From NCBI RefSeq assembly GCF_003018255.1, contig NZ_CP027440.1: a stretch of 64,000 nucleotides of DNA; one strand, written 5' to 3'. This stretch comes from Escherichia coli (GTDB taxonomy: Bacteria > Pseudomonadota > Gammaproteobacteria > Enterobacterales > Enterobacteriaceae). This document shows, one piece after another, positions 1-64,000 of the stretch. Within the stretch, counting starts at the first letter, position 1. The number at the start of each line of letters is the position of its first letter. The notes under the pieces were generated by a model that was given only the letters and a program-made list of their open reading frames with translations, had not been told where the DNA came from and did not search any database. The translations under genes were made by a program, and so were the position numbers.

Positions 1-921
1 AGCTTCCCGACCGATTTCGTAACGCGGCTGCGCGATGGTTGTCAGCGGCGGATCACAAAATTGCGTCAGGTCGATGTTATCAAAACCGATTATGGAAAGG
101 TCTTCCGGGACTTTCAGCCCCTGGCGTTTTGCCTGAGAAAGTGCGCCGAGCGCCATCACATCGCTATGGCAGAAGACAGCAGTAGGCGGTTGTGGAAGAT
201 CAAGCAACTGCTGCATCGCTTTGCTTCCGGCTTCGAAGGTGAAGTCGCCACGGGCGATGTATTGCGGATCAACCATAATGCCGCAGCGACGCAGCGCCTG
301 GACATAGCCTTGCAGGCGGTAGTGACACAGCGGCATCTCTTCGGGACCGGCTATACAGCCAATCCGATTATGCCCTTGCTCATATAAATAATTTACTGCA
401 TCAAATGCGGCGGTCAGATTGTCGATATGAACGGTAGGCAGCTCCAGTTCCGGTGCAAATTCGTTCGCCATCACCATCGGCGGCAGATTACGCTGTTCCT
501 CAATGCTGGCATCAAACGGCAGCCTTGAACCCAGCAGCAACATGCCATCAATTTGCTTGGTGATGATCAAATCGATAAAGGTTTTTTCCTGCTGATTTTG
601 ATGCGCACAGTCGCCAATCAGCACCAGATATCCGTGATTTGCCGCCGTAACTTCGATACCGCGAATAATTTCGCTAAAGAAGGGATCGCAGATATCCGGG
701 ACAATCACCAGAATAGTGCGGGATTCATTACGCTTGACGTTGCGCCCCATAGGCTGCGGTAAATAACCCACTTCCCGGGCCGCTTTTTCAACCCGATTAC
801 GGGTGGCCTGGGAGACTTTATCGGGATTCATTAATGCTCGGGAGACAGTCGCTGTAGAGACTTTTGCCTTGAGGGCAACGTCTTTCATGGTCGCGGCAGT
901 TTCCTGCTTCTTCGCTTTCAC
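1..921 (-). CDS. cytR: Transcriptional repressor CytR (LacI family); C-terminal ~34 codons lie beyond the window start
   Basis: Reverse-strand translation from GTG at 921 reads VKAKKQETAATMKDVALKAKVSTATVSRALMNP... (HTH of LacI family) in an open frame to position 1; not in the ORF track because the stop is outside the window. Confidence 0.85.
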   Translation of the reverse strand, partial: MKAKKQETAATMKDVALKAKVSTATVSRALMNPDKVSQATRNRVEKAAREVGYLPQPMGRNVKRNESRTILVIVPDICDPFFSEIIRGIEVTAANHGYLVLIGDCAHQNQQEKTFIDLIITKQIDGMLLLGSRLPFDASIEEQRNLPPMVMANEFAPELELPTVHIDNLTAAFDAVNYLYEQGHNRIGCIAGPEEMPLCHYRLQGYVQALRRCGIMVDPQYIARGDFTFEAGSKAMQQLLDLPQPPTAVFCHSDVMALGALSQAKRQGLKVPEDLSIIGFDNIDLTQFCDPPLTTIAQPRYEIGREA

Positions 922-1076
922 ACTCACTCCTCGCCTGGCACGTCAGGCGTACTACATCCATGTTTACTTCACATCGGCAACATTTTTAGCAGATAGCGCG
1001 TGAAAACGGTTACAGAATTTTCATGAAAAGTGTGATGAATATTGAATTTTTCGATCCGCCTCGCATCGTGAGCGCA

Positions 1077-3434
<2,358 letters not shown>

Positions 3435-3438
3435 TTAG

Positions 3439-3690
<252 letters not shown>

Positions 3691-3704
3691 GACCGGATTT
3701 CCGA

Positions 3705-3731
3705 AAAAAGCGCCGCACGGCGCTTTTTTTG
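3705..3731 (+). terminator. Rho-independent terminator downstream of rpmE
   Basis: GC hairpin aaagcgccgcacggcgcttt followed by a T-run. Confidence 0.6.
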
Positions 3732-3750
3732 TGCCTGAATTTTGGTCGTA

Positions 3751-4359
3751 TTACCAGGAAAACAGCGGCCATTCTTTGGCGACCGTGGTGAGTTGTGGCG
3801 CATCGAAAACGGCTTGTGGTGAAACTACCGTTTCCTCAAGCGGAATATTTTTGCCGTAGCGTTCTTTGAGCTTTGCCTGAACCAGCGGGTTACTAAGATC
3901 GAACTCTTTCAGCTTCTGCTGCTCGCCCACACGCATTCCCAGCGCATTCTGGTAGACCTTCCACACCACTTCCGAACAGTACTGGCGATCGTCGCTCCAC
4001 GAGAAGCTGGAGTCATACGGTTTACCGAGATAACGTTTTGCCGTTTGCGCCAGTTTTTGCTGTTGTTCAACACTCAGTCCGCCTTCAACGCGGCGAACAA
4101 CGTATTTGCCCTTTTCACCATGGGCGATCCACTGCTTGAGTGGGGTGTATTTTACCGGGCCGACCGCTTCAAAAACGTAGGGCTTTTTGTTGCGTATCAC
4201 CAGCATACCGGTGTGGCTGTAATCGGAATGGGTCGCCAGTTGGATCGCTTTACTTTGCGATGAGCGAGAGATCTGAAAGATGATGTCGCCGGTTTGTGGT
4301 TGCCAGGCAAATGCAGGCACAGAAACCAGCAGGCTGAGAATCAGTAGCCTGATTTTCAT
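3751..4359 (-). CDS. yiiX: YiiX-family putative hydrolase/peptidase (exported)
   Basis: 202-aa ORF with N-terminal signal peptide MKIRLLILSLLVSVPAFA; matches recalled YiiX length and position. Confidence 0.8.
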   Translation of the reverse strand: MKIRLLILSLLVSVPAFAWQPQTGDIIFQISRSSQSKAIQLATHSDYSHTGMLVIRNKKPYVFEAVGPVKYTPLKQWIAHGEKGKYVVRRVEGGLSVEQQQKLAQTAKRYLGKPYDSSFSWSDDRQYCSEVVWKVYQNALGMRVGEQQKLKEFDLSNPLVQAKLKERYGKNIPLEETVVSPQAVFDAPQLTTVAKEWPLFSW

Positions 4360-4418
4360 CGTTAAACGTCCATGTATGAAAAAAGCGGCTGGTTAACTCC
4401 GCGCCGCTCTTTTCCGCT

Positions 4419-4736
4419 TTAGTATTCCCACGTCTCCGGGTTAATCCCCATCTCACGCATGATCTCTTTTGCCGCCTCCGGAATTTCGTCGCTGCGCTCT
4501 TTACGCAGGTCGGCATCATCCGGCAAAGGTTGCCCGGTAAAGGCATGCAGAAACGCTTCGCACAGCAGCTCGCTGTTGGTCGCGTGACGCAGGTTGTTCA
4601 CCTGACGACGCGTGCGTTCATCGGTGAGGATTTTTAACACCTTAAGAGGAATGGAAACCGTAATTTTTTTGACTTGTTCACTCTTCTTGCCGTGCTCAGC
4701 GTATGGGCTGATATATTCGCCGCTCCATTCAGCCAT
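4419..4736 (-). CDS. metJ: Met repressor MetJ
   Basis: Track ORF 4419..4874 trimmed to [45 protein letters not shown]... (105 aa). Confidence 0.9.
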
Positions 4737-4922
4737 GAGATACTTAATCCTCTTCGTCAATAAATTGAGGCCAGACCACACAATTAATATGGGTACTGAC
4801 CGTAAACCCGCATAGTTTACCGTACAGGCGTTACCGTGACATCGTGTAATGCACCTGTCGGCGTGATAATGCATATAATTTTAACGGCTATTTGAGATTT
4901 GCTCAATCTATACGCAAAGAAG

Positions 4923-4956
4923 TTTAGATGTCCAGATGTATTGACGTCCATTAACA
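4923..4956. promoter_or_regulatory. Tandem met boxes (MetJ operator) in the metJ-metB divergent control region
   Basis: Tandem 8-bp repeats resembling AGACGTCT (tagatgtc cagatgta ttgacgtc) upstream of metB. Confidence 0.5.
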
Positions 4957-5012
4957 CAATGTTTACTCTGGTGCCTGACATTTCACCGACCAAGCCCAGG
5001 GAACTTCATCAC

Positions 5013-6173
5013 ATGACGCGTAAACAGGCCACCATCGCAGTGCGTAGCGGGTTAAATGACGACGAACAGTATGGTTGCGTTGTCCCTCCCATCCATCTTT
5101 CCAGTACCTATAACTTTACCGGATTTAATGAACCGCGCGCGCATGATTACTCGCGGCGCGGCAACCCAACGCGCGATGTGGTTCAGCGAGCGCTGGCAGA
5201 ACTGGAAGGCGGTGCTGGTGCAGTACTTACTAATACCGGCATGTCCGCGATTCACCTGGTAACGACCGTTTTTTTGAAACCTGGCGATCTGCTGGTTGCG
5301 CCGCACGACTGCTACGGCGGTAGCTATCGCCTGTTCGACAGCCTAGCGAAACGCGGTTGCTATCGCGTGTTGTTTGTTGATCAAAGCGATGAACAGGCAT
5401 TACGGGCAGCGCTGGCAGAAAAACCCAAACTGGTACTGGTAGAAAGCCCAAGTAATCCATTGTTACGCGTCGTGGATATTGCGAAAATCTGCCATCTGGC
5501 AAGGGAAGTCGGGGCGGTGAGCGTGGTGGATAACACCTTCTTAAGCCCGGCATTACAAAATCCGCTGGCATTAGGTGCCGATCTGGTGTTGCATTCATGT
5601 ACGAAATATCTGAACGGTCACTCAGACGTGGTGGCCGGCGTAGTGATTGCTAAAGACCCGGACGTTGTCACTGAACTTGCCTGGTGGGCAAACAATATTG
5701 GCGTGACGGGCGGCGCGTTTGACAGCTATCTGCTGCTGCGCGGGTTGCGAACGCTGGTGCCGCGTATGGAGCTGGCGCAGCGCAACGCGCAGGCGATTGT
5801 GAAATATCTGCAAACCCAGCCGTTGGTGAAAAAACTGTATCACCCGTCGCTGCCGGAAAATCAGGGGCATGAAATTGCCGCGCGCCAGCAAAAAGGCTTT
5901 GGCGCAATGTTGAGTTTTGAACTGGATGGCGATGAGCAGACGCTGCGTCGTTTCCTGGGCGGGTTGTCGTTGTTTACGCTGGCGGAATCATTAGGGGGAG
6001 TGGAAAGTTTAATCTCTCACGCCGCAACCATGACACATGCAGGCATGGCGCCAGAAGCGCGTGCTGCCGCCGGGATCTCCGAGACGCTGCTACGTATCTC
6101 CACCGGTATTGAAGATGGCGAAGATTTAATTGCCGACCTGGAAAATGGCTTCCGGGCTGCAAACAAGGGGTAA
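5013..6173 (+). CDS. metB: Cystathionine gamma-synthase
   Basis: Track ORF 4899..6173 trimmed to MTRKQATIAVRSGLNDDEQYG... (386 aa); PLP-enzyme family. Confidence 0.95.
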   Translation: MTRKQATIAVRSGLNDDEQYGCVVPPIHLSSTYNFTGFNEPRAHDYSRRGNPTRDVVQRALAELEGGAGAVLTNTGMSAIHLVTTVFLKPGDLLVAPHDCYGGSYRLFDSLAKRGCYRVLFVDQSDEQALRAALAEKPKLVLVESPSNPLLRVVDIAKICHLAREVGAVSVVDNTFLSPALQNPLALGADLVLHSCTKYLNGHSDVVAGVVIAKDPDVVTELAWWANNIGVTGGAFDSYLLLRGLRTLVPRMELAQRNAQAIVKYLQTQPLVKKLYHPSLPENQGHEIAARQQKGFGAMLSFELDGDEQTLRRFLGGLSLFTLAESLGGVESLISHAATMTHAGMAPEARAAAGISETLLRISTGIEDGEDLIADLENGFRAANKG

Positions 6174-6175
6174 AA

Positions 6176-8608
6176 ATGAGTGTGATTGCGCAGGCAGGGG
6201 CGAAAGGTCGTCAACTGCATAAATTTGGTGGCAGTAGTCTGGCTGATGTGAAGTGTTATTTGCGTGTCGCGGGCATTATGGCGGAGTACTCTCAGCCTGA
6301 CGATATGATGGTGGTTTCCGCCGCCGGTAGCACCACTAACCAGTTGATTAACTGGTTGAAACTAAGCCAGACCGATCGTCTCTCTGCGCATCAGGTTCAA
6401 CAAACGCTACGTCGTTATCAGTGCGATCTGATTAGCGGCCTGCTACCCGCCGAAGAAGCCGATAGCCTCATTAGCGCCTTTGTCAGCGATCTGGAACGCC
6501 TCGCGGCGCTGCTCGACAGCGGTATTAATGATGCGGTGTATGCGGAAGTGGTGGGCCACGGTGAAGTGTGGTCGGCGCGCCTGATGTCTGCGGTACTTAA
6601 TCAACAAGGGCTGCCAGCGGCCTGGCTTGATGCCCGCGAGTTTTTACGCGCTGAACGCGCCGCGCAGCCGCAGGTTGATGAAGGGCTTTCTTACCCGTTG
6701 CTGCAACAGCTACTGGTACAACATCCGGGCAAACGTCTGGTGGTGACCGGGTTTATCAGCCGTAACAACGCCGGTGAAACGGTGCTGCTGGGGCGTAACG
6801 GTTCCGACTATTCCGCGACACAAATCGGTGCGCTGGCGGGTGTTTCCCGCGTAACCATCTGGAGCGATGTCGCCGGGGTATATAGTGCCGACCCGCGTAA
6901 AGTGAAAGATGCCTGTCTGCTGCCATTGCTGCGTCTTGATGAAGCCAGCGAACTGGCGCGTCTGGCGGCCCCCGTTCTTCACGCCCGTACTTTACAGCCA
7001 GTATCCGGTAGTGAAATCGACCTGCAGCTGCGCTGTAGCTACACGCCGGATCAAGGTTCCACGCGCATTGAACGCGTGCTGGCCTCCGGTACTGGTGCGC
7101 GTATTGTCACCAGCCACGATGATGTCTGTTTGATTGAGTTTCAGGTGCCCGCCAGTCAGGATTTTAAACTGGCGCATAAAGAGATCGACCAAATCCTGAA
7201 ACGTGCTCAGGTGCGCCCACTGGCAGTTGGCGTGCATAACGATCGCCAGTTGCTGCAATTTTGCTACACCTCGGAAGTGGCCGACAGTGCGCTGAAAATC
7301 CTCGACGAAGCAGGATTACCCGGCGAACTGCGTCTGCGTCAGGGGCTGGCGCTGGTGGCGATGGTTGGGGCGGGCGTCACCCGTAACCCGCTGCATTGCC
7401 ACCGCTTCTGGCAGCAACTGAAAGGCCAGCCGGTCGAGTTTACCTGGCAGTCCGATGACGGCATCAGCCTGGTGGCAGTACTGCGCACCGGCCCGACCGA
7501 AAGCCTGATTCAGGGGCTGCATCAGTCCGTCTTCCGCGCAGAAAAACGCATCGGCCTGGTATTGTTCGGTAAGGGAAATATCGGTTCCCGCTGGCTGGAA
7601 CTGTTCGCCCGTGAGCAGAGCACGCTCTCGGCGCGCACCGGCTTTGAATTTGTGCTGGCAGGCGTGGTGGACAGCCGTCGCAGCCTGTTGAGCTATGACG
7701 GGCTGGACGCCAGCCGTGCGCTAGCCTTCTTTAATGATGAAGCCGTCGAACAGGATGAAGAGTCGCTATTCCTGTGGATGCGTGCCCATCCGTATGATGA
7801 TTTAGTTGTGCTGGACGTTACTGCCAGCCAGCAGCTTGCTGATCAGTATCTCGATTTCGCCAGCCACGGTTTCCACGTCATCAGTGCCAACAAACTGGCG
7901 GGAGCGAGCGACAGCAATAAATATCGCCAGATCCACGACGCGTTCGAAAAAACCGGGCGTCACTGGCTGTACAACGCCACCGTCGGCGCAGGTTTGCCGA
8001 TCAACCATACCGTGCGCGATCTGATCGACAGCGGCGACACTATTTTGTCGATCAGCGGGATCTTCTCCGGCACGCTCTCCTGGCTGTTCCTGCAATTCGA
8101 CGGTAGCGTGCCGTTTACTGAACTGGTGGATCAGGCGTGGCAGCAGGGCTTAACTGAACCTGACCCGCGTGATGACCTCTCCGGCAAAGATGTGATGCGC
8201 AAGCTGGTGATTCTGGCGCGTGAAGCGGGTTACAACATTGAACCGGACCAGGTGCGTGTTGAATCACTGGTGCCAACCCATTGCGAAGGTGGAAGCATCG
8301 ACCATTTCTTTGAAAATGGCGATGAACTTAATGAGCAGATGGTACAACGGTTGGAAGCGGCCCGTGAAATGGGGCTGGTGTTGCGCTACGTGGCGCGTTT
8401 CGATGCCAACGGCAAAGCGCGAGTAGGCGTGGAAGCGGTGCGAGAAGACCATCCGCTGGCATCACTACTACCGTGCGATAACGTCTTTGCCATCGAAAGC
8501 CGCTGGTATCGCGATAATCCGTTGGTGATCCGCGGGCCAGGTGCAGGGCGCGACGTCACCGCCGGGGCGATTCAGTCGGATATTAACCGTCTGGCGCAGT
8601 TGTTGTAG
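6176..8608 (+). CDS. metL: Bifunctional aspartokinase II / homoserine dehydrogenase II
   Basis: 810-aa ORF starting MSVIAQAGAKGRQLHKFGGSSLADV, 2 nt after the metB stop. Confidence 0.95.
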   Translation: MSVIAQAGAKGRQLHKFGGSSLADVKCYLRVAGIMAEYSQPDDMMVVSAAGSTTNQLINWLKLSQTDRLSAHQVQQTLRRYQCDLISGLLPAEEADSLISAFVSDLERLAALLDSGINDAVYAEVVGHGEVWSARLMSAVLNQQGLPAAWLDAREFLRAERAAQPQVDEGLSYPLLQQLLVQHPGKRLVVTGFISRNNAGETVLLGRNGSDYSATQIGALAGVSRVTIWSDVAGVYSADPRKVKDACLLPLLRLDEASELARLAAPVLHARTLQPVSGSEIDLQLRCSYTPDQGSTRIERVLASGTGARIVTSHDDVCLIEFQVPASQDFKLAHKEIDQILKRAQVRPLAVGVHNDRQLLQFCYTSEVADSALKILDEAGLPGELRLRQGLALVAMVGAGVTRNPLHCHRFWQQLKGQPVEFTWQSDDGISLVAVLRTGPTESLIQGLHQSVFRAEKRIGLVLFGKGNIGSRWLELFAREQSTLSARTGFEFVLAGVVDSRRSLLSYDGLDASRALAFFNDEAVEQDEESLFLWMRAHPYDDLVVLDVTASQQLADQYLDFASHGFHVISANKLAGASDSNKYRQIHDAFEKTGRHWLYNATVGAGLPINHTVRDLIDSGDTILSISGIFSGTLSWLFLQFDGSVPFTELVDQAWQQGLTEPDPRDDLSGKDVMRKLVILAREAGYNIEPDQVRVESLVPTHCEGGSIDHFFENGDELNEQMVQRLEAAREMGLVLRYVARFDANGKARVGVEAVREDHPLASLLPCDNVFAIESRWYRDNPLVIRGPGAGRDVTAGAIQSDINRLAQLL

Positions 8609-8621
8609 TGATTATTGAACA

Positions 8622-8648
8622 AAAGCTGGCAGTTGCCAGCTTTTGTTG
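8622..8648 (+). terminator. Rho-independent terminator after metL
   Basis: Hairpin aaaagctggcagttgccagctttt followed by a T-rich tail. Confidence 0.6.
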
Positions 8649-8824
8649 TCACCTCTAAACCACCTCCTGCGGAGGTGGTGATTGATTGTCATTTTGCCTT
8701 TGGTCAGTGCCCCGGTAATAAGGGGGCTTTTGTGTTGAGCGATGAATTCACAGTGTGAATGGTGAAGTTATTTATGACAATTACAAAATGGCATTAAGTA
8801 AAAATATCTAAAACATCACCTGAT

Positions 8825-9685
8825 TTAAAATTGATAACCAATAGTAGTATAGGTTCCCCATCCTGTGTTTTTTAATTCAAATGGACCATCTCCGAAGTTA
8901 ACTTTCTCCCCAGCATTCCATTGTCCACCGTTGTGAAAATAACGTAGTGTAAATGCAAATTTCCAGTGTTCATATAGCAGGGAAAGGATATGGCTTGAAG
9001 CAATAGCATTACTGGTTCGTTTATTATTGTGTGATTTGTCCGCAAGATCGGAGCCAAAATCAAAGTTAGTAAAACTATTGTATACCAATCGCCCTCCGAA
9101 TAAATGGGTAAGAGGAATGCTATATTTTATTTTGAATCGATATCCGTCCCATTCATTTTCATTAGCGGCACCATAGTTTTGCCACTGATACTTGGCGTAT
9201 ATATTGGCAGAAAGCTTAATTGGTAGACCCGTGTCGATATCTGTACCAAGCCCCATATACCATGTACTTTGCCGGGATGACTGGTTGTCACCCATATCAT
9301 AGACATAGTTGTTTGCAATGAACCATTCTTTAAAAGGGCCGAACGCAAGATTTAATCCGGTCAATTTGTCAATGGAAAACCGAGGTTCTATTTCCGTAAA
9401 TAGTGGTGAGCCCTCATCCCAGATCCCAACATCATAGTGACTGCCGACGCCAAAGAATTTTGGTAGATCAACATAACCATAAAAATCAAACCAGTCTTTT
9501 CTTCCTGCTACAGTATATTCAGGGTAGAGGTCGTTAGTCAGTCTTGGGCCAAAGCGAGAGTCTGTGCGACCAATGACATTCAAGCTTTGATGTAACCAGC
9601 TTTCATCAATTTTAATTTCCTGAGCGTTTCCAATGCAAGGTATTAATAGAATGGATAAAGCTATCCCGTGCTTTTTTATACACAT
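8825..9685 (-). CDS. Tsx-family nucleoside-specific outer-membrane channel paralog
   Basis: 286-aa ORF with signal peptide; long colinear blocks match recalled Tsx ([98 protein letters not shown]; C-terminal aromatic GYQF). Confidence 0.85.
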
Positions 9686-9724
9686 AAATATATCTCATTA
9701 TTTATTGTTGATTTAGAGAAAAAT

Positions 9725-9752
9725 AATGCCATTCAGTGAATGAATGGCATTA
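9725..9752 (-). terminator. Hairpin terminator between the first nucleotidase gene and the Tsx-like gene
   Basis: Inverted repeat aatgccattcagtgaatgaatggcatt with T-run on the minus strand; a TATAAT-like hexamer overlaps it. Confidence 0.45.
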
Positions 9753-9763
9753 TAATTTTTTTA

Positions 9764-11383
9764 TTATTTGCTAACGTCCACCCGCATTTCATTTACCTGT
9801 GCAGGCGTAATCTTGTGGCCTTTCTTCAAATAATCGATCACGACATCGGACATGTTATTTCCGGCGCGGACCTGAACATTTTTCCCTTCTTTGAATGCCA
9901 GAAAACCATCGCCCCCCAGTGCAAGGAAAGTCGTTGTTGCAACATGGTAAATATTCGTATCAACGATCTCTTCACCATTAATTTTAAAAGATACTATGCG
10001 CTGACCTACTGGTTTCTTCGGGGTATAGCGCATTTCTGCGCCTTTTGACATTTGCAGGATGCCATTGGTAAGCGATGCCCCGTGTTCCAGTAGGTTACGC
10101 AGATCCTTACCGCTGAGATCCATTTCAGTAAGTTCATTCTTGAAGGGGAATGTACTGGTAATGTCGCCAAAGGTAATCGTGCCTGCATTTATATCCGCAC
10201 GTAAGCTGCCGGAGTTTATCAATGCAATCTGTGCAGTCGGTGCAGCGACAAGCATTGCATCGGTAAACAGGTTGCCAAGTTGCGATGACTCACCGTAGGC
10301 ACGAGTTAATGCAATCGATGATTCACCGACTGGTTGGCGTACAAGATCCGCCAGTTTTTTATTCCAGCCATTGATAACTTTTTGTGTGGTTGGATCAGGT
10401 ATCCATTCATCGGCATAAACCGTTTTCAGCTCAAAGCTCTTCACTTTATGAGTACGAGCTGTAGGGTTGACATCAAGGATTAATTTACCAATATCGATAC
10501 CGCCACTGTCAGTCGAAAGGATTAAGGTGTTGCCGACTTTGATTGGTTCTGGCGTTCCGACGTGGGCATGCCCGGTAATCAGAATATCCAATCCTTTCAC
10601 CTTGCTTGCGGTTTGAATATCTTTATCAAGAGCGCGTCTAACATCTGTATTGCCAATGCTGGACTGACGCGCCGGTACGCCTTCATGAACCAGCGCCACG
10701 GTGAGGTCAACCTTATCACGTAACTCATCGATATAATGCTGCAAATACTTCACTTCATCACGTGCTTCAATCCCCTGATTCTTGAGGGTCGCGGAAGATT
10801 TATCAAATCGGTTATTATTGTCATTATCGAGTCCCTGGAGAGAGAGCTCCGAGACCGTGTCATTAAATGCAAATACGCCGTGTAGCCCAACAATACCAAT
10901 CTTGATGCCATCTTTTTCCAGGATGGTGTAGGGCTTGTTCCAGAAGGGTTTCTCACTCTCTTTATGATAAACATTGGCTAATAAAACAGGGAAATTCGCT
11001 TTGCTTAATTGTCGGAGGGCATTATCCCAGCCATGGTCAAACTCATGATTACCGATTGATACTGCGTCAAAAGGCATGGTATTCATAATATCAATTATTG
11101 CTTCGCCCTTTGTCAGGCTACTGATATATGGCCCGGTGAAATAGTCTCCAGCATCAAAATAAAAGGTGGCTTTATTTTTGGCTTTCTCTTGTTTTACTAA
11201 CGTGGATATATTGGCAAAGCCACCAATGTCGCGTTTTCCGTCTGCGACATACGGTACTTTATAGGAATCCACATGAGCGTGAAGATCATTGGTATAAATA
11301 ATCGTGACATCCTGCGCCATAACTGAGGTCGAAAAAATAGTCAGCAATGTTGCGGCAAATAAAGTACGCTGCGCTGTTTTCAT
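9764..11383 (-). CDS. Exported bifunctional metallophosphatase/5'-nucleotidase (UshA/CpdB family), paralog A
   Basis: Signal peptide MKTAQRTLFAATLLTIFSTSVMA; metallophosphatase motifs [30 protein letters not shown] plus C-terminal 5'-nucleotidase domain. Start set at second ATG (11383), 6 nt after AAGGA; track used 11389. Confidence 0.85.
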   Translation of the reverse strand: MKTAQRTLFAATLLTIFSTSVMAQDVTIIYTNDLHAHVDSYKVPYVADGKRDIGGFANISTLVKQEKAKNKATFYFDAGDYFTGPYISSLTKGEAIIDIMNTMPFDAVSIGNHEFDHGWDNALRQLSKANFPVLLANVYHKESEKPFWNKPYTILEKDGIKIGIVGLHGVFAFNDTVSELSLQGLDNDNNNRFDKSSATLKNQGIEARDEVKYLQHYIDELRDKVDLTVALVHEGVPARQSSIGNTDVRRALDKDIQTASKVKGLDILITGHAHVGTPEPIKVGNTLILSTDSGGIDIGKLILDVNPTARTHKVKSFELKTVYADEWIPDPTTQKVINGWNKKLADLVRQPVGESSIALTRAYGESSQLGNLFTDAMLVAAPTAQIALINSGSLRADINAGTITFGDITSTFPFKNELTEMDLSGKDLRNLLEHGASLTNGILQMSKGAEMRYTPKKPVGQRIVSFKINGEEIVDTNIYHVATTTFLALGGDGFLAFKEGKNVQVRAGNNMSDVVIDYLKKGHKITPAQVNEMRVDVSK

Positions 11384-11423
11384 TCGCATTCCTTGTTAAA
11401 TAAATTGACTGATAAATGAGATT

Positions 11424-12974
11424 TTATTTGGCGACGTCCATGACTCGTTTAGTTAAGTCTGGGGTGACAGGTTTATGATTTTTGAAATAATCGATGATAG
11501 ATTCCGCCGAGGTTGTTCCCGGTATCGTCTTCACATTTTTTCCATTCAAAAATGCTTCAAAACCGTCACCACCACTGGCACAAAAGGAGTGCGTGGCAAT
11601 ACGATATGTTTGATTATCTTCCACGGGTTTGCCGTTAATGGTGAAAGAGATTAACCGTTGGTTGAGGGGTTTTTTGCTGTCATAGACAACCGCAACACTT
11701 TTAGAAACTTGTAACACACCGTTAGTTAGATTGGTTGCATGCGTCATCAATGATTTGAGATCGCGGCCCGTCAAATCCATCTCGATGAGGTCATTATTAA
11801 AGGGGAATGTGCTAATAACATCTCCCAGTGTGATATCGCCTTTAGGAAAATCAGCTCGAATCCCACCGCTATTTTGAAATCCGGCAACGGCATCAGGTGT
11901 TTTTTCCATCATTGCATCAAGAATAAGGTTGCCGGTAGAAGAGGAACTACCATACTCACGTGTTAAAACTACGGGAGAATGGCCGACAACTTCCTGTGTT
12001 ATTTTGTTAAGCTTTGCACTCCATTTATCAATAGTATTTTGAACGATGGTGTCAGGTTTAAATTGATCTGCAAAGATGGTGATTAACTCACCATTATAAC
12101 TGTCAATTTTCTTCGTTTTCGGATTGTAATCAAGCACAAGTTTTCCGATGTTGGTGCCGTATGCATCGGTAGATACAATTAATGTGTTATTAACTTTTAT
12201 TGGTTGCGGTGTTCCGACATGTGCGTGACCGGTAATTAAGACATCAACACCATTCACTTTTTTAGCTGTCTCAATATCTGCCTGTAGTAGCCGCTCCACA
12301 TCTTTACTACCAAAGCTTGATTGACGCGCCGGGACACCTTCGTGAATTAGCAAAACGGTAATGTCGACTTTACCTTTTAATTCTGCAAGTGCTTTATTTA
12401 AATATTTAATTTCGTCTCTGGCTTCTACGCCTTCACGTGCTTTTGCCGCGACTGTATCATAGAAAGCGAATGCGCCATGCAATCCAATCACACCAATCTT
12501 TAAACCATCTTTTTCGATAATGGTCCACGGATGATCCCAAACTGGTTTATTCGTATCGGTGTAGTAGATATTTCCCAGCAGAATGGGGAATTTTGCTTTT
12601 GATAACTGAGACACCATATTGGGCACACCGTGATCGAACTCGTGATTACCAACAGACACCGCATCAAAGGGCATAGTGTTCATGATATCAATAATAGCCT
12701 CACCTTTGGTCAGGGTGCTGATATACGGCCCGGTAAAATAGTCGCCTGCATCAAAGAAAAACACATCTTTGCTTTTTTTCTTCGCTTCATTAACGATGCC
12801 TGAAATATTAGCCATACCACCTATAAGTCTGTTCTTATCAACAGCGATGATTTTTGCTGGATTGACATGTGCGTGAATGTCATTCGTATAATAAATAGTA
12901 ACGTCCTGAGCTAGAACACTGTGAGAAAATATCACGCCGAATATGACTGATAATGTTGTAAATACAGTTTTCAT
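11424..12974 (-). CDS. Exported bifunctional metallophosphatase/5'-nucleotidase (UshA/CpdB family), paralog B
   Basis: Signal peptide MKTVFTTLSVIFGVIFSHSVLA; motifs [30 protein letters not shown]; AGGAGG SD just upstream (alternative start 12977). Only 34 bp from paralog A, so probably co-transcribed. Confidence 0.85.
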   Translation of the reverse strand: MKTVFTTLSVIFGVIFSHSVLAQDVTIYYTNDIHAHVNPAKIIAVDKNRLIGGMANISGIVNEAKKKSKDVFFFDAGDYFTGPYISTLTKGEAIIDIMNTMPFDAVSVGNHEFDHGVPNMVSQLSKAKFPILLGNIYYTDTNKPVWDHPWTIIEKDGLKIGVIGLHGAFAFYDTVAAKAREGVEARDEIKYLNKALAELKGKVDITVLLIHEGVPARQSSFGSKDVERLLQADIETAKKVNGVDVLITGHAHVGTPQPIKVNNTLIVSTDAYGTNIGKLVLDYNPKTKKIDSYNGELITIFADQFKPDTIVQNTIDKWSAKLNKITQEVVGHSPVVLTREYGSSSSTGNLILDAMMEKTPDAVAGFQNSGGIRADFPKGDITLGDVISTFPFNNDLIEMDLTGRDLKSLMTHATNLTNGVLQVSKSVAVVYDSKKPLNQRLISFTINGKPVEDNQTYRIATHSFCASGGDGFEAFLNGKNVKTIPGTTSAESIIDYFKNHKPVTPDLTKRVMDVAK

Positions 12975-13017
12975 CATCCCTCCTGGATAGGGTGTGTTAC
13001 ATTTGTTGAATTATTTA

Positions 13018-13040
13018 AATAAAAGACACATCGTGTCTTA
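13018..13040 (-). terminator. Hairpin terminator downstream of the cysteine-rich protein gene
   Basis: aaagacacatcgtgtctt hairpin with T-tract on the minus strand, in an AT-rich spacer. Confidence 0.4.
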
Positions 13041-13206
13041 TTTTATGTAAGCATAGTTCAGAAAAGTATTGTGTGATCTTAGTAACAAATAATGTTATTA
13101 ATTAAACATTGACCATGATTATATTTCACGGTCATACATTTATATATTTAATTAAATGAAAGGTAGTGTTCTCTCTTAATTTATGGTCGTTTGTCGAGTG
13201 TATTGA

Positions 13207-14331
13207 CTAACAAGATGGAGTGAGCGATTCATTGTATTTTAACGCCAGTGAGGTCAGCATTTGTGTTACGCGACCTGCGGATAATAACGCGCTTTGGGTA
13301 AAGTCGTGTTGGTCTGTCAGCCATGTGATAAAACAACGACTGGTTGCCAGAGAAACATTTGCGCCCCTTTCTAAGCAGGCTCCCGTGAGTAGGCAGACCA
13401 TCTTGCAGTTATTCCCCTGCTCCCAGCGCTGCCACTGATTTTGCCACCAACCATGGTATGTCGTTCCCTTAAAATGCCAGGGCGTATCAGCGTTACTGTC
13501 ACTGATTTCTTCTTCTACGAACCAAAGTTCACCTTGTTGTTGGCGGAACTGATCTGCCCAGGCTGTAATAATTGCGCCTCTTAGAAAACATTCGTGTGAA
13601 ATAATATGCGTTTTGACATCTGGATAGCGGATTTTCAGTATTCTGAAATGCCCGTGTGCCGTGATAACCGGGCGTAGTATGGCTCCCTTACCGTTGCGCT
13701 TGAGTACAGCACTGCCATACTGAATTTCATCGAACTGGCTCCGGCGCAAGAATTGCGCTTCACGCATATCTACCTTCTGCACGATATCGCGATGGTGCAT
13801 AGTTGGTTCTGTGTTGCCCTTGTAACTGTACCGCAGACTGTCTCCTGTCTGATGTTGCGTATAATTCGTGGAGAGATGAAGAATGTTGCCACGAGTGGCG
13901 TCAAGACTGACTAAAACATACAGTTTTTGTACTGCGCTGGCCCCTTGAAAGGGTATGAACAGTTGAACGGTTTCAATGGCCTGGGGATGCGTAATTTCTT
14001 TCTGATACTGTTTAGGCGTCCAGACTTTTTTGCAGTTACGGCATTGAATGCGTTGCGAACCCTGTGGATTGTGACCATAACAAATCATGTCTGTGCCATA
14101 ACATACCGGGCAGAAATGACCCTTCTCCGAGGCCCACGTAGATAAGTGAACTGACAACCAGTCACGAAATTGTTGCTCGTCAAACAACGGCGGGTAACTG
14201 CCACATGCCCGACAGTGCAGTGCCGGATAACCCAGTTTATAGTCTGGCCAACTGTAATCTTCCGATGAGGCCAATCCCAAATTTCGGCAACCGAACGTTT
14301 TACAGGCATTAATCGTAAACAGAGTCGACAT
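13207..14331 (-). CDS. Hypothetical cysteine-rich protein with multiple zinc-ribbon-like CxxC pairs; no signal peptide
   Basis: 374-aa ORF with ATG start; N-terminal third has C10/C15, C40-x2-C43, C74-x2-C77, C84, C97-x2-C100 with GHNP between the last two pairs; C-terminal part His/Trp-rich. No family recognised by eye. Confidence 0.6.
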   Translation of the reverse strand: MSTLFTINACKTFGCRNLGLASSEDYSWPDYKLGYPALHCRACGSYPPLFDEQQFRDWLSVHLSTWASEKGHFCPVCYGTDMICYGHNPQGSQRIQCRNCKKVWTPKQYQKEITHPQAIETVQLFIPFQGASAVQKLYVLVSLDATRGNILHLSTNYTQHQTGDSLRYSYKGNTEPTMHHRDIVQKVDMREAQFLRRSQFDEIQYGSAVLKRNGKGAILRPVITAHGHFRILKIRYPDVKTHIISHECFLRGAIITAWADQFRQQQGELWFVEEEISDSNADTPWHFKGTTYHGWWQNQWQRWEQGNNCKMVCLLTGACLERGANVSLATSRCFITWLTDQHDFTQSALLSAGRVTQMLTSLALKYNESLTPSC

Positions 14332-14338
14332 ATATCAC

Positions 14339-14360
14339 CAACGATTTCACAAGGTCGTTG
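14339..14360. promoter_or_regulatory. Candidate operator palindrome in the divergent promoter region
   Basis: CAACGA-N10-TCGTTG inverted repeat immediately upstream of the Cys-rich ORF start and about 100 bp upstream of paralog C. Confidence 0.3.
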
Positions 14361-14463
14361 ATTTTGTCCGGCAACTATCCCCTGCAGATGTGATTACTCT
14401 CACATAAATAAGTCTTTCAGAACGTAATGTAGCAATCCTTTATCTCACTGAAAGGGATTGTTT

Positions 14464-16017
14464 ATGAAAATTAAAATACTTGCTGCGGGTATCGCATTAA
14501 CACTGCCGTTCTGGGCTTGCGCTAAAGATGTCACTATTATTTATACCAACGACCTCCATGCGCATGTAGAACCTTATAAAGTGCCGTGGATCGCTGACGG
14601 TAAACGGGATATTGGCGGCTGGGCAAATATCACTACGCTGGTTAAGCAAGAAAAAGCAAAAAATAAAGCGACATGGTTTTTTGATGCGGGCGACTATTTT
14701 ACCGGGCCATATATCAGCAGCCTGACCAAAGGTAAGGCTATTATCGATATTATGAATACTATGCCGTTTGATGCCGTCACGATAGGCAACCATGAATTTG
14801 ACCACGGCTGGGACAACACATTATTACAGTTGAGTCAGGCAAAATTCCCGATTGTGCAGGGCAATGTTTTTTATCAGAACAGCAGTAAATCATTCTGGGA
14901 TAAGCCCTATACCATCATCGAAAAAGACGGTGTGAAAATAGGCGTTATAGGTTTGCACGGTGTATTTGCCTTTAATGACACAGTATCTGCTGCCACGCGA
15001 GTGGGTATTGAGGCGCGTGATGAAATTAAATGGCTACAACGTTATATCGATGAACTTAAAGGCAAGGTTGATTTGACCGTCGCCCTGATCCATGAAGGTG
15101 TTCCGGCCCGCCAGTCCAGTATGGGAGGCACAGATGTGCGTCGCGCGCTGGATAAAGATATTCAGACGGCAAGTCAGGTGAAAGGGCTGGATATTTTGAT
15201 CACCGGACATGCACATGTGGGTACGCCGGAACCGATTAAAGTCGGCAATACGCTCATCCTCTCCACTGACAGCGGCGGGATTGATGTGGGCAAACTGGTT
15301 CTCGACTACAAAGAGAAGCCGCATAATTTTACGGTGAAAAACTTCGAGCTTAAAACCATTTACGCTGACGAGTGGAAGCCCGATCCACAAACGAAACAGG
15401 TGATCGACGGCTGGAATAAAAAGCTTGATGAAGTGGTGCAACAAACGGTGGCGCAATCGCCGGTTGAATTAAAACGTGCCTATGGTGAATCGGCTTCCCT
15501 CGGGAACCTGGCGGCTGACGCTTTACTGGTAGCGGCGGGTAAAAACACCCAATTGGCGTTAACCAACTCTGGCGGCATTCGCAATGAGATCCCCGCAGGG
15601 GCGATCACGATGGGCGGCGTCATCAGTACGTTCCCGTTCCCCAACGAACTGGTGACGATGGAACTCACGGGTAAACAATTACGCAGTCTGATGGAACACG
15701 GCGCAAGTTTAAGCAATGGCGTTTTACAGGTATCGAAAGGCCTGGAAATGAAGTACGACAGCAGCAAGCCGGTTGGTCAGCGGGTAATCACACTGACTCT
15801 GAATGGCAAACCCATTGAAGATGCGACGGTTTATCACATTGCTACTCAGAGTTTCCTTGCTGATGGTGGAGATGGTTTTACCGCCTTTACCGAAGGGAAA
15901 GCGCGTAACACAACGGGCGGTTATTACGTTTATCACGCGGTGGTTGATTACTTCAAAGCGGGCAACACCATTACGGATGAACAGCTCAACGGTATGCGCG
16001 TGAAGGATATCAAATAA
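14464..16017 (+). CDS. Exported (possibly lipoprotein) bifunctional metallophosphatase/5'-nucleotidase (UshA/CpdB family), paralog C
   Basis: Track start 14458 is TTG; ATG at 14464 follows AAGGGA. Signal peptide [22 protein letters not shown] (possible lipobox Cys); motifs [30 protein letters not shown]. Confidence 0.85.
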
Positions 16018-16327
16018 AAGTGCGCACTGAATTGACTCAACTGTTTGTTACCCGTTGATTGCGCAGATCCTGTATTCGGCCTACGCGAGGGCGCAGGCCG
16101 AATCAGATGCCTTAGCATCACCATCCGGTGGCAGGACGTTGTTTTTCGAATTAGCCCAGGTGTCGCTGTGTTGTCAGAATATGAGTCAAAACGTGCGAGG
16201 TGGATTGTGCTATAGAGAAATCTTTTATCGCCTCTAATTAAGATGAGTTTTTTTCATCTTCCCTGATTTTTCCTCACCATCATTGGTTATTTTTCGGTTG
16301 ACGCCCTTCGGCTTTTCCTTCATCTTT

Positions 16328-16359
16328 ACATCTGGACGTCTAAACGGATAGATGTGCAC
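16328..16359. promoter_or_regulatory. Met boxes (MetJ operator) of the metF promoter
   Basis: Tandem AGACGTCT-like repeats acatctgg acgtctaa acggatag atgtgcac about 40-70 bp upstream of metF. Confidence 0.5.
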
Positions 16360-16395
16360 AACACAACATATAACGATAAGCGATTGATGAGGTAA

Positions 16396-17289
<894 letters not shown>

Positions 17290-17563
17290 ATAGTGTGCCT
17301 TTTGTGAAAATTACACAGTGATCACAAATTTTAAACAGAGCACAAAATGCTGCCTCGAAATGAGGGCGGGAAAATAAGGTTATCAGCCTTGTTTTCTCCC
17401 TCATTACTTGAAGGATACAAATCTAAAACCCTTTTTTATAAAGCATTTGTCCTAAATCGGACATAATCAAAAAGTCTTAATTACGATCAATTTGATCTAC
17501 ATCTCTTTAACCAACAATATGTAAGATCTCAACTATCGCATCCGTGGATTAATTCAATTATAA

Positions 17564-19798
<2,235 letters not shown>

Positions 19799-19807
19799 TC
19801 TGACCTT

Positions 19808-19847
19808 CTTCAGCGACTGCCTTTCATGCAGTCGCTGAAGTTTCTTT
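19808..19847 (+). terminator. Rho-independent terminator after katG
   Basis: 13-bp inverted repeat cttcagcgactgc...gcagtcgctgaag followed by tttcttt; lies inside the spurious 5' extension of the yijE track ORF. Confidence 0.7.
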
Positions 19848-19891
19848 ACCGGCGTATAGTGTCCACAGGAAAACTACACACTGGATCTCTC

Positions 19892-20797
19892 ATGTCTGCC
19901 GCAGGAAAGAGCAACCCACTGGCAATCAGTGGCCTGGTTGTGCTCACACTTATCTGGAGTTATAGCTGGATTTTCATGAAGCAAGTCACCAGCTACATCG
20001 GTGCCTTCGACTTTACCGCCTTACGCTGCATTTTCGGCGCTCTCGTTTTATTCATCGTCCTTTTATTACGTGGTCGCGGAATGCGCCCGACACCGTTTAA
20101 ATACACCTTAGCCATTGCCCTGTTACAAACCTGCGGGATGGTCGGCCTGGCGCAGTGGGCGCTGGTCAGCGGAGGAGCGGGGAAGGTGGCAATCCTGAGC
20201 TATACCATGCCGTTCTGGGTGGTAATTTTCGCCGCGTTGTTTCTCGGTGAACGCCTGCGACGCGGACAATATTTCGCGATTCTGATTGCCGCTTTCGGCT
20301 TATTTTTGGTGTTGCAGCCGTGGCAACTCGATTTCTCTTCGATGAAAAGCGCCATGCTGGCAATCCTCTCCGGTGTGAGTTGGGGGGCGAGCGCGATTGT
20401 TGCTAAACGTCTGTATGCCCGCCATCCGCGCGTGGATTTATTGTCGCTAACATCCTGGCAGATGCTGTATGCGGCGCTGGTGATGAGCGTGGTCGCTTTA
20501 CTGGTGCCGCAACGTGAAATTGACTGGCAATCCACCGTGTTCTGGGCGCTGGCCTACAGTGCGATTCTGGCGACAGCGCTGGCGTGGAGCTTATGGTTGT
20601 TTGTATTGAAAAACTTGCCTGCCAGTATTGCCAGCTTAAGCACACTGGCCGTTCCCGTTTGCGGCGTACTCTTTTCCTGGTGGCTGCTCGGTGAGAATCC
20701 GGGGGCAGTTGAAGGTAGCGGTATTGTGCTGATTGTACTGGCACTGGCGCTGGTGAGCCGTAAGAAAAAAGAAGCCGTCAGTGTAAAAAGGATCTGA
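19892..20797 (+). CDS. yijE: EamA/DMT-family inner-membrane transporter (cystine exporter YijE)
   Basis: Track ORF 19826..20797 trimmed to [22 protein letters not shown]... (301 aa), multi-TM. Confidence 0.85.
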
Positions 20798-20823
20798 ATT
20801 TTTTCTTCATGTGGGGAGATCTC

Positions 20824-21441
20824 TTATTTAGCAAAATACCGATAGTGCCCCACCATCCGCCAGCTAAACAGTACATCTTCTTCCTGCGCGCCTGCGCCAA
20901 TGTTATGTATCACCAGCGGCGTACCGTCGCGGGCGAAGCCATCTGACACCACCCCAATATGTGCCAGCCCGTTATCTAATCGCCAGGAGACAATATCGCC
21001 CGCTTGATAGTCACTGGGGTTCTTGCTGGTGGGGCGTGTTTTATCGTGGCGGGTAAACCAGGTTTCCAGATTAGGCACCCGGCGGTGATCGATGTTGCTG
21101 TCCGGGCGCTTTAACTGCCATTTTTGCGGGTACGCAGCAAAATTCTTCGCCATATCTTCGTGCACCAGTTTCTGCAAATCGACCTTCTGGCTGCGCAATG
21201 CACGGATCACCACATCGGAACATACGCCGCGTTCTTGCGGGACATCACCGCCAGGATAGGTAAGCTGCACATACGCCGGATCGTAAAATAGCGTGCTGCC
21301 GATTTGCTGTCTGGCGCCGTCTGCGATGGCAAGATTGGTGTTGGCCTGGATTTGTACCACGGTTGGTGGAACGGCGGGAGATTTTAAGGAGTAACTGGTA
21401 AATACCGTCAGAAGACTGAATAACGCCAGTGAAGCTTTCAT
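20824..21441 (-). CDS. yijF: DUF1287-family exported protein YijF
   Basis: 205-aa ORF with signal peptide MKASLALFSLLTVFTSYS. Confidence 0.8.
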   Translation of the reverse strand: MKASLALFSLLTVFTSYSLKSPAVPPTVVQIQANTNLAIADGARQQIGSTLFYDPAYVQLTYPGGDVPQERGVCSDVVIRALRSQKVDLQKLVHEDMAKNFAAYPQKWQLKRPDSNIDHRRVPNLETWFTRHDKTRPTSKNPSDYQAGDIVSWRLDNGLAHIGVVSDGFARDGTPLVIHNIGAGAQEEDVLFSWRMVGHYRYFAK

Positions 21442-21573
21442 CTGTTTCGTCCGTGAAAATAAGAGTCACAGATTCGACCTTCCGGGCTAACGATTGTTCT
21501 GTGGAGAAAATGTCCAGAAGCGGATAAAAAAACACCCGAACAAGGTGGAAGTTTCAGATTACTGGCACAGCGT

Positions 21574-21671
21574 GCCGGATGCGGCGTGAACGCCTTATCC
21601 GGCCTACAAAAGTACGTAAATTTACTATATTGCAGAGATTGCGTAGGCCTGATAAGCGTAGCGCATCAGGC
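21574..21671. repeat. REP/BIME element pair
   Basis: gccggatgcggcgtgaacgccttatccggcctac and inverted partner gtaggcctgataagcgtagcgcatcaggc. Confidence 0.65.
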
Positions 21672-21716
21672 AATTTTGCGTTCAAACTCCCGGACAAGCC
21701 GGGAGTTTGGAGTAGG

Positions 21717-22820
21717 TTATTCCCACTCTTGCAGGAAACGCTGACCATACTGGTCGGCTACCAGCAGTGCGGCGTAAACCTGATCTGGCGTCGCGCCGCC
21801 AGGCATGTTGTGGATGGTTTCACCTTCTGCACATGCCGCTTCTGCCACAATTCGCATTTTCGCCGGGACATCTTCTTTAATATCCAGTTGAGCGAGAGTT
21901 ATTGGCAAACCTACCGCATGGCTAAGTGCAGCTACGGTTTCGATTTCCTCCACCGGCGCGTTTTCCAGAACCAGCTGCGTCAGCGTACCAAATGCCACTT
22001 TTTCACCGTGGTAATAGTGATGCGCGTCCGGGATAGCGGTCAGGCCGTTATGCACCGCGTGAGCCGCCGCCAGCCCGCCGCTTTCAAAACCAACGCCGCT
22101 CAAATAGGTGTTCGCTTCAATCACGCGCTCCAGCGCCGGGGTTACTACATGCTGCTCGGCGGCAAGCATCGCTTTTTCGCCTTCTTCCAGCAGGGTGTTG
22201 TAGCACAGTTCAGCCAGTGCCAGCGCCGCCTGGGTGCACTTGCCGCCCGCCATGGTGGTCGCGCCGCTACGAGAGCAAGCACGCGCTTCAAACCAGGTTG
22301 CCAGCGCATCGCCGATACCCGCCGCTAACAGACGTGCAGGTGCGCCAGCGACGATTTTGGTGTCGACAATGACCATATTCGGGTTATTTGGCAACATCAG
22401 ATAGCGGTCAAATTCACCATCATCGGTGTAGATAACAGACAATGCGCTGCACGGTGCGTCGGTAGAGGCGATAGTCGGTGCGATCGCTACCGGAACACCC
22501 ATGAAATGTGCCAGTGCTTTGGCAGTATCGAGAGTTTTTCCGCCACCGATACCGAGAATTGCGCCACACTGCGCAGTCTCCGCGATGCCACGCAGACGGT
22601 CGATCTCATTTTGCGAACATTCACCGCCAAACGGCGCAATTTCTACTACCAGTCCAGCATCTTTAAAGCTTTTCTCGACAGTGGATTGAGCAAAACCTAA
22701 AACAAATTTGTCACCCACCACTAACCAGCGTTCTGCCAGCGGCTTCAGGTATTCGCCCAGACGATTAATCACATCAGCGCCCTGGATGTATTTACCCGGT
22801 GATTGAATAATGCGGTCCAT
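21717..22820 (-). CDS. gldA: Glycerol dehydrogenase
   Basis: Track ORF 21717..22859 trimmed to [24 protein letters not shown]... (367 aa); iron-containing alcohol dehydrogenase family. Confidence 0.9.
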
Positions 22821-22830
22821 AATTGCTCCT

Positions 22831-23493
22831 TTAGAGATGAGTAGTGCCAAATGCGGCATTCCAGTCGTGTTCGAACTTCTCTATAGCTGACTCTACCGCA
22901 GGGGTGTTGAGCATTTGTTGCGCTACATCTAAGGGCAGGGTGATGGATTCACATCCTGCCAGTAAACAGTCCAGCGCCTGACGTGGTGTTTTAAAGCTGG
23001 CAGCCAGCACCATGCTTTCTGGCGCATGCATTTCCAACAGCGCTTGCAGCTCCTGTACAGTACGAATGCCGTCACCGCCCTGGGCATCTACGCGGTTAAC
23101 GTATGGAGCAACGTATTTGGCTCCAGCCAGCGCCGCCAGTAATCCTTGCGCTGCGCTGTACACTGCGGTTCCCAGCGTAGTAATGCCTTCTTTCTTCAGC
23201 ATTTTAATTGCTGCCAGACCTTCAGAGGTTACCGGAATTTTAACCACAATGCCCGGAATAGCGTCGCGCAGGCGTTTCGCTTCTTTCACCATACCCTGCG
23301 CGTCGCGGCTCATGGTCTGAGCAAACAGAATTCCCTCATCACCGATCGCTTTTTGAAGGCGCGGCAGCACTTCCCAGATGGACTCCTTGCTGGCAGCGAT
23401 AATGCTCGGGTTAGTTGTCACCCCGGCAATCGGGAATATGCGTGCCAGACGTTCGACTTCTGCGACGTTAGCGGTGTCCAGATACAGTTCCAT
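22831..23493 (-). CDS. fsaB: Fructose-6-phosphate aldolase 2 (transaldolase-like)
   Basis: 220-aa [38 protein letters not shown]... Confidence 0.9.
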
Positions 23494-23504
23494 GATGTTT
23501 CCTT

Positions 23505-26006
23505 TTACAGTTCCAGTTCATGTTGCAGCAGGCTGGCGATAGCGTCGGCAGAGGCGGCGTTAACCAGCGCGTTACGGAATTCTTCGTGCATGATGCGACG
23601 AGCGAGGCGCGAGAAAATGCGCATGTGCTGATCGCCCGCAGCATGTTTGTTCAGGGTTAACATAATGATGAATTGCGCTTCATCATCGCCCCAGCGCACC
23701 GGCGCTGCCAGACGCGCCACGCTGATGGTGGATTGCTCAATGTGTTCTGATTTGCTGTGGGGAATGGCAAAACTAAAGCCCAGACCGGTAGAGAAAACGG
23801 CCTCGCGCGCCCACAAGTCGGCTTCCAGTTTACGCGGATAGCGACAGCGGCCCGCCAGCAGCAGGTTATCGGTCATGCCTTTGAGCACTTCTTCTTTGCT
23901 GCGCCAGTCGCTTTCCAGTGTGATGCACTCGGCGGTGACCAGCGGTGCGTCTTGTTGGGTCATGCGGAATTGCGCCAGCAGGTGTTCCACTTCCAGCGAA
24001 GTACGGCAGGCCATTGCCTGGTTGAGCAACTTGCGGCACTCACGGCTATCAAGTTGCGCCATCCGCGCTTTCGCCGCCGGAATTGATGGTGCGCTCATGC
24101 TGAGTTCATCCAGCCCTAAACCGACCAGCAACGGCAGCACGGAACCTTTCGCTCCCAGTTCACCGCACAGACCAATCCATTTGCCCTGGCGATGCACCGC
24201 CTGTACGGCGTAATCGAGCGCCCGCAAGAATGCTGGATTCAGGCTGTTGTAGTGACGAGTCACCTTAGCGTTATCGCGATCCACTGCCAGTAGATATTGC
24301 GTCAGGTCATTACTACCAATACTAAAGAAATCAATCTCTTCGCAGCATTGATCGATGATGAACATCACCGACGGCACTTCCAGCATGATGCCGAGTGGAA
24401 TCTTCTCATCAAACGGAATGTGTTCGTTACGCAGTTGCTGTTTGGCTTCCGCCAGTTTTTCTTTCACCCATAAGATCTCTTCCATTGAGGAGATCATCGG
24501 GATCATGATTTTCAGGCTGCCGTGAGCAGAGGCGCGCAGGATCGACCGTAGTTGTGTGGTAAACAACGACGCGTATTCTTCATAAATACGCACCGCGCGA
24601 TAACCGAGGAACGGGTTTGCCTCTGCGGGAATATTCAGATAATCAACGGGTTTGTCACCGCCAATATCCATAGTGCGCACAATAATGCTGCGTCCGTTGG
24701 CGGACTCCAGCGCCTGACAAAAAATGTTGTACAGCTCGCTTTCGCCCGGTGCACTGGTGCGATCCATATAGAGCATTTCAGTGCGGAATAAACCAACGCC
24801 TTCCGCACCATTGCCGAATGCGGCCTGCGCTTCCACGGAGTGAGCGATGTTAGCGGCAATTTCAATGCGGATACCGTCAGCGGTACGGGCTTGTTGGGTC
24901 AGCCAGACACGCTGTTGCTCACGCAGGGCGTCCTGTACGCGGGCTTCTTGCTGATAATAACGGGCCACGGCTTCCCCTGGCTCAACCACAATCGCCCCTG
25001 CGTTGCCGTCGATATAAATCGTTTGATGCTGCCACGGAGTAAGGGCATCAATATCCACACCTACCAGCGTCGGAATGTTGAACGAACGGGCAAGGATCAC
25101 CGTATGTGAGGTGGTGCCGCCACTTTTCAGTAATAGACCTTTGAGGTGATTTTTATCCAGTTCGAGGAACTGGCTGGGGGTCAGTTCATCAGCCATACAA
25201 ATGGCGGGCTGCGTCAGTTTGCCCGGTGCCGGGAAGCGTTGCTCACCGTAGATTTGCTGGAGTAACTGGAAGCAGACGTCGCGTACGTCCAGGGCACGTT
25301 CTTGCAGGTAGCTGCTGCTGGAACGGGCGAACTCTTCGCAAAAGTGATTCGCACTGGCAACAATCGCTTCGGCGCAGCTTAATCCGGCGCTGACACCTGC
25401 CAGTAAATGTTCGCGCAGGGAAGTATCGCCAGCCAGGGATCGGTGAGCTTCCAGTATCGCGCTGGTAGCACCGTCGCTATCCAGCAGACGAAATTCAATG
25501 TTTTTCATCACCAGTGTCAGGCCGTTTTCCAGCGCGGATTGCTCGGCGTCAACGCCTTTGGCAGCAGGAAGATTACCCAGCGCATTGAGATCTAAAGAAG
25601 AGATCGGCGTCAGAATGCCGCCTGCACTACCACTGCACACGGTGCGAGCACGGATAATTTGCGGATTCAGATTGGTCAGTGAAACCGGCAGTGGTTCCAG
25701 TTCGTCAGATTTTACTTCCGCCAGCGGTGCGTCGCAGTGGGGGAATTCATCGCGCAGCCATTGGCTTAAACGCTGGTGCGCTTCCTGTTCGTCGGCCCCG
25801 GAAATCAGTAACTGGCAGTTATCGCCCACCAGCGTATCGGTGCCAATCAGCGCAAGGGCGCTTTTGGCGTTGCCCTTGCGGTCAGTGCGCAGGTTATGCC
25901 ACTCAATTTGTGATGAAAAAGTATTACACAGCGTTTCAACGTGGCTTGCCGGACGTGCATGTACGCCGTTAGGTAGCTCACAAATAAATTCCACAATCAG
26001 GGCCAT
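23505..26006 (-). CDS. ptsA: Multiphosphoryl transfer protein (Enzyme I-like / HPr-like / IIA-like fusion) of the fructose-like PTS
   Basis: 833-aa [29 protein letters not shown]... (HPr-like N-terminus), central PEP-utilising domain. Confidence 0.9.
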
Positions 26007-26314
26007 TGCCTCTCTCCCGGTACGGTTTTCTGTTTACAGGATAAGAGCGCACGGCAACGGCCTGCCATGTGACAAATCTGCCAAAAGCTGGACAAATGTA
26101 ATGTAACCGTCAATTTGCGACGCGTCTCACAAGACGCCGTTTTGCGGCATGCTTCCGGATCATCGCAAGTTATGAGGCGGATCGCATTTTTGTACTGATA
26201 TTACAAAAGTCCAGTAAATGGCCTTTTTATCCACTGTTTGCTCCGCCTGCGATTGCCTATTGTTTCCTCCATCAAAAATATGGACATGGGCTTTTGCAAG
26301 CCCGGGAGCAGCTT

Positions 26315-27394
26315 ATGAATGAGTTGGTGCAGATCCTGAAAAATACCCGTCAGCATTTAATGACGGGCGTTTCACACATGATTCCCTTCGTGGTATCGGG
26401 CGGTATTTTGCTGGCGGTTTCCGTCATGTTGTATGGCAAAGGCGCAGTGCCGGATGCCGTAGCCGATCCGAATCTGAAAAAACTGTTTGATATCGGCGTT
26501 GCGGGTTTGACGCTGATGGTGCCTTTCCTCGCCGCTTACATTGGTTACTCCATTGCAGAGCGTTCTGCGCTGGCTCCGTGCGCTATCGGTGCCTGGGTTG
26601 GTAACAGCTTTGGTGCGGGCTTCTTTGGTGCACTGATCGCCGGGATTATCGGCGGCATCGTGGTGCATTACCTGAAGAAAATTCCGGTGCATAAAGTTCT
26701 GCGCTCGGTGATGCCAATCTTCATCATTCCGATCGTCGGCACACTGATTACCGCAGGCATCATGATGTGGGGGCTGGGCGAGCCTGTGGGGGCATTGACC
26801 AACAGCCTGACTCAGTGGCTTCAGGGGATGCAGCAGGGCAGCATTGTTATGCTGGCGGTGATCATGGGCCTGATGCTGGCGTTCGATATGGGCGGTCCGG
26901 TTAACAAAGTGGCCTATGCCTTCATGCTGATTTGCGTTGCTCAGGGTGTTTATACCGTGGTGGCCATTGCTGCCGTGGGTATTTGTATTCCGCCGCTGGG
27001 GATGGGGCTGGCGACGCTGATTGGTCGTAAAAATTTCTCCGCAGAAGAGCGCGAAACCGGTAAAGCGGCGCTGGTGATGGGGTGCGTTGGGGTTACTGAA
27101 GGGGCGATTCCTTTCGCCGCTGCCGATCCGCTGCGTGTTATTCCTTCCATCATGGTCGGTTCAGTTTGTGGTGCAGTAACTGCGGCGCTGGTCGGTGCGC
27201 AGTGCTATGCAGGCTGGGGCGGTCTGATTGTGCTGCCGGTGGTTGAAGGCAAGCTGGGTTATATCGCAGCAGTAGCTGTCGGAGCAGTGGTGACGGCTGT
27301 TTGTGTGAACGTGCTGAAAAGTCTGGCGCGTAAAAATGGGTCTTCGACTGATGAAAAAGAAGACGACCTGGATTTGGATTTTGAAATTAATTAA
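26315..27394 (+). CDS. frwC: Fructose-like PTS permease IIC component
   Basis: Track ORF 26294..27394 trimmed to MNELVQILKNTRQHLMTGVSHMIPFVVSGG... (359 aa), polytopic membrane protein. Confidence 0.9.
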   Translation: MNELVQILKNTRQHLMTGVSHMIPFVVSGGILLAVSVMLYGKGAVPDAVADPNLKKLFDIGVAGLTLMVPFLAAYIGYSIAERSALAPCAIGAWVGNSFGAGFFGALIAGIIGGIVVHYLKKIPVHKVLRSVMPIFIIPIVGTLITAGIMMWGLGEPVGALTNSLTQWLQGMQQGSIVMLAVIMGLMLAFDMGGPVNKVAYAFMLICVAQGVYTVVAIAAVGICIPPLGMGLATLIGRKNFSAEERETGKAALVMGCVGVTEGAIPFAAADPLRVIPSIMVGSVCGAVTAALVGAQCYAGWGGLIVLPVVEGKLGYIAAVAVGAVVTAVCVNVLKSLARKNGSSTDEKEDDLDLDFEIN

Positions 27395-27408
27395 TTGAGG
27401 AACGAGCC

Positions 27409-27729
27409 ATGACGAAAATTATTGCAGTAACCGCGTGTCCATCTGGTGTTGCCCATACCTATATGGCGGCAGAGGCGCTGGAAAGTGCCGCGAAAGCGAA
27501 AGGCTGGGAAGTGAAAGTAGAAACCCAGGGCTCGATTGGTCTGGAAAACGAACTGACTGCGGAAGACGTGGCGAGCGCCGATATGGTGATCCTGACCAAA
27601 GATATCGGCATCAAGTTTGAAGAGCGTTTTGCTGGCAAGACCATCGTGCGCGTCAACATCAGCGACGCGGTAAAACGCGCTGATGCCATTATGAGCAAAA
27701 TTGAAGCTCACCTGGCACAAACCGCTTAA
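27409..27729 (+). CDS. frwB: Fructose-like PTS IIB component
   Basis: 106-aa ORF MTKIIAVTACPSGVAHTYMAAEALE... (IIB Cys motif). Confidence 0.9.
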   Translation: MTKIIAVTACPSGVAHTYMAAEALESAAKAKGWEVKVETQGSIGLENELTAEDVASADMVILTKDIGIKFEERFAGKTIVRVNISDAVKRADAIMSKIEAHLAQTA

Positions 27730-27779
27730 GTTCTTATCCCGCCCGTAAGGGCGGGTTCGCTTTCCCACAGGAGTTCCTC

Positions 27780-30077
27780 ATGACGAATCGTATCTCTCGC
27801 CTCAAAACTGCACTGTTTGCCAATACCCGTGAAATCTCGCTGGAGCGTGCGCTGCTTTATACCGCCAGCCATCGGCAAACCGAAGGCGAACCGGTGATAT
27901 TGCGCCGGGCGAAAGCAACAGCGTATATCCTTGAACATGTTGAAATTTCGATTCGTGATGAAGAACTGATTGCCGGTAACCGCACCGTAAAACCGCGCGC
28001 CGGGATTATGTCGCCGGAAATGGACCCTTACTGGCTGCTGAAAGAGCTGGATCAATTCCCGACGCGTCCGCAGGACCGCTTTGCTATCAGCGAAGAAGAT
28101 AAACGTATCTACCGTGAAGAGTTGTTCCCGTACTGGGAAAAACGTTCGATGAAAGATTTCATTAACGGGCAGATGACGGATGAAGTAAAAGCCGCGACCA
28201 GCACGCAGATTTTCAGCATCAACCAGACGGATAAAGGCCAGGGGCACATTATTATTGATTACCCGCGCCTGCTGAATCACGGGCTGGGTGAGCTGGTAGC
28301 GCAGATGCAGCAACATTGTCAGCAACAGCCGGAGAATCACTTTTATCAGGCAGCGCTGTTACTGCTCGAAGCCTCGCAGAAACACATTTTGCGTTACGCC
28401 GAACTGGCGGAAACGATGGCGGCAAGCTGCACTGATGCCCAGCGTCGCGAAGAACTGCTGACTATTGCGGAGATCTCCCGCCATAACGCCGAACATAAGC
28501 CGCAGACGTTCTGGCAGGCGTGCCAGTTATTCTGGTACATGAACATCATTCTGCAATACGAATCCAACGCCAGTTCACTATCGTTGGGGCGCTTCGACCA
28601 GTATATGTTGCCGTTCTATCAGGCATCATTAACCCAGGGCGAAGATCCGGCGTTCCTGAAAGAACTGCTCGAATCTTTATGGGTGAAATGCAACGACATC
28701 GTGCTGTTGCGCTCCACCAGTAGCGCGCGTTATTTCGCCGGTTTCCCGACCGGCTATACCGCACTGCTCGGCGGGTTAACCGAGAACGGACGTAGCGCGG
28801 TGAACGTGCTTTCGTTCCTTTGCCTTGACGCTTATCAAAGCGTGCAATTACCGCAACCGAACCTCGGCGTGCGCACTAACGCCTTGATCGACACGCCGTT
28901 CCTGATGAAAACCGCAGAAACCATTCGCCTCGGCACCGGTATTCCGCAAATCTTTAACGATGAAGTGGTGGTGCCAGCGTTCCTCAACCGTGGCGTTTCG
29001 CTGGAAGATGCACGCGACTATTCCGTAGTGGGCTGTGTGGAATTATCTATTCCCGGCAGAACCTACGGCTTGCATGACATCGCGATGTTTAATCTGCTGA
29101 AAGTGATGGAAATCTGCCTGCATGAAAATGAAGGCAATGCTGCGCTGACTTATGAAGGTTTACTGGAGCAGATCCGCGCCAAGATCAGCCACTACATCAC
29201 CCTGATGGTTGAGGGCAGCAATATTTGCGATATCGGTCACCGTGACTGGGCACCTGTACCGCTGCTCTCATCGTTTATCAGCGATTGTCTGGAAAAAGGC
29301 AGCGATATTACCGATGGCGGCGCGCGTTATAACTTCTCCGGCGTACAGGGGATCGGTATCGCCAACCTGAGCGATTCTCTCCATGCGTTGAAAGGGATGG
29401 TTTTTGAGCAACAGCGTTTAAGTTTTGACGAATTGCTGTCGGTATTAAAAGCCAACTTCGCAACGCCAGAAGGCGAAAAAGTCCGTGCTCGCTTAATTAA
29501 CCGCTTCGAGAAATACGGTAACGATATCGACGAGGTGGATAACATCAGCGCCGAACTGTTACGCCACTACTGCAAAGAAGTGGAAAAATACCAGAACCCG
29601 CGCAGCGGCTACTTCACGCCGGGATCGTATACCGTTTCTGCTCACGTCCCGTTGGGATCGGTGGTTGGCGCGACGCCAGACGGTCGTTTTGCCGGGGAAC
29701 AACTGGCAGACGGCGGCTTGTCACCCATGCTGGGCCAGGACGCACAAGGGCCAACGGCGGTACTGAAGTCAGTCAGTAAGCTCGATAATACGCTGCTGTC
29801 TAACGGTACGTTGCTGAACGTGAAATTCACTCCGGCGACTCTGGAAGGTGAAGCGGGATTACGCAAACTGGCCGACTTCTTACGGGCGTTTACCCAGCTT
29901 AAGTTGCAGCATATTCAGTTTAACGTGGTGAACGCCGACACGTTGCGGGAAGCGCAACAGCGCCCACAAGATTATGCCGGGCTGGTGGTGCGCGTTGCCG
30001 GATACAGCGCCTTCTTTGTCGAATTGTCGAAGGAGATCCAGGATGACATCATCCGCCGGACAGCGCATCAGCTGTAA
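27780..30077 (+). CDS. pflD: Glycyl-radical enzyme, PFL-like (formate acetyltransferase 2 homolog), substrate unknown
   Basis: 765-aa ORF; glycyl-radical motif VVRVAGYSAFF near the C-terminus. Confidence 0.9.
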   Translation: MTNRISRLKTALFANTREISLERALLYTASHRQTEGEPVILRRAKATAYILEHVEISIRDEELIAGNRTVKPRAGIMSPEMDPYWLLKELDQFPTRPQDRFAISEEDKRIYREELFPYWEKRSMKDFINGQMTDEVKAATSTQIFSINQTDKGQGHIIIDYPRLLNHGLGELVAQMQQHCQQQPENHFYQAALLLLEASQKHILRYAELAETMAASCTDAQRREELLTIAEISRHNAEHKPQTFWQACQLFWYMNIILQYESNASSLSLGRFDQYMLPFYQASLTQGEDPAFLKELLESLWVKCNDIVLLRSTSSARYFAGFPTGYTALLGGLTENGRSAVNVLSFLCLDAYQSVQLPQPNLGVRTNALIDTPFLMKTAETIRLGTGIPQIFNDEVVVPAFLNRGVSLEDARDYSVVGCVELSIPGRTYGLHDIAMFNLLKVMEICLHENEGNAALTYEGLLEQIRAKISHYITLMVEGSNICDIGHRDWAPVPLLSSFISDCLEKGSDITDGGARYNFSGVQGIGIANLSDSLHALKGMVFEQQRLSFDELLSVLKANFATPEGEKVRARLINRFEKYGNDIDEVDNISAELLRHYCKEVEKYQNPRSGYFTPGSYTVSAHVPLGSVVGATPDGRFAGEQLADGGLSPMLGQDAQGPTAVLKSVSKLDNTLLSNGTLLNVKFTPATLEGEAGLRKLADFLRAFTQLKLQHIQFNVVNADTLREAQQRPQDYAGLVVRVAGYSAFFVELSKEIQDDIIRRTAHQL

Positions 30078-30921
30078 CGTTGTGGAAACGCGCCGCAATG
30101 ATGTGGCGCGCATTTTCAACATTCAGCGTTATTCACTGAATGACGGCGAGGGCATTCGTACGGTGGTCTTTTTTAAAGGCTGTCCGCATCTTTGCCCATG
30201 GTGTGCTAATCCGGAGTCGATCTCCGGCAAAATCCAGACGGTACGCAGAGAGGCGAAATGTCTGCACTGTGCGAAATGTTTGCGTGATGCGGATGAATGC
30301 CCCTCCGGGGCGTTTGAACGGATTGGCCGCGATATCAGCCTTGACGCGCTGGAGCGGGAAGTGATGAAAGATGACATTTTCTTTCGCACGTCCGGCGGCG
30401 GCGTCACGCTTTCTGGCGGCGAAGTGTTAATGCAGGCGGAGTTTGCTACCCGTTTTTTACAGCGGCTGCGGTTGTGGGGCGTGTCATGCGCCATTGAAAC
30501 TGCCGGAGACGCGCCAGCCAGCAAGCTGTTACCGCTGGCGAAATTGTGCGATGAAGTGTTGTTCGATTTAAAAATTATGGACGCGACTCAGGCGCGGGAT
30601 GTGGTGAAGATGAATCTGCCACGCGTGCTGGAGAATCTGCGTTTGCTGGTGAGTGAGGGCGTCAACGTGATCCCGCGTTTACCGCTGATCCCTGGTTTCA
30701 CGCTCAGCCAGGAGAATATGCAGCAGGCTCTGGACGTGCTGATCCCGCTGAATATCAGGCAGATCCATCTGTTACCGTTTCATCAGTACGGCGAACCGAA
30801 ATACCGCCTGCTGGGGAAAACATGGTCGATGAAAGAGGTGCCTGCGCCGTCGTCAGCTGATGTGGCAACGATGCGCGAAATGGCAGAACGGGCCGGATTT
30901 CAGGTTACCGTGGGAGGTTAA
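30043..30921 (+). CDS. pflC: Glycyl-radical enzyme activating protein (radical SAM)
   Basis: Track ORF 29974..30921 trimmed to MTSSAGQRISCNVVETRRNDVARIF... (292 aa); CPHLCPWC radical-SAM cluster motif; start overlaps pflD 3' end by 35 nt. Confidence 0.9.
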   Translation: MTSSAGQRISCNVVETRRNDVARIFNIQRYSLNDGEGIRTVVFFKGCPHLCPWCANPESISGKIQTVRREAKCLHCAKCLRDADECPSGAFERIGRDISLDALEREVMKDDIFFRTSGGGVTLSGGEVLMQAEFATRFLQRLRLWGVSCAIETAGDAPASKLLPLAKLCDEVLFDLKIMDATQARDVVKMNLPRVLENLRLLVSEGVNVIPRLPLIPGFTLSQENMQQALDVLIPLNIRQIHLLPFHQYGEPKYRLLGKTWSMKEVPAPSSADVATMREMAERAGFQVTVGG

Positions 30922-30922
30922 A

Positions 30923-31264
30923 ATGGCATACCTGGTGGCAGTAACCGCCTGCGTCAGTGGCGTGGCGCATACTTATATGGCGGCGGAACGGCTGGAAAAG
31001 TTGTGCCTGTTAGAGAAGTGGGGCGTCAGCATTGAAACTCAGGGCGCGCTGGGAACGGAGAATCGTTTAGCGGACGAGGATATCCGCCGGGCGGATGTTG
31101 CGCTGTTAATTACGGATATCGAGCTTGCCGGTGCTGAGCGATTTGACCATTGCCGCTATGTGCAATGCAGCATCTACGCTTTCCTTCGTGAGCCGCAGCG
31201 GGTGATGAGCGCGGTACGCAAAGTGCTTTCTGCGCCGCAGCAAACCCATCTCATTCTGGAGTAG
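30923..31264 (+). CDS. frwD: Fructose-like PTS IIB component 2
   Basis: Track ORF 30860..31264 trimmed to MAYLVAVTACVSGVAHTYMAAERLEK... (113 aa). Confidence 0.9.
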   Translation: MAYLVAVTACVSGVAHTYMAAERLEKLCLLEKWGVSIETQGALGTENRLADEDIRRADVALLITDIELAGAERFDHCRYVQCSIYAFLREPQRVMSAVRKVLSAPQQTHLILE

Positions 31265-32102
31265 TCGGTTTTTCTGTCAGTTGGCTGTGGTACTGCCGAC
31301 GATATTCCGACGGTGAGCGTTCGGTATTTTTACGAAACAGACGGCAGAAGTAGTTGCTGTCGACAAAGCCGCAGGCGTGCGCCACTTCTTTTACCTTCAG
31401 GTCATAGCCTTTCAATAACGTCTTAGCGTGCTCCAGTCGCGTGTGATTCAGGTATTCGTTAAAACCAGTGGCCCCCGTTTTTTGAAACAGGTGCGAGAGG
31501 TAATTTGGCGAAATATAGAATGCCTGTGCGACAGATTCGCGGGTAAGCGCGGAGGCATAGCGTTCGTCGATATAATCACGAATAGCTTCGAACAGTGCCT
31601 GGCTGCGTGAGGCGGTCTGGATTTGGCTGCCAAGCAAATCGCGGCAGTGGCTAAGCAGGCTGGCGACGATAAGCCTTGCCGTTTGCTGCTCCTGCGACTG
31701 CATTTGCATTTCATTGAGCGTTTGTAGCAGAAAAGAACCTATGCGTGGGCCGCGTCGGGCGACGTGTTGCTTCGCCAGATTTTGATATTGTTTGCCATCC
31801 CATTGCACGACGCTGAAGCCGAGTTGCTGTTTGCCAAACAGCACGCTAAAGGTAGTGGCGGGGGCTTGCCATTGTGGAAAATTCCAGCCACCAGCGGGAA
31901 CGTACAGCACATCGCCGGGAACTAACGCTGCTCCAGCGCCGGTATCAATAAACTCACCTTCCAGCACAATTTCCAGCCGTGGAAAATCGACCTGATACGC
32001 AAGATCGGGCACCGGGCCGTTGCTGCTGGCAAAGTAAATCTGGCGCAGGGACAGCGGGCCGTTGATCAGGCGGGAGAGCAGATAGCTGACGTCGTGATAC
32101 AT
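31251..32102 (-). CDS. yijO: AraC/XylS-family transcriptional regulator
   Basis: 283-aa ORF; C-terminal AraC-type HTH region (...NYLSHLFQKTGATGFNEYLNHTRLEHAKTLL...); 3' end overlaps frwD convergently by 14 nt. Confidence 0.85.
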   Translation of the reverse strand: MYHDVSYLLSRLINGPLSLRQIYFASSNGPVPDLAYQVDFPRLEIVLEGEFIDTGAGAALVPGDVLYVPAGGWNFPQWQAPATTFSVLFGKQQLGFSVVQWDGKQYQNLAKQHVARRGPRIGSFLLQTLNEMQMQSQEQQTARLIVASLLSHCRDLLGSQIQTASRSQALFEAIRDYIDERYASALTRESVAQAFYISPNYLSHLFQKTGATGFNEYLNHTRLEHAKTLLKGYDLKVKEVAHACGFVDSNYFCRLFRKNTERSPSEYRRQYHSQLTEKPTTPE

Positions 32103-32147
32103 GTTATTCCCTTAGGTATGTAGACGGGAAAACAGTAACTGGCATTA

Positions 32148-32178
32148 TGAAAAAAGGCCACCTGAAAAGTGTGGCCTG
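32148..32178 (-). terminator. Rho-independent terminator downstream of eptC
   Basis: aggccacac/gtggcct hairpin followed by T-run on the minus strand. Confidence 0.5.
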
Positions 32179-32224
32179 ATGGGAGTGAGATGTAAACATT
32201 GCGGCAGTTTCAGTCGACTTGTAT

Positions 32225-32308
<84 letters not shown>

Positions 32309-32327
32309 AATAACATCTGGCTGATAA

Positions 32328-34061
32328 TTACTGATTACCCACCTGATCGCCATACGGCAGAGTGTCGTAATCGATCAGTGCGTTTTTCTTATACGGGTTA
32401 CCAATCCAGCGGGTAGTTTCTTTGAACTGCGGATTCACCACTGAACGGGTTGGATCGTAACCGTCGTAAGATAAGCCCGCCAAATCTGACCAGGTGTGGA
32501 TCAGTTCCGCCAGGCTGTATTTACGATCAACATCCTGTGAGAAATCACGCGGATGAGTCGCTTGCCATTTTTCTGACGTCCACAGCAGGAACGGAATGGT
32601 GTACATATGACGCGTCGGGTTGTCTTCATTACGCCCCTGAGTTTTGTGCGGCGGCGTGTCGTAAACCTCTTCACCGTGGTCAGAGAAATAAACCAGGAAA
32701 CCGTTCGGATCGGTCGCTTTAAAGTCTTTAATCAGGCTGGCAACCACGTGATCGTTGTACAGGTTAGCATTGTCATAATCATTATATGACTCCAGCTCTT
32801 CTGCGTTTAATCCCGGTGGAACATGCTCTGTATTACCGTCAAATTTGCCCTGATCTTCCGGATAACGGTACTTGTACTTGATATGCGTACCCAGCAGATG
32901 AACGATGATCAGTTTCTTCGGCGCAGGGTCCTTCAGCACTTCCTGGAACGGCTTCAGCACGTTGGTGTCGTATTCACGCGCACTCTGCGTACGTTGCTGG
33001 TTCATGTAGTACTGCTTATCGGTCTGGCGCGAAAATACCGTCAGCATGGTATTGCGGGCGGTCATCGTCTGCTGGTTGGTGATCCAGAAGGTTTTATAAC
33101 CCGCCTGTTTCATCATGTTCATCAGCGACGGCTGCGTCAGATACAGATCCGGGTTCTTTTCATTGGCAAAGGTCAGCGCCTGTTGCAGGATTTCAATGGT
33201 GTACGGACGAGACGTAACCACGTTATTAAACACGGTCAGATTCGGATCGGTTTTATGCAGCGCATCCAGCTCCGGCGTGGTTTCACGCGGATAACCGTAC
33301 AGACTCATGCGTCCACGCTGGGTCGATTCGCCAATTACCAGCACTAAGGTGCGCGGTTCGTTACCCGATTCATCTTTGAAATTCGCCAGCGGCGGCAAGG
33401 CATTATTTTCATTCAGTAGCTTTGTTAGCGAGTTTAGTTGCTGACGATACTGATAATAGCCGGTCAGGAATTGCCACGGTGCGGCAGGCTCCATACGCGA
33501 TGCCAGGTTATCCAACGTTTTCTCAAATGGCTTGTTTTTGATAAACGTATTCATGGCGATCGGATGCAGAATCAAGCCATAAAGTAGGGCAAAAGAGACA
33601 ACATAACGCCACGGCTTTGGAATATAGACCGGGCGCAGGCGCGTCCACAGCAAAACTGCCACCGCCGTATAGGCCAGCGCGATAAGCACAATCTTCAGGC
33701 TGAAATACTGGCTTAAATACTCGCTGGCTTCGTTGGTGTTGGTTTCAAACATCACAAACAGAACGCTCTGCGAGAACTCCTGACCGTAGATGACGTAGTA
33801 GCACAACGCTGCCAGAGAGGCCGCCCATAGCACCACGCCGATCACTGCGGCAATAATTTTAATCCGCTTCGGAAAGAGGAATACCGGGATCAACCACAGC
33901 GAACTGAATAACAGCGAGTCGCGAATGCCGTTAGTGCCACTATAACCACTGATGTAAATAATGGCCTGTAGCAGAGTAGAGAAAAACCAAAAGTAGAGCA
34001 GTGCCCAACCCAGGGCCTTCCAGCTAAAAAGGGGTTTAGCCTGGACTTCTGTGGAATGCAT
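32328..34061 (-). CDS. eptC: Phosphoethanolamine transferase (LPS core heptose modification)
   Basis: Track ORF 32328..34106 trimmed to MHSTEVQAKPLFSWKALGW... (577 aa); N-terminal TM helices plus sulfatase-like periplasmic domain. Confidence 0.9.
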   Translation of the reverse strand: MHSTEVQAKPLFSWKALGWALLYFWFFSTLLQAIIYISGYSGTNGIRDSLLFSSLWLIPVFLFPKRIKIIAAVIGVVLWAASLAALCYYVIYGQEFSQSVLFVMFETNTNEASEYLSQYFSLKIVLIALAYTAVAVLLWTRLRPVYIPKPWRYVVSFALLYGLILHPIAMNTFIKNKPFEKTLDNLASRMEPAAPWQFLTGYYQYRQQLNSLTKLLNENNALPPLANFKDESGNEPRTLVLVIGESTQRGRMSLYGYPRETTPELDALHKTDPNLTVFNNVVTSRPYTIEILQQALTFANEKNPDLYLTQPSLMNMMKQAGYKTFWITNQQTMTARNTMLTVFSRQTDKQYYMNQQRTQSAREYDTNVLKPFQEVLKDPAPKKLIIVHLLGTHIKYKYRYPEDQGKFDGNTEHVPPGLNAEELESYNDYDNANLYNDHVVASLIKDFKATDPNGFLVYFSDHGEEVYDTPPHKTQGRNEDNPTRHMYTIPFLLWTSEKWQATHPRDFSQDVDRKYSLAELIHTWSDLAGLSYDGYDPTRSVVNPQFKETTRWIGNPYKKNALIDYDTLPYGDQVGNQ

Positions 34062-34199
34062 AGTAAGAACCTGTCTTGAAAAAAATATCGCCGAATGTAA
34101 CGACAATTCCTTAAGGATATCTGAAGGGATATCCAGATTTTGAATAAAATGCAGACAGAAATATATTGAAAACGAGGGTGTTAGAACAGAAGTATTTCA

Positions 34200-34230
34200 G
34201 AAAACCCTCGCGCAAAAGCACGAGGGTTTG
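34200..34230 (-). terminator. Rho-independent terminator downstream of ppc
   Basis: aaaccctcg...cgagggttt hairpin followed by T-run on the minus strand. Confidence 0.6.
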
Positions 34231-34243
34231 CAGGAGAGGAAGA

Positions 34244-36895
34244 TTAGCCGGTATTACGCATACCTGCCGCAATCCCGGCAATAGTGACCATTAACGCCTG
34301 CTCGACGCGAGGATCCGGCTCATGGCCTTCTTTTTCTGCCTGGCGGGAGCGGTGCAGCAACTCGGCCTGCAATACGTTCAGCGGGTCGGTGTAAATATTC
34401 CGTAGCTGAATAGACTCTGCAATCCACGGCAGATCGGCCATCAGGTGAGAATCGTTGGCAATCGCCAGCACCACTTTGATGTCTTCTTCTTGCAGATTGC
34501 GTAACTCTTTACCTAACGGCCACAGTGCTTTGTCTACCAGGCGTTGGTCATAGTATTCCGCCAGCCACAGGTCTGCTTTGGCGAAGACCATCTCCAGCAT
34601 GCCGAGACGCGTCGAGAAGAATGGCCAATCGCGGCACATGGCTTCCAGCTCGCTCTGTTTGCCATCTTCGACCACTTTTTGCAGCGCCGTACCTGCACCC
34701 AGCCAGGCGGGGAGCATCAGGCGGTTTTGTGTCCAGGCAAAAATCCACGGAATAGCGCGCAGTGACTCAACGCCACCGGTCGGGCGACGTTTTGCCGGAC
34801 GTGAACCCAGCGGTAGTTTGCCGAGTTCCTGCTCCGGCGTGGCAGAGCGGAAGTAAGGCACAAAATCTTTGTTTTCACGCACGTAGCCGCGGTAGACATC
34901 GCATGAGATAACCGAAAGCTCATCCATAATGCGACGCCAGCTCTCTTTCGGCTCTGGCGGTGGCAGCAGGTTGGCTTCCAGAATCGCCCCGGTATACAGC
35001 GAAAGGCTGCTAACGGTGATTTCAGGCAGACCGTACTTGAAGCGGATCATCTCGCCCTGTTCGGTCACGCGCAGGCCGCCTTTCAGACTTCCTGGTGGTT
35101 GTGACAGCAGCGCCGCATGGGCAGGTGCGCCGCCGCGACCAATGGAACCGCCGCGACCGTGGAACAACGTTAGCTCAATACCCGCTTTTTCGCAGGTTTT
35201 GATTAATGCATCCTGTGCCTGATATTGCGCCCAGGAAGCTGCCATCACGCCCGCATCTTTTGCTGAGTCGGAATAGCCAATCATCACCATCTGTTTGCCC
35301 TGAATCAGGCCGCGATACCAGTCGATATTCAGCAGCTGGGTCATGACATCGTTGGCGTTGTTCAGGTCATCGAGGGTTTCAAACAGCGGAGCAACCGGCA
35401 TCGCAAACCCGATACCCGCTTCTTTCAGCAGCAGGTGGACAGCCAGCACGTCGGACGGCGTTTTCGCCATCGAGATCACGTAGGCGGCAATGGAGCCTTG
35501 CGGTGCTTCGGCAATCACCTGGCAGGTATCGAGCACTTCGCGCGTTTCGGCGCTTGGTTGCCAGTTGCGCGGTAGAAGCGGACGTTTGGAGTTCAGTTCG
35601 CGGATCAGGAACGCCTGTTTGTCGGCTTCTGACCAGCTCTCGTAGTCGCCGATACCGAGGTAGCGGGTCAGCTCGCCCAGCGCTTCGGTATGGCGGGTGC
35701 TCTCCTGACGGATATCAATACGGACCAGCGGTACGCCGAAACATTTCACGCGGCGCAGGGTGTCGAGCAGATCGCCGTTGGCGATAATACCCATGCCACA
35801 CGCCTGAAGTGACTGGTAGCAAGCGTAGAGCGGTTCCCACAGTTCTTCGTTTTGTGTCAGCAGGCCTTCTGGTTTTGGCAGTTCTTCGCCTTTCAGGCGC
35901 GCTTCCAGCCATGCCTGTGTCGCCATCAGGCGAGAACGCAGGTTTTTCATCAGATAGCGATACGGTTCTGCGGCACCTTCTTCGCCAACCAGCGCCAGCA
36001 GTTCAGGGGTCGCTTCAACCATCGACAGTTCAGAAACCAGCACCTGAATATCTTTCAGGAACAGATCGGTGGCTTTCCAGCGACTGAGCAGCAGGACGTG
36101 GCGGGTGATATCGGCAGTGACGTTCGGGTTGCCGTCGCGGTCACCGCCCATCCACGAGGTAAAACGGACCGGAACAAATTCGACGGGCAGTTTGTAGCCG
36201 AGATTCTCTTCCAGTTGTTCGTTCAGTTCGCGCAGGTAATTCGGTACGCCTTGCCACAGGCTGTTTTCTACTACGGCAAAGCCCCATTTGGCTTCATCTA
36301 CCGGGCTTGGACGCAGCTTACGGATTTCATCTGTATGCCATGACTGGGCGATCAACTGGCGCAGGCGGCGCATCAGCTGGTTATGTTCGTAGTCGGCGAT
36401 ATCTTTGTTATCGAGCTGTTTTAAGCAGGCGTTCACTTCCACCATTTTGTGGATCAGTGTACGACGGGTAATTTCGGTTGGGTGAGCCGTGAGGACCAGT
36501 TCCAGCGACAGCGATTCCACTGCTTTTTTGATGGTGTCTTCGCTCAGTTCCGGCTGGTTTTTCAGTTTACGCAGGGTGCGGGCGATCACTTCCGGGTTGC
36601 TGGCAGCTTCGCCTTTCGGCGAAATGCTGTGGTATTGCTCAGCGGTGTTGGCCAGGTTCAGGAACTGACTAAACGCACGCGCAACGGGCAGCAGCTCGTC
36701 GTTCGACAAATTTTGTAAGGTGGTGAGCAACTCCTGGCGGTTAGCATCATTGCCAGCGCGTGAAGATTTCGACAACTTACGGATAGTTTCTACGCGTTCA
36801 AGAATGTGTTCTCCCAACGCATCCTTGATGGTTTCTCCCAGCACTTTGCCGAGCATACTGACATTACTACGCAATGCGGAATATTGTTCGTTCAT
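34244..36895 (-). CDS. ppc: Phosphoenolpyruvate carboxylase
   Basis: 883-aa [33 protein letters not shown]... ending ...GMRNTG. Confidence 0.95.
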
Positions 36896-37144
36896 ATTAC
36901 CCCAGACACCCCATCTTATCGTTTGATAGCCCTGTATCCTTCACGTCGCATTGGCGCGAATATGCTCGGGCTTTGCTTTTCGTCGTCTTTTATAAAGCCA
37001 CGTAAAAGCGGTGACGTCAAATGCTGCGAAATCGCTTCAGCAAACGAATAAATAGCAGGAATTTACGCCATTAAATTCATGACGCTTTAAATAAGCGTAA
37101 CTTATGGGAATGTTAAAAAATCGCCTCGAGTAACACCAAAGGTG

Positions 37145-37194
37145 TAGGTCGGATAAGATGCGTAAGCATCGCATCCGACATTGTTTGGCCTACG
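37145..37194. repeat. REP element between ppc and argE
   Basis: gtaggtcggataagatgcgtaagcatcgcatccgacattgtttggcctac palindromic unit. Confidence 0.55.
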
Positions 37195-37196
37195 TT

Positions 37197-38348
37197 TTAA
37201 TGCCAGCAAAAATGGTGAATCACCTGGGTGATCAGTTCGCGGGTGGGCTTGATAAACCTCGTCTCCAGATATTCATCAGGCTGATGAGCCTGATTAATTG
37301 AGCCAGGCCCCAGAACCAGCGTCGGGCATAACGTTTGAATAAACGGCGCTTCGGTACAGTAATTCACCACTTCGGTCTTTGCTCCGAGCAATTTCTCAAC
37401 CACTTCAACCAGTTTATGATTCGGTGGGCATTCATAGCCAGGGATCGGCGGATGCAGCTCGTCGACCGTCAGACGACCCGGCCAGCGTTCGCTCACTGGA
37501 GCCAATGCATCGTTGAGCAAACCATTAAGTTCATTGAGTGTCATGCCTGGCAGCGGACGAATATCCATATGCAACTCACAGCAAGCACAAATACGGTTAG
37601 AAGCGTCGCCACCGTGGATATGCCCGAGGTTGAGCGTAGGGTATGGCACGGTAAACGCGTCGTAGTGATAACGTTCTTTCAGGTTATCGCGCAATTGCAA
37701 AATATGCCCGATGGCGTCGTGCATCAGTTCGATAGCGTTAACTCCGCGTGCTGGATCGCTGGAGTGGCCCGACTGGCCCTGAATACGGATGGCGTTAGAG
37801 ATATGACCTTTATGCGCGCGTACCGGTTGCAGCGACGTTGGCTCGCCAATGATGGCGCAATCCGGGCGCAGGGCGGTAGTTTCGGCAAAATAACGCGCTC
37901 CGGCCATACTGGTTTCTTCATCGGCAGTCGCCAGAATGTAGAGCGGTTTTGCAAGCTTCGTGACGTCGACATCGCGTAGCGCATCAAGGATAAACGCAAA
38001 AAAGCCTTTCATGTCGGCGGTGCCTAAGCCGTAAAGCTTGCCGTCATGCTCCGTCAACGTAAATGGATCGCGCGTCCAGCGTCCGTCATCAAATGGCACC
38101 GTATCGGTATGCCCCGCCAGCAACAAACCGCCAGCCCCCTGTCCGCAACTGGCCAGCATATTAAATTTGTTGCGAGTTCCTGGCACAGGCTGTACTTCCA
38201 CATTGAAGCCTAAATCCTTAAACCAGTCCGCCAGCAGAGTGATTAAATCTGCATTGCTTTGATCGAGTGCCTCTTCCGTGGCGCTTATTGAAGGTGTGGC
38301 AATCAGAGCACGGTAAATCTCGATAAATGGCGGTAATTTGTTTTTCAT
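37197..38348 (-). CDS. argE: Acetylornithine deacetylase
   Basis: Track ORF 37197..38387 trimmed to [23 protein letters not shown]... (383 aa); M20 peptidase family. Confidence 0.9.
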
Positions 38349-38377
38349 TGTTGACACACCTCTGGTCATGATAGTAT

Positions 38378-38414
38378 CAATATTCATGCAGTATTTATGA
38401 ATAAAAATACACTA
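38378..38414. promoter_or_regulatory. ARG boxes (ArgR operator) in the argE-argCBH divergent control region
   Basis: aatattcatgcagtatttatgaataaaaatacac matches tandem TNTGAATWWWWATTCANW-type boxes. Confidence 0.5.
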
Positions 38415-38501
38415 ACGTTGAGCGTAATAAAACCCACCAGCCGTAAGGTGAATGTTTTACGTTTAACCTGGCAACCAGACATAAGAAGGTGAATAGCCCC
38501 G

Positions 38502-39506
38502 ATGTTGAATACGCTGATTGTGGGTGCCAGCGGCTACGCTGGCGCAGAGCTAGTGACCTATGTAAATCGCCATCCGCATATGAACATAACCGCTTTGACT
38601 GTTTCAGCGCAAAGCAATGATGCGGGAAAGTTAATCTCCGATTTGCATCCGCAGCTAAAAGGCATCGTTGATCTGCCGTTGCAGCCGATGTCGGATATCA
38701 GCGAGTTTAGCCCAGGGGTGGACGTGGTGTTTCTCGCCACCGCCCATGAAGTCAGCCACGATTTAGCGCCGCAATTTCTTGAAGCAGGCTGTGTGGTGTT
38801 CGACCTTTCCGGCGCGTTTCGTGTTAACGATGTCGCCTTCTATGAAAAATATTACGGCTTTACCCATCAATACCCGGAACTGCTGGAACAGGCAGCCTAC
38901 GGTCTGGCGGAGTGGTGCGGTAATAAATTAAAAGAAGCGAACTTGATTGCCGTGCCAGGCTGTTATCCGACGGCAGCACAGCTGGCGCTGAAACCGTTGA
39001 TTGATGCCGATCTTCTTGACCTCAATCAGTGGCCGGTGATCAACGCCACCAGCGGCGTGAGCGGTGCAGGACGTAAGGCAGCGATTTCAAATAGTTTTTG
39101 TGAAGTTAGCCTGCAACCGTATGGCGTCTTTACCCATCGCCATCAACCAGAGATCGCCACACACCTCGGTGCTGACGTTATCTTCACCCCGCATCTGGGC
39201 AATTTCCCGCGCGGCATTCTCGAAACCATTACCTGCCGCCTGAAACCGGGTGTGAGCCAGGTGCAAGTGGCGCAAGCGTTACAGCAGGCGTATGCCCATA
39301 AACCACTGGTGCGGCTGTATGACAAAGGCGTTCCGGCGCTGAAAAATGTCGTTGGACTGCCATTCTGCGATATCGGTTTTGCCGTTCAGGGCGAGCATCT
39401 GATTATTGTGGCGACCGAAGACAACTTACTGAAAGGCGCGGCGGCACAAGCGGTGCAGTGCGCCAATATTCGTTTCGGCTATGCGGAAACGCAGTCTCTT
39501 ATTTAA
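38502..39506 (+). CDS. argC: N-acetyl-gamma-glutamyl-phosphate reductase
   Basis: 334-aa [36 protein letters not shown]... Confidence 0.95.
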
Positions 39507-39513
39507 GGGTGCA

Positions 39514-40290
39514 ATGATGAATCCATTAATTATCAAACTGGGCGGCGTACTGCTGGATAGTGAGGAGGCGCTGGAACGTCTGTTTAGTGCACTGGTGAAT
39601 TATCGTGAGTCACATCAGCGTCCGCTGGTGATTGTCCACGGTGGCGGCTGCGTAGTGGATGAGTTGATGAAAGGGCTGAATCTGCCGGTGAAAAAGAAAA
39701 ATGGCCTGCGGGTGACGCCTGCTGATCAGATTGACATTATCACCGGAGCACTGGCGGGAACGGCAAATAAAACCCTGCTGGCATGGGCGAAGAAACATCA
39801 GATTGCGGCCGTAGGTTTGTTTCTCGGTGACGGCGACAGCGTCAAAGTGACCCAGCTTGATGAAGAGTTAGGCCATGTTGGACTGGCGCAGCCAGGTTCG
39901 CCTAAGCTTATCAACTCATTGCTGGAGAACGGTTATCTGCCGGTGGTCAGCTCCATTGGCGTAACAGACGAAGGGCAACTGATGAACGTCAATGCCGATC
40001 AGGCGGCAACGGCGCTGGCGGCAACGCTGGGCGCGGATCTGATTTTGCTCTCCGACGTCAGTGGCATTCTCGACGGCAAAGGGCAACGTATTGCCGAAAT
40101 GACCGCCGCGAAAGCAGAACAACTGATTGAGCAGGGTATTATTACTGACGGCATGATAGTGAAAGTGAACGCGGCGCTGGATGCTGCGCGCACGTTGGGC
40201 CGTCCGGTAGATATCGCCTCCTGGCGTCATGCGGAACAGCTTCCGGCACTGTTTAACGGTATGCCGATGGGTACGCGGATTTTAGCTTAA
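39514..40290 (+). CDS. argB: Acetylglutamate kinase
   Basis: Track ORF 39481..40290 trimmed to [24 protein letters not shown]... (258 aa). Confidence 0.9.
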
Positions 40291-40350
40291 GTTTTGTTGG
40301 CCGGAGGCGCAGCTTTCCGGCATTGAATTTCAAAATAAGGAAACAGAGTT

Positions 40351-41724
40351 ATGGCACTTTGGGGCGGGCGTTTTACCCAGGCAGCAGATCAACGGTTCAA
40401 ACAATTCAACGACTCACTGCGCTTTGATTACCGTCTGGCGGAGCAGGATATTGTTGGCTCTGTGGCCTGGTCCAAAGCCCTGGTAACGGTCGGCGTGTTA
40501 ACCGCAGAAGAGCAGGCGCAACTGGAAGAGGCGCTGAACGTGCTGCTGGAAGATGTTCGCGCCAGGCCACAACAAATCCTTGAAAGCGACGCCGAAGATA
40601 TCCATAGCTGGGTGGAAAGCAAACTGATCGACAAAGTGGGTCAGTTAGGCAAAAAACTGCATACCGGGCGTAGCCGTAATGATCAGGTAGCAACTGACCT
40701 GAAACTGTGGTGCAAAGATACCGTTAGCGAGTTGCTGACGGCTAACCGGCAGTTACAATCCGCTCTGGTCGAGACCGCGCAGAACAATCAGGACGCGGTG
40801 ATGCCGGGTTACACTCACCTGCAACGCGCCCAGCCGGTGACGTTCGCTCACTGGTGCCTGGCCTACGTTGAGATGCTGGCGCGTGATGAAAGCCGTTTGC
40901 AGGACGCGCTTAAGCGTCTGGATGTCAGCCCGCTAGGCTGTGGCGCACTGGCAGGAACGGCCTATGAAATCGACCGTGAACAGTTAGCAGGCTGGCTGGG
41001 CTTTGCTTCGGCGACCCGTAACAGTCTCGACAGCGTTTCTGACCGTGACCATGTGCTGGAACTGCTTTCTGCTGCCGCTATCGGCATGGTGCATCTGTCG
41101 CGTTTTGCTGAAGATCTGATTTTCTTTAACACCGGCGAAGCGGGGTTTGTGGAGCTTTCTGACCGTGTGACTTCCGGTTCATCATTAATGCCGCAGAAGA
41201 AAAACCCGGATGCGCTGGAGCTGATTCGCGGTAAATGCGGTCGGGTGCAGGGGGCGTTAACCGGCATGATGATGACGCTGAAAGGTTTGCCGCTGGCTTA
41301 CAACAAAGATATGCAGGAAGACAAAGAAGGTCTGTTCGACGCGCTCGATACCTGGCTGGACTGCCTGCATATGGCGGCGCTGGTGCTGGACGGCATTCAG
41401 GTGAAACGTCCGCGTTGCCAGGAAGCGGCGCAGCAGGGTTACGCCAACGCTACTGAACTGGCGGATTATCTGGTGGCGAAAGGCGTACCGTTCCGCGAGG
41501 CGCACCATATTGTGGGTGAAGCTGTGGTGGAAGCCATTCGTCAGGGCAAAGCGTTGGAAGATCTGCCGCTCAGTGAGTTGCAGAAATTCAGCCAGGTGAT
41601 TGGCGAAGATGTCTATCCGATTCTGTCGCTGCAATCGTGCCTCGACAAGCGTGCTGCAAAAGGCGGCGTCTCACCGCAGCAGGTGGCGCAGGCGATTGCT
41701 TTTGCGCAAGCTCGGTTAGAGTAG
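40351..41724 (+). CDS. argH: Argininosuccinate lyase
   Basis: 457-aa [37 protein letters not shown]... Confidence 0.95.
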
Positions 41725-41764
41725 TTTGTTTATATTGCTCCCCTGAAAATGGGGAGCTTACCAC

Positions 41765-41818
41765 GCCTACAAAGTGCGACACTTCGTAGGCGGATAAGGC
41801 GTTTACGCCGCATCAGGC
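41765..41818. repeat. REP element downstream of argH
   Basis: gcctacaaagtgcgacacttcgtaggcggataaggcgtttacgccgcatcaggc; preceded by hairpin gctcccctgaaaatggggagc (41737-41757). Confidence 0.55.
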
Positions 41819-42221
41819 AGAAATTTGTCAGTATTCTGGTGACCTTAAATTTAACGCCCAACCAGAACCATTATTTGTCACATTCCTTTTTATTCTTGCG
41901 TCTTCTTTACCTTCACTCTCCCCATAAAAATTATATTTTCAATACATCAGCCAATACATACTTTAATTAATTGAATATAATTCATTTCTATTGCTGTGTT
42001 CATTTTTAATGATTAATGGAGTTTGTTATGTGATTATTTAACGTGTTGTTTTAACGATGATAGCTAATTATTCAGGTGGTTTTTGAGGGTGTTTTTTCTC
42101 CTCGGTAGAAATTTTTATTTTTAATGTGATCATGGTTGAATAATCGCTCTTTCTCTCTTGTATGGTAGTAGGCGCAAAATTAAGTTTGAAACGTCTATTT
42201 ACAACACAGGAGATTGCAATA

Positions 42222-43436
42222 ATGAAAATTATTGCTGCAGATGTTTTTGTTACTTGCCCAGGGCGTAATTTCGTTACGCTTAAAATAACCACTGCAAGCG
42301 GACTTTGTGGATTAGGAGATGCCACGTTAAATGGTCGCGAATTGTCGGTCGCTTCTTATCTGAAAGATCATCTTTGTCCACAACTAATTGGCCGCGATGC
42401 CAGCCGTATCGAAGATATCTGGCAATTCTTTTATAAAGGTGCTTACTGGCGACGTGGCCCCGTCACGATGTCAGCCATTTCTGCCATTGATATGGCGTTG
42501 TGGGATATCAAAGCAAAAGCGGCAAATATGCCATTGTATCAACTGCTTGGTGGTGCTTCTCGTGAAGGCGTTATGGTTTATTGCCACACCACCGGGCGTA
42601 CGATTGATGAAGTCCTTGAAGACTATGCAAAGCACCAGCAGATGGGCTTTAAGGCGATTCGTGTGCAGTGTGGTGTACCGGGTATGCAAACCACCTATGG
42701 TCTGGCGAAGGGCAAAGGACTGGCGTATGAACCAGCAACCAAAGGCCTGTGGCCAGAAGAGCAGTTGTGGTCTTCAGAAAAGTATCTCGATTTTACGCCG
42801 AAGTTATTTGAAGCGGTGCGTAATAAGTTCGGTTTTAACGAACATCTGTTGCATGACATGCACCATCGCCTGACCCCCATCGAAGCGGCGCGCTTTGGGA
42901 AGAGCATTGAAGATTACCGCCTGTTCTGGATGGAAGATCCGACGCCTGCCGAGAATCAGGAATGTTTTCGTCTGATTCGTCAGCATACCGTGACGCCGAT
43001 TGCGGTCGGTGAAGTGTTTAACAGTATCTGGGACTGCAAGCAGTTAATCGAAGAGCAGCTGATTGACTATATTCGCACGACGATTACCCATGCAGGCGGC
43101 ATTACCGGGATGCGACGGATTGCCGATTTTGCATCGCTTTATCAGGTACGTACCGGTTCGCATGGCCCTTCAGATTTATCGCCTGTTTGCCATGCGGCGG
43201 CGCTGCATTTTGACCTCTGGGTGCCAAACTTTGGCGTTCAGGAGTACATGGGCTATTCCGAACAAATGCTTGAAGTCTTCCCGCATAGCTGGCGCTTCGA
43301 TGAAGGTTATATGCACCCAGGCGATGAACCGGGGCTGGGTATTTCTTTCGATGAGAAACTGGCGGCGAAATATCCGTATGACCCGGCGTATCTCCCCGTC
43401 GCACGACTGGAAGATGGCACATTGTGGAACTGGTAA
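42222..43436 (+). CDS. Enolase-superfamily D-mannonate dehydratase-like protein (RspA/ManD paralog)
   Basis: Track ORF 42162..43436 trimmed to ATG 42222 after AGGAGA SD ([24 protein letters not shown]..., 404 aa); motifs [15 protein letters not shown] and FWMEDP; near-colinear with recalled K-12 RspA. Confidence 0.85.
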
Positions 43437-43502
43437 TAGCGGTTCGCTTAATTATTTTCTGAATATTCATCAAATCGATTAATTCCGCTCAAGGAGCTAA
43501 AA

Positions 43503-44786
43503 ATGGACGTTGATGTGTCAACCAGTGTTGCGGGTAATAAACCGCAACGGATTCGTCGTATTCAGACAGTGACCCTGGTTTTATTATTTATGGCGGGGAT
43601 CGTTAATTTTCTCGACCGTTCGTCATTGAGCGTGGCAGGTGAAGCAATTCGTGGCGAGTTAGGATTATCCGCTACCGAGTTTGGTGTTTTGCTTTCTGCA
43701 TTTTCTCTGTCTTATGGTTTTTCACAACTTCCTTCCGGTATTTTGCTAGACCGCTTTGGCCCACGAATAGTGTTAGGCGCAGGCTTAATATTCTGGTCAT
43801 TAATGCAGGCATTAACAGGAATGGTTAATTCTTTTAGCCACTTTATTTTAATGCGTATCGGTCTGGGTATTGGCGAAGCGCCATTTATGCCTGCGGGAGT
43901 AAAGTCGATCACCGACTGGTATGCGCAAAAAGAACGCGGCACGGCGCTGGGGATTTTTAACTCATCTACCGTTATCGGTCAGGCTATCGCGCCTCCTGCT
44001 CTTGTATTGATGCAACTGGCATGGGGCTGGCGGACGATGTTTGTCATCATCGGCGTAGCAGGGATTCTGGTTGGGATCTGTTGGTACGCGTGGTATCGCA
44101 ACCGGGCGCAGTTTGTCCTGACCGAGGAAGAACGGACATATCTCTCCGCGCCGGTTAAACCGCGTCCACAGTTACAATTTAGCGAGTGGCTGGCGCTGTT
44201 TAAGCATCGGACAACCTGGGGGATGATTTTAGGTTTCTCTGGCGTCAATTATACCGGTTGGCTCTACATCGCGTGGTTACCCGGTTATTTGCAGGCCGAA
44301 CAAGGTTTCAGTCTGGCGAAAACCGGTTGGGTGGCGGCAATTCCTTTCCTCGCGGCGGCGGTCGGGATGTGGGTTAACGGTATTGTTGTCGATCGGCTGG
44401 CGAAAAAAGGCTATGACCTGGCGAAGACGCGTAAAACGGCGATTGTCTGCGGTTTGATGATGTCGGCATTAGGCACGTTGCTGGTCGTGCAATCTTCCTC
44501 GCCAGCCCAGGCGGTAGCGTTTATCTCAATGGCGCTGTTCTGCGTGCATTTCGCGGGAACATCTGCATGGGGGCTGGTGCAGGTGATGGTGTCAGAAACA
44601 AAAGTGGCTTCCATCGCCGGGATTCAAAACTTTGGCAGTTTTGTTTTTGCTTCCTTTGCTCCGATCGTAACCGGTTGGGTCGTGGATACCACACACTCGT
44701 TTAATCTGGCGCTGGTTATCGCGGCCTGTGTGACGTTCACCGGGGCGCTGTGTTACTTCTTTATTGTCAAAGATCGGATTGAGTAA
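43503..44786 (+). CDS. MFS transporter, anion:cation symporter (ACS) type, probable hexuronate/aldonate permease
   Basis: 427-aa ORF after AAGGAG SD; 12-TM profile; resembles ExuT/GudP/DgoT-type acid-sugar permeases. Confidence 0.8.
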   Translation: MDVDVSTSVAGNKPQRIRRIQTVTLVLLFMAGIVNFLDRSSLSVAGEAIRGELGLSATEFGVLLSAFSLSYGFSQLPSGILLDRFGPRIVLGAGLIFWSLMQALTGMVNSFSHFILMRIGLGIGEAPFMPAGVKSITDWYAQKERGTALGIFNSSTVIGQAIAPPALVLMQLAWGWRTMFVIIGVAGILVGICWYAWYRNRAQFVLTEEERTYLSAPVKPRPQLQFSEWLALFKHRTTWGMILGFSGVNYTGWLYIAWLPGYLQAEQGFSLAKTGWVAAIPFLAAAVGMWVNGIVVDRLAKKGYDLAKTRKTAIVCGLMMSALGTLLVVQSSSPAQAVAFISMALFCVHFAGTSAWGLVQVMVSETKVASIAGIQNFGSFVFASFAPIVTGWVVDTTHSFNLALVIAACVTFTGALCYFFIVKDRIE

Positions 44787-44825
44787 CCGTTACTATCAGG
44801 CTCTCTTGCTGTGGGCCTGTAGAAT

Positions 44826-44942
44826 AAAAAAAAGCGGATCCTGGAGATCCGCAAAAGTTCACGTTGGCTTTAGTTATTCGAGTTGAGAAACTCTCGAAAC
44901 GGGCAGTGACTTCAAGGGTTAAAAGAGGTGCCGCTCCGTTTC
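44826..44942 (-). ncRNA. oxyS: OxyS small regulatory RNA
   Basis: Reverse complement reads GAAACGGAGCGGCACCTCTTTTAACCCTTGAAGTCA...GCGGATCTCCAGGATCCGCTTTTTTTT, matching recalled OxyS with its 3' terminator hairpin; divergent from oxyR. Confidence 0.85.
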
Positions 44943-45037
44943 TGTGAGCAATTATCAGTCAGAATGCTTGATAGGGATAATCGTTCGTTGCTATGCTACC
45001 TATCGCCGCGAACTATCGTGGCAATGGAGGATGGATA
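44943..45037. promoter_or_regulatory. oxyS/oxyR divergent promoter region with OxyR binding site
   Basis: Intergenic between oxyS 5' end and oxyR start; position inferred from the known architecture, motifs not individually verified. Confidence 0.5.
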
Positions 45038-45955
45038 ATGAATATTCGTGATCTTGAGTACCTGGTGGCATTGGCCGAACACCGCCATTTTCGGCGTGCG
45101 GCAGATTCCTGCCACGTTAGCCAGCCGACGCTTAGCGGGCAAATTCGTAAGCTGGAAGATGAGTTGGGTGTGATGTTGCTGGAGCGGACCAGCCGTAAAG
45201 TGTTATTCACCCAGGCGGGAATGCTGCTGGTGGATCAGGCGCGTACCGTGCTGCGTGAGGTGAAAGTCCTTAAAGAGATGGCAAGCCAGCAGGGCGAGAC
45301 GATGTCCGGACCGCTGCATATTGGTCTGATTCCCACGGTTGGACCGTACCTGCTACCGCATATTATCCCGATGCTGCACCAGACCTTTCCAAAGCTGGAA
45401 ATGTATCTGCATGAAGCACAGACCCACCAGTTACTGGCGCAACTGGACAGCGGCAAACTCGATTGCGTGATCCTCGCGCTGGTGAAAGAGAGCGAAGCAT
45501 TCATTGAAGTGCCGTTGTTTGATGAGCCAATGTTGCTGGCTATCTATGAAGACCATCCGTGGGCGAACCGCGAATGCGTACCGATGGCCGATCTGGCAGG
45601 GGAAAAACTGCTGATGCTGGAAGATGGTCACTGTTTGCGCGATCAGGCAATGGGTTTCTGTTTTGAAGCCGGGGCGGATGAAGATACACACTTCCGCGCG
45701 ACCAGCCTGGAAACTCTGCGCAACATGGTGGCGGCAGGTAGCGGGATCACTTTACTGCCTGCGCTGGCTGTGCCGCCGGAACGCAAACGTGATGGGGTTG
45801 TTTATCTGCCATGCATTAAGCCGGAACCACGCCGCACTATTGGCCTGGTTTATCGTCCTGGCTCACCACTGCGCAGCCGCTATGAGCAGCTGGCAGAGGC
45901 CATCCGCGCAAGAATGGATGGCCATTTCGATAAAGTGTTAAAACAGGCGGTTTAA
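45038..45955 (+). CDS. oxyR: LysR-family oxidative-stress regulator OxyR
   Basis: Track ORF 44993..45955 trimmed to [40 protein letters not shown]... (305 aa). Confidence 0.95.
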
Positions 45956-47338
45956 GCCATTTAGCGCAGCTACCCGATAGGCTTCCGCCATCGTCGGGTA
46001 GTTAAAGGTGGTGTTGACGAAGTACTCAATAGTGTTGCCGCCACCTTTCTGTTCCATAATCGCCTGACCGATATGAATAATTTCGGCAGCGCGCTCGCCA
46101 AAGCAGTGAATACCCAGAATCTCTTTTGTTTCCCGATGGAACAAAATTTTCAGCGTGCCCACGTTCATGCCGACGATTTGTGCACGTGCCAGATGTTTAA
46201 ACTGGGCGCGGCCCACTTCATATGGCACTTTCATCGCGGTCAGCTGCTGTTCGGTTTTGCCCACAGAGCTGATTTCCGGGATGGTGTAAATACCGGTAGG
46301 GATATCTTCAATCAGATGTGCGGTGGCTTCACCTTTCACCAGCGCCTGCGCGGCAATGCGCCCCTGGTCATAGGCCGCCGACGCCAGGCTCGGATAACCA
46401 ATCACGTCGCCCACCGCGTAAACGTGCGGCTGTGCGGTCTGATACATGCTGTTGACCTTCAGCTGTCCGCGGCTGTCAGTTTCCAGCCCAATGTTCTGTA
46501 ACGCCAGCGAATCGGTATTACCGGTGCGACCGTTGGCATAGAGCAGGCAGTCAGCTTTCAGTTTTTTACCCGACTTCAAATGCATGATCACACCGTCGTC
46601 ACAGCCTTCGATCTTCTCGTACTCTTCGTTGTGACGAATCACTACGCCACTGTTCCAGAAGTGATAGGAGAGAGAATCTGACATCTCTTGATCGAGAAAT
46701 GCCAGCAGGCGATCGCGGGTGTTGATCAGATCCACTTTTACATCCATACCGCGGAAGATCGACGCATATTCACAGCCGATCACTCCAGCACCATAGATAA
46801 GTACATGGCGCGGTTCGTGGTGCATGCTAAGAATTGAGTCGCTGTCGTAAATGCGTGGATGCGTGAAATCAACATCTGTTGGATGATATGGACGAGAGCC
46901 GCAAGCAATAACAAATTTTTCAGCGGTTAGTGTCTCGACGCTGCCGTCCGGGCAATCCAGCGCCAGCGTGTGCTCGTCAACAAAGCGAGCGTTCCCCTGC
47001 AATATTTCACAGTGATTACGTTCGTAAAATCCCTGACGCATGCGCGTTTGTTGATTAATCACGTTATCGGCATGGTTAAGGATATCGGCAAAAGAAGAGC
47101 GGAGCAGTCGCGAATGGTCGCTGTAAAGTGGGTTTTGATTAAATTCTATAATGCGGCTGACGGCGTGACGGAGAGCTTTCGACGGGATGGTGCCCCAGTG
47201 GGTGCAACCGCCGCCAACATTTTGATAACGCTCGATAACTGCGACGCGCGCACCTTGCTTAACCAGGCCCATTGCAGCGCCTTCGCCGCCGGGGCCGGAA
47301 CCTATTACTATGGCATCGTAATCGTAGGAATGTGGCAT
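45938..47338 (-). CDS. sthA: Soluble pyridine nucleotide transhydrogenase
   Basis: 466-aa [27 protein letters not shown]... (FAD/NAD Rossmann motifs); 3' end overlaps oxyR convergently by 18 nt. Confidence 0.95.
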
Positions 47339-47672
47339 GGTAGGGCTTACCTGTTCTTATACATAAAAGCAACAGAATGGTAACATTTTATCGCGGGTAA
47401 GCCAATTGATCCCCGTCATTTATCTGGCTATATCGTGAGCGGCCTTTGCTTTGTCTGTTTCTTACTTTTGACCTGAACGTTTTATTGGATTTTTATCGAC
47501 GATACTCTCCGTTTAAGCGGCAGGTTTCCGTTGTACGTAAAAGAACCGGCCAAAGAATTGCAGTAAATATGTTTTATTGCGTTACCGTTCATTCACAATA
47601 CTGGAGCAATCCAGTATGTTCATTCTCTGGTATAGTGCCAGCAGTACTTTTGGCAAGGATTCAGACATCGTG

Positions 47673-48320
47673 ATGGGCGTAAGAGCGCAACAAAAAGAAA
47701 AAACCCGCCGTTCGCTGGTGGAAGCCGCATTTAGCCAATTAAGTGCTGAACGCAGCTTCGCCAGCCTGAGTTTGCGTGAAGTGGCGCGTGAAGCGGGCAT
47801 TGCTCCCACCTCTTTTTATCGGCATTTCCGCGACGTAGACGAACTGGGTCTGACCATGGTTGATGAGAGCGGTTTAATGCTACGCCAACTCATGCGTCAG
47901 GCGCGTCAGCGTATCGCCAAAGGCGGGAGTGTGATCCGCACCTCGGTCTCCACATTTATGGAGTTCATCGGTAATAATCCTAACGCCTTCCGGTTATTAT
48001 TGCGGGAACGCTCCGGCACCTCCGCTGCGTTTCGTGCCGCCGTTGCGCGTGAAATTCAGCACTTCATTGCGGAACTTGCGGACTATCTGGAACTCGAAAA
48101 CCATATGCCGCGTGCGTTTACTGAAGCGCAAGCCGAAGCAATGGTGACGATTGTCTTCAGTGCGGGGGCCGAGGCGTTGGATGTCGGCGTCGAACAACGT
48201 CGGCAATTAGAAGAGCGACTGGTACTGCAACTGCGAATGATTTCTAAAGGGGCTTATTACTGGTATCGCCGTGAACAAGAGAAAACCGCAATTATTCCGG
48301 GAAATGTGAAGGACGAGTAA
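47673..48320 (+). CDS. fabR: TetR-family repressor of unsaturated fatty-acid synthesis
   Basis: Track ORF 47577..48320; start placed at [20 protein letters not shown] (215 aa); an upstream in-frame ATG at 47616 is an alternative. Confidence 0.8.
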
Positions 48321-48679
48321 TGAAACAAGCAAATCAAGATAGAGGTACGCTGCTGCTGGCGTTGGTTGCTGGCTTATCGATTAATGGTACTTTCGCAGCG
48401 CTGTTTAGCTCCATTGTGCCATTTTCTGTATTCCCGATTATTTCCCTGTTGCTGACGGTTTACTGCCTGCATCAACGTTATCTTAATCGCACCATGCCGG
48501 TAGGCTTGCCGGGTCTGGCAGCTGCCTGTTTTATTCTCGGCGTACTGCTGTACAGCACGGTAGTTCGTGCGGAATATCCGGATATCGGCTCTAACTTCTT
48601 CCCGGCAGTACTCTCCGTCATTATGGTGTTCTGGATTGGCGCGAAGATGCGTAACCGTAAGCAGGAAGTTGCTGAGTAA
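48320..48679 (+). CDS. yijD: Small inner-membrane protein YijD
   Basis: 119-aa hydrophobic ORF; start overlaps the fabR stop (TAATG). Confidence 0.8.
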
Positions 48680-48718
48680 TCGGTATCATGCCGGATGCTG
48701 GTGCATCCGGCATGGGTT

Positions 48719-49819
48719 TTACTTCGCGGTCAGTAATACGCCGCACTCCATATGGTGCGTGTAGGGGAACTGATCAAACAGAGCCAGACGTTCGACCTTG
48801 TGCGTCTGGCTTAATGTTTCCAGATTCTTGCATAACGTTTCCGGATTGCAGGAGATATACAGAATACGTGGATACGCCTGCACCATTTTCTCGGTTTCAC
48901 TGTCCAGACCGCTGCGCGGTGGGTCGACAAAAATGGTTTCGCACTGATAACTCTTTAAGTCGATTCCTTGCAGGCGGTTAAACTCGCGTACGCCATTCAT
49001 CGCCTGAGTAAATTCTTCTGCCGCCATACGAATAATTTGTACGTTATCAATATGGTTAGCGGCAATGTTGTATTGCGCGGCAGCGACCGACGGCTTAGCG
49101 ATTTCGGTGGCTAATACCCGATCAAAATTGCGCGCCAGTGCTAATGAAAAGTTACCGTTGCCGCAGTACAGCTCCAGCAAATCGCCTTTTGAGCCTTTGG
49201 TTACGTCCAGCGCCCATTCCAGCATCTGAATATTCATCGCCGCGTTCGGCTGGGTAAAGCTGTTTTCTACCTGACGGTAGATCATCTCTTTCCCTGCGAC
49301 CGGCAGACGTTCATCGATGTAATCCTGGTCCAGCTCGATTTTGGTTTTCGTTGCCCGACCAATCAGATGCACATTCAGATTCTGCGCTCGCAGTGCATCG
49401 CGCAGGGCTTCCGCTTCCTGACGCCACTCATCATCCAGCTTCTTATGGTACAGCAGGGAAACCACCGCCTGATTACTCAGCGTGGTGAGGTAATCAATCT
49501 GGAACAACTTGTGGCGCAGAACGGGATTATTACGCACACCCGCAATCATCGCCGTCATCAACTGGTTGATAAGTTCACTGGCGGCGGGGAAGCTATCCAC
49601 GCGGATGCGGCTTTTGGTTTGTTGATCGAAAATGATGTGATACAGGTCATCGCCATCGTGCCAGATGCGGAACTCCGCACGCATCCGGTAATGACTGACC
49701 GGCGAGCGAAACACTTCCGGAACCAGGTCAGAAAACGGTGCCATCATACTTTGCAAACGTACCACTTTTTCGGCTAACTGCGCTTCATACTGTTCTGTTG
49801 GAAGGTGTTCGGGGGTCAT
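48719..49819 (-). CDS. trmA: tRNA (uracil54-C5)-methyltransferase
   Basis: 366-aa [32 protein letters not shown]... Confidence 0.9.
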
Positions 49820-49949
49820 GATGTATCCTGAAAAATTAAAGTACGCGGCGATTGTAGGGATTGCTCATCAGATGTCCAGATCTTGATGAATTCCTATTTG
49901 TGAGCTACGTCTGGACAGTAACTTGTTACAACCTGTAGCATCCACTTGC

Positions 49950-50160
49950 CGGTCCTGTGAGTTAATAGGGAATCCAGTGCGAATCTGGAGCTGACGCGCA
50001 GCGGTAAGGAAAGGTGCGATGATTGCGTTATGCGGACACTGCCATCCGGTGGGAAGTCATCATCTCTTAGTATCTTAGATACCCCTCCAAGCCCGAAGAC
50101 CTGCCGGCTAACGTCGCATCTGGTTCTCATCATCGCGTAATATTGATGAAACCTGCGGCA
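49950..50160 (+). ncRNA. Cobalamin (AdoCbl) riboswitch in the btuB 5' leader
   Basis: Long untranslated leader containing a B12-box-like element (ccaagcccgaagacctgccgg, ~50088-50107); boundaries approximate. Confidence 0.7.
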
Positions 50161-50187
50161 TCCTTCTTCTATTGTGGATGCTTTACA

Positions 50188-52071
50188 ATGATTAAAAAAG
50201 CTTCGCTGCTGACGGCGTGTTCTGTCACAGCCTTTTCCGCTTGGGCACAGGATACCAGCCCGGATACTCTCGTTGTTACTGCTAACCGTTTTCAGCAGCC
50301 AGTAAATACTGTCCTTGCACCTACTGATATTGTTACCCGTGAGGATATTCAACGCTGGCAGTCGAAAGACCTCAACGATGTTATGAGTCATCTCCCCGGT
50401 GTAAATATCTCTCAAACTGGTGGAATGGGGACGAGTTCTTCTCTTTATGTTCGAGGCACTGAATCGCGCCATGTTTTAGTGTTGATTGACGGTGTGCCGA
50501 TGGCCCGTGCCGGTATCGACAATGCAATTGATATTAGCCAGTTCCCGGTATCACTTGTACAGCGTGTTGAATATATTCGTGGGCCGCGTTCTGCCGTTTA
50601 TGGTTCTGGTGCCATCGGAGGTGTGGTGAACATTATTACAATGAGTAATGATGAGAAAGCTCAGATCAACGCAGGAATGGGTACAAATGGTTATCAAGCC
50701 TATGATGGGGTAATAAATAAACGTTTTGGCGATACGATGGTAACAGCAGCAGGTGCTTACCAGACGACCAAAGGTTTTAACATTCAGCCTGGCTCACCAT
50801 ACAGTGGTGATAGCGATCGCGATGGATATCGCAACAAACTTTTCTGGGGGGGGCTGCAGCATAAGTTTAACGATAACTTCTCGGGGTTCTTCCGTGGTTA
50901 CAGCTACACAGCTAATAATGATTACGACCAGGGCTCGATGTATGGTTCTGCTACTGGCAACGAAGAAGCTCAGAATTACAACCAGTCCTGGGATACTGGC
51001 CTACGCTATAACTCCGGCATCTATTCGTCTCAGTTAATTGCTAACTATCAACGACTCAAGAATTATAACTACACAAATAATCTTGGTCGTTATGCGGGAG
51101 ATGCCACCCTGGATGACATGGAACAGCGTTATATTCAGTGGGGTAATAGCATTGAGGTAGGGCATGGTGCAATTAGCGGCGGGATCGATTGGAAACAGGA
51201 AAAACTGACGTCCAGCAGCATTACAAAATCAGATGATTACGAACGCGATACCACCGGGTTATACCTGACTGGACAGCAACAGATTTCCAATGTGACTTTG
51301 GAAGCTTCTGGCCGAGAAGATCATGATGAACAGTTTGGCTGGCATGGTACCTGGCAGACAGCTGCTGGCTGGGAGTTTATTGATGGCTACCAGGCAACAC
51401 TTTCTTACGGTACCAGTTTTCTTTCGCCTTCTCTTGGACAGCAATACGGGGCTGCTCGCTTTGCTTCAATTTATGGTCCTGGTATTGCAGCCAACCCAAA
51501 TTTGAAGCCAGAAGAATCTAAACAGTGGGAGATTGGAATTGAGGGGGTAACTGGGACTCTGGATTGGCGGCTCTCAGGATATCGTTATGAAATTCAGAAC
51601 CTGATTGATTATAAAAGCATAAATAATGTCAACCAGTACATTAATGTGAAATCAGCCACGATTAAAGGGCTGGAATGGACGGGAAATATTACAACCGGTC
51701 CTGTTGAACATCGCTTGACGTTACAATATGTTGACCCGCGCGATGATGAAACAGATAAAGTGCTGTACCGTCGGGCAAAACAGCAGGTTAAGTACGAGTT
51801 GACTGGACAAGCTTATGGTTTCGAATGGGACGTATCTTACCAATATATAGGTCAACGATACGACAACGCTTATGACGAGACCTCTGGCTCATCACATACA
51901 GTTAAATTAGGCGGTGTGAGCTTGTGGGATCTTGCGGTTGCGTATCCGGTCACCTCTCATCTAACAGTTCGTGGTAAAATAGCCAACCTGTTCGACAAAG
52001 ATTATGAGACAGTCTATGGCTACCAAACTGCAGGACGGGAATACACCTTGTCTGGCAGCTACACCTTCTGA
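50188..52071 (+). CDS. btuB: TonB-dependent outer-membrane cobalamin receptor, divergent/mosaic allele
   Basis: Track ORF 50143..52071 trimmed to MIKKASLLTACSVTAFSAWAQDTSPDTLVVTANRF... (627 aa); TonB box DTLVVTA, C-terminal ...GSYTF; central region differs strongly from recalled K-12 BtuB. Confidence 0.9.
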   Translation: MIKKASLLTACSVTAFSAWAQDTSPDTLVVTANRFQQPVNTVLAPTDIVTREDIQRWQSKDLNDVMSHLPGVNISQTGGMGTSSSLYVRGTESRHVLVLIDGVPMARAGIDNAIDISQFPVSLVQRVEYIRGPRSAVYGSGAIGGVVNIITMSNDEKAQINAGMGTNGYQAYDGVINKRFGDTMVTAAGAYQTTKGFNIQPGSPYSGDSDRDGYRNKLFWGGLQHKFNDNFSGFFRGYSYTANNDYDQGSMYGSATGNEEAQNYNQSWDTGLRYNSGIYSSQLIANYQRLKNYNYTNNLGRYAGDATLDDMEQRYIQWGNSIEVGHGAISGGIDWKQEKLTSSSITKSDDYERDTTGLYLTGQQQISNVTLEASGREDHDEQFGWHGTWQTAAGWEFIDGYQATLSYGTSFLSPSLGQQYGAARFASIYGPGIAANPNLKPEESKQWEIGIEGVTGTLDWRLSGYRYEIQNLIDYKSINNVNQYINVKSATIKGLEWTGNITTGPVEHRLTLQYVDPRDDETDKVLYRRAKQQVKYELTGQAYGFEWDVSYQYIGQRYDNAYDETSGSSHTVKLGGVSLWDLAVAYPVTSHLTVRGKIANLFDKDYETVYGYQTAGREYTLSGSYTF

Positions 52072-52873
52072 ACCACGTCCCACCGTGCTGGTGTTTGACT
52101 CCGGCGTCGGTGGGTTGTCGGTCTATGACGAGATCCGGCATCTCTTACCGGATCTCCATTACATTTATGCTTTCGATAACGTCGCTTTCCCGTATGGCGA
52201 AAAAAGCGAAGAGTTTATTGTTGAGCGAGTGGTGGCAATTGTCACCGCAGTGCAAGAACGTTATCCCCTTGCGCTGGCTGTGGTCGCTTGCAACACCGCC
52301 AGTACCGTTTCACTTCCTGCATTACGCGAAAAGTTCGACTTCCCGGTTGTTGGTGTCGTGCCGGCGATTAAACCTGCTGCACGTCTGACGGCAAATGGCA
52401 TTGTCGGATTACTGGCAACCCGCGGAACTGTTAAACGTTCTTATACTCATGAGCTGATCGCGCGTTTCGCTAATGAATGCCAGATAGAAATGCTGGGCTC
52501 GGCAGAGATGGTCGAGTTGGCTGAAGCGAAGCTGCATGGCGAAGATGTTTCTCTGGATGCGCTAAAACGTATCTTGCGTCCGTGGTTAAGAATGAAAGAG
52601 CCGCCAGATACCGTTGTACTGGGGTGTACCCATTTCCCTCTACTACAAGAAGAACTGTTACAGGTGCTGCCAGAGGGAACCCGGCTGGTGGATTCTGGCG
52701 CAGCGATTGCTCGCCGAACGGCCTGGCTGTTAGAACATGAAGCCCCGGATGCAAAATCTGCCGATGCGAATATTGCCTTTTGTATGGCAATGACGCCAGA
52801 AGCTGAACAATTATTGCCCGTTTTACAGCGTTACGGCTTCGAAACGCTCGAAAAACTGGCAGTTCTAGGCTGA
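52016..52873 (+). CDS. murI: Glutamate racemase
   Basis: Track ORF 52004..52873 trimmed to MATKLQDGNTPCLAATPSEPRPTVLVFDSGVGGLSVY... (285 aa); 5' end overlaps btuB 3' end by 56 nt. Confidence 0.9.
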   Translation: MATKLQDGNTPCLAATPSEPRPTVLVFDSGVGGLSVYDEIRHLLPDLHYIYAFDNVAFPYGEKSEEFIVERVVAIVTAVQERYPLALAVVACNTASTVSLPALREKFDFPVVGVVPAIKPAARLTANGIVGLLATRGTVKRSYTHELIARFANECQIEMLGSAEMVELAEAKLHGEDVSLDALKRILRPWLRMKEPPDTVVLGCTHFPLLQEELLQVLPEGTRLVDSGAAIARRTAWLLEHEAPDAKSADANIAFCMAMTPEAEQLLPVLQRYGFETLEKLAVLG

Positions 52874-52895
52874 TTTGGTTGAATGTTGCGCGGTC

Positions 52896-53064
52896 AGAAA
52901 ATTATTTTAAATTTCCTCTTGTCAGGCCGGAATAACTCCCTATAATGCGCCACCACTGACACGGAACAACGGCAAACACGCCGCCGGGTCAGCGGGGTTC
53001 TCCTGAGAATCTCAACAGAGAAAAGCAAAAAAATGCTTGACTCTGTAGCGGGAAAGCGTATTAT
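52896..53064 (+). promoter_or_regulatory. rRNA operon tandem promoters P1 (with UP element) and P2
   Basis: P1: A/T-rich UP element, -35 TTGTCA (52919-52924), -10 TATAAT (52941-52946). P2: -35 TTGACT (53036-53041), -10 TATTAT (53059-53064). boxA-like tgctctttaacaa at 53102-53114. Confidence 0.8.
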
Positions 53065-53245
53065 GCACACCCCGCGCCGCTGAGAAAAAGCGAAGCGGCA
53101 CTGCTCTTTAACAATTTATCAGACAATCTGTGTGGGCACTCGAAGATACGGATTCTTAACGTCGCAAGACGAAAAATGAATACCAAGTCTCAAGAGTGAA
53201 CACGTAATTCATTACGAAGTTTAATTCTTTGAGCATCAAACTTTT

Positions 53246-54787
<1,542 letters not shown>

Positions 54788-54872
54788 CCTTAAAGAAGCG
54801 TACTTTGCAGTGCTCACACAGATTGTCTGATAGAAAGTGAAAAGCAAGGCGTCTTGCGAAGCAGACTGATAC

Positions 54873-54948
54873 GTCCCCTTCGTCTAGAGGCCCAGGACAC
54901 CGCCCTTTCACGGCGGTAACAGGGGTTCGAATCCCCTAGGGGACGCCA
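54873..54948 (+). tRNA. gltT: tRNA-Glu (UUC) in the 16S-23S spacer
   Basis: GTCCCCTTCGTCTAGAGGCCCAGGACACCGCCCTTTCACGGCGGTAACAGGGGTTCGAATCCCCTAGGGGACGCCA. Confidence 0.95.
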
Positions 54949-55132
54949 CTTGCTGGTTTGTGAGTGAAAGTCACCTGCCTTAGTATCTCAAAACTCATCT
55001 TCGGGTGATGTTTGAGATATTTGCTCTTTAAAAATCTGGATCAAGCTGAAAATTGAAACACTGAACAACGAAAGTTGTTCGTGAGTCTCTCAAATTTTCG
55101 CAACTCTGAAGTGAAACATCTTCGGGTTGTGA

Positions 55133-58036
<2,904 letters not shown>

Positions 58037-58129
58037 ACAACGCCGAAGATGTTTTGGCGGATGAGAGAAGATTTTCAGCCTGATACAGATTAAATTAACC
58101 GGCGACAAGCGGGTTAATAAAACAGAATT

Positions 58130-58249
58130 TGCCTGGCGGCCGTAGCGCGGTGGCCCCACCTGACCCCATGCCGAACTCAGAAGTGAAACGCCGTAGCGCC
58201 GATGGTAGTGTGGGGTCTCCCCATGCGAGAGTAGGGAACTGCCAGGCAT
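58130..58249 (+). rRNA. rrfB: 5S ribosomal RNA
   Basis: TGCCTGGCGGCCGTAGCGCGGTGGCCCCACCTGACCCCATGCCGAACTCAG...GGGAACTGCCAGGCAT; 120 nt. Confidence 0.95.
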
Positions 58250-58261
58250 CAAATTAAGCAG

Positions 58262-58296
58262 AAGGCCCAGTCGGAAGACTGGGCCTTTTTGCGTTT
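58262..58296 (+). terminator. rRNA operon Rho-independent terminator (single copy)
   Basis: Hairpin ggcccagtc-ggaa-gactgggcc followed by ttttt, immediately after the 5S gene. Confidence 0.75.
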
Positions 58297-58383
58297 CTAC
58301 AAACTCTTCCTGTCATCATATCTACAAGCCATCCCCCCGCAGATACGGTAAACTAGCCTCGTTTTTGCATCAGGAAAGCAGCT

Positions 58384-59412
58384 ATGAACCACTCCTTAAA
58401 ACCCTGGAACACATTTGGCATTGATCATAATGCTCAGCACATTGTATGTGCCGAAGACGAACAACAACTACTCAATGCCTGGCAGCATGCAACCGCAAAA
58501 GGACAATCCGTTCTTATTCTGGGTGAAGGAAGTAATGTACTTTTTCTGGAAGACTATCGCGGTACGGTGATCATCAACCGGATCAAAGGTATCGAAATTC
58601 ATGATGAACCTGATGCGTGGTATTTACATGTAGGAGCCGGAGAAAACTGGCATCGCCTGGTAAAATACACTTTGCAGGAAGGTATGCCTGGTCTGGAAAA
58701 TCTGGCATTAATTCCTGGTTGTATCGGCTCATCACCTATCCAGAATATTGGTGCTTATGGCGTAGAATTACAGCGAGTTTGCGCTTATGTTGATTGTGTT
58801 GAACTGGCGACAGGCAAGCAAGTACGCTTAACTGCCAAAGAGTGCCGTTTTGGCTATCGAGACAGTATTTTTAAACATGAATACCAGGATCGCTTCGCCA
58901 TTGTAGCCGTAGGTCTGCGTCTGCCAAAAGAGTGGCAACCTGTACTGACGTATGGTGACTTAACTCGCCTGGATCCTTCAACGGTAACGCCACAGCAAGT
59001 ATTTGATGCGGTGTGTCATATGCGCACCACCAAACTCCCTGATCCAAAAGTGAACGGTAATGCGGGTAGTTTCTTCAAAAATCCTGTTGTTTCTGCCGAA
59101 ACTGCTAACGCGTTGTTGGCACAATTTCCAACAGCCCCACATTACCCCCAGGTGGATGGTTCAGTAAAACTGGCTGCAGGTTGGCTTATTGATCAGTGCC
59201 AGCTTAAAGGGACGCAAATTGGTGGGGCTGCGGTACACCGTCAACAGGCGCTGGTTCTCATAAATGAGCACGATGCAAAAAGCGAAGATGTTGTACAGCT
59301 GGCGCATCATGTAAGACAAAAAGTGGGTGAAAAATTTAATGTCTGGCTTGAGCCTGAAGTCCGCTTTATTGGTGCATCAGGTGAAGTGAGCGCAGTGGAG
59401 ACAATTTCATGA
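58384..59412 (+). CDS. murB: UDP-N-acetylenolpyruvoylglucosamine reductase
   Basis: 342-aa [36 protein letters not shown]... Confidence 0.95.
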
Positions 59413-60374
59413 AGGATAACACCGTGCCACTGAAATTGATCGCCCTGTTAGCGAATGGCGAATTTCACTCTGGCGAGCAGTTGGGTGAAACGCTGGGAAT
59501 GAGCCGGGCGGCTATTAATAAACACATTCAGACACTGCGTGACTGGGGCGTTGATGTATTTACTGTTCCGGGTAAAGGATACAGCTTGCCCGAGCCAATC
59601 CAGTTACTTAATGCCGAAAAGATATTGAGTCAGCTGGATGACGGCAGTGTAGCCGTGCTGCCAGTTATTGACTCCACGAATCAGTATCTCCTGGACCGCA
59701 TCGGAGAGCTTAAATCTGGCGATGCCTGTGTTGCAGAATACCAGCATGCTGGCCGTGGTCGTCGTGGTCGGAAATGGTTTTCGCCTTTTGGCGCGAACTT
59801 ATATTTGTCGATGTTCTGGCGTCTGGAACAGGGCCCGGCGGCGGCGATTGGTTTAAGTCTGGTTATCGGTATCGTGATGGCGGAAGTATTACGCAAGCTG
59901 GGTGCAGATAAAGTTCGTGTTAAATGGCCTAATGACCTCTATCTGCAGGATCGCAAGCTGGCAGGCATTCTTGTGGAGCTGACTGGCAAAACCGGCGATG
60001 CGGCGCAAATAGTCATTGGTGCAGGGATCAACATGGCAATGCGTCGTGTTGAAGAGAGTGTCGTTAATCAAGGGTGGATCACGCTGCAGGAAGCCGGGAT
60101 CAATCTCGATCGTAATACTCTTGCGGCCATGCTGATACGTGAATTACGCGCGGCGCTGGAACTCTTCGAGCAAGAAGGATTGACACCTTATCTTTCGCGC
60201 TGGGAAAAGTTGGATAATTTTATTAATCGCCCAGTGAAACTTATCATTGGTGATAAAGAAATATTTGGCATTTCACGCGGAATAGACAAACAGGGTGCTT
60301 TATTACTTGAGCAGGATGGAATAATAAAACCCTGGATGGGCGGTGAAATATCCCTGCGTAGTGCAGAAAAATAA
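59409..60374 (+). CDS. birA: Biotin-protein ligase / biotin operon repressor
   Basis: 321-aa [50 protein letters not shown]...; ATGA overlap with the murB stop. Confidence 0.95.
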
Positions 60375-60402
60375 GAAAGGGGAGCATTAACTCCCCTTTA
60401 AA

Positions 60403-61353
60403 TTATTTGCGTAGTCTGACCTCTTCTACTGCATGATTAGCACTTTTCGTCAGGATTAAACTGGCACGCTCGCGAGTAGGTAGAATATTTTGCTTTAAGT
60501 TCAGCCAGTTGATCTCTTTCCACAATGTCATGGCAGTCTTAATAGCTTCTTCTTTAGTTAATTTCGCGTAGTTATGAAAATAGGAATCCGGGTCTGTAAA
60601 AGCCCCTTCGCGGAATTTCAGAAAACGGTTGATATACCACGTCTGAAGTAAGTCTTCCGGTGCATCAACATATATCGAAAAATCGACAAAATCAGAAACA
60701 AATACATGATGTGGATCGTGTGGATAATCCATCCCGCTCTGTAAGACATTTAACCCTTCAAGAATTAAAATATCAGGCTGAACAACAGTTTTATCTCCAT
60801 CCGGGATCACATCATAAATAAGATGCGAGTAAACAGGGGCTGTAACGTTTGGCACGCCGGATTTGAGATCGGAAACAAACTTCACCAGGCGATGCATATC
60901 ATACGATTCCGGGAAGCCTTTCTTCTTCATCAGACCACGTTCTTTCAGAACCTGATTAGGGTGAAGGAAGCCATCTGTAGTGATCAGTTCAACACGACGA
61001 TGTTCCGGCCAACGGCTTAATAGCGCCTGCAATACACGGGCGGTTGTACTTTTCCCCACCGCGACACTACCAGCAATACTGATAATGTAAGGAATGCGTT
61101 GCCCGTTGGTACCAAGAAACTGTTCCAGAACTGCCTGACGGCGCAGATTCGAGCTTATATAGAAGTTCAGCAAACGTGACAGAGGTAAATAGATCTCGGC
61201 AACTTCTTCTAACGAGAGATCTTCATTAATACCTTTGAGACGGGCGATCTCATCTTCCGATAACGTCATAGGTACGGAATCACGCAGAGCTGCCCACTGG
61301 TTGCGGTCAAACTGTAGGTAAGGCGTCATTAACGTTTGCTCTTTTATACTCAT
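60403..61353 (-). CDS. coaA: Pantothenate kinase (type I)
   Basis: Track ORF 60403..61359 trimmed to [24 protein letters not shown]... (316 aa); P-loop GSVAVGKST. Confidence 0.9.
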
Positions 61354-61714
61354 AAGCATGTTTCAGGCGGTCATAGCTCTATCGGCAAAGCGATATTTGC
61401 CATGGCGCGTCACAGTTCTGTTGAATGGGTTAATGGGCAGGAGGGTAACACCAGATGGGGAGGAATAATAAGAAAAAATCTCTCCCAGGAAGCTATCGTT
61501 GAAAAGCAATGTGACAGATATTCCATCTGATAAAAAGAATTATGGTTTAGCAGGAGCACATTGTTGAGCACAATGATGTTGAAAAAGTGTGCTAATCTGC
61601 CCTCCGTTCGGCTGTTTCTTCATCGTGTCGCATAAAATGTGACCAATAAAACAAATTATGCAATTTTTTAGTTGCATGAACTCGCATGTCTCCATAGAAT
61701 GCGCGCTACTTGAT

Positions 61715-61790
<76 letters not shown>

Positions 61791-61798
61791 TCAAGTCC

Positions 61799-61883
<85 letters not shown>

Positions 61884-61999
61884 ATTTCGGCCACGCGATG
61901 GCGTAGCCCGAGACGATAAGTTCGCTTACCGGCTCGAATAAAGAGAGCTTCTCTCGATATTCAGTGCAGAATGAAAATCAGGTAGCCGAGTTCCAGGAT

Positions 62000-62074
<75 letters not shown>

Positions 62075-62080
62075 AGATGT

Positions 62081-62156
62081 GCTGATATAGCTCAGTTGGT
62101 AGAGCGCACCCTTGGTAAGGGTGAGGTCGGCAGTTCGAATCTGCCTATCAGCACCA
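62081..62156 (+). tRNA. thrT: tRNA-Thr (GGU)
   Basis: GCTGATATAGCTCAGTTGGTAGAGCGCACCCTTGGTAAGGGTGAGGTCGGCAGTTCGAATCTGCCTATCAGCACCA. Confidence 0.95.
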
Positions 62157-62234
62157 CTTCTTTTCTCCTCCCTGTTTTTTCCTTCTGTTTATTGCATTCA
62201 ACAAGTCGGGCATGTTGCCTGGTTGATGTGGTGA

Positions 62235-63455
<1,221 letters not shown>

Positions 63456-63485
63456 TTGCCGATAACATTTGACGCAATGCGCACT

Positions 63486-63513
63486 AAAAGGGCATCATTT
63501 GATGCCCTTTTTG
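63486..63513 (+). terminator. Rho-independent terminator after tufB
   Basis: Hairpin gggcatcatttgatgccc followed by ttttt. Confidence 0.7.
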
Positions 63514-63684
63514 CACGCTTTCGTACCAGAACCTGGCTCATCAGTGATTTTCTTTGTCATAATCATTGCTGAGACAGGCTCTGTTGAGGGCGTATAATCC
63601 GAAAAGCTAATACGCGTTTCGATTTGGTTTGCCTCGCGATCGCGGGGTGAAAATGTTTGTAGAATACTTCTGACAGGTTGGTTT

Positions 63685-64000
63685 ATGAGTGCGAATACCG
63701 AAGCTCAAGGAAGCGGGCGCGGCCTGGAAGCGATGAAGTGGGTCGTTGTGGTGGCATTGCTCCTGGTAGCGATTGTCGGCAACTACCTTTATCGCGACAT
63801 TATGCTGCCGCTGCGTGCGCTGGCCGTAGTAATTCTGATTGCTGCAGCGGGTGGTGTCGCGCTGTTAACGACAAAAGGTAAAGCAACCGTTGCTTTTGCC
63901 CGTGAAGCGCGTACCGAAGTCCGTAAGGTCATTTGGCCGACTCGCCAGGAAACATTGCACACCACGCTGATTGTGGCTGCGGTTACCGCAGTAATGTCAC
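63685..64000 (+). CDS. secE: Protein translocase subunit SecE (3' end beyond window)
   Basis: ATG at 63685 opens [49 protein letters not shown]... running to the window end; the track ORF 63678..63881 is in a different frame. Confidence 0.85.

What the first reader, a model, noticed from the sequence alone, without database searches (positions are those of the whole stretch)
30043..31264. Compact gene overlaps in the frw/pfl cluster
pflC begins 35 nt before the pflD stop in another frame, suggesting translational coupling of the glycyl-radical enzyme and its activase. The frwD and yijO 3' ends overlap convergently by 14 nt (31251-31264) with no room for terminators, implying transcriptional interference or shared termination.
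Basis: seen in the sequence. Interest (0 to 1): 0.15.

Follow-up and report, generated by a model that had tools for sequence, protein, structure and literature searches.

The report
Real, already-annotated E. coli gene overlaps
Both overlaps are genuine, already-annotated boundaries in the E. coli frw/pfl sugar-alcohol cluster: comparison across species shows that the activase gene pflC really starts inside pflD, while the tail-to-tail frwD/yijO overlap is an ordinary case already listed in a published catalogue of convergent transcript overlaps.

Summary
Observation confirmed. pflC (ATG 30043) starts 35 nt before the pflD stop (TAA 30075-30077), in the +1 frame. frwD (TAG 31262-31264) and yijO (TGA on the minus strand, 31251-31253) overlap tail-to-tail by 14 nt. 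RefSeq annotates the same coordinates.

Comparative evidence supports the pflC start:
- In 57 gammaproteobacterial orthologues, the spacer between the pflD stop and the conserved activase core takes 14 lengths. All keep the frame and none contains a stop codon.
- The ATG is present in 55 of 57.
- The K, E and D codons that form the AAGGAG Shine-Dalgarno sequence and the ATG are the most codon-biased conserved columns of their residue class in pflD.
- The downstream GTG alternatives are not conserved.
- The first ~20 PflC residues are an unconserved, disordered leader.

Translational coupling is plausible but not shown. An overlap of 35 nt lies outside the range of efficient termination-reinitiation. 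In Escherichia the Shine-Dalgarno sequence is predicted to be masked by a hairpin.

The frwD/yijO overlap is exactly 14 nt in 18 of 35 species. It uses tails outside both conserved domains, and no intrinsic terminator is predicted nearby. The pair is already listed among 165 convergent "excludons" of E. coli found by RNA-seq.

Verdict: ordinary and already known, low interest.

The parts
27780..30077 (+). pflD, glycyl radical enzyme (765 aa); its C-terminus ...RVAGYSAFFVELSKEIQDDIIRRTAHQL* is nearly invariant across orthologues
   Evidence: PDB 8yjo 'Probable dehydratase PflD'
30011..30035 (+). Predicted hairpin: CUUCUUUG (30011-30018, pflD Phe-Phe codons) pairs with CGAAGGAG (30028-30035, the pflC Shine-Dalgarno sequence)
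   Evidence: MFE structure; z -1.68, not significant on its own; probability that the Shine-Dalgarno sequence is unpaired is 0.00-0.02 in Escherichia, against 0.37-0.43 for synonymous recodings; weak covariation. Status: suggestive only.
30030..30035 (+). pflC Shine-Dalgarno sequence AAGGAG, formed by the pflD codons Lys-Glu
   Evidence: AAG is used in 96% and GAG in 89% of orthologues, against column means of 38% and 45%; each is rank 1 in its class (for Glu only).
30043..30045 (+). pflC start codon ATG, formed by the pflD codons GAT-G(AC)
   Evidence: Present in 55 of 57 orthologues. GAT is used in 96% against a 59% column mean, rank 1 of 31.
30043..30077 (+). 35-nt co-directional overlap of pflD and pflC (pflC in the +1 frame)
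30043..30102 (+). Codons 1-20 of pflC: an unconserved, variable-length N-terminal leader that precedes the conserved core beginning ARIFNIQRYS
   Evidence: alignment. PFL-AE residue 3 aligns to PflC residue 21; pLDDT below 50 for residues 1-16, and no secondary structure before residue 21.
30043..30921 (+). pflC, radical-SAM glycyl radical enzyme activase (292 aa; Cys cluster C47/C51/C54)
30923..31264 (+). frwD, PTS IIB component (113 aa). It starts 1 nt after the pflC stop, with GGGAGG at 30912-30917.
31251..32102 (-). yijO, AraC-family regulator (283 aa). The HTH domain ends at residue 270, and the last 5 residues (PTTPE) are poorly conserved.
31251..31264 (.). 14-nt convergent overlap of the frwD and yijO 3' ends

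Best explanation
Both overlaps are real, evolutionarily stable gene boundaries in the frw/pfl (1,5-anhydromannitol utilisation) cluster.

(1) pflD/pflC. pflC is translated from ATG 30043 using the Shine-Dalgarno sequence AAGGAG 30030-30035. Both signals are written into synonymous positions of the last 16 codons of pflD and kept there by selection. The overlap arose when the pflC start moved upstream into pflD, not when the pflD stop moved. The 20-40 residues this adds to PflC are an unconstrained, disordered leader. So selection acts on where initiation happens, not on the peptide.

Most likely mechanism (inferred): ribosomes initiate de novo at this internal site. In Escherichia the site is normally masked by pairing with the Phe-Phe codons 12-24 nt upstream. 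Activase synthesis would therefore be low and tied to ribosome traffic on pflD, which is coupling of the RNA-unfolding type.

(2) frwD/yijO. The two genes interdigitate because YijO's non-conserved C-terminal tail reads across the complement of frwD's last four codons and its stop. Neither transcript has an intrinsic terminator, so each must run into the other gene. That produces complementary 3' ends, a convergent 'excludon'. The yijO transcript probably ends by Rho within the C-rich antisense of frwD.

My sub-probabilities:
- start codon correct: ~0.93
- any dependence of pflC translation on pflD translation: ~0.5
- unmasking as the route: ~0.35
- transcripts overlap: ~0.85
- the overlap has a regulatory consequence: ~0.3
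For: Shown here, pflC start:
- The coordinates match RefSeq.
- In all 57-58 gammaproteobacterial orthologues, pflC is in the same frame relative to pflD. The distance from the pflD stop to the IFNIQRYS core takes 14 values between 31 and 91 nt, all equal to 1 mod 3, with no in-frame stop. That needs at least 13 indels, all multiples of three; by chance this is about (1/3)^13 = 6e-7.
- The ATG at -35 is present in 55 of 57. The two exceptions carry an ATG at -11, still inside pflD.
- The position of the E. coli GTG 30103 is T, K, R or Q in other genera, and GTG 30082 is not conserved either.
- Codon choice: AAG 0.96 against a mean of 0.38 (rank 1 of 19 conserved Lys columns); GAG 0.89 against 0.45 (1 of 25); GAT 0.96 against 0.59 (1 of 31).
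- Synonymous codon entropy over the last 17-19 pflD codons has mean z -1.15. Every other 50-column bin lies between -0.44 and +0.32.

Shown here, origin of the overlap and the leader:
- Firmicute relatives end the glycyl radical enzyme at the same aligned residue but start the activase after the stop, in mixed frames. This shows a 5' extension of pflC.
- The leader is unconserved, absent from solved PFL-AE and disordered in the AlphaFold model.

Shown here, masking of the Shine-Dalgarno sequence:
- Predicted probability that it is unpaired is 0.00-0.02 in Escherichia, against 0.37-0.43 for synonymous recodings.
- 40 of 54 orthologues fall below the median of their recodings, and 16 of 54 fall below the 10th percentile.

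Shown here, frwD/yijO:
- The convergent arrangement is conserved from Escherichia to Vibrio and Hahella. The overlap is exactly 14 nt in 18 of 35 species. Most others range from +17 to -22 nt; two have gaps of 76 and 136 nt.
- Both tails lie outside the conserved domains.
- No terminator-like site is found near the junction, and local folds are no better than shuffles.
- The minus-strand RNA downstream of the yijO stop has a C/G ratio of 1.5-2.4 over about 280 nt, which is rut-like.

Published:
- frwD-yijO is in the RNA-seq-derived E. coli excludome (PMC12288877).
- RNA-unfolding coupling works at large overlaps, for example MS2 coat/lysis at -50 nt (PMC12548453).
Against: - No experimental start-site, ribosome-profiling or reporter data for pflC were found.
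- The conserved Shine-Dalgarno sequence and ATG prove that the site is used. They do not prove that its use depends on pflD translation.
- The masking hairpin is short (8 bp with G-U pairs). It is not significant against dinucleotide shuffles (z -1.68) and shows almost no covariation.
- The hairpin is predicted open in the Klebsiella oxytoca group, Buttiauxella and some Rahnella. The orthologues are also not independent samples.
- Geometry is awkward for the unmasking model: the loop is only 9 nt, so a ribosome covering the 5' arm is close to occluding the Shine-Dalgarno sequence.
- For frwD/yijO, the overlap length drifts between lineages and YijO's tail is dispensable in Leclercia, Edwardsiella hoshinae and Cedecea. 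This argues that the exact overlap is not itself functional.
- The C/G-ratio argument for Rho is a heuristic.
Confidence: 0.6

Rival explanations
1. Neutral boundary drift. Both overlaps are by-products of genome compaction and have no regulatory role. pflC is translated independently from its own Shine-Dalgarno sequence whatever happens on pflD. The frwD/yijO overlap merely reflects a stop codon that happens to lie 14 nt into the neighbour.
For: - pflC has a strong canonical Shine-Dalgarno sequence and ATG at ideal spacing.
- The leader peptide is unconstrained.
- YijO's tail is variable, and the overlap ranges from +17 to -22 nt across genera.
- Overlaps of similar size are common in this same window: btuB/murI 56 nt, oxyR/sthA 18 nt.
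- The literature states that long overlaps typically lack termination-reinitiation coupling (PMC10666635).
Against: - The overlapped start has been kept for the whole depth of Enterobacterales, Vibrionales, Pasteurellales and Orbales, although a downstream start would be easy to evolve.
- There is a skew towards a masked Shine-Dalgarno sequence.
- The tail-to-tail spacing of frwD and yijO stays at 22 nt or less in 32 of 35 species.
- The pair is called as an excludon from RNA-seq.
Confidence: 0.35
2. Termination-reinitiation. Ribosomes finishing pflD at 30077 scan back 35 nt and restart at ATG 30043, as described for the phage fr coat and lysis genes.
For: - The phage fr coat/lysis pair is coupled at a comparable overlap, given as 34 nt in PMC10666635 and -38 nt in PMC12548453.
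- A Shine-Dalgarno sequence is present, which could capture a scanning ribosome.
Against: On three native E. coli pairs, reinitiation fell 40-80% at +14 nt and was almost abolished at +38 nt (PMC10666635).
Confidence: 0.12
3. The pflC start is misannotated. Translation really begins at GTG 30082 or GTG 30103, downstream of the pflD stop, so there is no overlap.
For: - The paralogous activase YbiY and the Firmicute relatives start only a few residues before the IFNIQ motif.
- E. coli has in-frame GTGs at both positions.
- The first 20 residues are dispensable-looking.
Against: - These GTGs are not conserved: the equivalent codon is T, K, R or Q in other genera.
- There is no Shine-Dalgarno sequence upstream of either.
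- The spacer keeps the reading frame through at least 13 indels with no stop codon.
- The upstream Shine-Dalgarno sequence and ATG are under synonymous-site selection.
Confidence: 0.04
4. A programmed +1 frameshift near the pflD 3' end makes a PflD-PflC fusion protein, using the conserved open linker.
For: - The pflC frame is open across the whole junction in all orthologues.
Against: - No slippery or stall motif was identified.
- The conserved Shine-Dalgarno sequence and ATG already explain the open frame.
- The only apparent in-frame 'fusion' (L064) turned out to be a record with multiple homopolymer frameshifts.
Confidence: 0.01

Closest known systems
Phage MS2 / fr coat-lysis gene overlap (coupled genes with -38 to -50 nt spacing)
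   Same: Both have a co-directional overlap of tens of nucleotides, with the downstream start lying inside the upstream ORF. They are the accepted precedents for coupling at this distance, by RNA unfolding or by back-scanning (PMC12548453; PMC10666635).
   Different: Coupling was demonstrated experimentally in the phages, but nothing has been tested for pflD/pflC. pflC also has a strong canonical Shine-Dalgarno sequence.
E. coli -4/-1 nt overlapping pairs (ATGA, TGATG) coupled by termination-reinitiation, e.g. hyfH-hyfI, menD-menH
   Same: Both are same-operon, co-directional overlapping genes whose products act together. Here the pair is an enzyme and its activase.
   Different: The overlap is 35 nt, not 1-4 nt, and reinitiation efficiency collapses at such distances on native pairs. 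An enzyme-activase pair also needs unequal rather than 1:1 stoichiometry.
RNA-unfolding coupling (atpH-atpA, rpmI-rplT)
   Same: The downstream ribosome-binding site is predicted to be sequestered by sequence within the upstream ORF.
   Different: The structure here is short, weakly supported and not universal. Dependence on upstream translation has not been tested.
Convergent excludons of E. coli (ExcludonFinder list of 165, which includes frwD-yijO and oxyR-sthA)
   Same: The pair consists of convergent neighbours whose transcripts overlap at the 3' ends, and this very pair is on the list.
   Different: The coding sequences themselves overlap here, whereas the mean intergenic distance in the list is 95 nt. 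No reciprocal-expression or RNase III data specific to this pair were found.
Other E. coli glycyl radical enzyme / activase pairs (ybiY-ybiW)
   Same: The protein families are the same.
   Different: In ybiY-ybiW the activase comes first, with a 5-nt gap and no overlap. From my own knowledge, not checked here, pflB-pflA are separated.

Membership tests
Translational coupling by termination-reinitiation | Stop of the upstream gene and start of the downstream gene overlap or lie within a few nt (-4, -1, up to about +10) | tested here: not met
   The start lies 35 nt upstream of the end of the stop codon. The distance dependence comes from PMC10666635.
Translational coupling by termination-reinitiation | Downstream translation depends on ribosomes terminating at the upstream stop | not testable with these tools
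   This needs reporter fusions with premature or displaced stop codons.
Translational coupling by RNA unfolding | Ribosome-binding site of the downstream gene sequestered in structure formed with the upstream ORF | tested here: inconclusive
   In Escherichia the probability that the Shine-Dalgarno sequence is unpaired is 0.00-0.02, against 0.37-0.43 for synonymous recodings (percentile 0-5%). Overall, 16 of 54 orthologues fall below the 10th percentile and 4 of 54 above the 90th. Covariation is minimal, and z is -1.68.
Genuine overlapping CDS pair (as opposed to a start-codon misannotation) | Reading frame and start signals conserved across orthologues; no conserved alternative start downstream | tested here: met
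   There are 14 spacer lengths, all in frame, with no stop codons. The ATG is present in 55 of 57. The codons forming the Shine-Dalgarno sequence and the ATG are the top-ranked columns for codon bias. Alternative GTGs are not conserved.
Convergent excludon | Convergent neighbours whose transcripts overlap | tested here: met
   The CDS overlap of 14 nt forces the mRNAs to overlap. The pair is listed in the RNA-seq-derived E. coli excludome (PMC12288877).
Convergent excludon | Mutually exclusive expression, or RNase III processing of the duplex | not tested
   No pair-specific data were found, and the paper's supplements are not held.
Bidirectional intrinsic terminator shared by convergent genes | GC-rich hairpin flanked by an A-tract and a T-tract at the junction | tested here: not met
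   There is no terminator-like site near 31251-31264 on either strand. Folds of both strands are no better than shuffles (z -0.56 and +0.37).
Glycyl radical enzyme activase (radical SAM; NCBIfam NF007483 / TIGR02494) | CxxxCxxC cluster and full-length match above the curated cut-off | tested here: met
   NF007483 scores 629.6 bits (cut-off 326) over residues 1-292, and TIGR02494 scores 262 bits (cut-off 174). C47, C51 and C54 are invariant.
Glycyl radical enzyme (PFL-like plus Gly_radical domains) | PF02901 and PF01228 domains, and the RVxG glycyl motif | tested here: met
   The domains are found, the RVAGYS motif, and PDB 8yjo matches over the full length.

The most novel reading that the evidence does not exclude
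The pflC initiation site embedded in pflD is a conserved ratio-setting device. A masked Shine-Dalgarno sequence inside the enzyme gene would make activase synthesis a small, fixed fraction of glycyl radical enzyme synthesis across four orders of Gammaproteobacteria. In addition, read-through of the induced frw-pfl operon into antisense yijO would feed back on the cluster's own AraC-type regulator.
Probability: 0.2. Interest if true: 0.3.

Novelty: already known. Interest (0 to 1): 0.1.

Why it matters
The value is mainly practical.
- The analysis gives independent, comparative support for the annotated PflC N-terminus.
- It shows that the first ~20 residues are a dispensable-looking leader.
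- It shows that 'silent' changes in the last ~20 codons of pflD are not neutral. Codon-optimising or tagging the pflD 3' end would destroy the pflC ribosome-binding site. This matters for anyone engineering the PflD/PflC 1,5-anhydromannitol pathway.
- Beyond that, the locus is one more example of common bacterial gene-boundary compaction and does not open a new question.

Tried and rejected
- **Downstream GTG starts (30082, 30103).** I considered them because YbiY and Firmicute activases start just before IFNIQ. I rejected them for lack of conservation.
- **Shared or bidirectional terminator at the frwD/yijO junction.** None was found by the pattern scan, and folds of both strands are no better than shuffles.
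- **Known RNA families in 23000-35000.** The only hits were sub-threshold REP-like matches in the yijO-eptC spacer. Nothing matched at either overlap.
- **Covariation support for the hairpin that masks the Shine-Dalgarno sequence.** RNAalifold gives a covariation term of only -0.78 kcal/mol. The pairing follows largely from Phe-Phe codons opposite AAGGAG, so it remains suggestive only.
- **An apparent in-frame pflD-pflC fusion in Kluyvera genomosp. 3 (L064).** The record has multiple homopolymer frameshifts, so this is a pseudogene or an assembly error.
- **Literature gaps.**
  - The full text of Ma et al. on PflD function is not in the library, so its findings are cited through PMC12441222.
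  - One search failed on term syntax.
  - The ExcludonFinder supplements are not held.
  - I found no ribosome-profiling or N-terminomics evidence for pflC. I did not search the supplementary tables of translation-initiation-site profiling papers.
Full report
**What is there**

Window 23.5-37 kb is the E. coli frw/pfl cluster:

| Gene | Coordinates | Strand |
|---|---|---|
| ptsA | 23505-26006 | - |
| frwC | 26315-27394 | + |
| frwB | 27409-27729 | + |
| pflD | 27780-30077 | + |
| pflC | 30043-30921 | + |
| frwD | 30923-31264 | + |
| yijO | 31251-32102 | - |
| eptC | not examined | - |
| ppc | not examined | - |

Reading the sequence and translating the frames gives these boundaries:
- pflD ends at TAA 30075-30077.
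- pflC's ATG is at 30043-30045, one base to the right of the pflD frame. It is preceded by AAGGAG at 30030-30035.
- frwD ends at TAG 31262-31264.
- yijO's stop is TGA on the minus strand at 31251-31253.

RefSeq has the same boundaries in a 99.9% identical strain and in another E. coli. Protein family searches confirm the identities:
- PflD has PFL-like and Gly_radical domains.
- PflC is a radical-SAM activase, matching NF007483 over residues 1-292.
- FrwD is a PTS IIB component.
- YijO is an AraC-type regulator.

**Is the pflC start real?**

E. coli has in-frame GTGs at 30082 and 30103, just after the pflD stop. Related activases (YbiY and Firmicute homologues) start only a few residues before the conserved IFNIQRYS motif. 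I fetched 80 loci encoding PflC relatives from species-representative genomes and analysed the junction.

- **Frame preservation.** In all 57-58 gammaproteobacterial orthologues (Escherichia to Yersinia, Hafnia, Rahnella, Edwardsiella, Gilliamella, Necropsobacter, Vibrio, Photobacterium, Hahella), the PflD C-terminus ...SKEIQDDIIRRTAHQL* is almost invariant. The distance from the pflD stop to the IFNIQ motif takes 14 values (31, 34, 40, 43, 46, 49, 52, 58, 61, 64, 67, 82, 85, 91 nt). Every one equals 1 mod 3, and no in-frame stop occurs. At least 13 indels, all multiples of three, would occur by chance with a probability of about (1/3)^13 = 6e-7. The spacer is therefore translated, and the start must lie inside pflD.
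- **Conservation of the ATG.** The ATG at -35 is present in 55 of 57. The two exceptions are Vibrio hannami and a Hahella MAG, which have GAC instead of GAT. Both carry an ATG at -11, still inside pflD.
- **Downstream alternatives.** The codon equivalent to E. coli GTG 30103 is T, K, R or Q elsewhere, and GTG 30082 is not conserved either.
- **Firmicute relatives.** They end the glycyl radical enzyme at the same aligned residue but start the activase after the stop, with gaps of 11-38 nt in mixed frames. The overlap therefore arose by a 5' extension of pflC, not by loss of the pflD stop.

**Selection on the embedded signals**

All columns of one alignment share the same tree. I therefore compared codon choice at the Lys, Glu and Asp codons that make AAGGAG and the ATG with every other conserved Lys, Glu and Asp column of pflD, using 54 full-length orthologues.

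| Codon | Frequency at this column | Mean of conserved columns | Rank |
|---|---|---|---|
| AAG (Lys) | 0.96 | 0.38 | 1 of 19 |
| GAG (Glu) | 0.89 | 0.45 | 1 of 25 |
| GAT (Asp) | 0.96 | 0.59 | 1 of 31 |

- Where Lys is replaced, the replacement codon is CAG or CGG, which keeps the purine-rich core: AGGAG with CAG, GGGAG or GGGAA with CGG.
- Synonymous codon entropy over the last 17-19 codons has mean z -1.15. Every other 50-column bin lies between -0.44 and +0.32.

The Shine-Dalgarno sequence and the ATG are thus maintained by selection at silent sites of pflD.

In contrast, the encoded peptide is not constrained:
- PflC residues 1-20 vary freely in sequence and length.
- They are absent from the solved PFL activase, where residue 3 aligns to PflC residue 21.
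- AlphaFold models them as disordered: pLDDT is below 50 for residues 1-16, and the first strand starts at residue 21.

**Does the overlap mean translational coupling?**

This is not shown.
- Published work on native E. coli pairs finds termination-reinitiation highly distance-dependent. It falls 40-80% at +14 nt and is almost abolished at +38 nt (PMC10666635).
- The phage fr and MS2 coat/lysis pairs show that coupling is possible at -38 to -50 nt. A recent review notes that large overlaps suit the RNA-unfolding model (PMC12548453).
- In E. coli the minimum-free-energy fold pairs CUUCUUUG (30011-30018, pflD Phe-Phe codons) with CGAAGGAG (30028-30035).
- I compared each orthologue with 150 synonymous recodings of its 20 upstream codons. 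The probability that the Shine-Dalgarno sequence is unpaired is 0.00-0.02 in Escherichia, against 0.37-0.43 expected. Forty of 54 orthologues fall below the median of their recodings, and 16 of 54 fall below the 10th percentile.
- The AFFVE codons that form the 5' arm also show reduced synonymous entropy.
- Against this, the helix is short and covariation is negligible. Some genera are predicted open. The 9-nt loop leaves little room for a ribosome to unmask the site without occluding it.

I therefore rate some dependence on pflD translation at about 0.5, and unmasking as the route at about 0.35.

**The convergent overlap**

- **Conservation.** The frwD/yijO tail-to-tail arrangement is conserved from Escherichia to Vibrio and Hahella. 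The overlap is exactly 14 nt in 18 of 35 species with the pair: Escherichia, Citrobacter, Phytobacter, Pluralibacter, Enterobacter and Buttiauxella. Fifteen species range from +17 to -22 nt, and gaps over 70 nt occur in only two. I corrected two rows by hand where tblastn had aligned through a stop, and dropped one row (L070) as a doubtful orthologue.
- **Protein tails.** The overlap uses YijO's last five residues. These vary (PTTPE, KVSPE, AASSE and others), are missing in Leclercia, E. hoshinae and Cedecea, and lie beyond the HTH domain, which ends at residue 270 of 283. On the other strand it uses FrwD's THLILE tail, beyond the PTS_IIB core.
- **Termination.** No terminator-like site lies near the junction. 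One site was found in 29500-32600, inside pflD, against 3.6 expected by chance. Folds of both strands are no better than shuffles.
- **Rho heuristic.** The minus-strand RNA downstream of the yijO stop is C-rich and G-poor, with a C/G ratio of 1.5-2.4 over about 280 nt (95th-99th percentile of the window). This is compatible with Rho loading. The plus-strand RNA downstream of frwD has no such stretch for several hundred nt.
- **Published evidence.** The pair frwD-yijO is already listed among 165 convergent excludons of E. coli MG1655 derived from 58 RNA-seq data sets. So is oxyR-sthA, an 18-nt convergent overlap in this same window (PMC12288877).
- **Open point.** Whether the overlap has any regulatory effect is untested. 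YijO is still described as a regulator of unknown function (PMC9308461).

**Context and verdict**

PflD is no longer a 'putative formate acetyltransferase'. It cleaves 1,5-anhydromannitol-6-phosphate (Ma et al., cited in PMC12441222; PDB 8yjo). The neighbouring ptsA, fsaB and gldA genes would fit that pathway; that reading rests on my recollection of Ma et al. and was not checked here.

Overlaps of this size are frequent even within this window: btuB/murI 56 nt, oxyR/sthA 18 nt, murB/birA 4 nt and fabR/yijD 1 nt.

The finding is correct as an observation, and its interpretation is reasonable but only partly demonstrable. It is already captured by standard annotation and a published catalogue. 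The one useful addition from this work is comparative proof that the pflC ribosome-binding site is a selected element inside pflD.

Noticed in passing
window 45938-45955: oxyR (+) and sthA (-) overlap convergently by 18 nt. This pair is also in the published E. coli excludon list (PMC12288877).
   Followed up: partly
window 52016-52071; 59411-59414; 48320: The window contains other co-directional overlaps: btuB/murI 56 nt, murB/birA 4 nt and fabR/yijD 1 nt. A 35-nt overlap is therefore not exceptional locally.
   Followed up: no
window 21717-31264: RefSeq product names for pflD and pflC ('formate C-acetyltransferase' and its activase) are outdated. PDB 8yjo and Ma et al. (via PMC12441222) make PflD a 1,5-anhydromannitol-6-phosphate-cleaving glycyl radical enzyme. 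Adjacent are gldA, fsaB and ptsA on the minus strand and frwCBD on the plus strand; that they belong to the same pathway is from memory of Ma et al., not checked here.
   Followed up: partly
window 32203-32344: Two sub-threshold naRNA4 (RF02564) matches of 43 and 34 bits, which I take to be REP-type repeats, lie at the yijO-eptC junction; the second runs into the 3' end of eptC (stop at 32328).
   Followed up: no
L049, L051, L053, L054, L056, L066, L070 (junction about 3460-3540): Vibrionaceae and Hahella orthologues carry a second in-frame ATG 11 nt before the pflD stop, from CAT GAA ('HEL*'). Some have lost the -35 ATG (L049, L056) or its Shine-Dalgarno sequence (AAA GAA in L051, L053, L054; CGG GAA in L056, L070). 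L049 and L051-L054 also use the rare Arg codon AGA just upstream. This suggests that the start site shifted within the overlap in that lineage.
   Followed up: partly
window 30046-30048 (pflD codon GAC, pflC codon 2): The second Asp codon of pflD's QDD motif is GAC in 52 of 57 orthologues, the opposite of the gene-wide GAT preference. This fixes Thr as PflC residue 2.
   Followed up: no
window 29700-31600: This stretch is at least 99% identical to only 4 of 5418 complete E. coli genomes and 95-99% identical to the rest. The source strain or this region belongs to an uncommon lineage or allele.
   Followed up: no
window 8836-16028 and 42222-44786: A tsx-like gene, three 5'-nucleotidase-like genes and a hypothetical gene lie between metL and metF. 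manD plus an MFS transporter lie between argH and oxyR. From memory these are absent at these positions in K-12, so they may be accessory insertions.
   Followed up: no
window 20835-21441: yijF is annotated as a frameshifted pseudogene in the 99.9% identical strain NZ_CP116067.
   Followed up: no
L064 3390-4400: Kluyvera genomosp. 3 YDC799 has several homopolymer frameshifts in pflD and pflC. This is either a pseudogene or long-read assembly error. It briefly looked like a pflD-pflC fusion.
   Followed up: yes
L083 2675-6012 (E. coli K-12 860174-863511): The paralogous pair ybiY-ybiW has the opposite order, with the activase first, a 5-nt gap and no overlap.
   Followed up: partly

Follow-up and report, generated by a model that had tools for sequence, protein, structure and literature searches.

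The argH–oxyS segment and its two genes

We analyzed a stretch of 64,000 nucleotides of Escherichia coli DNA (the window), in which argE (minus strand), argC, argB and argH (40351-41724) are followed by two plus-strand open reading frames and then by oxyS (minus strand), oxyR, sthA (minus strand) and fabR. In K-12 MG1655, argH adjoins oxyS/oxyR, and the locus comparison shows no cassette genes between them. In a blastn comparison of the K-12 locus and the window, the homology ends at 41723, within the argH stop codon, and picks up again at 44826, in the A-run of the oxyS terminator, so that K-12 has 55 bp where the window has a segment of approximately 3101 bp (41725-44825). The preliminary description of this DNA, made from the letters alone, had put argH next to oxyS/oxyR in K-12 and noted some 3 kb of additional DNA here, and these junctions bear it out; of the limits that it gave (41820-44825), the right one is exact, whereas the left one lies approximately 95 bp inside the true edge and misses a hairpin and a pair of REP elements. 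The features of the segment and of its right border are as follows.

41725..44825, no strand: segment present here and missing from K-12 (blastn versus the K-12 locus)
41737..41757, plus strand: hairpin GCTCCCC-TGAAAAT-GGGGAGC right after the argH stop codon, with no T-run
41765..41818, no strand assigned: REP/BIME-type palindromic repeat pair, GCCTAC...GTAGGC, GGATAAGGCGTTTACGCCGCATCAGGC
41830..42120, plus strand: AT-rich non-coding stretch (~32% GC) upstream of the promoter (composition)
42125..42131, plus strand: TGTGATC box, in register in 15/15 promoters compared
42154..42163, plus strand: position of the RspR box, TCTCTTGTAT (in E. coli rspA, ATACTTGTAT) (promoter alignment)
42157..42171, plus strand: conserved 15-mer CTTGTATGGTAGTAG (promoter comparison)
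42158-42163, plus strand: predicted -35 hexamer TTGTAT, inside the 15-mer (promoter alignment)
42181..42186, plus strand: predicted -10 hexamer TAAGTT, 17 nt past the -35 (register with the K-12 rspA start; aligned hexamers TAGATT/TAAGTT/TAAATT)
about 42190-42193, plus strand: predicted transcription start (register with the mapped rspA start)
42208-42212, plus strand: Shine-Dalgarno sequence AGGAG of manD
42222..43436, plus strand: manD, a ManD-subgroup enolase-superfamily dehydratase of 404 aa, paralogue of RspA (NF043051, Pfam, alignment)
43493-43497, plus strand: Shine-Dalgarno sequence AGGAG of the permease gene
43503..44786, plus strand: ACS-family (DgoT/SLC17-like) MFS organic-anion:H+ symporter of 427 aa (TIGR00893, 6E9N, PF07690)
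44833..44942, minus strand: oxyS, the right neighbor converging on the permease gene, outside the cassette (Rfam RF00035, 139.5 bits)
44834-44852, minus strand only: oxyS terminator hairpin (terminator call)

The longest reading frame of manD opens at 42162; we placed the start at ATG 42222, which is common to all RspA homologues and agrees with the PGAP annotation. The protein passes the cutoff of the NCBIfam ManD equivalog NF043051 (731.5 bits; cutoff, 550) and has the two-domain enolase-superfamily architecture (Pfam MR_MLE_N at residues 14-110, E = 1.5e-33; MR_MLE_C at residues 140-379, E = 1.3e-45). Its alignment with RspA of strain CFT073 (PDB 4IL2) is full-length with zero gaps, in agreement with the earlier proposal of an RspA/ManD-like dehydratase colinear with RspA. 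All catalytic and ligand residues are kept (N37, H122, R147, Y159, D212, H214, E238, E264, R285, H314 and E341). The three Mg2+ carboxylate ligands, D212 (in HLLHDMHH), E238 (FWMEDP) and E264 (AVGEVF), are identical in the 4IL2 alignment; we take them to be Asp210, Glu236 and Glu262 in the numbering of N. aromaticivorans ManD, with an offset of +2 in the 404-aa protein. The catalytic dyad Tyr159-Arg147 is present, as are the acid catalyst His214, two residues past the first metal ligand, and the substrate-contact residues N37, H122, R285, H314 and E341. Both points on which the preliminary description could have failed thus came out in its favor: K-12 lacks the two genes, and the dehydratase has an intact set of catalytic residues.

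The closest enzymes with a solved structure are RspA of CFT073 (4IL2), reportedly a low-efficiency ManD, and a Pectobacterium enzyme (4E4F); we take both to be low-efficiency members. The high-efficiency ManD of N. aromaticivorans (PDB 2QJJ) belongs to the same subgroup, has the same fold, matches over the full length (E = 2e-182) and has the same catalytic residues; however, it is far more distant (610 bits, versus 899 for 4IL2). In an organism with a high-efficiency ManD, no other mannonate dehydratase is known to occur; E. coli, in contrast, has UxuA in addition. By its subgroup membership, the cassette enzyme would be a D-mannonate dehydratase.

RspA, a starvation-sensing protein and the product of the first gene of the RspR (YdfH)-repressed rspAB operon, is like the cassette enzyme in length (404 aa), in its catalytic and ligand residues and in its promoter layout, and the two align without gaps. 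Nevertheless, manD is a paralogue and not rspA itself, because it lies between argH and oxyS and not between ynfA and rspB, because a separate ynfA-rspA-rspB locus exists, because synonymous sites between manD and E. coli rspA are saturated (dS ~2), and because the tree places the cassette ManD in a clade of its own (100% bootstrap) on a long branch, not as sister to E. coli RspA. The protein shares 91.6% identity with the RspA encoded on the chromosome of a different E. coli strain, and 91-94% with RspA of other genera. Its neighbor is a permease gene, not rspB.

This permease gene follows manD after a gap of 66 bp, and the two genes are probably co-transcribed as an operon. Its best NCBIfam match is TIGR00893, the D-galactonate transporter subfamily, at 276.6 bits; this is below the cutoff of 395, and therefore no substrate can be read from permease homology. 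Pfam PF07690 is matched as well. The best solved relative is DgoT (PDB 6E9N/6E9O), a D-galactonate:H+ symporter of the ACS family related to SLC17 (E = 1.9e-57 to 6E9N; aligned residues 13-424). D38/R39, R118 and E125 of the permease match D46/R47, R126 and E133 of DgoT, which we take to be the carboxylate-binding arginine and two proton-coupling acidic residues. However, DgoT is distant from the cassette permease, which adjoins a mannonate and not a galactonate dehydratase. On this homology, we assign the permease to the ACS family (TC 2.A.1.14) in the broad sense, without a substrate subfamily, and the ACS type suggested earlier holds at this level. No regulator, dehydrogenase or kinase is found in the ORF list of the segment 41725-44825, as had been stated.

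An rspA-type promoter and the rsp loci of other genera

The hairpin after argH, possibly a 3' structure of that gene, is conserved in Nissle 1917, Escherichia sp. E1V33 and E. whittamii. The REP pair gives a sub-threshold match to the REP-derived Rfam family naRNA4 (27.6 bits versus a gathering score of 59.5), and the REP copy number differs among Escherichia species. The AT-rich stretch is conserved beyond neutral sites: it is 84% identical to that of E. whittamii (alignment columns 131-430), compared to approximately 71-77% unchanged synonymous sites (pS 0.23-0.29). It contains an invariant block of ~50 bp, GATTAATGGAGTTTGTTATGTGATTATTTAACGTGTTGTTTTAACGATGAT, which is partly recognizable in Citrobacter sp. 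R56.

We compared 15 promoters, namely those of cassettes, of E. coli rspA and of rsp loci of 8 other genomes. By this alignment, the cassette retains the rspA-type promoter layout, with the TGTGATC box, a -35 in the RspR-box region and a TAAGTT-type -10. The TGTGATC box lies at a fixed distance upstream of the -35 (33 nt, start to start) and resembles a CRP half-site, as which it might function. An 11-nt core, TTGTATGGTAG, is invariant in 15/15 promoters. The full 15-mer, which occurs once in the 64-kb window, is identical in four Escherichia cassettes, the Citrobacter sp. R56 cassette, E. coli rspA and five other rsp-locus promoters, despite saturated synonymous sites between those loci; it spans the -35 together with the right half of the RspR operator defined by footprinting. 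RspR represses rspA, and its box ATACnnGTAT lies in a 31-bp DNase I footprint (PMC8249747). At this position in the cassette, the right half-site GTAT is intact (TTGTAT, with the conserved GGTAGTAG, is identical to the footprinted K-12 site), while the left half reads TCTC instead of ATAC, so that RspR may bind here weakly or not at all. It should be noted that the left half is likewise degenerate (xTTC) in the permease-first promoters of genuine rsp loci. The register of the predicted -10 and start follows from the K-12 rspA start, mapped to a C located 30 bp upstream of the ATG (PMC8249747). A generic sigma-70 promoter scan gave no call at the cassette promoter.

The permease leads to the same system. 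Outside Escherichia, we found 15 Enterobacteriaceae loci that encode a permease 81-92% identical to that of the cassette; an rspA orthologue is directly adjacent in 13 of the 15, and in one further locus, that of Atlantibacter subterranea, the permease lies ~4.8 kb from rspA in the same cluster. The usual order, confirmed with the K-12 proteins, is ynfA-[MFS, rspA]-rspB-ydfJ-ydfI-rspR-ydfG. Two variant loci combine ydfI, rspA and the MFS gene with a GPH-family transporter, and the Atlantibacter variant adds uxaC; judging from the gene content, D-fructuronate/D-mannonate chemistry is the core common to the variant loci. Loci such as those of Lelliottia nimipressuralis, Siccibacter turicensis, Raoultella ornithinolytica and Enterobacter spp. 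resemble the cassette in the adjacency of dehydratase and permease and in the promoter motifs, and the order rspA then MFS, as in the cassette, is seen in Lelliottia, Siccibacter and Enterobacter sp. kpr-6. Conversely, the pair of Escherichia and Citrobacter sp. R56 is detached from this locus and sits by itself between argH and oxyS, with no rspB, ydfJ, ydfI or rspR alongside. The rsp locus of E. coli itself reads ynfA-rspA-rspB and has no permease, and ydfJ of K-12 is truncated beside the Qin prophage. The preliminary description had the pair plug into existing pathways such as Uxu. This suggestion stands in a sharper form, because a permease beside rspA in other genera and an rspA-type promoter in the cassette point to RspB, YdfI and RspR as partners in trans, instead of or besides Uxu. 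Its other suggestion, an aldonate such as L-gulonate or L-idonate as the substrate, is still plausible.

Distribution, age and selection

A pangenome presence/absence check, already envisaged at the outset, showed the cassette (at least 80% of the segment) in 1860 of 5426 complete E. coli genomes (34%), including CFT073, Nissle 1917 and S88, and the K-12-type empty junction in 3553; the argH–oxyS site is a clean two-allele polymorphism in E. coli. In contrast, rspA was present in examined strains of both kinds, with and without the cassette. The RefSeq/PGAP names "manD" and "MFS transporter" are already in place (manD in all annotated cassette genomes examined), and the cassette is thus neither rare nor new, but an ordinary accessory metabolic module annotated in public genomes. 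As it stands, this widespread dehydratase and permease pair is routine pangenome content. An open-literature search via the CFT073 locus tags beside argH (c4919) found no experiment on the gene pair. New here are the linkage of the permease orthologue to the rsp locus, the rspA promoter layout of the cassette and the evidence on age and selection.

The presence/absence pattern within the species, along with the restriction of the cassette to three other Escherichia species representatives in the GTDB scan, could reflect a recent horizontal insertion, i.e., a small genomic islet that entered the argH–oxyS gap in certain lineages of E. coli. The low GC content (~32%) of the upstream 400 bp would fit such an event, as would the nearness of ManD to RspA of other genera, equal to its nearness to E. 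coli RspA. However, the segment does not look like a mobile genomic island: we found no integrase, transposase or tRNA among the window ORFs and no flanking direct or inverted repeats at the segment boundaries, and the coding GC (0.45-0.55) is similar to that of the neighboring genes. The dS values versus E. whittamii are 0.37 for manD and 0.28 for the MFS gene, compared to 0.25-0.37 for the flanking genes; versus either E. whittamii or Escherichia sp. E1V33, both genes have the dS of the flanking core genes, as expected under co-divergence. The permease is 82-89% identical to the copies of other genera, which are 81-96% identical among themselves; its closest non-Escherichia relative is the Citrobacter sp. 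R56 copy (92%). In that genome, the identical site between argH and oxyS is occupied by the cassette promoter, a manD with an internal deletion and a permease gene that is intact. We therefore regard the cassette as old at this location, given the lack of mobility genes and repeats, the flank-like dS and the shared site in Citrobacter sp. R56, and a recent insertion as quite unlikely. The K-12-type empty site is probably a loss, and the word "inserted" in the preliminary description probably reverses the polarity.

An old segment may also be a relic, in which a redundant weak dehydratase and an orphan permease are kept by chance and decay slowly with no present role. E. coli already has UxuA and RspA, enzymes of the RspA clade are said to be low-efficiency ManDs with no assignable physiological role, and two thirds of E. 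coli are without the cassette. Damage is seen as well: manD of Citrobacter sp. R56 is internally deleted, the permease gene is less than 80% complete in 69 of the 1869 E. coli genomes that carry it, with an in-frame 276-bp deletion in strain MS6198, and an IS1 element, the sole mobile element seen and specific to strain HCM-28C-2, lies upstream of manD. Nevertheless, the cassette is under strong purifying selection. The dN/dS values are 0.012-0.046 for manD and 0.010-0.026 for the permease gene (versus E. whittamii and Escherichia sp. E1V33), i.e., 0.01-0.05 for both genes over divergences up to a dS of ~0.37. The window and E. whittamii share 96% identity in the promoter core, well above the fraction of unchanged synonymous sites; the Citrobacter sp. 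R56 permease is intact, with a dN of 0.053 although dS is saturated; and 1800 of the 1869 permease-carrying genomes have at least 80% of the gene. Decay is, in our estimate, an unlikely account of such a pair.

Proposed working of the cassette

The reading that we favor, with moderate confidence, is that of an accessory operon, P(rsp-type)-manD-MFS, which is old, has been inherited vertically and represents a relocated copy of the module of dehydratase and permease found in the rsp locus of other Enterobacteriaceae. The DgoT-like proton/organic-anion symporter would import a six-carbon acid sugar, either D-mannonate, or L-gulonate, D-fructuronate or D-glucuronate after conversion to D-mannonate. 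Where needed, the conversion would be carried out by enzymes encoded elsewhere, with RspB converting L-gulonate to D-fructuronate and YdfI or UxuB turning D-fructuronate into D-mannonate. ManD would then produce 2-keto-3-deoxy-D-gluconate (KDG), which KdgK and Eda would pass to central metabolism. Given the same promoter layout as that of rspA, transcription would probably be repressed by RspR in trans and perhaps be aided by CRP. We infer the substrate, the operon status, the control by RspR and CRP and the loss in K-12 from the comparisons given above.

The route L-gulonate > D-fructuronate > D-mannonate > KDG is documented in H. influenzae (PMC5788505), and the Uxu/Kdg steps have been reviewed (PMC6353982). 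The UxuA/UxuB/ExuT system and the H. influenzae pathway share with the proposed scheme the dehydration chemistry and the route through KdgK and Eda (PMC6353982, PMC5788505); however, UxuA belongs to a protein family unrelated to ManD, and H. influenzae uses a TRAP transporter instead of an MFS permease. Since UxuA of E. coli already handles D-mannonate, the cassette dehydratase looks redundant. It should also be noted that CFT073, which itself carries the cassette, reportedly has only a "cryptic" L-gulonate pathway; this argues against L-gulonate as a growth substrate through the permease.

Alternatively, the pair may have been neofunctionalised for an acid sugar other than D-mannonate (e.g., D-gluconate, an L-idonate-derived compound or another aldonate) and work independently of the rsp genes. 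Within the ManD subgroup, the preferred substrate, D-mannonate or D-gluconate, varies from member to member. The cassette clade has ten substitutions of its own, of which two, Q156 and L161, lie on either side of the catalytic Tyr159 in the lid loop of the active site, so that the specificity could differ from that of RspA. The dN to RspA of other genera is 0.040-0.052 for the cassette copy, versus 0.031-0.039 for E. coli RspA, approximately 30% higher. Its branch in the tree is long, and its RspR box no longer has the left half. However, every known substrate- and metal-binding residue is unchanged, the ManD equivalog cutoff is passed, the promoter still has the rsp layout, and in many genera this lineage of permeases is linked to a bona fide rspA. 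We give such a change of substrate a small chance and retain the D-mannonate scheme.

A bolder extension of this scheme, which we consider rather improbable, makes the cassette the uptake arm missing from the "cryptic" RspA/RspB/YdfI pathway, with RspR as a two-target regulator and with an antisense link between the operon and OxyS. If so, the permease would make an aldonate (L-gulonate or D-mannonate) usable, a niche-specific nutrient trait in the cassette-bearing third of E. coli, among which are ExPEC strains and probiotic strains of group B2. The operon lacks an intrinsic terminator and faces oxyS head-on. When induced, it could therefore give rise to antisense read-through that dampens OxyS, and sugar-acid availability would be tied to this peroxide-stress small RNA.

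The rsp genes were named after a starvation phenotype, and we know of no physiological substrate established for them. The cassette indicates that a dedicated acid-sugar permease belongs with the rsp system, of which K-12 is short of both transporters (ydfJ is truncated, and the permease is absent), while a third of E. coli keeps a strongly conserved copy behind an rspA-type promoter. The substrate of the permease could thus provide one for RspA, RspB, YdfI and RspR and explain the "cryptic" look of the pathway. The published RspR gSELEX was done in K-12, a strain without the cassette, and "single-target" regulators defined in K-12 may have more targets in other strains.

A two-allele segment between argH and oxyS

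The gene order in the window, as read from the open reading frame (ORF) listing and Rfam, is argE (minus strand), argC, argB, argH (40351-41724), two plus-strand ORFs, oxyS, oxyR, sthA (minus strand) and fabR; in K-12 MG1655, oxyS and oxyR come directly after argH. By aligning the K-12 locus to the window with blastn, we placed the break points at 41723, in the argH stop codon, and at 44826, in the A-run of the oxyS terminator. About 3101 bp (41725-44825) thus stand in the window where K-12 has 55 bp, which include a separate argH terminator hairpin with a T-run. The claim of the preliminary description that about 3 kb with two genes, absent from K-12, lie between argH and oxyS is borne out by these break points; its left edge, 41820, lies about 95 bp inside the true one. 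The main features are as follows.

41765-41818, downstream of argH: REP/BIME pair, a sub-threshold Rfam match to the REP-derived naRNA4
42222-43436, plus strand: manD, 404 aa, MR_MLE_N and MR_MLE_C domains
43503-44786, plus strand: MFS permease, 427 aa, PF07690
44833-44942, minus strand: oxyS, Rfam RF00035, 139.5 bits

The REP/BIME copy number varies among Escherichia species, with an extra unit in Escherichia sp. E1V33 and E. whittamii.

The segment is represented over at least 80% of its length in 1860 of 5426 complete E. coli genomes, and the K-12-type junction is found in 3553 of them; cassette and empty site are, with few exceptions, the only two alleles. The cassette is carried by, among others, CFT073, Nissle 1917, S88, "FDA strain Seattle 1946" (ATCC 25922) and an O127:H6 strain, and it is missing from K-12, E. 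coli C and O157:H7. A restriction of the cassette to phylogroups B2, D and F was considered and dropped: besides the five carriers just named, all B2, there are carriers from other phylogroups. The permease gene falls into two sequence classes, at least 99% identical to the window (n = 553) and 95-99% identical (n = 1316). It should be noted that the genes are already catalogued, with the RefSeq labels "manD: D-mannonate dehydratase ManD" and "MFS transporter"; a literature search for this gene pair, including the CFT073 locus tags c4917-c4921 (argH is c4919), found no publication.

The dehydratase, the permease and the rsp locus

The first gene matches the ManD equivalog model of NCBIfam at 731.5 bits (cutoff 550), and its product aligns end to end, free of gaps, with RspA of CFT073 (PDB 4IL2), the ManD-subgroup paralogue of E. 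coli, and with a Pectobacterium enzyme (4E4F), classical ManDs being far more distant. With the RspA from the chromosome of a different E. coli strain, it shares 91.6% identity. Accessions for the protein are WP_000691039 and WP_000690928. All eleven residues compared (N37, H122, R147, Y159, D212, H214, E238, E264, R285, H314 and E341) are retained, as expected for the RspA/ManD-like dehydratase proposed in the preliminary description; they are catalytic and ligand residues of the ManD subgroup, with a numbering offset of +2 from the Novosphingobium enzyme. A longer ORF starting at 42162 (424 aa) was dropped in favor of the ATG at 42222, because the homologues all start with MKI(V/I), an AGGAG precedes this ATG, and the 20 extra codons would overlap the conserved promoter.

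For the second gene, the earlier assignment as an MFS permease is supported by PF07690 and by homology to DgoT, the D-galactonate:H+ symporter of E. coli, which is the closest solved structure (6E9N, E = 1.9e-57). The top NCBIfam model is the D-galactonate-transporter subfamily TIGR00893, at 276.6 bits, under the cutoff of 395. Given the relation to DgoT, the sub-cutoff TIGR00893 match and the conserved equivalents of DgoT D46/R47, R126 and E133, the protein is classified by homology as an ACS-type proton-coupled organic-anion symporter, a relationship that by itself gives no particular substrate. The gap between manD and the permease gene is 66 bp and holds just a weak hairpin; therefore, the two genes are likely to form a single operon.

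The permease gene stops 46 bp short of the 3' end of oxyS, which is transcribed towards it, and no plus-strand intrinsic terminator was called in the region 44787-44852. In the plus direction, AAAAGTT rather than a U-tract comes after the oxyS terminator hairpin, and read-through from the permease gene, antisense to oxyS, is conceivable.

Using the permease as a query against one genome per bacterial species, we obtained 21 loci, which were then probed by tblastn, using the window proteins together with RspA, RspB, YdfJ, YdfI, RspR, YdfG and YnfA of K-12, and were also compared to NCBIfam. A permease orthologue (82-89% identity) adjoins rspA in Enterobacter, Raoultella, Lelliottia, Siccibacter, Pluralibacter, a Klebsiella MAG and Citrobacter sp. 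18056, with the layout ynfA-[MFS, rspA in either order]-rspB-ydfJ-ydfI-rspR-ydfG. Variant loci, in which ydfI, rspA and the MFS gene occur with a GPH-family transporter, were found in Atlantibacter subterranea, where the glucuronate isomerase gene uxaC is also present, and in Enterobacter sp. kpr-6; the constant core of these loci is a predicted set of fructuronate reductase, mannonate dehydratase and permease. The E. coli rsp locus is ynfA-rspA-rspB, without a permease, and the K-12 ydfJ is truncated, next to the Qin prophage. Because the permease adjoins rspA in other genera and is missing from the E. coli rsp locus, the cassette is, on comparative gene order, the rsp system's "dehydratase plus permease" module, placed on its own. 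The earlier expectation that the pair plugs into a system encoded elsewhere holds, and the permease-rspA linkage allows the partner to be named as rsp. This tie to the rsp/RspR system is what is new here and is a modest insight; the operon is otherwise ordinary, accessory and already annotated.

A record titled Chryseobacterium sp. 18061 (contig NODE_3) contains an enterobacterial rsp locus. Its RspA has 94.8% identity to the E. coli protein and groups with that of Citrobacter sp. 18056 (99% bootstrap), and the record is apparently mislabelled or contaminated.

Promoter register and a proposed route

When 15 upstream regions were aligned on a common motif, a TGTGA(T/C)C box was found to start 33 nt upstream of TTGTATGGTAG, and a hexamer TAAGTT, TAGATT or TAAATT to follow it after 17-18 nt, in all 15. 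According to Shimada and co-workers (PMC8249747), RspR (YdfH) represses K-12 rspA and protects 31 bp with the center ATACnnGTAT, and the rspA transcript starts at a C 30 bp upstream of the ATG. Relative to this mapped start, the center of the K-12 box ATACTTGTAT falls at -34.5, and TTGTAT is the -35 element. Applied to the window, this register gives the following positions.

42125-42131: TGTGATC box
42154-42163: position of the RspR box
42157-42171: conserved 15-mer CTTGTATGGTAGTAG, occurring once in the window
42181-42186: predicted -10 element
near 42190-42193: predicted transcription start

In the cassette, the right half of the RspR palindrome is intact; its left half is TCTC in the Escherichia copies and AATC in that of Citrobacter sp. 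R56. Within genuine rsp loci, permease-first promoters are also degenerate (xTTC), and rspA-first promoters have a perfect palindrome. From the shared register and the intact right half-site, it is reasonable to propose that RspR may control the cassette in trans. A generic promoter scan of the window did not call an rsp-type promoter; it was assigned by comparing its register with that of the promoter mapped in K-12. For a full CRP site there was no support: conservation is confined to the TGTGA half, the other half being variable, and the box is accordingly termed CRP-half-site-like. A hidden RNA element was also rejected: in the 500 bp upstream, a permissive Rfam search gave only the sub-threshold REP-derived match and a chance CRISPR-repeat match.

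Further upstream, within the AT-rich stretch 41830-42120, the window shares an invariant block of about 50 bp (GATTAATGGAGTTTGTTATGTGATTATTTAACGTGTTGTTTTAACGATGAT, 42020-42070) with Nissle 1917, Escherichia sp. E1V33 and E. whittamii. Part of this block can be recognized in Citrobacter sp. R56 (AACGTGTTATTTTAATGAT), and rsp loci lack it. The block contains a second TGTGAT box and a 13-nt near-repeat of the sequence preceding the promoter TGTGATC box (41999-42011 and 42114-42126).

In the proposed route, the permease would import a six-carbon acid sugar along with a proton and, where conversion is required, RspB would take L-gulonate to D-fructuronate, as it reportedly does according to Wichelecki et al. 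YdfI or UxuB, of the fructuronate reductase family, would convert the product to D-mannonate, ManD would convert D-mannonate to 2-keto-3-deoxy-D-gluconate (KDG), and KdgK and Eda would complete the route. The final steps of the Uxu/Kdg route are those of KdgK and Eda (PMC6353982), and for H. influenzae this L-gulonate route has been documented (PMC5788505). Several points count against this proposal. UxuA makes the cassette dehydratase look redundant. Two of the ten manD substitutions specific to the cassette clade, Q156 and L161, flank Tyr159; a changed substrate specificity is an alternative, if an unlikely one. In addition, Wichelecki et al. (2014) reportedly found that RspA-clade enzymes are of low efficiency, with weak activity on D-mannonate, and that CFT073, a carrier of the cassette, showed only a cryptic L-gulonate pathway.

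Age, selection and probable losses

We compared the window to named genomes using Nei-Gojobori estimates. Against E. whittamii, dS is 0.37 for manD and 0.28 for the permease gene, versus 0.25-0.37 for the flanking argC, argB, argH, oxyR and sthA, with cassette dN/dS of 0.012-0.026; against Escherichia sp. E1V33, the values are 0.17 and 0.31, versus 0.19-0.32 for flanking genes, with dN/dS of 0.010-0.026. The low dN/dS and the match in dS indicate that strong purifying selection acts on manD and the permease gene and that their divergence has kept pace with that of the adjacent core genes. In Citrobacter sp. R56, the cassette occupies the same argH-oxyS site with the same promoter block, and its permease is the nearest outside Escherichia (92%); the cassette permease is 82-89% identical to copies in other genera, which are 81-96% identical among themselves.

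A recent horizontal insertion is unlikely in view of the dS match and the Citrobacter synteny, and because mobility genes are absent among the window ORFs and boundary repeats are absent at the segment edges; a mobile-element origin was rejected on the last two grounds. For the same reasons, the word "inserted" in the preliminary description probably has the wrong polarity. Between manD and E. coli rspA, synonymous sites are saturated (dS about 2). The identity of cassette ManD to the RspA orthologues is 91-94% throughout, compared to 93-95% for E. coli RspA and the same orthologues. In a neighbor-joining tree with Pectobacterium as the root, a long-branched clade (100% support) holds the cassette copies and is not sister to E. 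coli RspA. The simplest reading of these comparisons would be that the module was relocated or duplicated to the argH-oxyS site once, early, before Escherichia diversified, and was lost afterwards in some lineages, K-12 included. The cassette is rare among representatives of other Escherichia species in the one-genome-per-species scan, which leaves room for spread by homologous recombination.

Several lesions, together with the redundancy of the cassette, would fit a decaying relic. The manD of Citrobacter sp. R56 (L019, its comparison locus, 5693-5885) has an internal deletion of about 1 kb, leaving a 64-codon in-frame stub that fuses the first 27 residues to roughly the last 30; the promoter and permease are intact. 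The permease gene is less than 80% covered in 69 of 1869 genomes, e.g., MS6198 (L029 2501-3508), where an in-frame internal deletion of 276 bp leaves 1008 instead of 1284 bp, still annotated as an MFS transporter. In HCM-28C-2 (L028 546-1243), an IS1A copy lies upstream of the manD promoter, in the AT-rich region that separates it from argH (about window position 41945), and the segment is otherwise 100% identical to the window. However, a dN/dS of 0.01-0.05 and a promoter core that is 96% conserved contradict decay, which is unlikely. That the permease outlives manD in Citrobacter sp. R56 suggests that it is the more valuable half of the cassette.

A second two-gene presence/absence difference lies 2.5 kb from the cassette, in the sthA-fabR spacer (window 47339-47576). 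CFT073 (L025 25568-28525) and Nissle 1917 have an M20 aminoacylase there; CFT073, for which the whole spacer was covered, has a citrate:H+ symporter as well, and cryptic Escherichia loci carry about 3 kb of extra DNA in this spacer. In the window, sthA and fabR are adjacent as in K-12; thus, it combines a "full" argH-oxyS with an "empty" sthA-fabR allele. The other Rfam features are routine: an L31 ribosomal-protein leader (3419-3471), the btuB cobalamin riboswitch (49933-50122), a complete rrn operon with tRNA and StyR-44 (53246-58247) and four tRNA matches (61715-62153) that correspond to the tRNA-Thr/Tyr/Gly/Thr cluster upstream of tuf in CFT073.

Follow-up and report, generated by a model that had tools for sequence, protein, structure and literature searches.

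An accessory manD–MFS operon of Escherichia coli and its AT-rich upstream stretch, a probable control region with a diverged rspA-type promoter

In the Escherichia coli DNA studied here (64 kb; "the window" denotes this whole stretch of DNA), argC, argB and argH are followed on the + strand by a hairpin, a REP element, an AT-rich stretch, the dehydratase gene manD and an MFS transporter gene, after which come oxyS on the opposite strand, oxyR and sthA (Table 1). The AT-rich stretch, positions 41820–42221, lies between the argH REP element and the start of manD. The manD product matches the NCBIfam ManD equivalog NF043051 at 731 bits against a cutoff of 550, and is 91–94% identical to RspA-type dehydratases across the Enterobacterales, while the gene shares about 80% DNA identity with E. 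coli rspA. Translation starts at 42222, in agreement with RefSeq, and not at the first ATG of the open reading frame at 42162, as supported by the MKI(I/V) start of all homologues. The transporter scores 276.6 bits against TIGR00893, under the family cutoff of 395, and its orthologues (84–89% amino acid identity) adjoin rspA in Enterobacter, Citrobacter, Raoultella, Pluralibacter and Lelliottia. The order is MFS–rspA–rspB in the first four of these genera (loci L006, L014, L060 and L076) and rspA–MFS–rspB in Lelliottia (L024); the E. coli cassette follows the Lelliottia arrangement but lacks rspB.

In E. coli K-12 the cassette is absent and argH lies only about 54 bp from the oxyS 3′ end, which implies that a manD–MFS cassette of about 3.1 kb has been inserted in the strains that carry it. 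By megablast with 41725–42222 as query, these are 1872 of 5426 complete E. coli genomes (about 35%), every copy being chromosomal and adjoining manD; Escherichia whittamii has the cassette at the same locus too. Carriers include the B2 strain S88 and strain 104/JNE23-011, the latter identical to the window. The original prediction that the region was horizontally acquired agrees with this accessory distribution, and its remark that no regulator gene is linked holds for the short manD–MFS island, where the gene order at the window locus includes none. A longer island of about 12.5 kb occupies the same argH–oxyS locus in about 140 complete E. coli genomes (e.g., L003, NZ_AP022221.1, 4701500–4725000). 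It carries araD, a DeoR/GlpR regulator, a sugar ABC transporter (SBP, ATPase and two permeases), an L-ribulose-5-P 3-epimerase and an FGGY kinase, followed by the same manD–MFS pair. The argH–oxyS spacer therefore varies as an integration spot, with no fewer than three states: short, long and empty. Strain JNEC-KY179 (L089, NZ_AP045176.1) has manD annotated as a pseudogene with a frameshift, a sign that decay of the cassette is under way in some lineages at least.

At the left border, the argH stop codon (41722–41724) is followed by a hairpin which, having no U-tract, is not a canonical intrinsic terminator; a terminator scan called nothing at the argH 3′ end, where K-12 has a different, canonical terminator. 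The REP sequence at 41789–41818, GGCGGATAAGGCGTTTACGCCGCATCAGGC, belongs to an imperfect palindrome of about 35 nt of the GCC(G/T)GATGCG...CGCATC(C/A)GGC type, and Rfam gives a sub-threshold match to the REP-derived naRNA4 at 41788–41868 (27.6 bits). Copies of its 36-nt core exist elsewhere in E. coli and in E. whittamii, and the element is partly deleted in strain Ecol_881. The stretch had been placed at 41820–42221, between the REP element and the dehydratase gene; the location is right, except that the first ten or so bases still belong to the REP element. At the other end of the cassette, 46 bp (44787–44832) lie between the end of the MFS gene and the 3′ end of oxyS, which is convergent with it. 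The oxyS terminator hairpin has no T-run on the + strand, and manD–MFS read-through could therefore run antisense into oxyS.

Table 1. Coordinates of the features at the manD–MFS locus and, where determined, the share of variable alignment columns among seven short-island sequences
Feature	Position	Strand	Variable columns (%)	Remarks
Hairpin CTCCCC-tgaaaat-GGGGAG	41738–41756	+		read from the sequence; just 3′ of the argH stop; no U-tract
ORF 1	41749–41970			73 aa; starts within the REP zone
REP-type palindromic element(s)	41765–41818	+		left border of the AT-rich stretch
Distal spacer	41830–42017		24.7	GC 0.287; no conserved site
Block A	42018–42056		2.6	1 of 39 columns variable; also identical in the long-island form
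Linker with phased T-tracts	42057–42107		27.5	predicted bend peaks here
T-tracts and CRP-type site	42108–42146		7.7	
CRP-type site	42121–42142	+		left half TGTGA (42125–42129) perfect; right half TTGAA weak (2/5)
Operator, −35, −10 and UTR	42147–42221		10.7	
RspR-footprint core CTTGTATGGTAGTAG	42157–42171	+		overlaps the −35 hexamer; invariant
Predicted −35, TTGTAT	42158–42163	+		overlaps the RspR-footprint core
Predicted −10, TAAGTT	42181–42186	+		17-bp spacer from TTGTAT; by homology
Predicted 5′ UTR	42192–42221	+		30 nt; predicted start C42192; Shine-Dalgarno AGGAG at 42208–42212
ORF 2		antisense		85 aa; GTG start; overlaps the manD start
ORF 3				in-frame upstream extension of manD
manD	42222–43436	+		404 aa; D-mannonate dehydratase, enolase superfamily, RspA paralogue; RefSeq annotation
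manD first and second codon positions			3.0	
manD third codon positions			22.8	
MFS transporter gene	43503–44786	+		427 aa; D-galactonate transporter family; second cassette gene
oxyS	44833–44942	−		Rfam RF00035, 139.5 bits; right border of the inserted cassette

The stretch had been described as markedly AT-rich and free of credible genes, and both descriptions are borne out. Composition computed across the window is far from uniform: at 0.308, the GC content of 41820–42221 falls below the 0.511 of the whole window, no more than 0.1% of the 402-bp windows in the 64 kb are as GC-poor, and the absolute minimum for windows of this size (0.301) falls at 41846–42247. Ten A4/T4 tracts occur against a window-wide mean of 3.7 (2.7-fold; top 1.2%), and the A/T string quoted in the earlier description, ttaattaattgaatataattcatttctattg, is located at 41963–41993. 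The AT-richness is confined to the upstream region, for manD (GC 0.498) and the MFS gene (0.509) stand at the host average. The second-lowest GC stretch of the window (0.311) is found at 12786–13187, over the 5′ end and upstream region of a 517-aa 5′-nucleotidase-like ORF (11424–12977, minus strand); a paralogous 519-aa ORF lies at 14458–16017 on the + strand, and a cysteine-rich 374-aa ORF lies between the two.

Only three ORFs of at least 20 aa fall in the stretch (Table 1). In other strains they are cut short or poorly preserved in translation, so that none is conserved, and none is annotated in seven RefSeq genomes. An Rfam E-value search of 41000–46000 returned only oxyS and the sub-threshold REP-like match, and RNA folding of the stretch revealed no excess stability over shuffled sequences on either strand (z = −0.21 on the + strand and −0.10 on the − strand). 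A generic promoter and terminator scan gave no + strand match in the stretch. Its sole promoter-like match, on the minus strand at 42002..41974 (TGAACA, 17 nt, TATATT), overlaps a palindrome, TGAATATAATTCA (41972–41984), and neither is conserved in other strains. Our literature search found no paper on the regulation of the manD–MFS cassette or on H-NS at its locus.

Because the manD product is so close to RspA-type dehydratases, the upstream DNA was compared with the mapped K-12 rspA promoter and with 80 rspA/manD promoters of the Enterobacterales, which reach genera as distant as Pectobacterium, Budvicia, Rahnella and Hafnia. The proximal 100 bp of the stretch contain the same elements at the same spacing as the rspA promoters. 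The K-12 promoter rspAp reads TTTTTGTGATCACTCCGGCTTTTTTCGATCTTTATACTTGTATGGTAGTAGCTCAGTTGCGTAGATTTCATGC...ATG and the window promoter TTTAATGTGATCATGGTTGAATAATCGCTCTTTCTCTCTTGTATGGTAGTAGGCGCAAAATTAAGTTTGAAAC...ATG, while the consensus of the 80 promoters is tattttGTGATC-N8-attttt.gaTcattATACTTGTATGGTAGTag...gtAa.Ttt. In both rspAp and the window, TGTGATC is followed after 25 nt by the core CTTGTATGGTAGTAG lying over the −35 hexamer, and the T of TGTGA and the C of CTTG are 32 nt apart. The distance to the −10 element is 17 nt, where about 18 is expected, and GTATGG stands 62 nt from the ATG, compared with 63 nt in K-12 and a typical range of 61–64 nt. The window hexamer TAAGTT aligns with TAGATT of K-12 rspAp and with TAAATT or TAAGTT of other genera, giving a −10 of the TAnnTT type throughout. 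Each of the two window hexamers matches the sigma-70 consensus at only 3 of 6 positions, and the poor −35 explains why a generic scan does not call the manD promoter.

In K-12, rspA transcription starts at a C 30 nt upstream of the ATG (PMC8249747). The same spacing from the −10 element to a C is found in the window, which would place the manD start at C42192, with some 360 bp of the stretch preceding it. The stretch had been called a long leader; the homology to the rspA promoter, implying a 5′ UTR of only about 30 nt, speaks against a long transcribed leader.

On these grounds the proximal promoter is, from sequence comparison, paralogous to the well-studied promoter of rspA, though diverged, and the gene downstream is likewise related, the manD protein being 92% identical to RspA. 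Several differences from K-12 rspAp are nevertheless apparent. The manD promoter has TCTC in place of ATAC, the left half of the RspR box, has lost the second TTTTTnGATC repeat, and has a spacer of 17 rather than 18 bp between its hexamers. Upstream of its CRP-type site it carries some 300 bp of unrelated AT-rich DNA that includes an extra invariant block, whereas the entire ynfA–rspA spacer of K-12 measures 205 bp. The operon partner is the MFS gene instead of rspB, and the candidate regulator gene, rspR, lies elsewhere on the chromosome. As a further observation on the rspA-type promoters (L006–L085, e.g., L085 4230–4190, minus strand), they possess two direct repeats TTTTnnGATC, 21 bp apart, one being the CRP-type TGTGATC and the other, TTTTTTGATC, standing directly before ATAC. 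They thus have two GATC (Dam) sites two helical turns apart, of which the manD copy keeps the first only (42128–42131).

The K-12 promoter rspAp is described as having known RspR and CRP sites (bioRxiv 10.1101/2025.05.13.653802). In the window, the half-site TGTGATC (42125–42131) belongs to a CRP-type site centred about −60 from the predicted start, which may be compared with the 22-bp AAATGTGATCTAGATCACATTT-like site near −61.5 of class I promoters. By position it is the homologue of TTTTGTGATC, a conserved element of rspA promoters, and it stands 32 nt from CTTGTATGG, as in K-12 rspA. A scan of the whole window with the CRP consensus gave 204 matches against 224 expected; with matches at chance level, the call cannot be made from the sequence by itself and is based on positional homology to rspAp. 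We infer from this homology that CRP occupies the manD promoter.

The second conserved element concerns RspR (YdfH), a GntR-family regulator that in K-12 protects 31 bp centred on ATACnnGTAT and whose mutation derepresses rspAB (PMC8249747). The sequence CTTGTATGGTAGT is present exactly at 42157–42169, with no other match in the 64-kb window even when two mismatches are allowed. This core is invariant in the 80 Enterobacterales promoters and, in K-12, lies inside the published RspR footprint. The 12-mer CTTGTATGGTAG has a single match in the window and 94 exact matches in the 80 loci, against about 0.1 expected (about 2 Mb, both strands of related loci). All matches are co-oriented and lie 50–150 nt upstream of rspA/manD or linked sugar-acid genes, the targets comprising rspA/manD, orthologues of the cassette MFS gene, YdfI-like oxidoreductase, rspB-like and other sugar-acid transporter genes. 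At least 46 loci that bear the 12-mer also contain a linked rspR gene. Taken together, the distribution of the 12-mer and the linkage of rspR provide comparative evidence that the motif is an RspR operator fused to the −35 element. The conserved site extends to 16 nt, ATACTTGTATGGTAGT, almost invariant across the Enterobacterales promoters, so that the published 10-bp box covers only part of it. In other genera the 16-nt block also precedes MFS, YdfI-like, rspB-like, GPH-type transporter and binding-protein genes; in L005–L085 it stands some 60–150 nt in front of rspA/manD and the genes next to them. RspR, called a single-target regulator in K-12, thus probably controls a multi-operon regulon in other genera, as judged from these sequences.

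The site in the window departs from the published palindrome. At 42154–42163 it reads TCTCTTGTAT, with three mismatches to ATACnnGTAT, all in the left half, where TCTC (42154–42157) replaces ATAC, and no other match to the box with fewer than two mismatches occurs in 41820–42230. Sites without ATAC (nnTCTTGTATGGTAGT) are also found in front of MFS and ydfI-like genes of several genera, and the conservation of this form, nTTCTTGTATGGTAGT, indicates that the window site is likely functional, perhaps with lower affinity. Close counterparts are the MFS promoters next to rspA in the set comprising Enterobacter (L006), Citrobacter (L014), Raoultella (L060) and Pluralibacter (L076). They share nTTCTTGTATGGTAGT with the window, preceded by TGTGATC at the same distance, and their transporters are orthologous to that of the cassette (86–89% amino acid identity). 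They differ in that the site precedes the transporter gene there and manD in the cassette, and in that MFS–rspA–rspB occupies the native ynfA/speG locus with rspR a few kb away, while the cassette sits at argH–oxyS without rspB or rspR. Binding of RspR at the ATAC-less site of the window is what this comparison suggests, and the missing half of the palindrome may make repression weaker than at rspA. All but nine of the 5426 complete E. coli genomes (5417) have rspR itself, unlinked to the cassette; with rspR in the core genome and far away, the cassette could do without a regulator gene inside it.

It had been proposed that the stretch may hold the regulatory sites of the cassette, and a promoter, a CRP-type half-site and an RspR-footprint core can indeed be placed there by homology to the mapped rspA promoter. 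The suggested search for UxuR/ExuR-type operators was fruitless: the best match in 41820–42230 has 4 mismatches in 12 to the TTGGTATACCAA type, which we take to be the UxuR/ExuR consensus. Scans of the stretch for UxuR/ExuR, ARG box, IHF and H-NS motifs gave no convincing match. The relevant GntR-family regulator would be the core-genome RspR rather than UxuR or ExuR.

Constraint along the stretch was estimated as the fraction of variable columns among seven short-island sequences, from six E. coli lineages and E. whittamii (Table 1). The distal ~190 bp evolve at a neutral rate, indistinguishable from that of manD third codon positions. Identity to E. whittamii is in line with this, at 82.5% in the distal part, 90.7% in the proximal part and 82–83% at manD third positions. 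The palindrome TGAATATAATTCA inside the distal spacer is strain-specific. Between the long and short islands, manD is 98.8% identical, the proximal 204 bp 87% and the distal part only about 50–60%, high similarity beginning only at 42018. Still, the distal part is homologous to the long-form spacer (local score 28 versus 10.6 ± 1.5 in shuffles), and the AT-richness of the spacer has been retained between the island forms despite the turnover of its sequence.

Just where that similarity begins lies Block A, GGA(G/A)TTTGTTATGTGATTATTTAACGTGTTGTTTTAAC, about −135 to −175 from the predicted start, which is constrained about as strongly as the first two codon positions of manD. A second copy of the ATGTGAT(T/C)AT motif of the CRP-type site occurs in it, 96 bp upstream of the first, together with a direct repeat, TTTAACG, with a 13-nt period. 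No match was found to Block A among the TF consensus sequences scanned, and comparison of Block A and the distal part with the 80 loci (blastn with word size 7, and 11-mer sharing) revealed nothing systematic beyond the promoter core, and for Block A no homologue among the rspA promoters of other genera. Block A is a candidate upstream operator or activator site. Its beginning (42018–42033) also reads GGAG-N6-ATG-TGA, a Shine-Dalgarno sequence with a start–stop mini-ORF conserved across eight sequences, which is relevant only if the region is transcribed.

We conclude, with a probability of roughly 0.6, that 41830–42221 is the upstream control region of the accessory manD–MFS operon and that its proximal part is a diverged rspA-type promoter. 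In this promoter, sigma-70 RNA polymerase would use the weak −35 TTGTAT and −10 TAAGTT and start at about C42192. The CRP-type half-site near −60 would make the promoter dependent on cAMP-CRP, in class I geometry, and the RspR repressor would occupy the conserved CTTGTATGGTAGT core over the −35 hexamer. Further upstream, a bent T-tract linker, the 39-bp Block A and about 190 bp of neutral AT-rich spacer would follow one another. Block A probably binds a further factor, and functional DNA would otherwise be limited to the promoter-proximal part.

Compatible with this control-region reading, and in our judgement less likely than not, is the possibility that the stretch is a xenogeneic, AT-rich and curved promoter region which H-NS/StpA coats and silences, keeping the cassette normally off. 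The stretch has the lowest GC content of the window (0.308, 0.1 percentile), an A/T-tract density in the top 1.2%, and an AT-richness kept between island forms that are only about 50–60% identical; its cassette is accessory. The curvature computation that had been called for gave a mixed answer. There is a local bend with a maximum of 35.7 degrees near 42087–42120, above the window 99th percentile of 25.6, whereas the mean over the stretch, 11.4 degrees, barely exceeds the background of 9.7; the wedge model uses dinucleotide parameters that we assume, and these figures are only indicative. The AT-richness, moreover, extends over only about 400 bp, the genes manD and MFS having a GC content of 0.50, unlike typical H-NS-silenced islands, and the best matches to the H-NS high-affinity motif TCGATAAATT in the stretch carry two mismatches. 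With H-NS-silenced regions such as bgl, proU and pathogenicity islands, the locus shares an accessory cassette, AT-rich upstream DNA with A/T tracts and a predicted bend; it differs from them in that its genes are not AT-rich and in that it has no good high-affinity motif. From its composition, H-NS silencing of the stretch is plausible.

A more elaborate proposal joins these elements. By means of a "half-operator" version of the rspA promoter, the cassette would have come under the core RspR/CRP circuit, and a Block A operator together with AT-rich bent DNA, possibly acting through H-NS or looping, would give regulation distinct from that of rspAB. We consider this tentative and, on balance, doubtful.

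Unlikely, in our view, is that manD–MFS has little promoter of its own and is transcribed mainly by read-through from argCBH, which would place the cassette under ArgR control. Cassette strains have a U-tract-less hairpin and a REP element in place of the canonical K-12 argH terminator, and without such a terminator read-through could contribute to manD transcription. However, the proximal promoter blocks are under purifying selection and keep the full rspA-type promoter geometry; this selective constraint argues that manD has its own promoter. REP elements, in addition, commonly attenuate read-through. An ARG box was considered at the palindrome TGAATATAATTCA, which adjoins the arg operon, and rejected, as its centre has 3 nt instead of 4 nt and it is broken in 4 of 7 sequences.

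The idea that the stretch is a scar, i.e., the remains of a decayed gene or the junction of a deletion that trimmed a larger island to manD–MFS, is very improbable. It could appeal to the long island held at the same locus by about 140 genomes and to the onset of high similarity only at 42018. Yet the distal part has a homologous counterpart in the long form, the non-coding 488 bp that separate manD from the FGGY kinase gene, which indicates that the distal part was already intergenic in the ancestor and is neither a deletion scar nor a fused remnant, and no coding remnant was detected by blastx against all ORFs of 90 loci. For a decayed gene in particular, blastx of 41830–42160 against the 7283 ORF fragments of all loci gave self-matches only.

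Least credible of all is a long transcribed 5′ leader, or an sRNA, riboswitch or leader peptide controlling manD, which the length of about 400 nt, the lack of a linked regulator and the start–stop sequence of Block A might recall, since the rspA homology puts the start 30 nt before the ATG, no credible sigma-70 promoter lies upstream on the + strand, and structured RNA or a leader peptide is ruled out by the Rfam result (nothing in the stretch besides the REP-like match), folding energies equal to those of shuffles on both strands, and the absence of any conserved ORF.

The AT-rich, gene-free stretch is therefore a real but ordinary feature, and nothing in it challenges current understanding. 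The practical value is modest though concrete; the coordinates predicted for the manD promoter are exact enough for experimental follow-up. The motif behind the "single-target" RspR of K-12 would be the 16-nt block ATACTTGTATGGTAGT, almost invariant across the Enterobacterales, which refines the published 10-bp box. For E. coli, the analysis suggests how an operon without a regulator gene, carried by about one third of strains, many of them extraintestinal pathogenic B2 strains, can be regulated through the core regulators CRP and RspR.

What the first reader, a model, noticed from the sequence alone, without database searches (positions are those of the whole stretch)
44787..44942. Acquired MFS gene converges on oxyS with no intervening plus-strand terminator
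The MFS ORF ends at 44786 and the oxyS 3' end (minus strand) is at about 44826. The only strong hairpin in between is the oxyS terminator, whose T-tract is on the minus strand; on the plus strand it is followed by aaaagttcacg. Read-through from the cassette would therefore be antisense to OxyS, a possible point of cross-talk between acid-sugar induction and the OxyS regulatory RNA.
Basis: inference. Interest (0 to 1): 0.4.

Follow-up and report, generated by a model that had tools for sequence, protein, structure and literature searches.

The report
Gene cassette removed terminator beside oxyS
In about a third of E. coli genomes a two-gene sugar-acid cassette has replaced the terminator that normally shields the oxidative-stress RNA gene oxyS from its neighbour, so cassette transcripts probably run antisense through oxyS towards oxyR, but no functional effect has been shown.

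Summary
The MFS gene ends at 44786. OxyS lies at 44826/7-44942 on the minus strand (Rfam 139.5 bits). The only strong hairpin between them is the oxyS terminator (44834-44852), which has U8 on the minus strand but AAAAGUUC on the plus strand. My terminator score is +43 in the oxyS direction and -62 in the plus direction. Nothing scores above 0 on the plus strand between the MFS stop and oxyR, and there is no C-rich, Rho-type stretch.

New context strengthens the observation. Cassette-free E. coli (3555 of 5426 genomes) and most other Enterobacteriaceae carry a dedicated plus-strand terminator (GCCTGGC-loop-GCCGGGC-T6) directly beside the oxyS terminator. The 3.1-kb manD-MFS cassette (1868 of 5426 genomes, and three other Escherichia species) replaced exactly that 54-bp segment.

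Read-through would be antisense to OxyS and sense to oxyR. The cassette is a copy of an rspA-locus module with an rspA-type promoter and no regulator gene.

Against special significance: Trabulsiella and Yokenella run argH straight into the oxyS hairpin, and oxyR and sthA overlap convergently nearby. Read-through and cross-talk remain untested inferences. This is a new member of a known kind, of modest interest.

The parts
40351..41724 (+). argH (argininosuccinate lyase). Its last two codons and stop differ from K-12 type, and this is the left edge of the replaced segment.
   Evidence: NCBIfam equivalog, 863 bits; alignment with the K-12-type locus
41737..41757 (+). Hairpin GCTCCCC-TGAAAAT-GGGGAGC just after argH. 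It has no U-tract (d=-21.7), so it is not a canonical terminator.
41787..41818 (.). REP-like palindromic element (GTAGGCGGATAAGGCGTTTACGCCGCATCAGGC).
   Evidence: Sequence, nearby inverted repeat; assignment to REP rests on my knowledge of the consensus
41842..41997 (+). C-rich, G-poor untranslated stretch (C/G 3.5-7.3). Candidate Rho-utilisation region that would stop argH read-through before the cassette.
   Evidence: inference
42125..42171 (+). rspA-type promoter core of the cassette. It contains a TGTGATC box (42125-42131) and the conserved CTTGTATGGTAGTAG (42157-42171). The RspR box position (42154-42163) reads TCTCTTGTAT instead of ATACTTGTAT.
   Evidence: RspR box ATACnnGTAT from PMC8249747
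42222..43436 (+). manD (D-mannonate dehydratase ManD, enolase superfamily; 91.6% aa identity to E. coli RspA).
   Evidence: NCBIfam NF043051 equivalog, 731 bits against a cutoff of 550; RefSeq annotation
43503..44786 (+). MFS transporter related to the D-galactonate-transporter subfamily (below that subfamily's cutoff). Orthologues at 85-89% identity sit in the rspA locus of Raoultella, Cedecea and Kluyvera.
44787..44825 (+). 39-nt spacer unique to cassette-type genomes. It contains a hairpin at 44797-44819 with no T-tract (d=-52). It occupies the place of the ancestral 54-bp segment that carries the argH terminator.
44826..44852 (-). oxyS intrinsic terminator: hairpin 44852..44834 plus U8 44833..44826. 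It scores d=+43 on the minus strand and d=-62 on the plus strand. Homology with cassette-free genomes resumes at 44826.
   Evidence: 3' end by K-12 Term-seq
44826..44942 (-). oxyS (OxyS sRNA), TSS at 44942.
   Evidence: Rfam RF00035, 139.5 bits, E=4.6e-29
44943..45037 (.). Divergent oxyS/oxyR control region with the OxyR-binding repeats (GATAG...CTAT...CTATC...CTATC). Plus-strand promoter-like sites lie at 44952-44997.
   Evidence: OxyR operator assignment from established knowledge (Toledano et al. 1994), not tested here
45038..45955 (+). oxyR, on the same strand as the cassette, so any read-through across oxyS arrives here in the sense direction.
   Evidence: NCBIfam NF008361, 633 bits
45938..47338 (-). 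sthA. Its 3' end overlaps the oxyR 3' end by 18 bp, a neighbouring example of convergent genes with no terminator between them.
   Evidence: K-12 Term-seq sthA 3' end lies antisense within oxyR

Best explanation
Shown: the junction is a structural by-product of an insertion. In an Escherichia ancestor, a 3.1-kb copy of an rspA-locus module (manD then MFS, with an rspA-type promoter and no regulator gene) replaced the 54-bp segment between the argH stop codon and the oxyS U-tract. That segment carried the conserved plus-strand argH terminator. The cassette therefore has no intrinsic terminator of its own.

Inferred: RNA polymerase leaving the MFS gene meets only the oxyS hairpin in the wrong orientation (A8-hairpin-AAAAGUUC). 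That can pause it but should not release it efficiently. With oxyS silent (no peroxide), a fraction of cassette transcripts should then extend antisense through oxyS and reach the oxyS/oxyR control region and oxyR in the sense direction. Stable 3' ends would probably be trimmed back to the hairpins. With oxyS strongly induced, head-on collisions at the hairpin and pairing with abundant OxyS should suppress these tails. The likely net effect on OxyS function is small, because it scales with cassette transcription.
For: - Anatomy and scores. Terminator score is +43 on the minus strand and -62 on the plus strand for the oxyS hairpin. The best plus-strand candidate between the MFS stop and oxyR scores -34. 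The K-12 argH terminator control scores +29.
- No rut-like composition after the MFS gene (C/G 0.57-1.06). The same measure finds C/G 3.5-7.3 downstream of argH.
- Replacement boundaries lie at the argH stop and at the A8 tract.
- Clean dimorphism in E. coli: 1868 cassette-type and 3555 K-12-type genomes. The cassette junction is invariant in samples.
- The plus-strand terminator beside oxyS is recognisable in 23 of 37 species loci. It is absent from all three cassette-bearing Escherichia species.
- Cassette origin and promoter.
- Literature. A hairpin without release signals only pauses RNAP, and termination between convergent units needs opposing traffic (bioRxiv 10.1101/2022.10.23.513370). 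Plus-strand transcription starting inside oxyS towards oxyR is already reported in K-12 (PMC7967276).
Against: - No transcript data were available, so read-through is inferred from sequence only.
- The terminator score is a heuristic with modern energy parameters.
- Rho/NusG can terminate untranslated or antisense RNA at poor rut sites.
- OxyR bound at its operator could block polymerase.
- The cassette may be transcribed too weakly to matter.
- In native rsp-locus contexts the MFS gene is also followed only by GC hairpins with poor U-tracts (d -9.9 to 0.2). Such hairpins may therefore suffice in vivo.
Confidence: 0.5

Rival explanations
1. Insulation is effective despite the missing canonical terminator. 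Cassette transcripts are stopped at or just beyond the oxyS hairpin by hairpin pausing plus Rho/NusG, by collision with basal oxyS transcription, or by OxyR acting as a roadblock. No meaningful antisense-OxyS RNA or oxyR read-through exists.
For: - A stable hairpin pair lies in the path (44797-44819 and 44834-44852).
- About 250 nt of the path is untranslated.
- Bidirectional termination at hairpins that do not look like intrinsic terminators is widespread in E. coli.
- The orthologous MFS genes elsewhere also end with U-poor hairpins.
- Trabulsiella and Yokenella run argH into the same hairpin.
Against: - There is no U-tract (nT 0.15) and no C-rich, G-poor stretch.
- The collision mechanism needs active opposing transcription, but oxyS is essentially off without peroxide (established knowledge).
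- A dedicated plus-strand terminator is conserved in most genera. This suggests the oxyS hairpin alone is not sufficient.
Confidence: 0.3
2. One reading: cassette read-through makes a functional cis-antisense RNA. It pairs with OxyS, lowers its level or activity, and so couples sugar-acid or carbon-starvation signals to the OxyS regulon.
For: - Perfect 110-nt complementarity would exist if read-through occurs.
- OxyS can be down-regulated by a pairing RNA: IspZ acts as a sponge (PMC7815308).
- The cassette promoter has a degenerate RspR box, so it may be less repressed than rspA.
Against: - Induced OxyS is very abundant, so a 3' tail of a weakly expressed transporter mRNA is unlikely to titrate it (my knowledge).
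- When oxyS is induced, its own transcription should block the antisense.
- Nothing suggests selection for the arrangement. The spacer looks like junction debris, and the same junction is absent from two thirds of E. coli.
Confidence: 0.1
3. Reverse polarity: oxidative stress controls the cassette. Strong convergent oxyS transcription and abundant OxyS pair with or collide against cassette transcripts. This truncates or destabilises manD-MFS mRNA through RNase III cleavage of the 3' duplex, and it cuts off read-through into oxyR.
For: - The same geometry applies.
- The stoichiometry favours OxyS.
- The collision model gives the advantage to the more heavily transcribed unit.
Against: It requires read-through tails to exist in the first place. 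A 3' duplex often has little effect on upstream coding-region stability. No data are available.
Confidence: 0.15

Closest known systems
K-12-type argH/oxyS back-to-back terminator pair
   Same: Same locus and the same oxyS terminator. A plus-strand gene converges on oxyS.
   Different: K-12 type has a dedicated plus-strand terminator (GCCTGGCTTATCGCCGGGC+T6, d=+29) 11 nt from the oxyS A-tract. The cassette type has lost it.
Bidirectional / collision-dependent terminators between convergent E. coli genes (Ju et al. 2019; Wang et al., bioRxiv 10.1101/2022.10.23.513370)
   Same: A single hairpin-encoding element lies between convergent units, and one direction lacks an intrinsic-terminator look.
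   Different: Here one partner (oxyS) is silent except under peroxide stress, so collisions cannot operate constitutively. No SEnd-seq evidence exists for this junction.
IspZ, an mRNA-derived sponge of OxyS (Adams et al. 2021, PMC7815308)
   Same: An RNA derived from an mRNA that pairs with OxyS and lowers its level.
   Different: IspZ is a short, trans-encoded, Hfq-bound 5'UTR fragment with limited pairing. Here the RNA would be a cis-encoded, fully complementary 3' read-through tail that has never been observed.
RyeA(SraC)/SdsR(RyeB) overlapping antisense sRNA pair, and 'excludon'-type long 3' overlaps
   Same: Convergent or overlapping transcription opposite a regulatory RNA gene, with RNase III-type mutual effects (my knowledge).
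   Different: Those pairs have their own promoters and documented transcripts. Here the antisense would arise only by read-through.
argH-to-oxyS junction of Trabulsiella and Yokenella
   Same: A protein gene runs directly into the oxyS hairpin with no terminator of its own. The argH stop lies 3-9 nt before the A-tract.
   Different: The gene is the ancestral argH, not an inserted cassette. The junction arose independently.
rspA locus modules of other Enterobacteriaceae (Kluyvera ynfA-manD-MFS; Raoultella MFS-rspA-rspB; Cedecea)
   Same: Orthologous MFS (85-89% aa) and ManD/RspA. Same promoter core: TGTGATC-N22-(A/T)(T/C)(A/T)CTTGTATGGTAGT.
   Different: The cassette sits at argH/oxyS, lacks rspB and the GntR regulator, and has TCTC instead of ATAC in the left half of the RspR box.

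Membership tests
Intrinsic (Rho-independent) terminator acting on the plus strand | Stable GC-rich hairpin | tested here: met
   GCGGAUCCUGGAGAUCCGC, -10.3 kcal/mol
Intrinsic (Rho-independent) terminator acting on the plus strand | U-rich tract immediately 3' of the stem | tested here: not met
   Tail is AAAAGUUCACGUUGG, nT=0.15, d=-62. No plus-strand site with d>0 in 44760-45060; none in the tool scan
Symmetric bidirectional intrinsic terminator (A-tract / hairpin / T-tract) | A-tract 5' and T-tract 3' of one hairpin, so that both strands read hairpin plus U-tract | tested here: not met
   A8 lies upstream but AAAAGTT lies downstream on the plus strand. Only the minus strand gets a U-tract
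Collision-dependent bidirectional terminator (Ju 2019 / Wang 2022) | Hairpin-encoding element between convergent transcription units | tested here: met
Collision-dependent bidirectional terminator (Ju 2019 / Wang 2022) | Both units actively transcribed, with overlapping, precisely positioned 3' ends | not testable with these tools
   Needs SEnd-seq or Term-seq in a cassette-type strain. oxyS is off without H2O2 (knowledge)
Rho-dependent terminator | C-rich, G-poor untranslated stretch of about 80 nt (rut) | tested here: not met
   C/G 0.57-1.06 across 44787-45037. The control region 41842-41997 gives 3.5-7.3. This is a heuristic only
OxyS RNA (Rfam RF00035) | Covariance-model score above gathering threshold over the full model | tested here: met
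   139.5 bits against 75, model positions 1-110
OxyS RNA (Rfam RF00035) | Divergent from oxyR with a shared OxyR operator | tested here: met
   oxyR starts at 45038 on the opposite strand. Operator repeats were seen by eye only
cis-antisense RNA / sponge of OxyS | Complementarity to OxyS | tested here: met
   Trivially perfect, because it is the opposite strand of the same DNA
cis-antisense RNA / sponge of OxyS | Existence of the antisense transcript and an effect on OxyS | not testable with these tools
   No expression data. Literature searches found no report
D-mannonate dehydratase ManD (NCBIfam NF043051) | Equivalog HMM score above the curated cutoff | tested here: met
   731 bits against 550; PDB homologue 4il2 E=5e-270
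RspR (YdfH)-repressed promoter | Palindromic RspR box ATACnnGTAT within the promoter | tested here: not met
   The cassette has TCTCTTGTAT in the window, Nissle, E. whittamii and E1V33. rsp-locus promoters have ATACTTGTAT, or ATTCTTGTAT once. Box definition from PMC8249747. Binding itself was not tested

The most novel reading that the evidence does not exclude
A natural polymorphism splits E. coli into two wiring types. In cassette-type lineages (about one third of genomes, including Nissle 1917, 536 and O104:H4 C227-11), an rspA-type, probably cAMP-CRP-dependent and RspR-escaped promoter drives transcripts that read antisense through oxyS and into oxyR. This would set basal OxyR level, damp OxyS in a carbon-status-dependent way, and give a lineage-specific link between sugar-acid or starvation metabolism and the peroxide response.
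Probability: 0.08. Interest if true: 0.55.

Novelty: new member of a known kind. Interest (0 to 1): 0.3.

Why it matters
OxyS and OxyR are textbook regulators studied almost entirely in K-12. K-12 carries the insulated junction.

One third of sequenced E. coli, including probiotic and extraintestinal pathogenic lineages, lack that insulator because of a cassette insertion. If read-through is real, oxyR and OxyS expression in those strains could depend on cassette activity.

The two junction types also form a ready-made natural experiment on three questions:
- Why are dedicated back-to-back terminators conserved next to sRNA genes?
- How well does an orientation-asymmetric hairpin stop polymerase?
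- How important is opposing traffic for termination?

If read-through is negligible, the locus is simply an ordinary insertion scar.

Tried and rejected
- Plasmid search for a mobile copy of the cassette. The only hits were megabase-size records that are mislabelled chromosomes, so there is no evidence of plasmid carriage.
- Base composition. Cassette coding GC is 0.44-0.56, like the host. Composition therefore does not mark it as foreign; only the upstream 400 bp is AT-rich.
- Literature searches for antisense-OxyS, for argH/oxyS terminators and for ManD in CFT073. I found no report on this junction. The ManD enzymology paper (doi 10.1021/bi500837w) is not held.
- K-12 Term-seq tables. They list the OxyS 3' end but no argH 3' end, so I could not confirm experimentally that the K-12 argH terminator works.
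- My first manD coordinates (42223) were off by one. The 82-91% 'identities' were off-frame artefacts, corrected to 99%.
- The E. whittamii row of alignment A3 used wrong coordinates and should be ignored; one search replaces it.
- I considered the anti-OxyS stem-a hairpin plus UUUCUGUG (44900-44938, d=-36) as a cryptic plus-strand terminator. I rejected it as too weak, and it is present in K-12 as well.

Full report
WHAT IS THERE

The window is the E. coli argB-argH ... oxyS-oxyR-sthA region.
- Rfam finds OxyS at 44833..44942 on the minus strand (139.5 bits, full model).
- NCBIfam identifies argH (40351..41724), oxyR (45038..45955) and sthA (45938..47338, minus strand).
- Between argH and oxyS lie two plus-strand genes. 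The first is manD (42222..43436; ManD equivalog, 731 bits against a cutoff of 550). The second is an MFS transporter (43503..44786) related to the D-galactonate-transporter subfamily. RefSeq annotates them the same way in Nissle 1917.

CHECK OF THE OBSERVATION

The MFS stop codon is at 44784-44786. The plus-strand path then runs as follows:
- a 39-nt spacer, 44787-44825;
- A8, 44826-44833;
- the hairpin GCGGATCCTGGAGATCCGC, 44834-44852;
- AAAAGTTCACG.

On the minus strand the hairpin is followed by U8. K-12 Term-seq places the OxyS 3' end in this tract (PMC7815308 supplement).

I scored terminators with a d'Aubenton-Carafa-type score (ViennaRNA energies; use it as a relative measure).

| Element | Score d |
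|---|---|
| oxyS terminator, own (minus) orientation | +43 |
| Same hairpin read on the plus strand | -62 |
| Best plus-strand candidate, 44760-45060 | -34 |
| K-12-type argH terminator (control) | +29 |

The tool's own scan finds no plus-strand terminator after the MFS gene. The plus-strand RNA from the MFS stop to oxyR has C/G 0.57-1.06, so no rut-like stretch. The same measure gives 3.5-7.3 in a stretch downstream of argH (41842-41997).

In a cassette-free genome (L001), argH is followed by GCCTGGC-ttatc-GCCGGGC-TTTTTT. Eleven nucleotides later come the A8 tract and the oxyS hairpin. This is a back-to-back terminator pair.

Alignment shows that homology between the two genome types breaks at the argH stop codon and resumes exactly at the A8 tract. 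So 54 bp in K-12 type correspond to 3101 bp (41725-44825) here.

Among 5426 complete E. coli genomes, 1868 have the MFS-oxyS junction and 3555 have the argH-terminator-oxyS junction. Six sampled cassette junctions are nearly identical. They vary only in A-tract length (7-9) and one 5-bp duplication.

A scan of species-representative genomes with an OxyS 22-mer returned 37 loci.
- In 23 loci a hairpin+T6-8 element of the same type sits about 40 nt before the pattern. These include Citrobacter, Salmonella, Siccibacter, Franconibacter, Klebsiella spallanzanii and K-12-type E. coli. They also include three loci where other genes had been inserted next to oxyS.
- The three other Escherichia species with the cassette (E. 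whittamii, Escherichia sp. E1V33, Escherichia sp. MOD1-EC7003) all lack it. Their ManD and MFS are 99% identical to the window's.

The terminator-bearing state is therefore ancestral, and the cassette state is a derived insertion within Escherichia.

PERSPECTIVE

Terminator-less convergence on oxyS is not unique.
- In Trabulsiella (three loci) and Yokenella, the argH stop codon lies 3-9 nt from the oxyS A-tract with nothing in between.
- Pseudocitrobacter has only U-less hairpins.
- E. albertii has an eroded hairpin.
- In this very window, oxyR and sthA overlap convergently by 18 bp. The K-12 sthA 3' end maps antisense inside oxyR.
- A plus-strand oxyR TSS inside oxyS, overlapping OxyS by 41 nt, has been reported in K-12 (PMC7967276).

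WHERE THE CASSETTE COMES FROM AND HOW IT MAY BE EXPRESSED

The nearest MFS relatives outside Escherichia (85-89% aa) are in Raoultella, Cedecea, Kluyvera, Klebsiella aerogenes and others. They lie inside the rspA locus:
- Raoultella: ynfA-MFS-rspA-rspB.
- Cedecea: ynfA-rspA-rspB-...-MFS, convergent with a GntR/FCD regulator, then ydfG-dcp.
- Kluyvera: ynfA-manD-MFS-..., the same order as the cassette.

The cassette's ManD is 91.6% identical to E. coli RspA.

All these promoters share a TGTGATC box at fixed spacing from CTTGTATGGTAGT. RspR (YdfH) represses rspA through a footprint centred on ATACnnGTAT (PMC8249747). rsp-locus promoters read ATACTTGTAT. All four cassette promoters examined read TCTCTTGTAT.

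The cassette thus has an rspA-type promoter, no regulator gene, and a half-degenerate operator. It may be less tightly repressed than rspA, which is an inference. 'Acid-sugar induction' is plausible but unproven.

Upstream, argH in this genome also lacks a canonical terminator. It is followed by a U-less hairpin (41737-41757), a REP-like element, and then the C-rich stretch that probably serves Rho.

MECHANISM

- Shown: the geometry, the asymmetry of the hairpin, the loss of the conserved terminator, and its tight linkage to the cassette.
- Inferred: polymerases leaving the MFS gene pause at the hairpin but are not efficiently released.
- Literature: a hairpin element between convergent units acts mainly as a pause and positioning signal. 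Head-on plus trailing collisions are needed for release (bioRxiv 10.1101/2022.10.23.513370).
- Without peroxide, oxyS is silent. Read-through should then cross oxyS antisense and reach the OxyR operator and oxyR in the sense direction. That RNA is highly structured (MFE -83.9 kcal/mol, z=-3.2), and its ends would likely be trimmed to the hairpins.
- With peroxide, intense oxyS transcription and abundant OxyS should block or pair with these tails.
An effect of oxyS on the cassette mRNA, or of read-through on basal oxyR, seems somewhat more plausible. The most likely outcome is no measurable physiological effect.
- Rho/NusG action on the untranslated tail or an OxyR roadblock could also make insulation effective. 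These cannot be excluded by sequence.

VERDICT

However, the arrangement belongs to a well-known class (convergent units sharing an asymmetric hairpin). It has natural precedents at the same locus in other genera. Its functional reading is untested. I rate it a new member of a known kind, with interest 0.3.

Noticed in passing
window 42125-42171; L045 ~2390-2435; L046, L047, L048: The cassette's manD promoter shares a TGTGATC box and the core CTTGTATGGTAGT with every rspA-locus promoter examined. The left half of the published RspR box (ATACnnGTAT) reads TCTC in all four cassette copies, which suggests escape from RspR repression.
   Followed up: partly
L046 5001-7641; L047 1062-6284; L048 3674-6284: Orthologues of the cassette MFS (85-89% aa) lie inside the rspA locus of Raoultella, Cedecea and Kluyvera. 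The E. coli rspAB locus has lost this transporter, while a manD-MFS copy sits at argH/oxyS.
   Followed up: partly
window 41737-41997: In this genome argH itself has no canonical terminator. It is followed by a U-less hairpin, a REP-like element (41787-41818) and a strongly C-rich, G-poor stretch (41842-41997, C/G up to 7.3) that looks like a Rho entry site.
   Followed up: partly
window 44987, 44995, 45008-45009, 45023: Five linked SNPs in the OxyR operator / oxyR leader separate the window, Nissle, KTa008 and CUVET19 from K-12 and O157. Two cassette-type genomes (AMA1167, SCEC020022) carry the K-12 alleles, which indicates recombination mosaicism right next to the cassette.
   Followed up: no
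window 44826-44833; L004, L005, L006: The oxyS terminator U-tract varies from 7 to 9 residues among cassette-type strains. One strain (CUVET19-1704) has a 5-bp duplication (AGCGG) at the tract/hairpin border, which could affect OxyS 3'-end formation or Hfq binding.
   Followed up: no
L016, L021, L031, L037, L040 (Citrobacter spp.): The argH-oxyS gap is an insertion hot spot in Citrobacter as well. Some insertions keep a plus-strand terminator beside oxyS (L016, L031, L040). Two have AT-rich DNA and no terminator (L021, L037).
   Followed up: partly
L009 (E. albertii), about 40-70 nt before the OxyS pattern: E. albertii keeps the T6 tract of the argH terminator but its hairpin is eroded (d=-18.6). 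This is an intermediate state between the K-12 and Trabulsiella types.
   Followed up: no
window 45938-45955: oxyR and sthA coding regions overlap convergently by 18 bp with no terminator between them. K-12 Term-seq lists the sthA 3' end as antisense within oxyR.
   Followed up: no
NZ_AP038246.1 3524692-3528969 (hit H1): The genome closest to the window (100% identity) differs by an IS1A insertion of about 777 bp somewhere within the argH-cassette-oxyR interval.
   Followed up: no
window 49933-50122; 53246-58247; 55026-55125; 3419-3471: Other Rfam hits in the window are a cobalamin riboswitch, a complete rrn operon with tRNAs, StyR-44 and the L31 leader. All look ordinary.
   Followed up: no

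What the first reader, a model, noticed from the sequence alone, without database searches (positions are those of the whole stretch)
52016..52071. btuB/murI 56-nt out-of-frame overlap coincides with the conserved btuB 3' block
The murI start lies inside the 3' end of btuB. The btuB segment that stays K-12-like at its 3' end includes this overlap, consistent with dual-coding constraint (or translational coupling) setting the right-hand limit of the divergent btuB tract.
Basis: inference. Interest (0 to 1): 0.2.

Follow-up and report, generated by a model that had tools for sequence, protein, structure and literature searches.

The report
Known btuB–murI overlap inside conserved island
The 56-base overlap between the vitamin B12 receptor gene btuB and the essential cell-wall gene murI is real, long known and conserved across enteric bacteria, but it is only the right half of a 108-base ultra-conserved island, and the variable part of btuB stops at or before the island's left edge, not at the overlap.

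Summary
btuB is 50188-52071 and murI is 52016-52873, so they share 56 nt out of frame. The window's btuB is about 45% different from K-12 between 50293 and 51909 and K-12-like afterwards.

- The divergent tract ends 53-107 nt upstream of the murI ATG.
- All other btuB allele contrasts, in Escherichia and three further genus groups, end at 51903-51963. None ends in the overlap.
- In 75 non-Escherichia Enterobacterales, btuB third-codon-position entropy falls from about 1.4 bits to 0.43 bits over 51964-52071.
- The overlap (0.45 bits) is the 3' half of this island. Dual coding explains that half, because murI wobble sites return to about 1.2 bits just past the btuB stop.
- The 5' half (51964-52015, 0.43 bits) codes only for BtuB, so it needs another cause. 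This is probably murI expression signals, which is inferred and untested.
- The left border of the tract (50293) is equally sharp with no overlapping gene.

The island, overlap included, is the likely homology anchor that bounds an old, multi-allelic btuB cassette. The overlap itself is textbook knowledge, so interest is low.

The parts
49933..50122 (+). Cobalamin riboswitch in the btuB leader (context only)
   Evidence: Rfam RF00174, 87.8 bits, E=1.3e-21. Annotated as a riboswitch in the RefSeq relatives.
50188..52071 (+). btuB CDS, 627 aa, a divergent 'type A' allele of the TonB-dependent vitamin B12 receptor
   Evidence: ORF. Pfam Plug and TonB_dep_Rec_b-barrel domains. 100% identical to btuB of E. 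coli SCU-171. 282 of 5,425 complete E. coli genomes are at least 99% identical.
50293..51909 (+). Divergent tract of btuB relative to K-12 (mismatch rate about 0.45, with indels)
   Evidence: Pairwise alignment and change-point analysis.
51910..51963 (+). R1: E. coli-type btuB segment, 2 differences from K-12, in a region that varies freely between genera. It is the zone where all allele-class junctions fall.
   Evidence: Third-position entropy is 1.3 bits.
51964..52015 (+). R2: 5' half of the ultra-conserved island. It codes for BtuB only (TVRGKIANLFDKDYETV) but its synonymous sites are constrained. Candidate murI expression signals.
   Evidence: Third-position entropy is 0.43 bits against 1.42+-0.08 elsewhere. 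Mann-Whitney p=5e-6 against other conserved-residue codons. Alignment A2 of 64 distinct sequences.
51972..51980 (+). TGGTAAAAT, an extended -10-like motif (TGnTAnAAT). Candidate internal murI promoter (inference).
   Evidence: The motif is TGGTARAAT in all 64 distinct sequences: eight of its nine positions are invariant and the sixth is A or G. The consensus promoter scan found no -35/-10 pair here. No transcription start data could be retrieved.
51982..52020 (+). Candidate RNA hairpin (51982-51985 with 52017-52020; 51988-51994 with 52005-52012) that would mask the GAG Shine-Dalgarno-like triplet and the murI AUG
   Evidence: 99.4% of cells paired in 64 sequences. 7 of 11 pairs vary on one side only, always to another standard pair (mostly G.U), with no compensatory double change. 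-9.5 kcal/mol, z=-1.9. Weak evidence.
52004..52006 (+). Upstream in-frame ATG (would give a 289-aa MurI). Not conserved, so unlikely to be the start.
   Evidence: Destroyed by the common E. coli SNP 52005 T>C. Roughly one genome in eight differs by one base in the block. The codon is ACG in most other genera.
52016..52071 (+). R3: the 56-nt btuB/murI out-of-frame overlap, the 3' half of the island
   Evidence: Entropy pattern. BtuB last 18 aa have 10 of 18 positions invariant; MurI first 18 aa have 2 of 18 invariant.
52016..52873 (+). murI CDS, 285 aa, glutamate racemase
   Evidence: ORF. Pfam Asp_Glu_race domain at residues 34-234. Differs at 2 of 285 residues from PDB 2JFN chain A, which starts MATKLQ.

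Best explanation
The feature is the long-known same-strand, out-of-frame overlap in which the first 18 codons of the essential glutamate racemase gene murI are written over the last 18 codons plus the stop of btuB. These murI codons encode an N-terminal extension that Gram-positive racemases lack.

The overlap is conserved to the base across the order Enterobacterales. It forms the 3' half of a 108-nt island (51964-52071) of extreme nucleotide conservation:
- The 3' half is held by dual coding. btuB wobble positions are murI second positions, and murI wobble positions are btuB first positions. BtuB's C-terminal strand is the more constrained partner.
- The 5' half is held by something other than coding. 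This is most probably murI expression signals embedded in btuB: an extended -10-like TGGTARAAT, a short leader, the GAG Shine-Dalgarno-like triplet and the AUG context.

btuB itself exists in Escherichia as at least five deeply diverged allele lineages, about 25-48% different in nucleotide sequence. Each has relatives in other genera.

Within a species the flanks are homogenised by homologous recombination. The divergent core cannot recombine, so every allele's divergent tract ends in the 60 nt just left of the island (51903-51963). The island, overlap included, serves as the perfectly matching right-hand homology anchor.

The overlap therefore contributes to the limit of the mosaic tract but does not by itself set it. 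Steps shown: anatomy, conservation, junction positions. Steps inferred: the anchor role, murI signals in R2, and selection by phages and colicins as the driver of btuB diversity.
For: Anatomy and conservation:
- Overlap coordinates.
- The ATG sits 56 nt before the btuB stop end in all 79 usable loci. Intact MurI in the 85 sequences that reach its stop.
- The island is the global minimum of btuB third-position entropy: 0.43 bits against 1.42+-0.08, with the next lowest window at 1.10. R2 is 0.43 and R3 is 0.45. murI wobble sites are 1.19 bits right after the btuB stop.
- BtuB tail has 10 of 18 invariant residues; MurI head has 2 of 18.
- The MurI N-terminal extension is absent from Gram-positive homologues.

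Junctions and recombination:
- Junctions lie at 51903-51963 in all 15 Escherichia contrasts and in all 19 contrasts from three other genus groups.
- The 108-nt block is at least 97.2% identical in all 5,425 E. coli genomes.
- The longest exact run shared with other genera usually lies in the overlap.
- Each E. coli allele class has cross-genus relatives at 73-82% nucleotide identity, about the same as murI between genera.

Independence from btuB:
- The overlap and its effect on the Keio collection are discussed in preprint 10.1101/2025.12.01.691526.
- murI is intact downstream of a natural btuB::IS421 insertion.
Against: - Inside the island donors and recipients are almost identical. The true crossover points cannot be located there, and a change-point method will always place the apparent limit at or before the island's left edge.
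- No transcription start, ribosome profiling or reporter data were available, so the function of 51964-52015 is inferred.
- The promoter scan found no canonical sigma-70 site.
- RNA folding z-scores are unremarkable, and the hairpin has no compensatory changes.
- The left border at 50293 is shared by three classes without a conserved island. Conserved anchors are therefore not the whole story of where tracts end.
- The species sequences are not phylogenetically independent, so the Mann-Whitney p-values are only indicative.
Confidence: 0.7

Rival explanations
1. One reading: dual-coding constraint in the 56-nt overlap alone sets the right-hand limit of the divergent btuB tract.
For: The overlap is nearly invariant. 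In 41 of 76 non-Escherichia species it holds the longest exact run shared with the window. The conservation ends exactly at the btuB stop. No E. coli tract enters it.
Against: The limit lies 53-107 nt upstream of the ATG in the window and 53-113 nt upstream in every other contrast. The abutting 52 nt are not dual-coding yet are equally conserved. The window is E. coli-like across 51910-51963, where there is no cross-genus constraint. The left border is equally sharp without any overlap.
Confidence: 0.12
2. Translational coupling: murI is translated by ribosomes finishing btuB, and the need to keep this coupling intact fixes the 3' end of btuB.
For: The start lies inside the upstream gene. A possible hairpin masks the AUG and could be opened by ribosomes translating btuB.
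Against: murI is essential, whereas btuB is repressed by B12 and is dispensable. A natural btuB::IS421 strain has an intact murI. A deletion of the first ~1000 bp of btuB including its ATG is viable, and transposon insertions throughout btuB are recovered. The 56-nt spacing is far from the 1-4-nt overlaps typical of coupling (established knowledge).
Confidence: 0.08
3. The K-12-like 3' block reflects only protein-level conservation of the BtuB C-terminus (the NLFDKDYE motif and the terminal aromatic strand needed for barrel assembly). murI plays no role.
For: BtuB residues encoded by 51964-52068 are almost invariant: 11 of 18 and 10 of 18 positions. The motif is a hallmark of TonB-dependent receptors (established knowledge; Pfam barrel match reaches residue 601).
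Against: Protein constraint does not explain the loss of synonymous variation. Codons for conserved residues elsewhere in btuB keep 1.18 bits at third positions, against 0.47 and 0.36 bits in the conserved-residue codons of the two halves of the island.
Confidence: 0.1

Closest known systems
btuB-murI overlap of E. coli K-12 (b3966/b3967), as annotated in RefSeq and discussed in the Keio and TraDIS literature
   Same: Identical 56 nt, with the same start, stop and frame relationship. The same consequence applies: btuB cannot be cleanly deleted without hitting the essential murI.
   Different: Nothing in the overlap differs. Only the upstream 1.6 kb of btuB belongs to a different allele lineage.
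Long same-strand out-of-frame gene overlaps created by N-terminal extension (overprinting) in bacteria
   Same: The downstream gene's start lies inside the upstream gene. The overprinted part encodes a lineage-specific N-terminal tail. Conservation is asymmetric, with the older frame more constrained.
   Different: It is much longer than the usual 1- or 4-nt overlaps. It is also unusually old and fixed, present order-wide in 79 of 79 usable species loci.
Mosaic surface-protein genes with conserved ends and variable cores exchanged by homologous recombination (for example the flagellin gene fliC and outer-membrane receptor and porin genes)
   Same: Several deeply diverged cores sit between species-typical flanks. 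Junctions cluster where similarity resumes. The gene tree and the flank tree disagree.
   Different: Here the whole barrel and plug are replaced, not only the exposed loops. The right flank is an embedded start region of an essential gene.

Membership tests
Genuine overlapping gene pair (both frames encode real proteins) | The upstream ORF is a real, full-length protein through the overlap | tested here: met
   BtuB has Plug and barrel domains. Its C-terminal YGYQTAGREYTLSGSYTF has 10 of 18 positions invariant across 76 species.
Genuine overlapping gene pair (both frames encode real proteins) | The downstream start codon inside the upstream gene is conserved and is the one used | tested here: met
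   ATG at -56 in all 79 usable loci. The alternative ATG at 52004 is not conserved. The solved E. coli MurI chain 2JFN_A starts MATKLQ.
Genuine overlapping gene pair (both frames encode real proteins) | Mutual constraint: wobble sites of each frame are suppressed only within the overlap | tested here: met
   btuB third positions are 0.45 bits in the overlap against about 1.4 elsewhere. murI third positions are 0.17-0.42 bits in the overlap against 1.19 just after it.
Translationally coupled gene pair | Downstream translation depends on upstream translation | not testable with these tools
   Indirect evidence is against it: a natural btuB::IS421 strain with intact murI, and a viable btuB 5' deletion with transposon insertions across btuB.
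Recombination junction bounded by a homology anchor (minimal efficient processing segment) | An uninterrupted identity run of at least about 25-30 nt adjoins the junction | tested here: met
   The 108-nt block has 0-1 difference among the E. coli classes. The exact runs of 57-78 nt shared with other genera start at 52015, about 50 nt to the right of the junction zone.
Recombination junction bounded by a homology anchor (minimal efficient processing segment) | Phylogenetic discordance between the core and the flank | tested here: met
   The btuB core is 52-75% identical while murI is 94-100% identical within Escherichia. The same pattern appears in Kluyvera, Raoultella/Enterobacter and Buttiauxella.
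Recombination junction bounded by a homology anchor (minimal efficient processing segment) | The crossover physically lies in the anchor | tested here: inconclusive
   There are no informative sites inside the island. The window's junction is visible at 51909/51910, upstream of the island.
Sigma-70 extended -10 promoter (candidate murI promoter inside btuB) | TGnTAnAAT motif | tested here: met
   TGGTARAAT at 51972-51980 in all 64 distinct sequences: eight of nine positions are invariant and the sixth is A or G. No -35 element was found and nothing was reported by the two-hexamer scan.
Sigma-70 extended -10 promoter (candidate murI promoter inside btuB) | A mapped transcription start 5-9 nt downstream | not testable with these tools
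   Start-site supplements that were searched held no entry, or the papers were not held.

The most novel reading that the evidence does not exclude
The 52 nt of btuB coding sequence just upstream of the murI ATG (51964-52015) are an order-wide conserved, embedded murI expression element. It could be an extended -10 promoter and/or a leader hairpin that masks the AUG in the long btuB transcript but not in a short murI transcript. This would make the essential murI independent of the B12-repressed btuB. Together with the overlap, it would form the fixed right-hand anchor of an ancient btuB cassette polymorphism shared between genera.
Probability: 0.4. Interest if true: 0.4.

Novelty: already known. 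Interest (0 to 1): 0.22.

Why it matters
The overlap is textbook knowledge and explains why btuB cannot be cleanly deleted. This analysis adds three modest points:
- The overlap is fixed to the base across Enterobacterales.
- It is half of a larger island whose other half is conserved for non-coding reasons. That points to unmapped murI expression signals inside btuB, which matters for anyone recoding, deleting or engineering btuB, a receptor for phages and colicins.
- btuB is a deeply multi-allelic cassette whose right-hand limit always abuts this island. This is relevant to predicting phage and colicin host range and to recombination-aware typing.

Tried and rejected
- Donor search. No sampled genus carries a btuB core closer than 79% to the window's allele. 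Only another Escherichia lineage does (98%). 'Recent import from an identified donor' was therefore dropped in favour of old allele lineages.
- Promoter scan with two hexamers: nothing on the + strand near the island.
- Rfam: no known RNA family in the island, only the upstream cobalamin riboswitch.
- Thermodynamic folding of 51950-52085 and 51985-52071: z=-0.99 and +0.33, not significant. The local hairpin has z=-1.9 and only one-sided changes. It is kept as a weak lead only.
- A longer MurI starting upstream (GTG at 51971 or ATG at 52004) as the cause of conservation in 51964-52015. This was rejected. In E. coli, and in the other sequences with ATA at that btuB codon (most of the 64), the murI frame has a TAG stop at 51980-51982, and the ATG at 52004 is not conserved.
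- Literature look-ups for a murI transcription start, and for the original 1993 murI paper, failed or returned nothing.
- My first count of 372 'type A' genomes was corrected to 282 type A plus 90 type B.

Full report
**1. What is there**

The window around the finding is the E. coli trmA / cobalamin riboswitch / btuB / murI / rrn region.
- btuB runs from 50188 to 52071 (627 aa, stop TGA at 52069-52071).
- murI runs from 52016 to 52873 (285 aa).
- The two genes therefore share 52016-52071, which is 56 nt, with murI one base out of frame.
- The same overlap is annotated in K-12 MG1655 and in every RefSeq E. coli record fetched.
- Both products are bona fide proteins. BtuB has the Plug and TonB-dependent barrel domains. 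MurI has the Asp/Glu racemase domain and differs at 2 of 285 residues from the solved E. coli chain 2JFN_A, which starts MATKLQ.
- The overlap is well known. A 2025 TraDIS preprint (10.1101/2025.12.01.691526) discusses it, notes that it is why btuB is missing from the Keio collection, and reports orientation-biased transposon insertions within it.

**2. The mosaic**

Against K-12 the window is 98-100% identical in trmA, the riboswitch, the first 105 nt of btuB and all of murI. It is only about 55% identical, with indels, from 50293 to 51909. A change-point analysis puts the right junction at 51909/51910, with mismatch rates of 0.45 on the left and 0.01 on the right. Only two further differences (51960, 51963) occur before 52212. 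The K-12-like 3' block is thus 162 nt long and the overlap is its last 56 nt. The junction is 107 nt (dense differences) or 53 nt (last sparse difference) upstream of the murI ATG.

**3. Other alleles and strains**

Among 5,425 complete E. coli genomes:
- 282 carry the window's allele (type A);
- about 90 carry a second divergent class (type B: L004, L005, L089);
- about 92 carry a third (type C: L002, L003);
- the rest are K-12-like.

A fifth class occurs in another Escherichia species (L016). Yet another Escherichia lineage carries both the type A and the K-12 classes (L007, L084).

All contrasts between classes have their right junction at 51903-51963. The left junction is at 50292-50300, or at 50222-50231 for L016.

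Outside Escherichia the same discordance is seen: the btuB core is at least 20 points less identical than murI. It occurs in Kluyvera, in Raoultella/Enterobacter and in Buttiauxella, with right junctions at 51924-51963.

No junction lies within 52 nt of the ATG. No E. coli genome has less than 97.2% identity over 51964-52071.

**4. The island**

I collected btuB-murI loci from 79 usable species genomes of Enterobacterales, from Escherichia to Yersinia, Serratia and Brenneria.
- The ATG is exactly 56 nt before the end of the btuB stop in all of them. MurI is intact wherever the locus reaches its stop.
- Using only the 75 non-Escherichia sequences, third-codon-position entropy of btuB averages 1.42+-0.08 bits in every 36-codon window ending before 51900. 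It is 0.43 bits for 51964-52071, the global minimum; the next lowest window is at 1.10 bits.
- The right edge of this island is the btuB stop. murI wobble sites rise to 1.19 bits in the next 15 nt. This is the expected signature of dual coding.
- In the overlap, btuB third positions are murI second positions and murI third positions are btuB first positions.
- BtuB is the more constrained partner: 10 of 18 residues are invariant, against 2 of 18 for MurI.
- The overprinted MurI residues are an N-terminal extension absent from Gram-positive racemases.

**5. The half that dual coding does not explain**

The left half of the island, 51964-52015, encodes only BtuB (TVRGKIANLFDKDYETV). Its third positions carry 0.43 bits, indistinguishable from the overlap's 0.45 (p=0.59). 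This is far below other codons for conserved residues (1.18 bits, p=5e-6).

Protein constraint cannot do this. A longer MurI cannot either. In E. coli, and in the other sequences with ATA at that btuB codon, the murI frame has a TAG stop at 51980-51982. The upstream ATG at 52004 is removed by a common E. coli SNP (52005 T>C) and is ACG in most genera.

Two sequence features stand out in the alignment of 64 distinct sequences:
- A TGGTARAAT motif at 51972-51980, conserved in all 64 sequences, which resembles an extended -10 promoter element.
- A hairpin (51982-51994 with 52005-52020) that would mask the GAG triplet and the AUG. It is 99.4% paired. Seven of its 11 pairs change on one side only and remain a standard pair, mostly G.U. 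There are no compensatory double changes, and its stability is modest (-9.5 kcal/mol, z=-1.9).

The consensus promoter scan, Rfam and longer folds gave nothing, and I could retrieve no transcription start data. I therefore infer, but cannot show, that this half holds murI expression signals.

Such signals are needed. murI is essential, while btuB is B12-repressed and dispensable. A natural btuB::IS421 strain keeps murI intact. A deletion of the first ~1000 bp of btuB is viable. This also argues against obligatory translational coupling.

**6. How the pieces fit**

Each E. coli btuB class has relatives in other genera at 73-82% nucleotide identity. That is about what murI shows between the same genera (78-80%). 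The only close relative of the window's core is in another Escherichia lineage (98%). The classes are therefore old lineages, not a recent import from an identifiable donor.

Within species the flanks are species-typical. This implies homogenising recombination that cannot enter the roughly 45%-diverged core.

The segment 51910-51963 varies freely between genera (1.3 bits) yet is K-12-like in the window. The window's junction is therefore a real recombination junction about 100 nt left of the overlap.

The island supplies the perfect-match anchor. In 41 of 76 species the longest exact run shared with the window starts in or immediately before the overlap, and in 15 it is the 57-78-nt run from 52015. 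Exchange then resolves within the adjoining, moderately conserved 60 nt.

A caveat applies. Inside the island there are almost no informative sites. Crossovers there would be invisible, and any method will place the apparent limit at or before 51964.

**7. Verdict**

- Dual coding is real and explains the 3' half of the conserved island. The overlap is probably part of the homology anchor.
- The tract does not end at the overlap. The part of the island that abuts the junctions is not dual-coding.
- The left border (50293) is equally sharp without any overlap or island.

The overlap itself is already known. The extras are of modest interest and rest partly on inference. They are its order-wide fixation, the unexplained synonymous constraint upstream of the murI ATG, and the multi-allelic btuB cassette.

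Noticed in passing
window 50293-51909; loci L001-L007, L016, L084, L089: btuB in Escherichia exists as at least five deeply diverged allele classes. In 5,425 E. coli genomes about 91% are K-12-like, 282 are type A, about 90 are type B and about 92 are type C. A fifth class occurs in Escherichia sp. MOD1-EC7003. Each class has relatives in other genera at about the same divergence as murI, which points to old lineages shared between genera rather than recent imports.
   Followed up: partly
window 50188-50300: The left border of the divergent tract falls at 50292/50293, just after the TonB-box codons (DTLVVTANRF), in classes A and C and in one of the two class B representatives; in the other (L004) it is at 50300. 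This region has no cross-genus synonymous conservation, so why the borders nearly coincide is unexplained.
   Followed up: partly
window 51964-52015: The 52 nt of btuB coding sequence upstream of the murI ATG have strongly suppressed synonymous variation from E. coli to Yersinia and Serratia. They include the run GTTCGTGGTARAAT, which is nearly invariant in 64 distinct sequences (two rare substitutions and the A/G position aside). Possible embedded murI promoter or leader.
   Followed up: partly
window 52005: A common E. coli SNP, T>C, is synonymous in btuB (TAT>TAC) and removes the upstream in-frame ATG at 52004. This supports 52016 as the murI start. Roughly one genome in eight in a spread sample differs by one base in the 108-nt block.
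   Followed up: partly
L087 (NC_004431.1, CFT073), equivalent to window 52051, 52077, 52112: The RefSeq CFT073 record has ambiguous bases (N) inside the btuB/murI overlap and early murI. It also has a real C>T at 52044, which is synonymous in BtuB and gives T10I in MurI.
   Followed up: no
L090 (NZ_CP141581.1, strain ECO-104): btuB is split by an IS4-like IS421 insertion about 550 nt into the gene, and murI downstream is intact. This is a natural btuB-null strain.
   Followed up: partly
L071 (CACSKA010000012.1): A contig labelled Chryseobacterium sp. 18061 carries a typical Enterobacteriaceae btuB-murI locus with the 56-nt overlap. This is probably contamination or mislabelling of the assembly.
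   Followed up: no
loci L008-L086, downstream of murI: In most draft genomes the contig ends within about 1 kb after murI. This is consistent with an rRNA operon following murI, as in E. coli, which suggests the btuB-murI-rrn arrangement is widely conserved.
   Followed up: no

What the first reader, a model, noticed from the sequence alone, without database searches (positions are those of the whole stretch)
58037..58300. rRNA operon 3' end carries one terminator instead of the K-12 T1-T2 pair, plus a variant 23S-5S spacer
From memory, K-12 rrnB has 5S followed by T1, about 170 bp of spacer, then T2, with the motif aactgccaggcatcaaat occurring both at the 5S 3' end and just before T2. Here that motif at the end of 5S runs straight into taagcagaaggcccagtcggaagactgggcctttttgcgtttctac, i.e. 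a single T2-context terminator, consistent with deletion (or absence of duplication) between the direct repeats. The 23S-5S spacer (ttaaccggcgacaagcgggttaataaaacag) and two 5S positions also differ from the rrnB sequence I recall.
Basis: partly seen in the sequence, partly recalled or inferred. Interest (0 to 1): 0.3.

Follow-up and report, generated by a model that had tools for sequence, protein, structure and literature searches.

The report
Ordinary single-terminator end of E. coli rrnB
This E. coli rRNA operon (rrnB) ends in one ordinary terminator hairpin because it lacks a 168-bp cassette (terminator T1 plus the small-RNA gene rrB) that K-12 carries there; about half of sequenced E. coli and most related bacteria lack it too, so K-12 is the unusual one.

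Summary
The window holds the rrnB locus. After the 5S gene (58130-58249) there is one terminator hairpin (58264-58285 plus a U-tract), 134 nt before murB. K-12 has T1, a 168-bp unit and T2 there (300 nt).

The flanks match K-12 T2, but the hairpin is GGCCCAGTC-GGAA-GACTGGGCC. That is 1 nt from the K-12 rrnA T1 stem-loop and unlike the T2 stem-loop. A simple deletion between the 18-bp repeats of a K-12-like allele cannot produce it.

The missing block is the published tRNA-linked-repeat cassette that encodes the sRNA RrB (PMC8144298). Among 5,426 complete E. coli genomes:
- 2,513 (46%) have the K-12 arrangement upstream of murB; the rest do not.
- About 27% have no RrA/B/F copy anywhere.

All sampled non-coli Escherichia, and 44 of 47 Enterobacteriaceae loci, have a single terminator here.

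The variant 23S-5S spacer is a compensated allele of a conserved hairpin. 5S C12 is the common inter-operon allele. 5S C25 is a rare single-base variant.

Verdict: a real but ordinary, widespread allele. Interest is low.

The parts
55133..58036 (+). 23S rRNA gene of the rrnB operon
   Evidence: Rfam LSU_rRNA_bacteria, 2870 bits, full length
58037..58129 (+). 23S-5S spacer (5' part of the 9S pre-5S RNA). It differs from K-12 rrnB at 58050 (A vs C) and in the hairpin.
   Evidence: Alignment with K-12; comparison with all seven K-12 operons
58094..58118 (+). Variant spacer hairpin AUUAACC-G-GC-GACAA-GC-G-GGUUAAU, just 5' of the conserved AUAAAACAGAAUUUG that leads into 5S
   Evidence: Folds at -11.6 kcal/mol vs -11.1 for the K-12 hairpin, with the same shape. 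Across 15 alleles and species 97.7% of cells are paired, 8 of 9 pairs show compensatory changes, 0/500 shuffles reach this, and slid controls give 20-45%.
58130..58249 (+). 5S rRNA gene (rrfB), with C at position 12 (58141) and C at position 25 (58154)
   Evidence: Rfam 5S_rRNA, 92.1 bits. C12 is found in 4 of 8 K-12 5S genes. C25 is found in one 5S copy of only 6 of 5,426 genomes, and all 34 outgroup 5S copies have T. Both positions are unpaired in the Rfam consensus.
58237..58254 (+). Single copy of the 18-bp motif AACTGCCAGGCATCAAAT. In K-12 the 168-bp T1-rrB-repeat cassette follows immediately after 58254.
   Evidence: The same clean presence/absence junction is seen at rrnD between K-12 and JNE23-011.
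58250..58263 (+). A/U-rich single-stranded linker CAAAUUAAGCAGAA between the 5S 3' end and the hairpin. It is the expected site of the 3' RNase E cut of pre-5S RNA (inferred from K-12 9S RNA biology).
   Evidence: Identical to the K-12 T2 left flank. The processing role is inferred from established knowledge and was not tested.
58264..58298 (+). The operon's only intrinsic terminator: stem GGCCCAGUC (58264-58272), loop GGAA (58273-58276), stem GACUGGGCC (58277-58285), U5 (58286-58290), then GCGUUUCU
   Evidence: Folds at -26.8 kcal/mol, z = -6.3; K-12 T1 gives -32.7 and T2 -22.7. The 47-mer or a near variant is in 2,298 E. coli genomes, exact in 1,074. The identical hairpin occurs at the orthologous locus in Citrobacter amalonaticus L023 and Kosakonia L085.
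58299..58383 (+). murB leader and upstream region, nearly identical to K-12 and conserved across Enterobacteriaceae
58384..59412 (+). murB, the first gene downstream of the terminator
   Evidence: ORF list; annotated as murB in matching genomes

Best explanation
The window carries the cassette-free allele of the rrnB 3' end.

How it works: transcription of the operon stops at one resident Rho-independent terminator, a 9-bp G+C-rich stem with a GGAA loop and a U5 tract, 15 nt after 5S and about 95 nt before murB. As in K-12, this hairpin also forms the 3' end of the pre-5S (9S) RNA, and the A/U-rich linker before it is where RNase E is expected to cut.

What K-12 has extra: a discrete 168-bp tRNA-linked-repeat cassette (T1 hairpin, the sRNA gene rrB, and a second copy of the 18-bp 5S-end motif) sitting between 5S and the resident terminator, which in K-12 is called T2. 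The window has never had this cassette, or at least does not derive from the K-12 allele by deleting it.

Why it looks chimeric: the T2-type flanks belong to the locus. The stem-loop is one of two hairpin cores, CAGUC-GNAA-GACUG and AUCC-NNNN-GGAU, that recur as rrn terminators throughout Enterobacteriaceae.

The other differences: the spacer hairpin and 5S C12 are likewise ordinary alleles that are shuffled among operons and strains.

Shown: the anatomy, the population frequencies, the outgroup states and the covariation. Inferred: termination at this hairpin, RNase E processing, and the direction of change (cassette gained in the K-12 lineage).
For: - Anatomy and contrast with K-12.
- Hairpin stability.
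- The missing block is the rrB/TLR cassette (PMC8144298). No RrB 20-mer is present anywhere in the window.
- Frequencies in 5,426 complete genomes: K-12-type arrangement at murB in 2,513; this hairpin in T2 flanks in 2,298; RrB core anywhere in 3,946.
- Reference strains CFT073, 042 and O157:H7 all have 133-134 nt single-terminator alleles with the same core.
- Outgroups: Escherichia sp. E1V33, E. whittamii, E. albertii and strain E69 all have one terminator. Of 47 Enterobacteriaceae loci with the 5S end visible, 44 have one 5S-end motif, at a median 138 nt from murB. E. whittamii and E. albertii carry CAGTC/CGGTC-type cores in T2-type right flanks.
- In JNE23-011, which is 100% identical to the window over 5.7 kb, rrnA, rrnD and rrnE are also cassette-free. 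At rrnD the K-12 and JNE23-011 sequences differ by a clean cassette indel with an identical resident terminator.
Against: - Termination at this hairpin was not measured.
- The simple consensus scan did not flag it. This is probably because the stem can extend into the A/U flanks and so uses up part of the T run.
- The direction of change is a parsimony inference. The cassette is old in Enterobacterales (31 species, PMC8144298) and sits at this very locus in Kluyvera L042, Enterobacter L050 and Raoultella L073. Ancient polymorphism with repeated loss therefore cannot be excluded.
- The genome counts come from megablast summaries, not per-genome parsing. A few RrB matches are on cloning-vector plasmids (39 places).
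Confidence: 0.85

Rival explanations
1. Recent deletion. A K-12-like T1-rrB-T2 ancestor lost 168 bp by recombination or replication slippage between the two 18-bp AACTGCCAGGCATCAAAT repeats.
For: The direct repeats exist in K-12 rrnA, rrnB and rrnD, 168 nt apart. Strain A34 has a single terminator at murB that is 99.5% identical to the K-12 T2-to-murB segment, which is what such a deletion would leave.
Against: That deletion leaves the K-12 T2 stem-loop GGCCATCC-TGAC-GGATGGCC. The window's stem-loop is a different, longer hairpin. Every non-coli Escherichia and most Enterobacteriaceae are single at this locus. The window's lineage has no cassette at rrnA, rrnB or rrnD.
Confidence: 0.07
2. T1/T2 chimera. 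Gene conversion or a double crossover within a dual-terminator allele, or from another operon, put the T1 stem-loop into the T2 site, and the cassette was then lost.
For: The 22-nt hairpin differs from K-12 rrnA T1 at one base only (C vs T, which turns a G-U pair into G-C), while both flanks are identical to T2. rrn operons clearly exchange segments: in JNE23-011 three of the four operons examined (rrnB, rrnA, rrnE) carry three different spacer hairpins and three different terminators, and the CFT073-type spacer is homogenised to a median 6 copies per genome.
Against: It needs two exchanges within 10 nt or less of homology, plus a loss. The identical hairpin is the sole resident terminator at this locus in Citrobacter amalonaticus and Kosakonia, and related cores are found in E. 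albertii and E. whittamii, all with no cassette present.
Confidence: 0.07
3. Assembly or sequencing artefact: repeat collapse between the 18-bp repeats, or errors in a multi-copy region.
For: rrn operons are repeats that assemblers handle badly. The 5S C25 base is absent from the two otherwise identical genomes.
Against: The same 134-nt arrangement is in roughly 2,900 complete genomes, including CFT073, 042 and O157:H7, and in other species. At most, the single C25 base could be an error.
Confidence: 0.01

Closest known systems
E. coli K-12 rrnB 3' end: T1 - rrB (RrB sRNA, tRNA-linked repeat) - T2 (Stenum et al. 2021, PMC8144298)
   Same: Same locus and neighbours. The 5S end and 18-bp motif are identical, the 9-nt left flank and the right flank of T2 are identical, and the murB leader is nearly identical.
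   Different: The window lacks the 168-bp cassette (T1 tail, rrB, second repeat). Its one hairpin has a T1-like core rather than the T2 core.
K-12 rrnA T1 hairpin (GGCTCAGTC-GGAA-GACTGGGCC)
   Same: 21 of 22 hairpin bases are identical, including the GGAA loop.
   Different: T1 has long complementary A/U-rich flanks (AAAACGAAA / UUUCGUUUU; -32.7 kcal/mol) and is followed by rrA. The window hairpin has T2-type flanks with a U5-GCG tail and is followed by the murB leader.
Single resident rrn terminators, such as K-12 rrnG, JNE23-011 rrnA/rrnD/rrnE, and CFT073, 042 and O157:H7 rrnB
   Same: One hairpin 10-15 nt after 5S, then a U-tract. CFT073, 042 and O157:H7 share the same core with 1-4 substitutions.
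   Different: Most of the others use the AUCC-NNNN-GGAU core. The exact 47-mer of the window is in 1,074 genomes.
Hairpin of the 23S-5S spacer just upstream of 5S in the 9S precursor
   Same: Same position, stem length, internal mismatch and energy as the K-12 hairpin. It is followed by the invariant ACAGAAUUUG.
   Different: The sequence differs at about 12 of 23 positions, with compensatory pairs. This form is in 279 genomes, and a near variant (CFT073 type) is in 516.

Membership tests
Rho-independent (intrinsic) terminator | Stable G+C-rich stem-loop | tested here: met
   9-bp perfect stem (7 G-C pairs) with a GGAA loop; -26.8 kcal/mol; z = -6.3
Rho-independent (intrinsic) terminator | U-rich tract immediately 3' of the stem | tested here: met
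   UUUUU at 58286-58290, then GCGUUUCU. The consensus scan nevertheless listed no site.
Rho-independent (intrinsic) terminator | RNA 3' ends map to the U-tract in vivo or in vitro | not testable with these tools
   Needs Term-seq, 3' RACE or in vitro transcription
K-12-type dual terminator / TLR cassette encoding RrA/B/F sRNA | Second copy of the 18-bp 5S 3'-end motif about 150 nt downstream | tested here: not met
   One copy only (58237-58254); K-12 rrnA, rrnB and rrnD have two
K-12-type dual terminator / TLR cassette encoding RrA/B/F sRNA | RrB core sequence between two terminators | tested here: not met
   No 20-mer of the 116-nt RrB core occurs anywhere in the 64-kb window; alignment gap of 166 nt
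5S rRNA (Rfam RF00001) | Score above the gathering threshold, with full-length structure | tested here: met
   92.1 bits against a threshold of 38, model positions 1-120
Conserved pre-5S spacer hairpin | Hairpin at a fixed position upstream of 5S, maintained by compensatory changes | tested here: met
   97.7% of cells paired; 8 of 9 pairs with double changes; 0/500 shuffles; slid controls 20-45%
Conserved pre-5S spacer hairpin | Role in RNase E processing of 9S RNA | not testable with these tools
   Inferred from K-12 9S RNA biochemistry (own knowledge); no assay here

The most novel reading that the evidence does not exclude
The RrA/B/F sRNA genes are an accessory, movable cassette rather than a fixed part of E. 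coli rRNA operons. About 27% of complete E. coli genomes have no copy at all. These include the window's near-identical strain at all four operons checked, and apparently CFT073/Nissle-type B2 strains. Such lineages are natural knock-outs. They rely on one hairpin alone to stop antiterminated rRNA transcription about 95 nt before the essential murB gene. This would argue that the sRNA's proposed link between growth rate and CsrA is dispensable or lineage-specific. I found no paper reporting this within-species absence.
Probability: 0.6. Interest if true: 0.3.

Novelty: already known. Interest (0 to 1): 0.15.

Why it matters
For the window itself it matters little. This is the common natural allele of a textbook locus, present in thousands of public genomes. 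The apparent anomaly arises from treating K-12 as the norm.

There are two modest points of wider use.
1. The widely used 'rrnB T1T2' arrangement, and the RrB sRNA inside it, are not universal in E. coli. The arrangement is at murB in 46% of genomes, and the sRNA is absent from every locus in about 27%. This bears on how essential the proposed RrA/B/F-CsrA/Hfq function can be.
2. A single hairpin evidently suffices to insulate murB-birA from the most heavily transcribed operon class in many lineages.

Tried and rejected
- **Terminator and promoter scan of 57900-58500.** It flagged nothing, although the hairpin plus U5 is plain in the sequence. I treated this as a limit of the scanner and relied on folding.
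- **Rfam search of the K-12 T1-T2 block.** There is no family for RrB, only a sub-threshold RtT hit (17 bits against a threshold of 45). Membership therefore had to be tested by sequence.
- **Linking the variant spacer to the murB-side terminator with a 236-nt query.** Local alignments trimmed the variant part (starting at query position 13-19), so identity bands did not separate the classes. The row pattern still gave about 52% single-piece (single terminator) against about 45% two-piece or other-operon, which agrees.
- **First 40-mer count of the variant spacer (279 genomes).** This missed the CFT073 subtype, because two flank SNPs leave no 28-nt seed. I recounted and found 516 more.
- **Literature searches for 23S-5S spacer diversity in E. 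coli.** These returned nothing usable. One search failed on a term that was too short.
- **Source of the variant spacer hairpin.** It was not found in the 20 outgroup loci where the spacer was visible, so its origin is unresolved.
- **Coordinate guesses for rrnA and rrnD in JNE23-011.** The first tries missed; two searches found them.
- **Rejected explanations.** Simple deletion between the repeats, a recent T1/T2 chimera, and an assembly artefact (see the rival explanations).

Full report
**1. What is in the window**

The region is the 3' end of the rrnB operon of an E. coli strain. Upstream to downstream the order is: the btuB cobalamin riboswitch, btuB, murI, 16S (53246-54787), tRNA-Glu, 23S (55133-58036), 5S (58130-58249), murB (58384-59412), birA, coaA, thrU-tyrU-glyT-thrT and tufB. 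The 5.7 kb from the 5S end onward is 100% identical to strains JNE23-011 and JNE112863. It is 99.8% identical to CFT073 and Nissle 1917.

**2. Checking the observation**

Alignment with K-12 MG1655 rrnB confirms every factual point.
- The window has 134 nt between 5S and murB; K-12 has 300.
- The 18-bp motif AACTGCCAGGCATCAAAT occurs once here and twice in K-12, 168 nt apart.
- The spacer hairpin differs from K-12.
- The 5S gene differs from rrfB at positions 12 (A to C) and 25 (T to C).

The flanks of the remaining hairpin (TAAGCAGAA ... TTTTTGCGTTTCTAC) are identical to the K-12 T2 context. The stem-loop, GGCCCAGTC-GGAA-GACTGGGCC, is not the T2 stem-loop (GGCCATCC-TGAC-GGATGGCC). It differs by one base from the T1 stem-loop of K-12 rrnA.

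**3. What the missing block is**

Stenum et al. 2021 (PMC8144298) showed that the sequence between T1 and T2 of K-12 rrnA, rrnB and rrnD is a tRNA-linked repeat. It encodes the short-lived sRNAs RrA, RrB and RrF. These are made by read-through of T1, bind Hfq and CsrA in vitro, and give only modest phenotypes when deleted. So the window lacks a discrete cassette: T1, rrB and the second 18-bp repeat. No 20-mer of the RrB core occurs anywhere in the 64 kb. Rfam has no family for this RNA.

**4. How common each state is**

Counts are among 5,426 complete E. coli genomes.

| Feature | Genomes |
|---|---|
| K-12 arrangement (5S end-T1-rrB-T2-murB) | 2,513 (46%) |
| Window's hairpin in T2 flanks, or a near variant (1-3 copies per genome) | 2,298 |
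| Window's hairpin in T2 flanks, exact | 1,074 |
| RrB core anywhere | 3,946 |

About 27% of genomes therefore have no RrA/B/F gene at all. A few of the RrB matches are vector plasmids. The row pattern independently gives about 52% single-terminator genomes at murB.

CFT073, 042 and O157:H7 all have 133-134-nt single-terminator alleles with the same core and a few substitutions. One of these is an A-to-G change that keeps a G-U pair. From my own knowledge, these strains belong to phylogroups B2, D and E, and K-12 to phylogroup A.

In JNE23-011, rrnA, rrnD and rrnE are also cassette-free. At rrnD, K-12 and JNE23-011 share an identical resident terminator and differ only by the cassette. This shows that the cassette is a clean insertion or deletion unit sitting next to a terminator that belongs to the locus.

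**5. Direction of change**

I scanned one genome per species for MurB relatives and read the sequence upstream of murB.
- Of 47 loci where the 5S end is on the contig, 44 have one 5S-end motif, at a median 138 nt from murB.
- Three have a dual arrangement: Kluyvera L042, Enterobacter L050 and Raoultella L073.
- Every non-coli Escherichia sampled is single: sp. E1V33, E. whittamii, E. albertii and strain E69.
- Both hairpin cores occur as the sole terminator at this locus. The window's exact hairpin plus TTTTTGCG is found in Citrobacter amalonaticus (L023) and Kosakonia oryzendophytica (L085).

The most economical reading is that a single resident terminator is ancestral at this locus in Escherichia, and that the K-12 lineage carries an added cassette. 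The cassette itself is old in Enterobacterales (PMC8144298). Long-standing polymorphism with repeated loss therefore cannot be excluded.

A simple deletion from a K-12-like allele is excluded for the window by the hairpin sequence. Strain A34 shows what such an allele looks like.

**6. How it most likely works**

The hairpin folds at -26.8 kcal/mol. That lies between K-12 T2 (-22.7) and T1 (-32.7). It is followed directly by U5 and a further U-rich stretch, which is the standard anatomy of an intrinsic terminator.

By analogy with K-12 9S RNA (established knowledge, not tested here), the hairpin also closes the 3' end of the pre-5S RNA. RNase E is expected to cut in the preceding A/U-rich linker (58250-58263).

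**7. The spacer**

The variant hairpin (58094-58118) has the same shape and energy as the K-12 hairpin: -11.6 against -11.1 kcal/mol. I compared 15 spacer alleles from E. coli and other genera.
- 97.7% of cells are paired.
- 8 of 9 pairs show compensatory double changes.
- No shuffle out of 500 reaches this level.
- Slid-register controls give 20-45% paired.

It is therefore a compensated allele of a conserved structure. The window's form is in 279 genomes. A near variant (CFT073 type) is in 516 genomes, at a median of six operon copies. JNE23-011 carries three different spacer hairpins in rrnB, rrnA and rrnE. This fits exchange among operons and strains. The ultimate source of this allele was not found.

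**8. The 5S differences**

C12 is the allele of four of the eight K-12 5S genes. C25 is rare. It occurs in one 5S copy in only 6 of 5,426 genomes, and none of these is an exact match to the window. It is absent from the otherwise identical JNE23-011, and all 34 outgroup 5S copies have T. Both positions are unpaired in the Rfam consensus. C25 is either a private mutation or a base-calling error.

**9. Verdict**

The feature is real and correctly described, but it is the ordinary, widespread form of this locus. K-12 carries the extra element.

The only mildly new point is that the published RrA/B/F sRNA cassette is variable within E. coli and absent from about a quarter of complete genomes. I found no paper that states this.

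Noticed in passing
window 58154: 5S rRNA position 25 is C. All eight K-12 5S genes, the otherwise identical strain JNE23-011 and 34 outgroup 5S copies have T. Only 6 of 5,426 E. coli genomes have C25, in one copy each. It lies in an internal loop that is unpaired in the Rfam consensus. It is either a private mutation or a sequencing error.
   Followed up: partly
L098 6690-7100, L099 6450-6850, L101 5560-6130 (JNE23-011 rrnA, rrnE, rrnD): Within this one genome, rrnB, rrnA and rrnE carry three different 23S-5S spacer hairpins (rrnD shares the rrnA type) and three different single terminators. None of rrnA, rrnB, rrnD or rrnE carries the RrA/B/F cassette.
   Followed up: yes
L099 (JNE23-011, downstream of the rrnE 5S): yjaA, which follows rrnE in K-12, is absent; yjaB follows the 5S gene directly. 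Because yjaA is a phylogroup marker, the window's lineage may not be classic B2 despite 99.8% identity to CFT073 and Nissle over murB-tufB.
   Followed up: no
L014 1-421 (Escherichia sp. MOD1-EC7003, upstream of murB): About 290 extra bases lie between the rrn terminator and the murB leader. They include an ORF start that reads like a transposase N-terminus, so this is possibly an IS fragment inserted at this locus.
   Followed up: no
window 58320-58383, and all loci L009-L088 just upstream of murB: A block (ACAAGCC ... ATACGGTAAACTA ... TTTTTGCATCAGGAAAGC) is conserved upstream of murB across Enterobacteriaceae. It is presumably the murB promoter or leader, although the consensus promoter scan found nothing there.
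   Followed up: no
window 44833-44942 (-), 3419-3471 (+), 49933-50122 (+), 55026-55125 (+): Other Rfam matches in the window: OxyS sRNA, the L31 ribosomal-protein leader, the btuB cobalamin riboswitch, and StyR-44 just upstream of 23S. All are expected for this chromosomal region.
   Followed up: no
E. coli genome collection (rows H222, H230; row H70): The K-12 rrnB T1-rrB-T2 sequence also appears on small plasmids and laboratory constructs (39 places). These are most likely cloning-vector terminators, and they slightly inflate the counts of genomes 'with RrB'.
   Followed up: no
L092, L093, L094, L098 (E. coli) and L011, L042, L059, L083, L088 (other species): A third, longer 23S-5S spacer hairpin type (TCGACAGGTCATAACGNGACGTGTTGA) occurs in some E. 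coli operons. It resembles the spacers of several other Enterobacteriaceae more than it resembles the K-12 type.
   Followed up: partly
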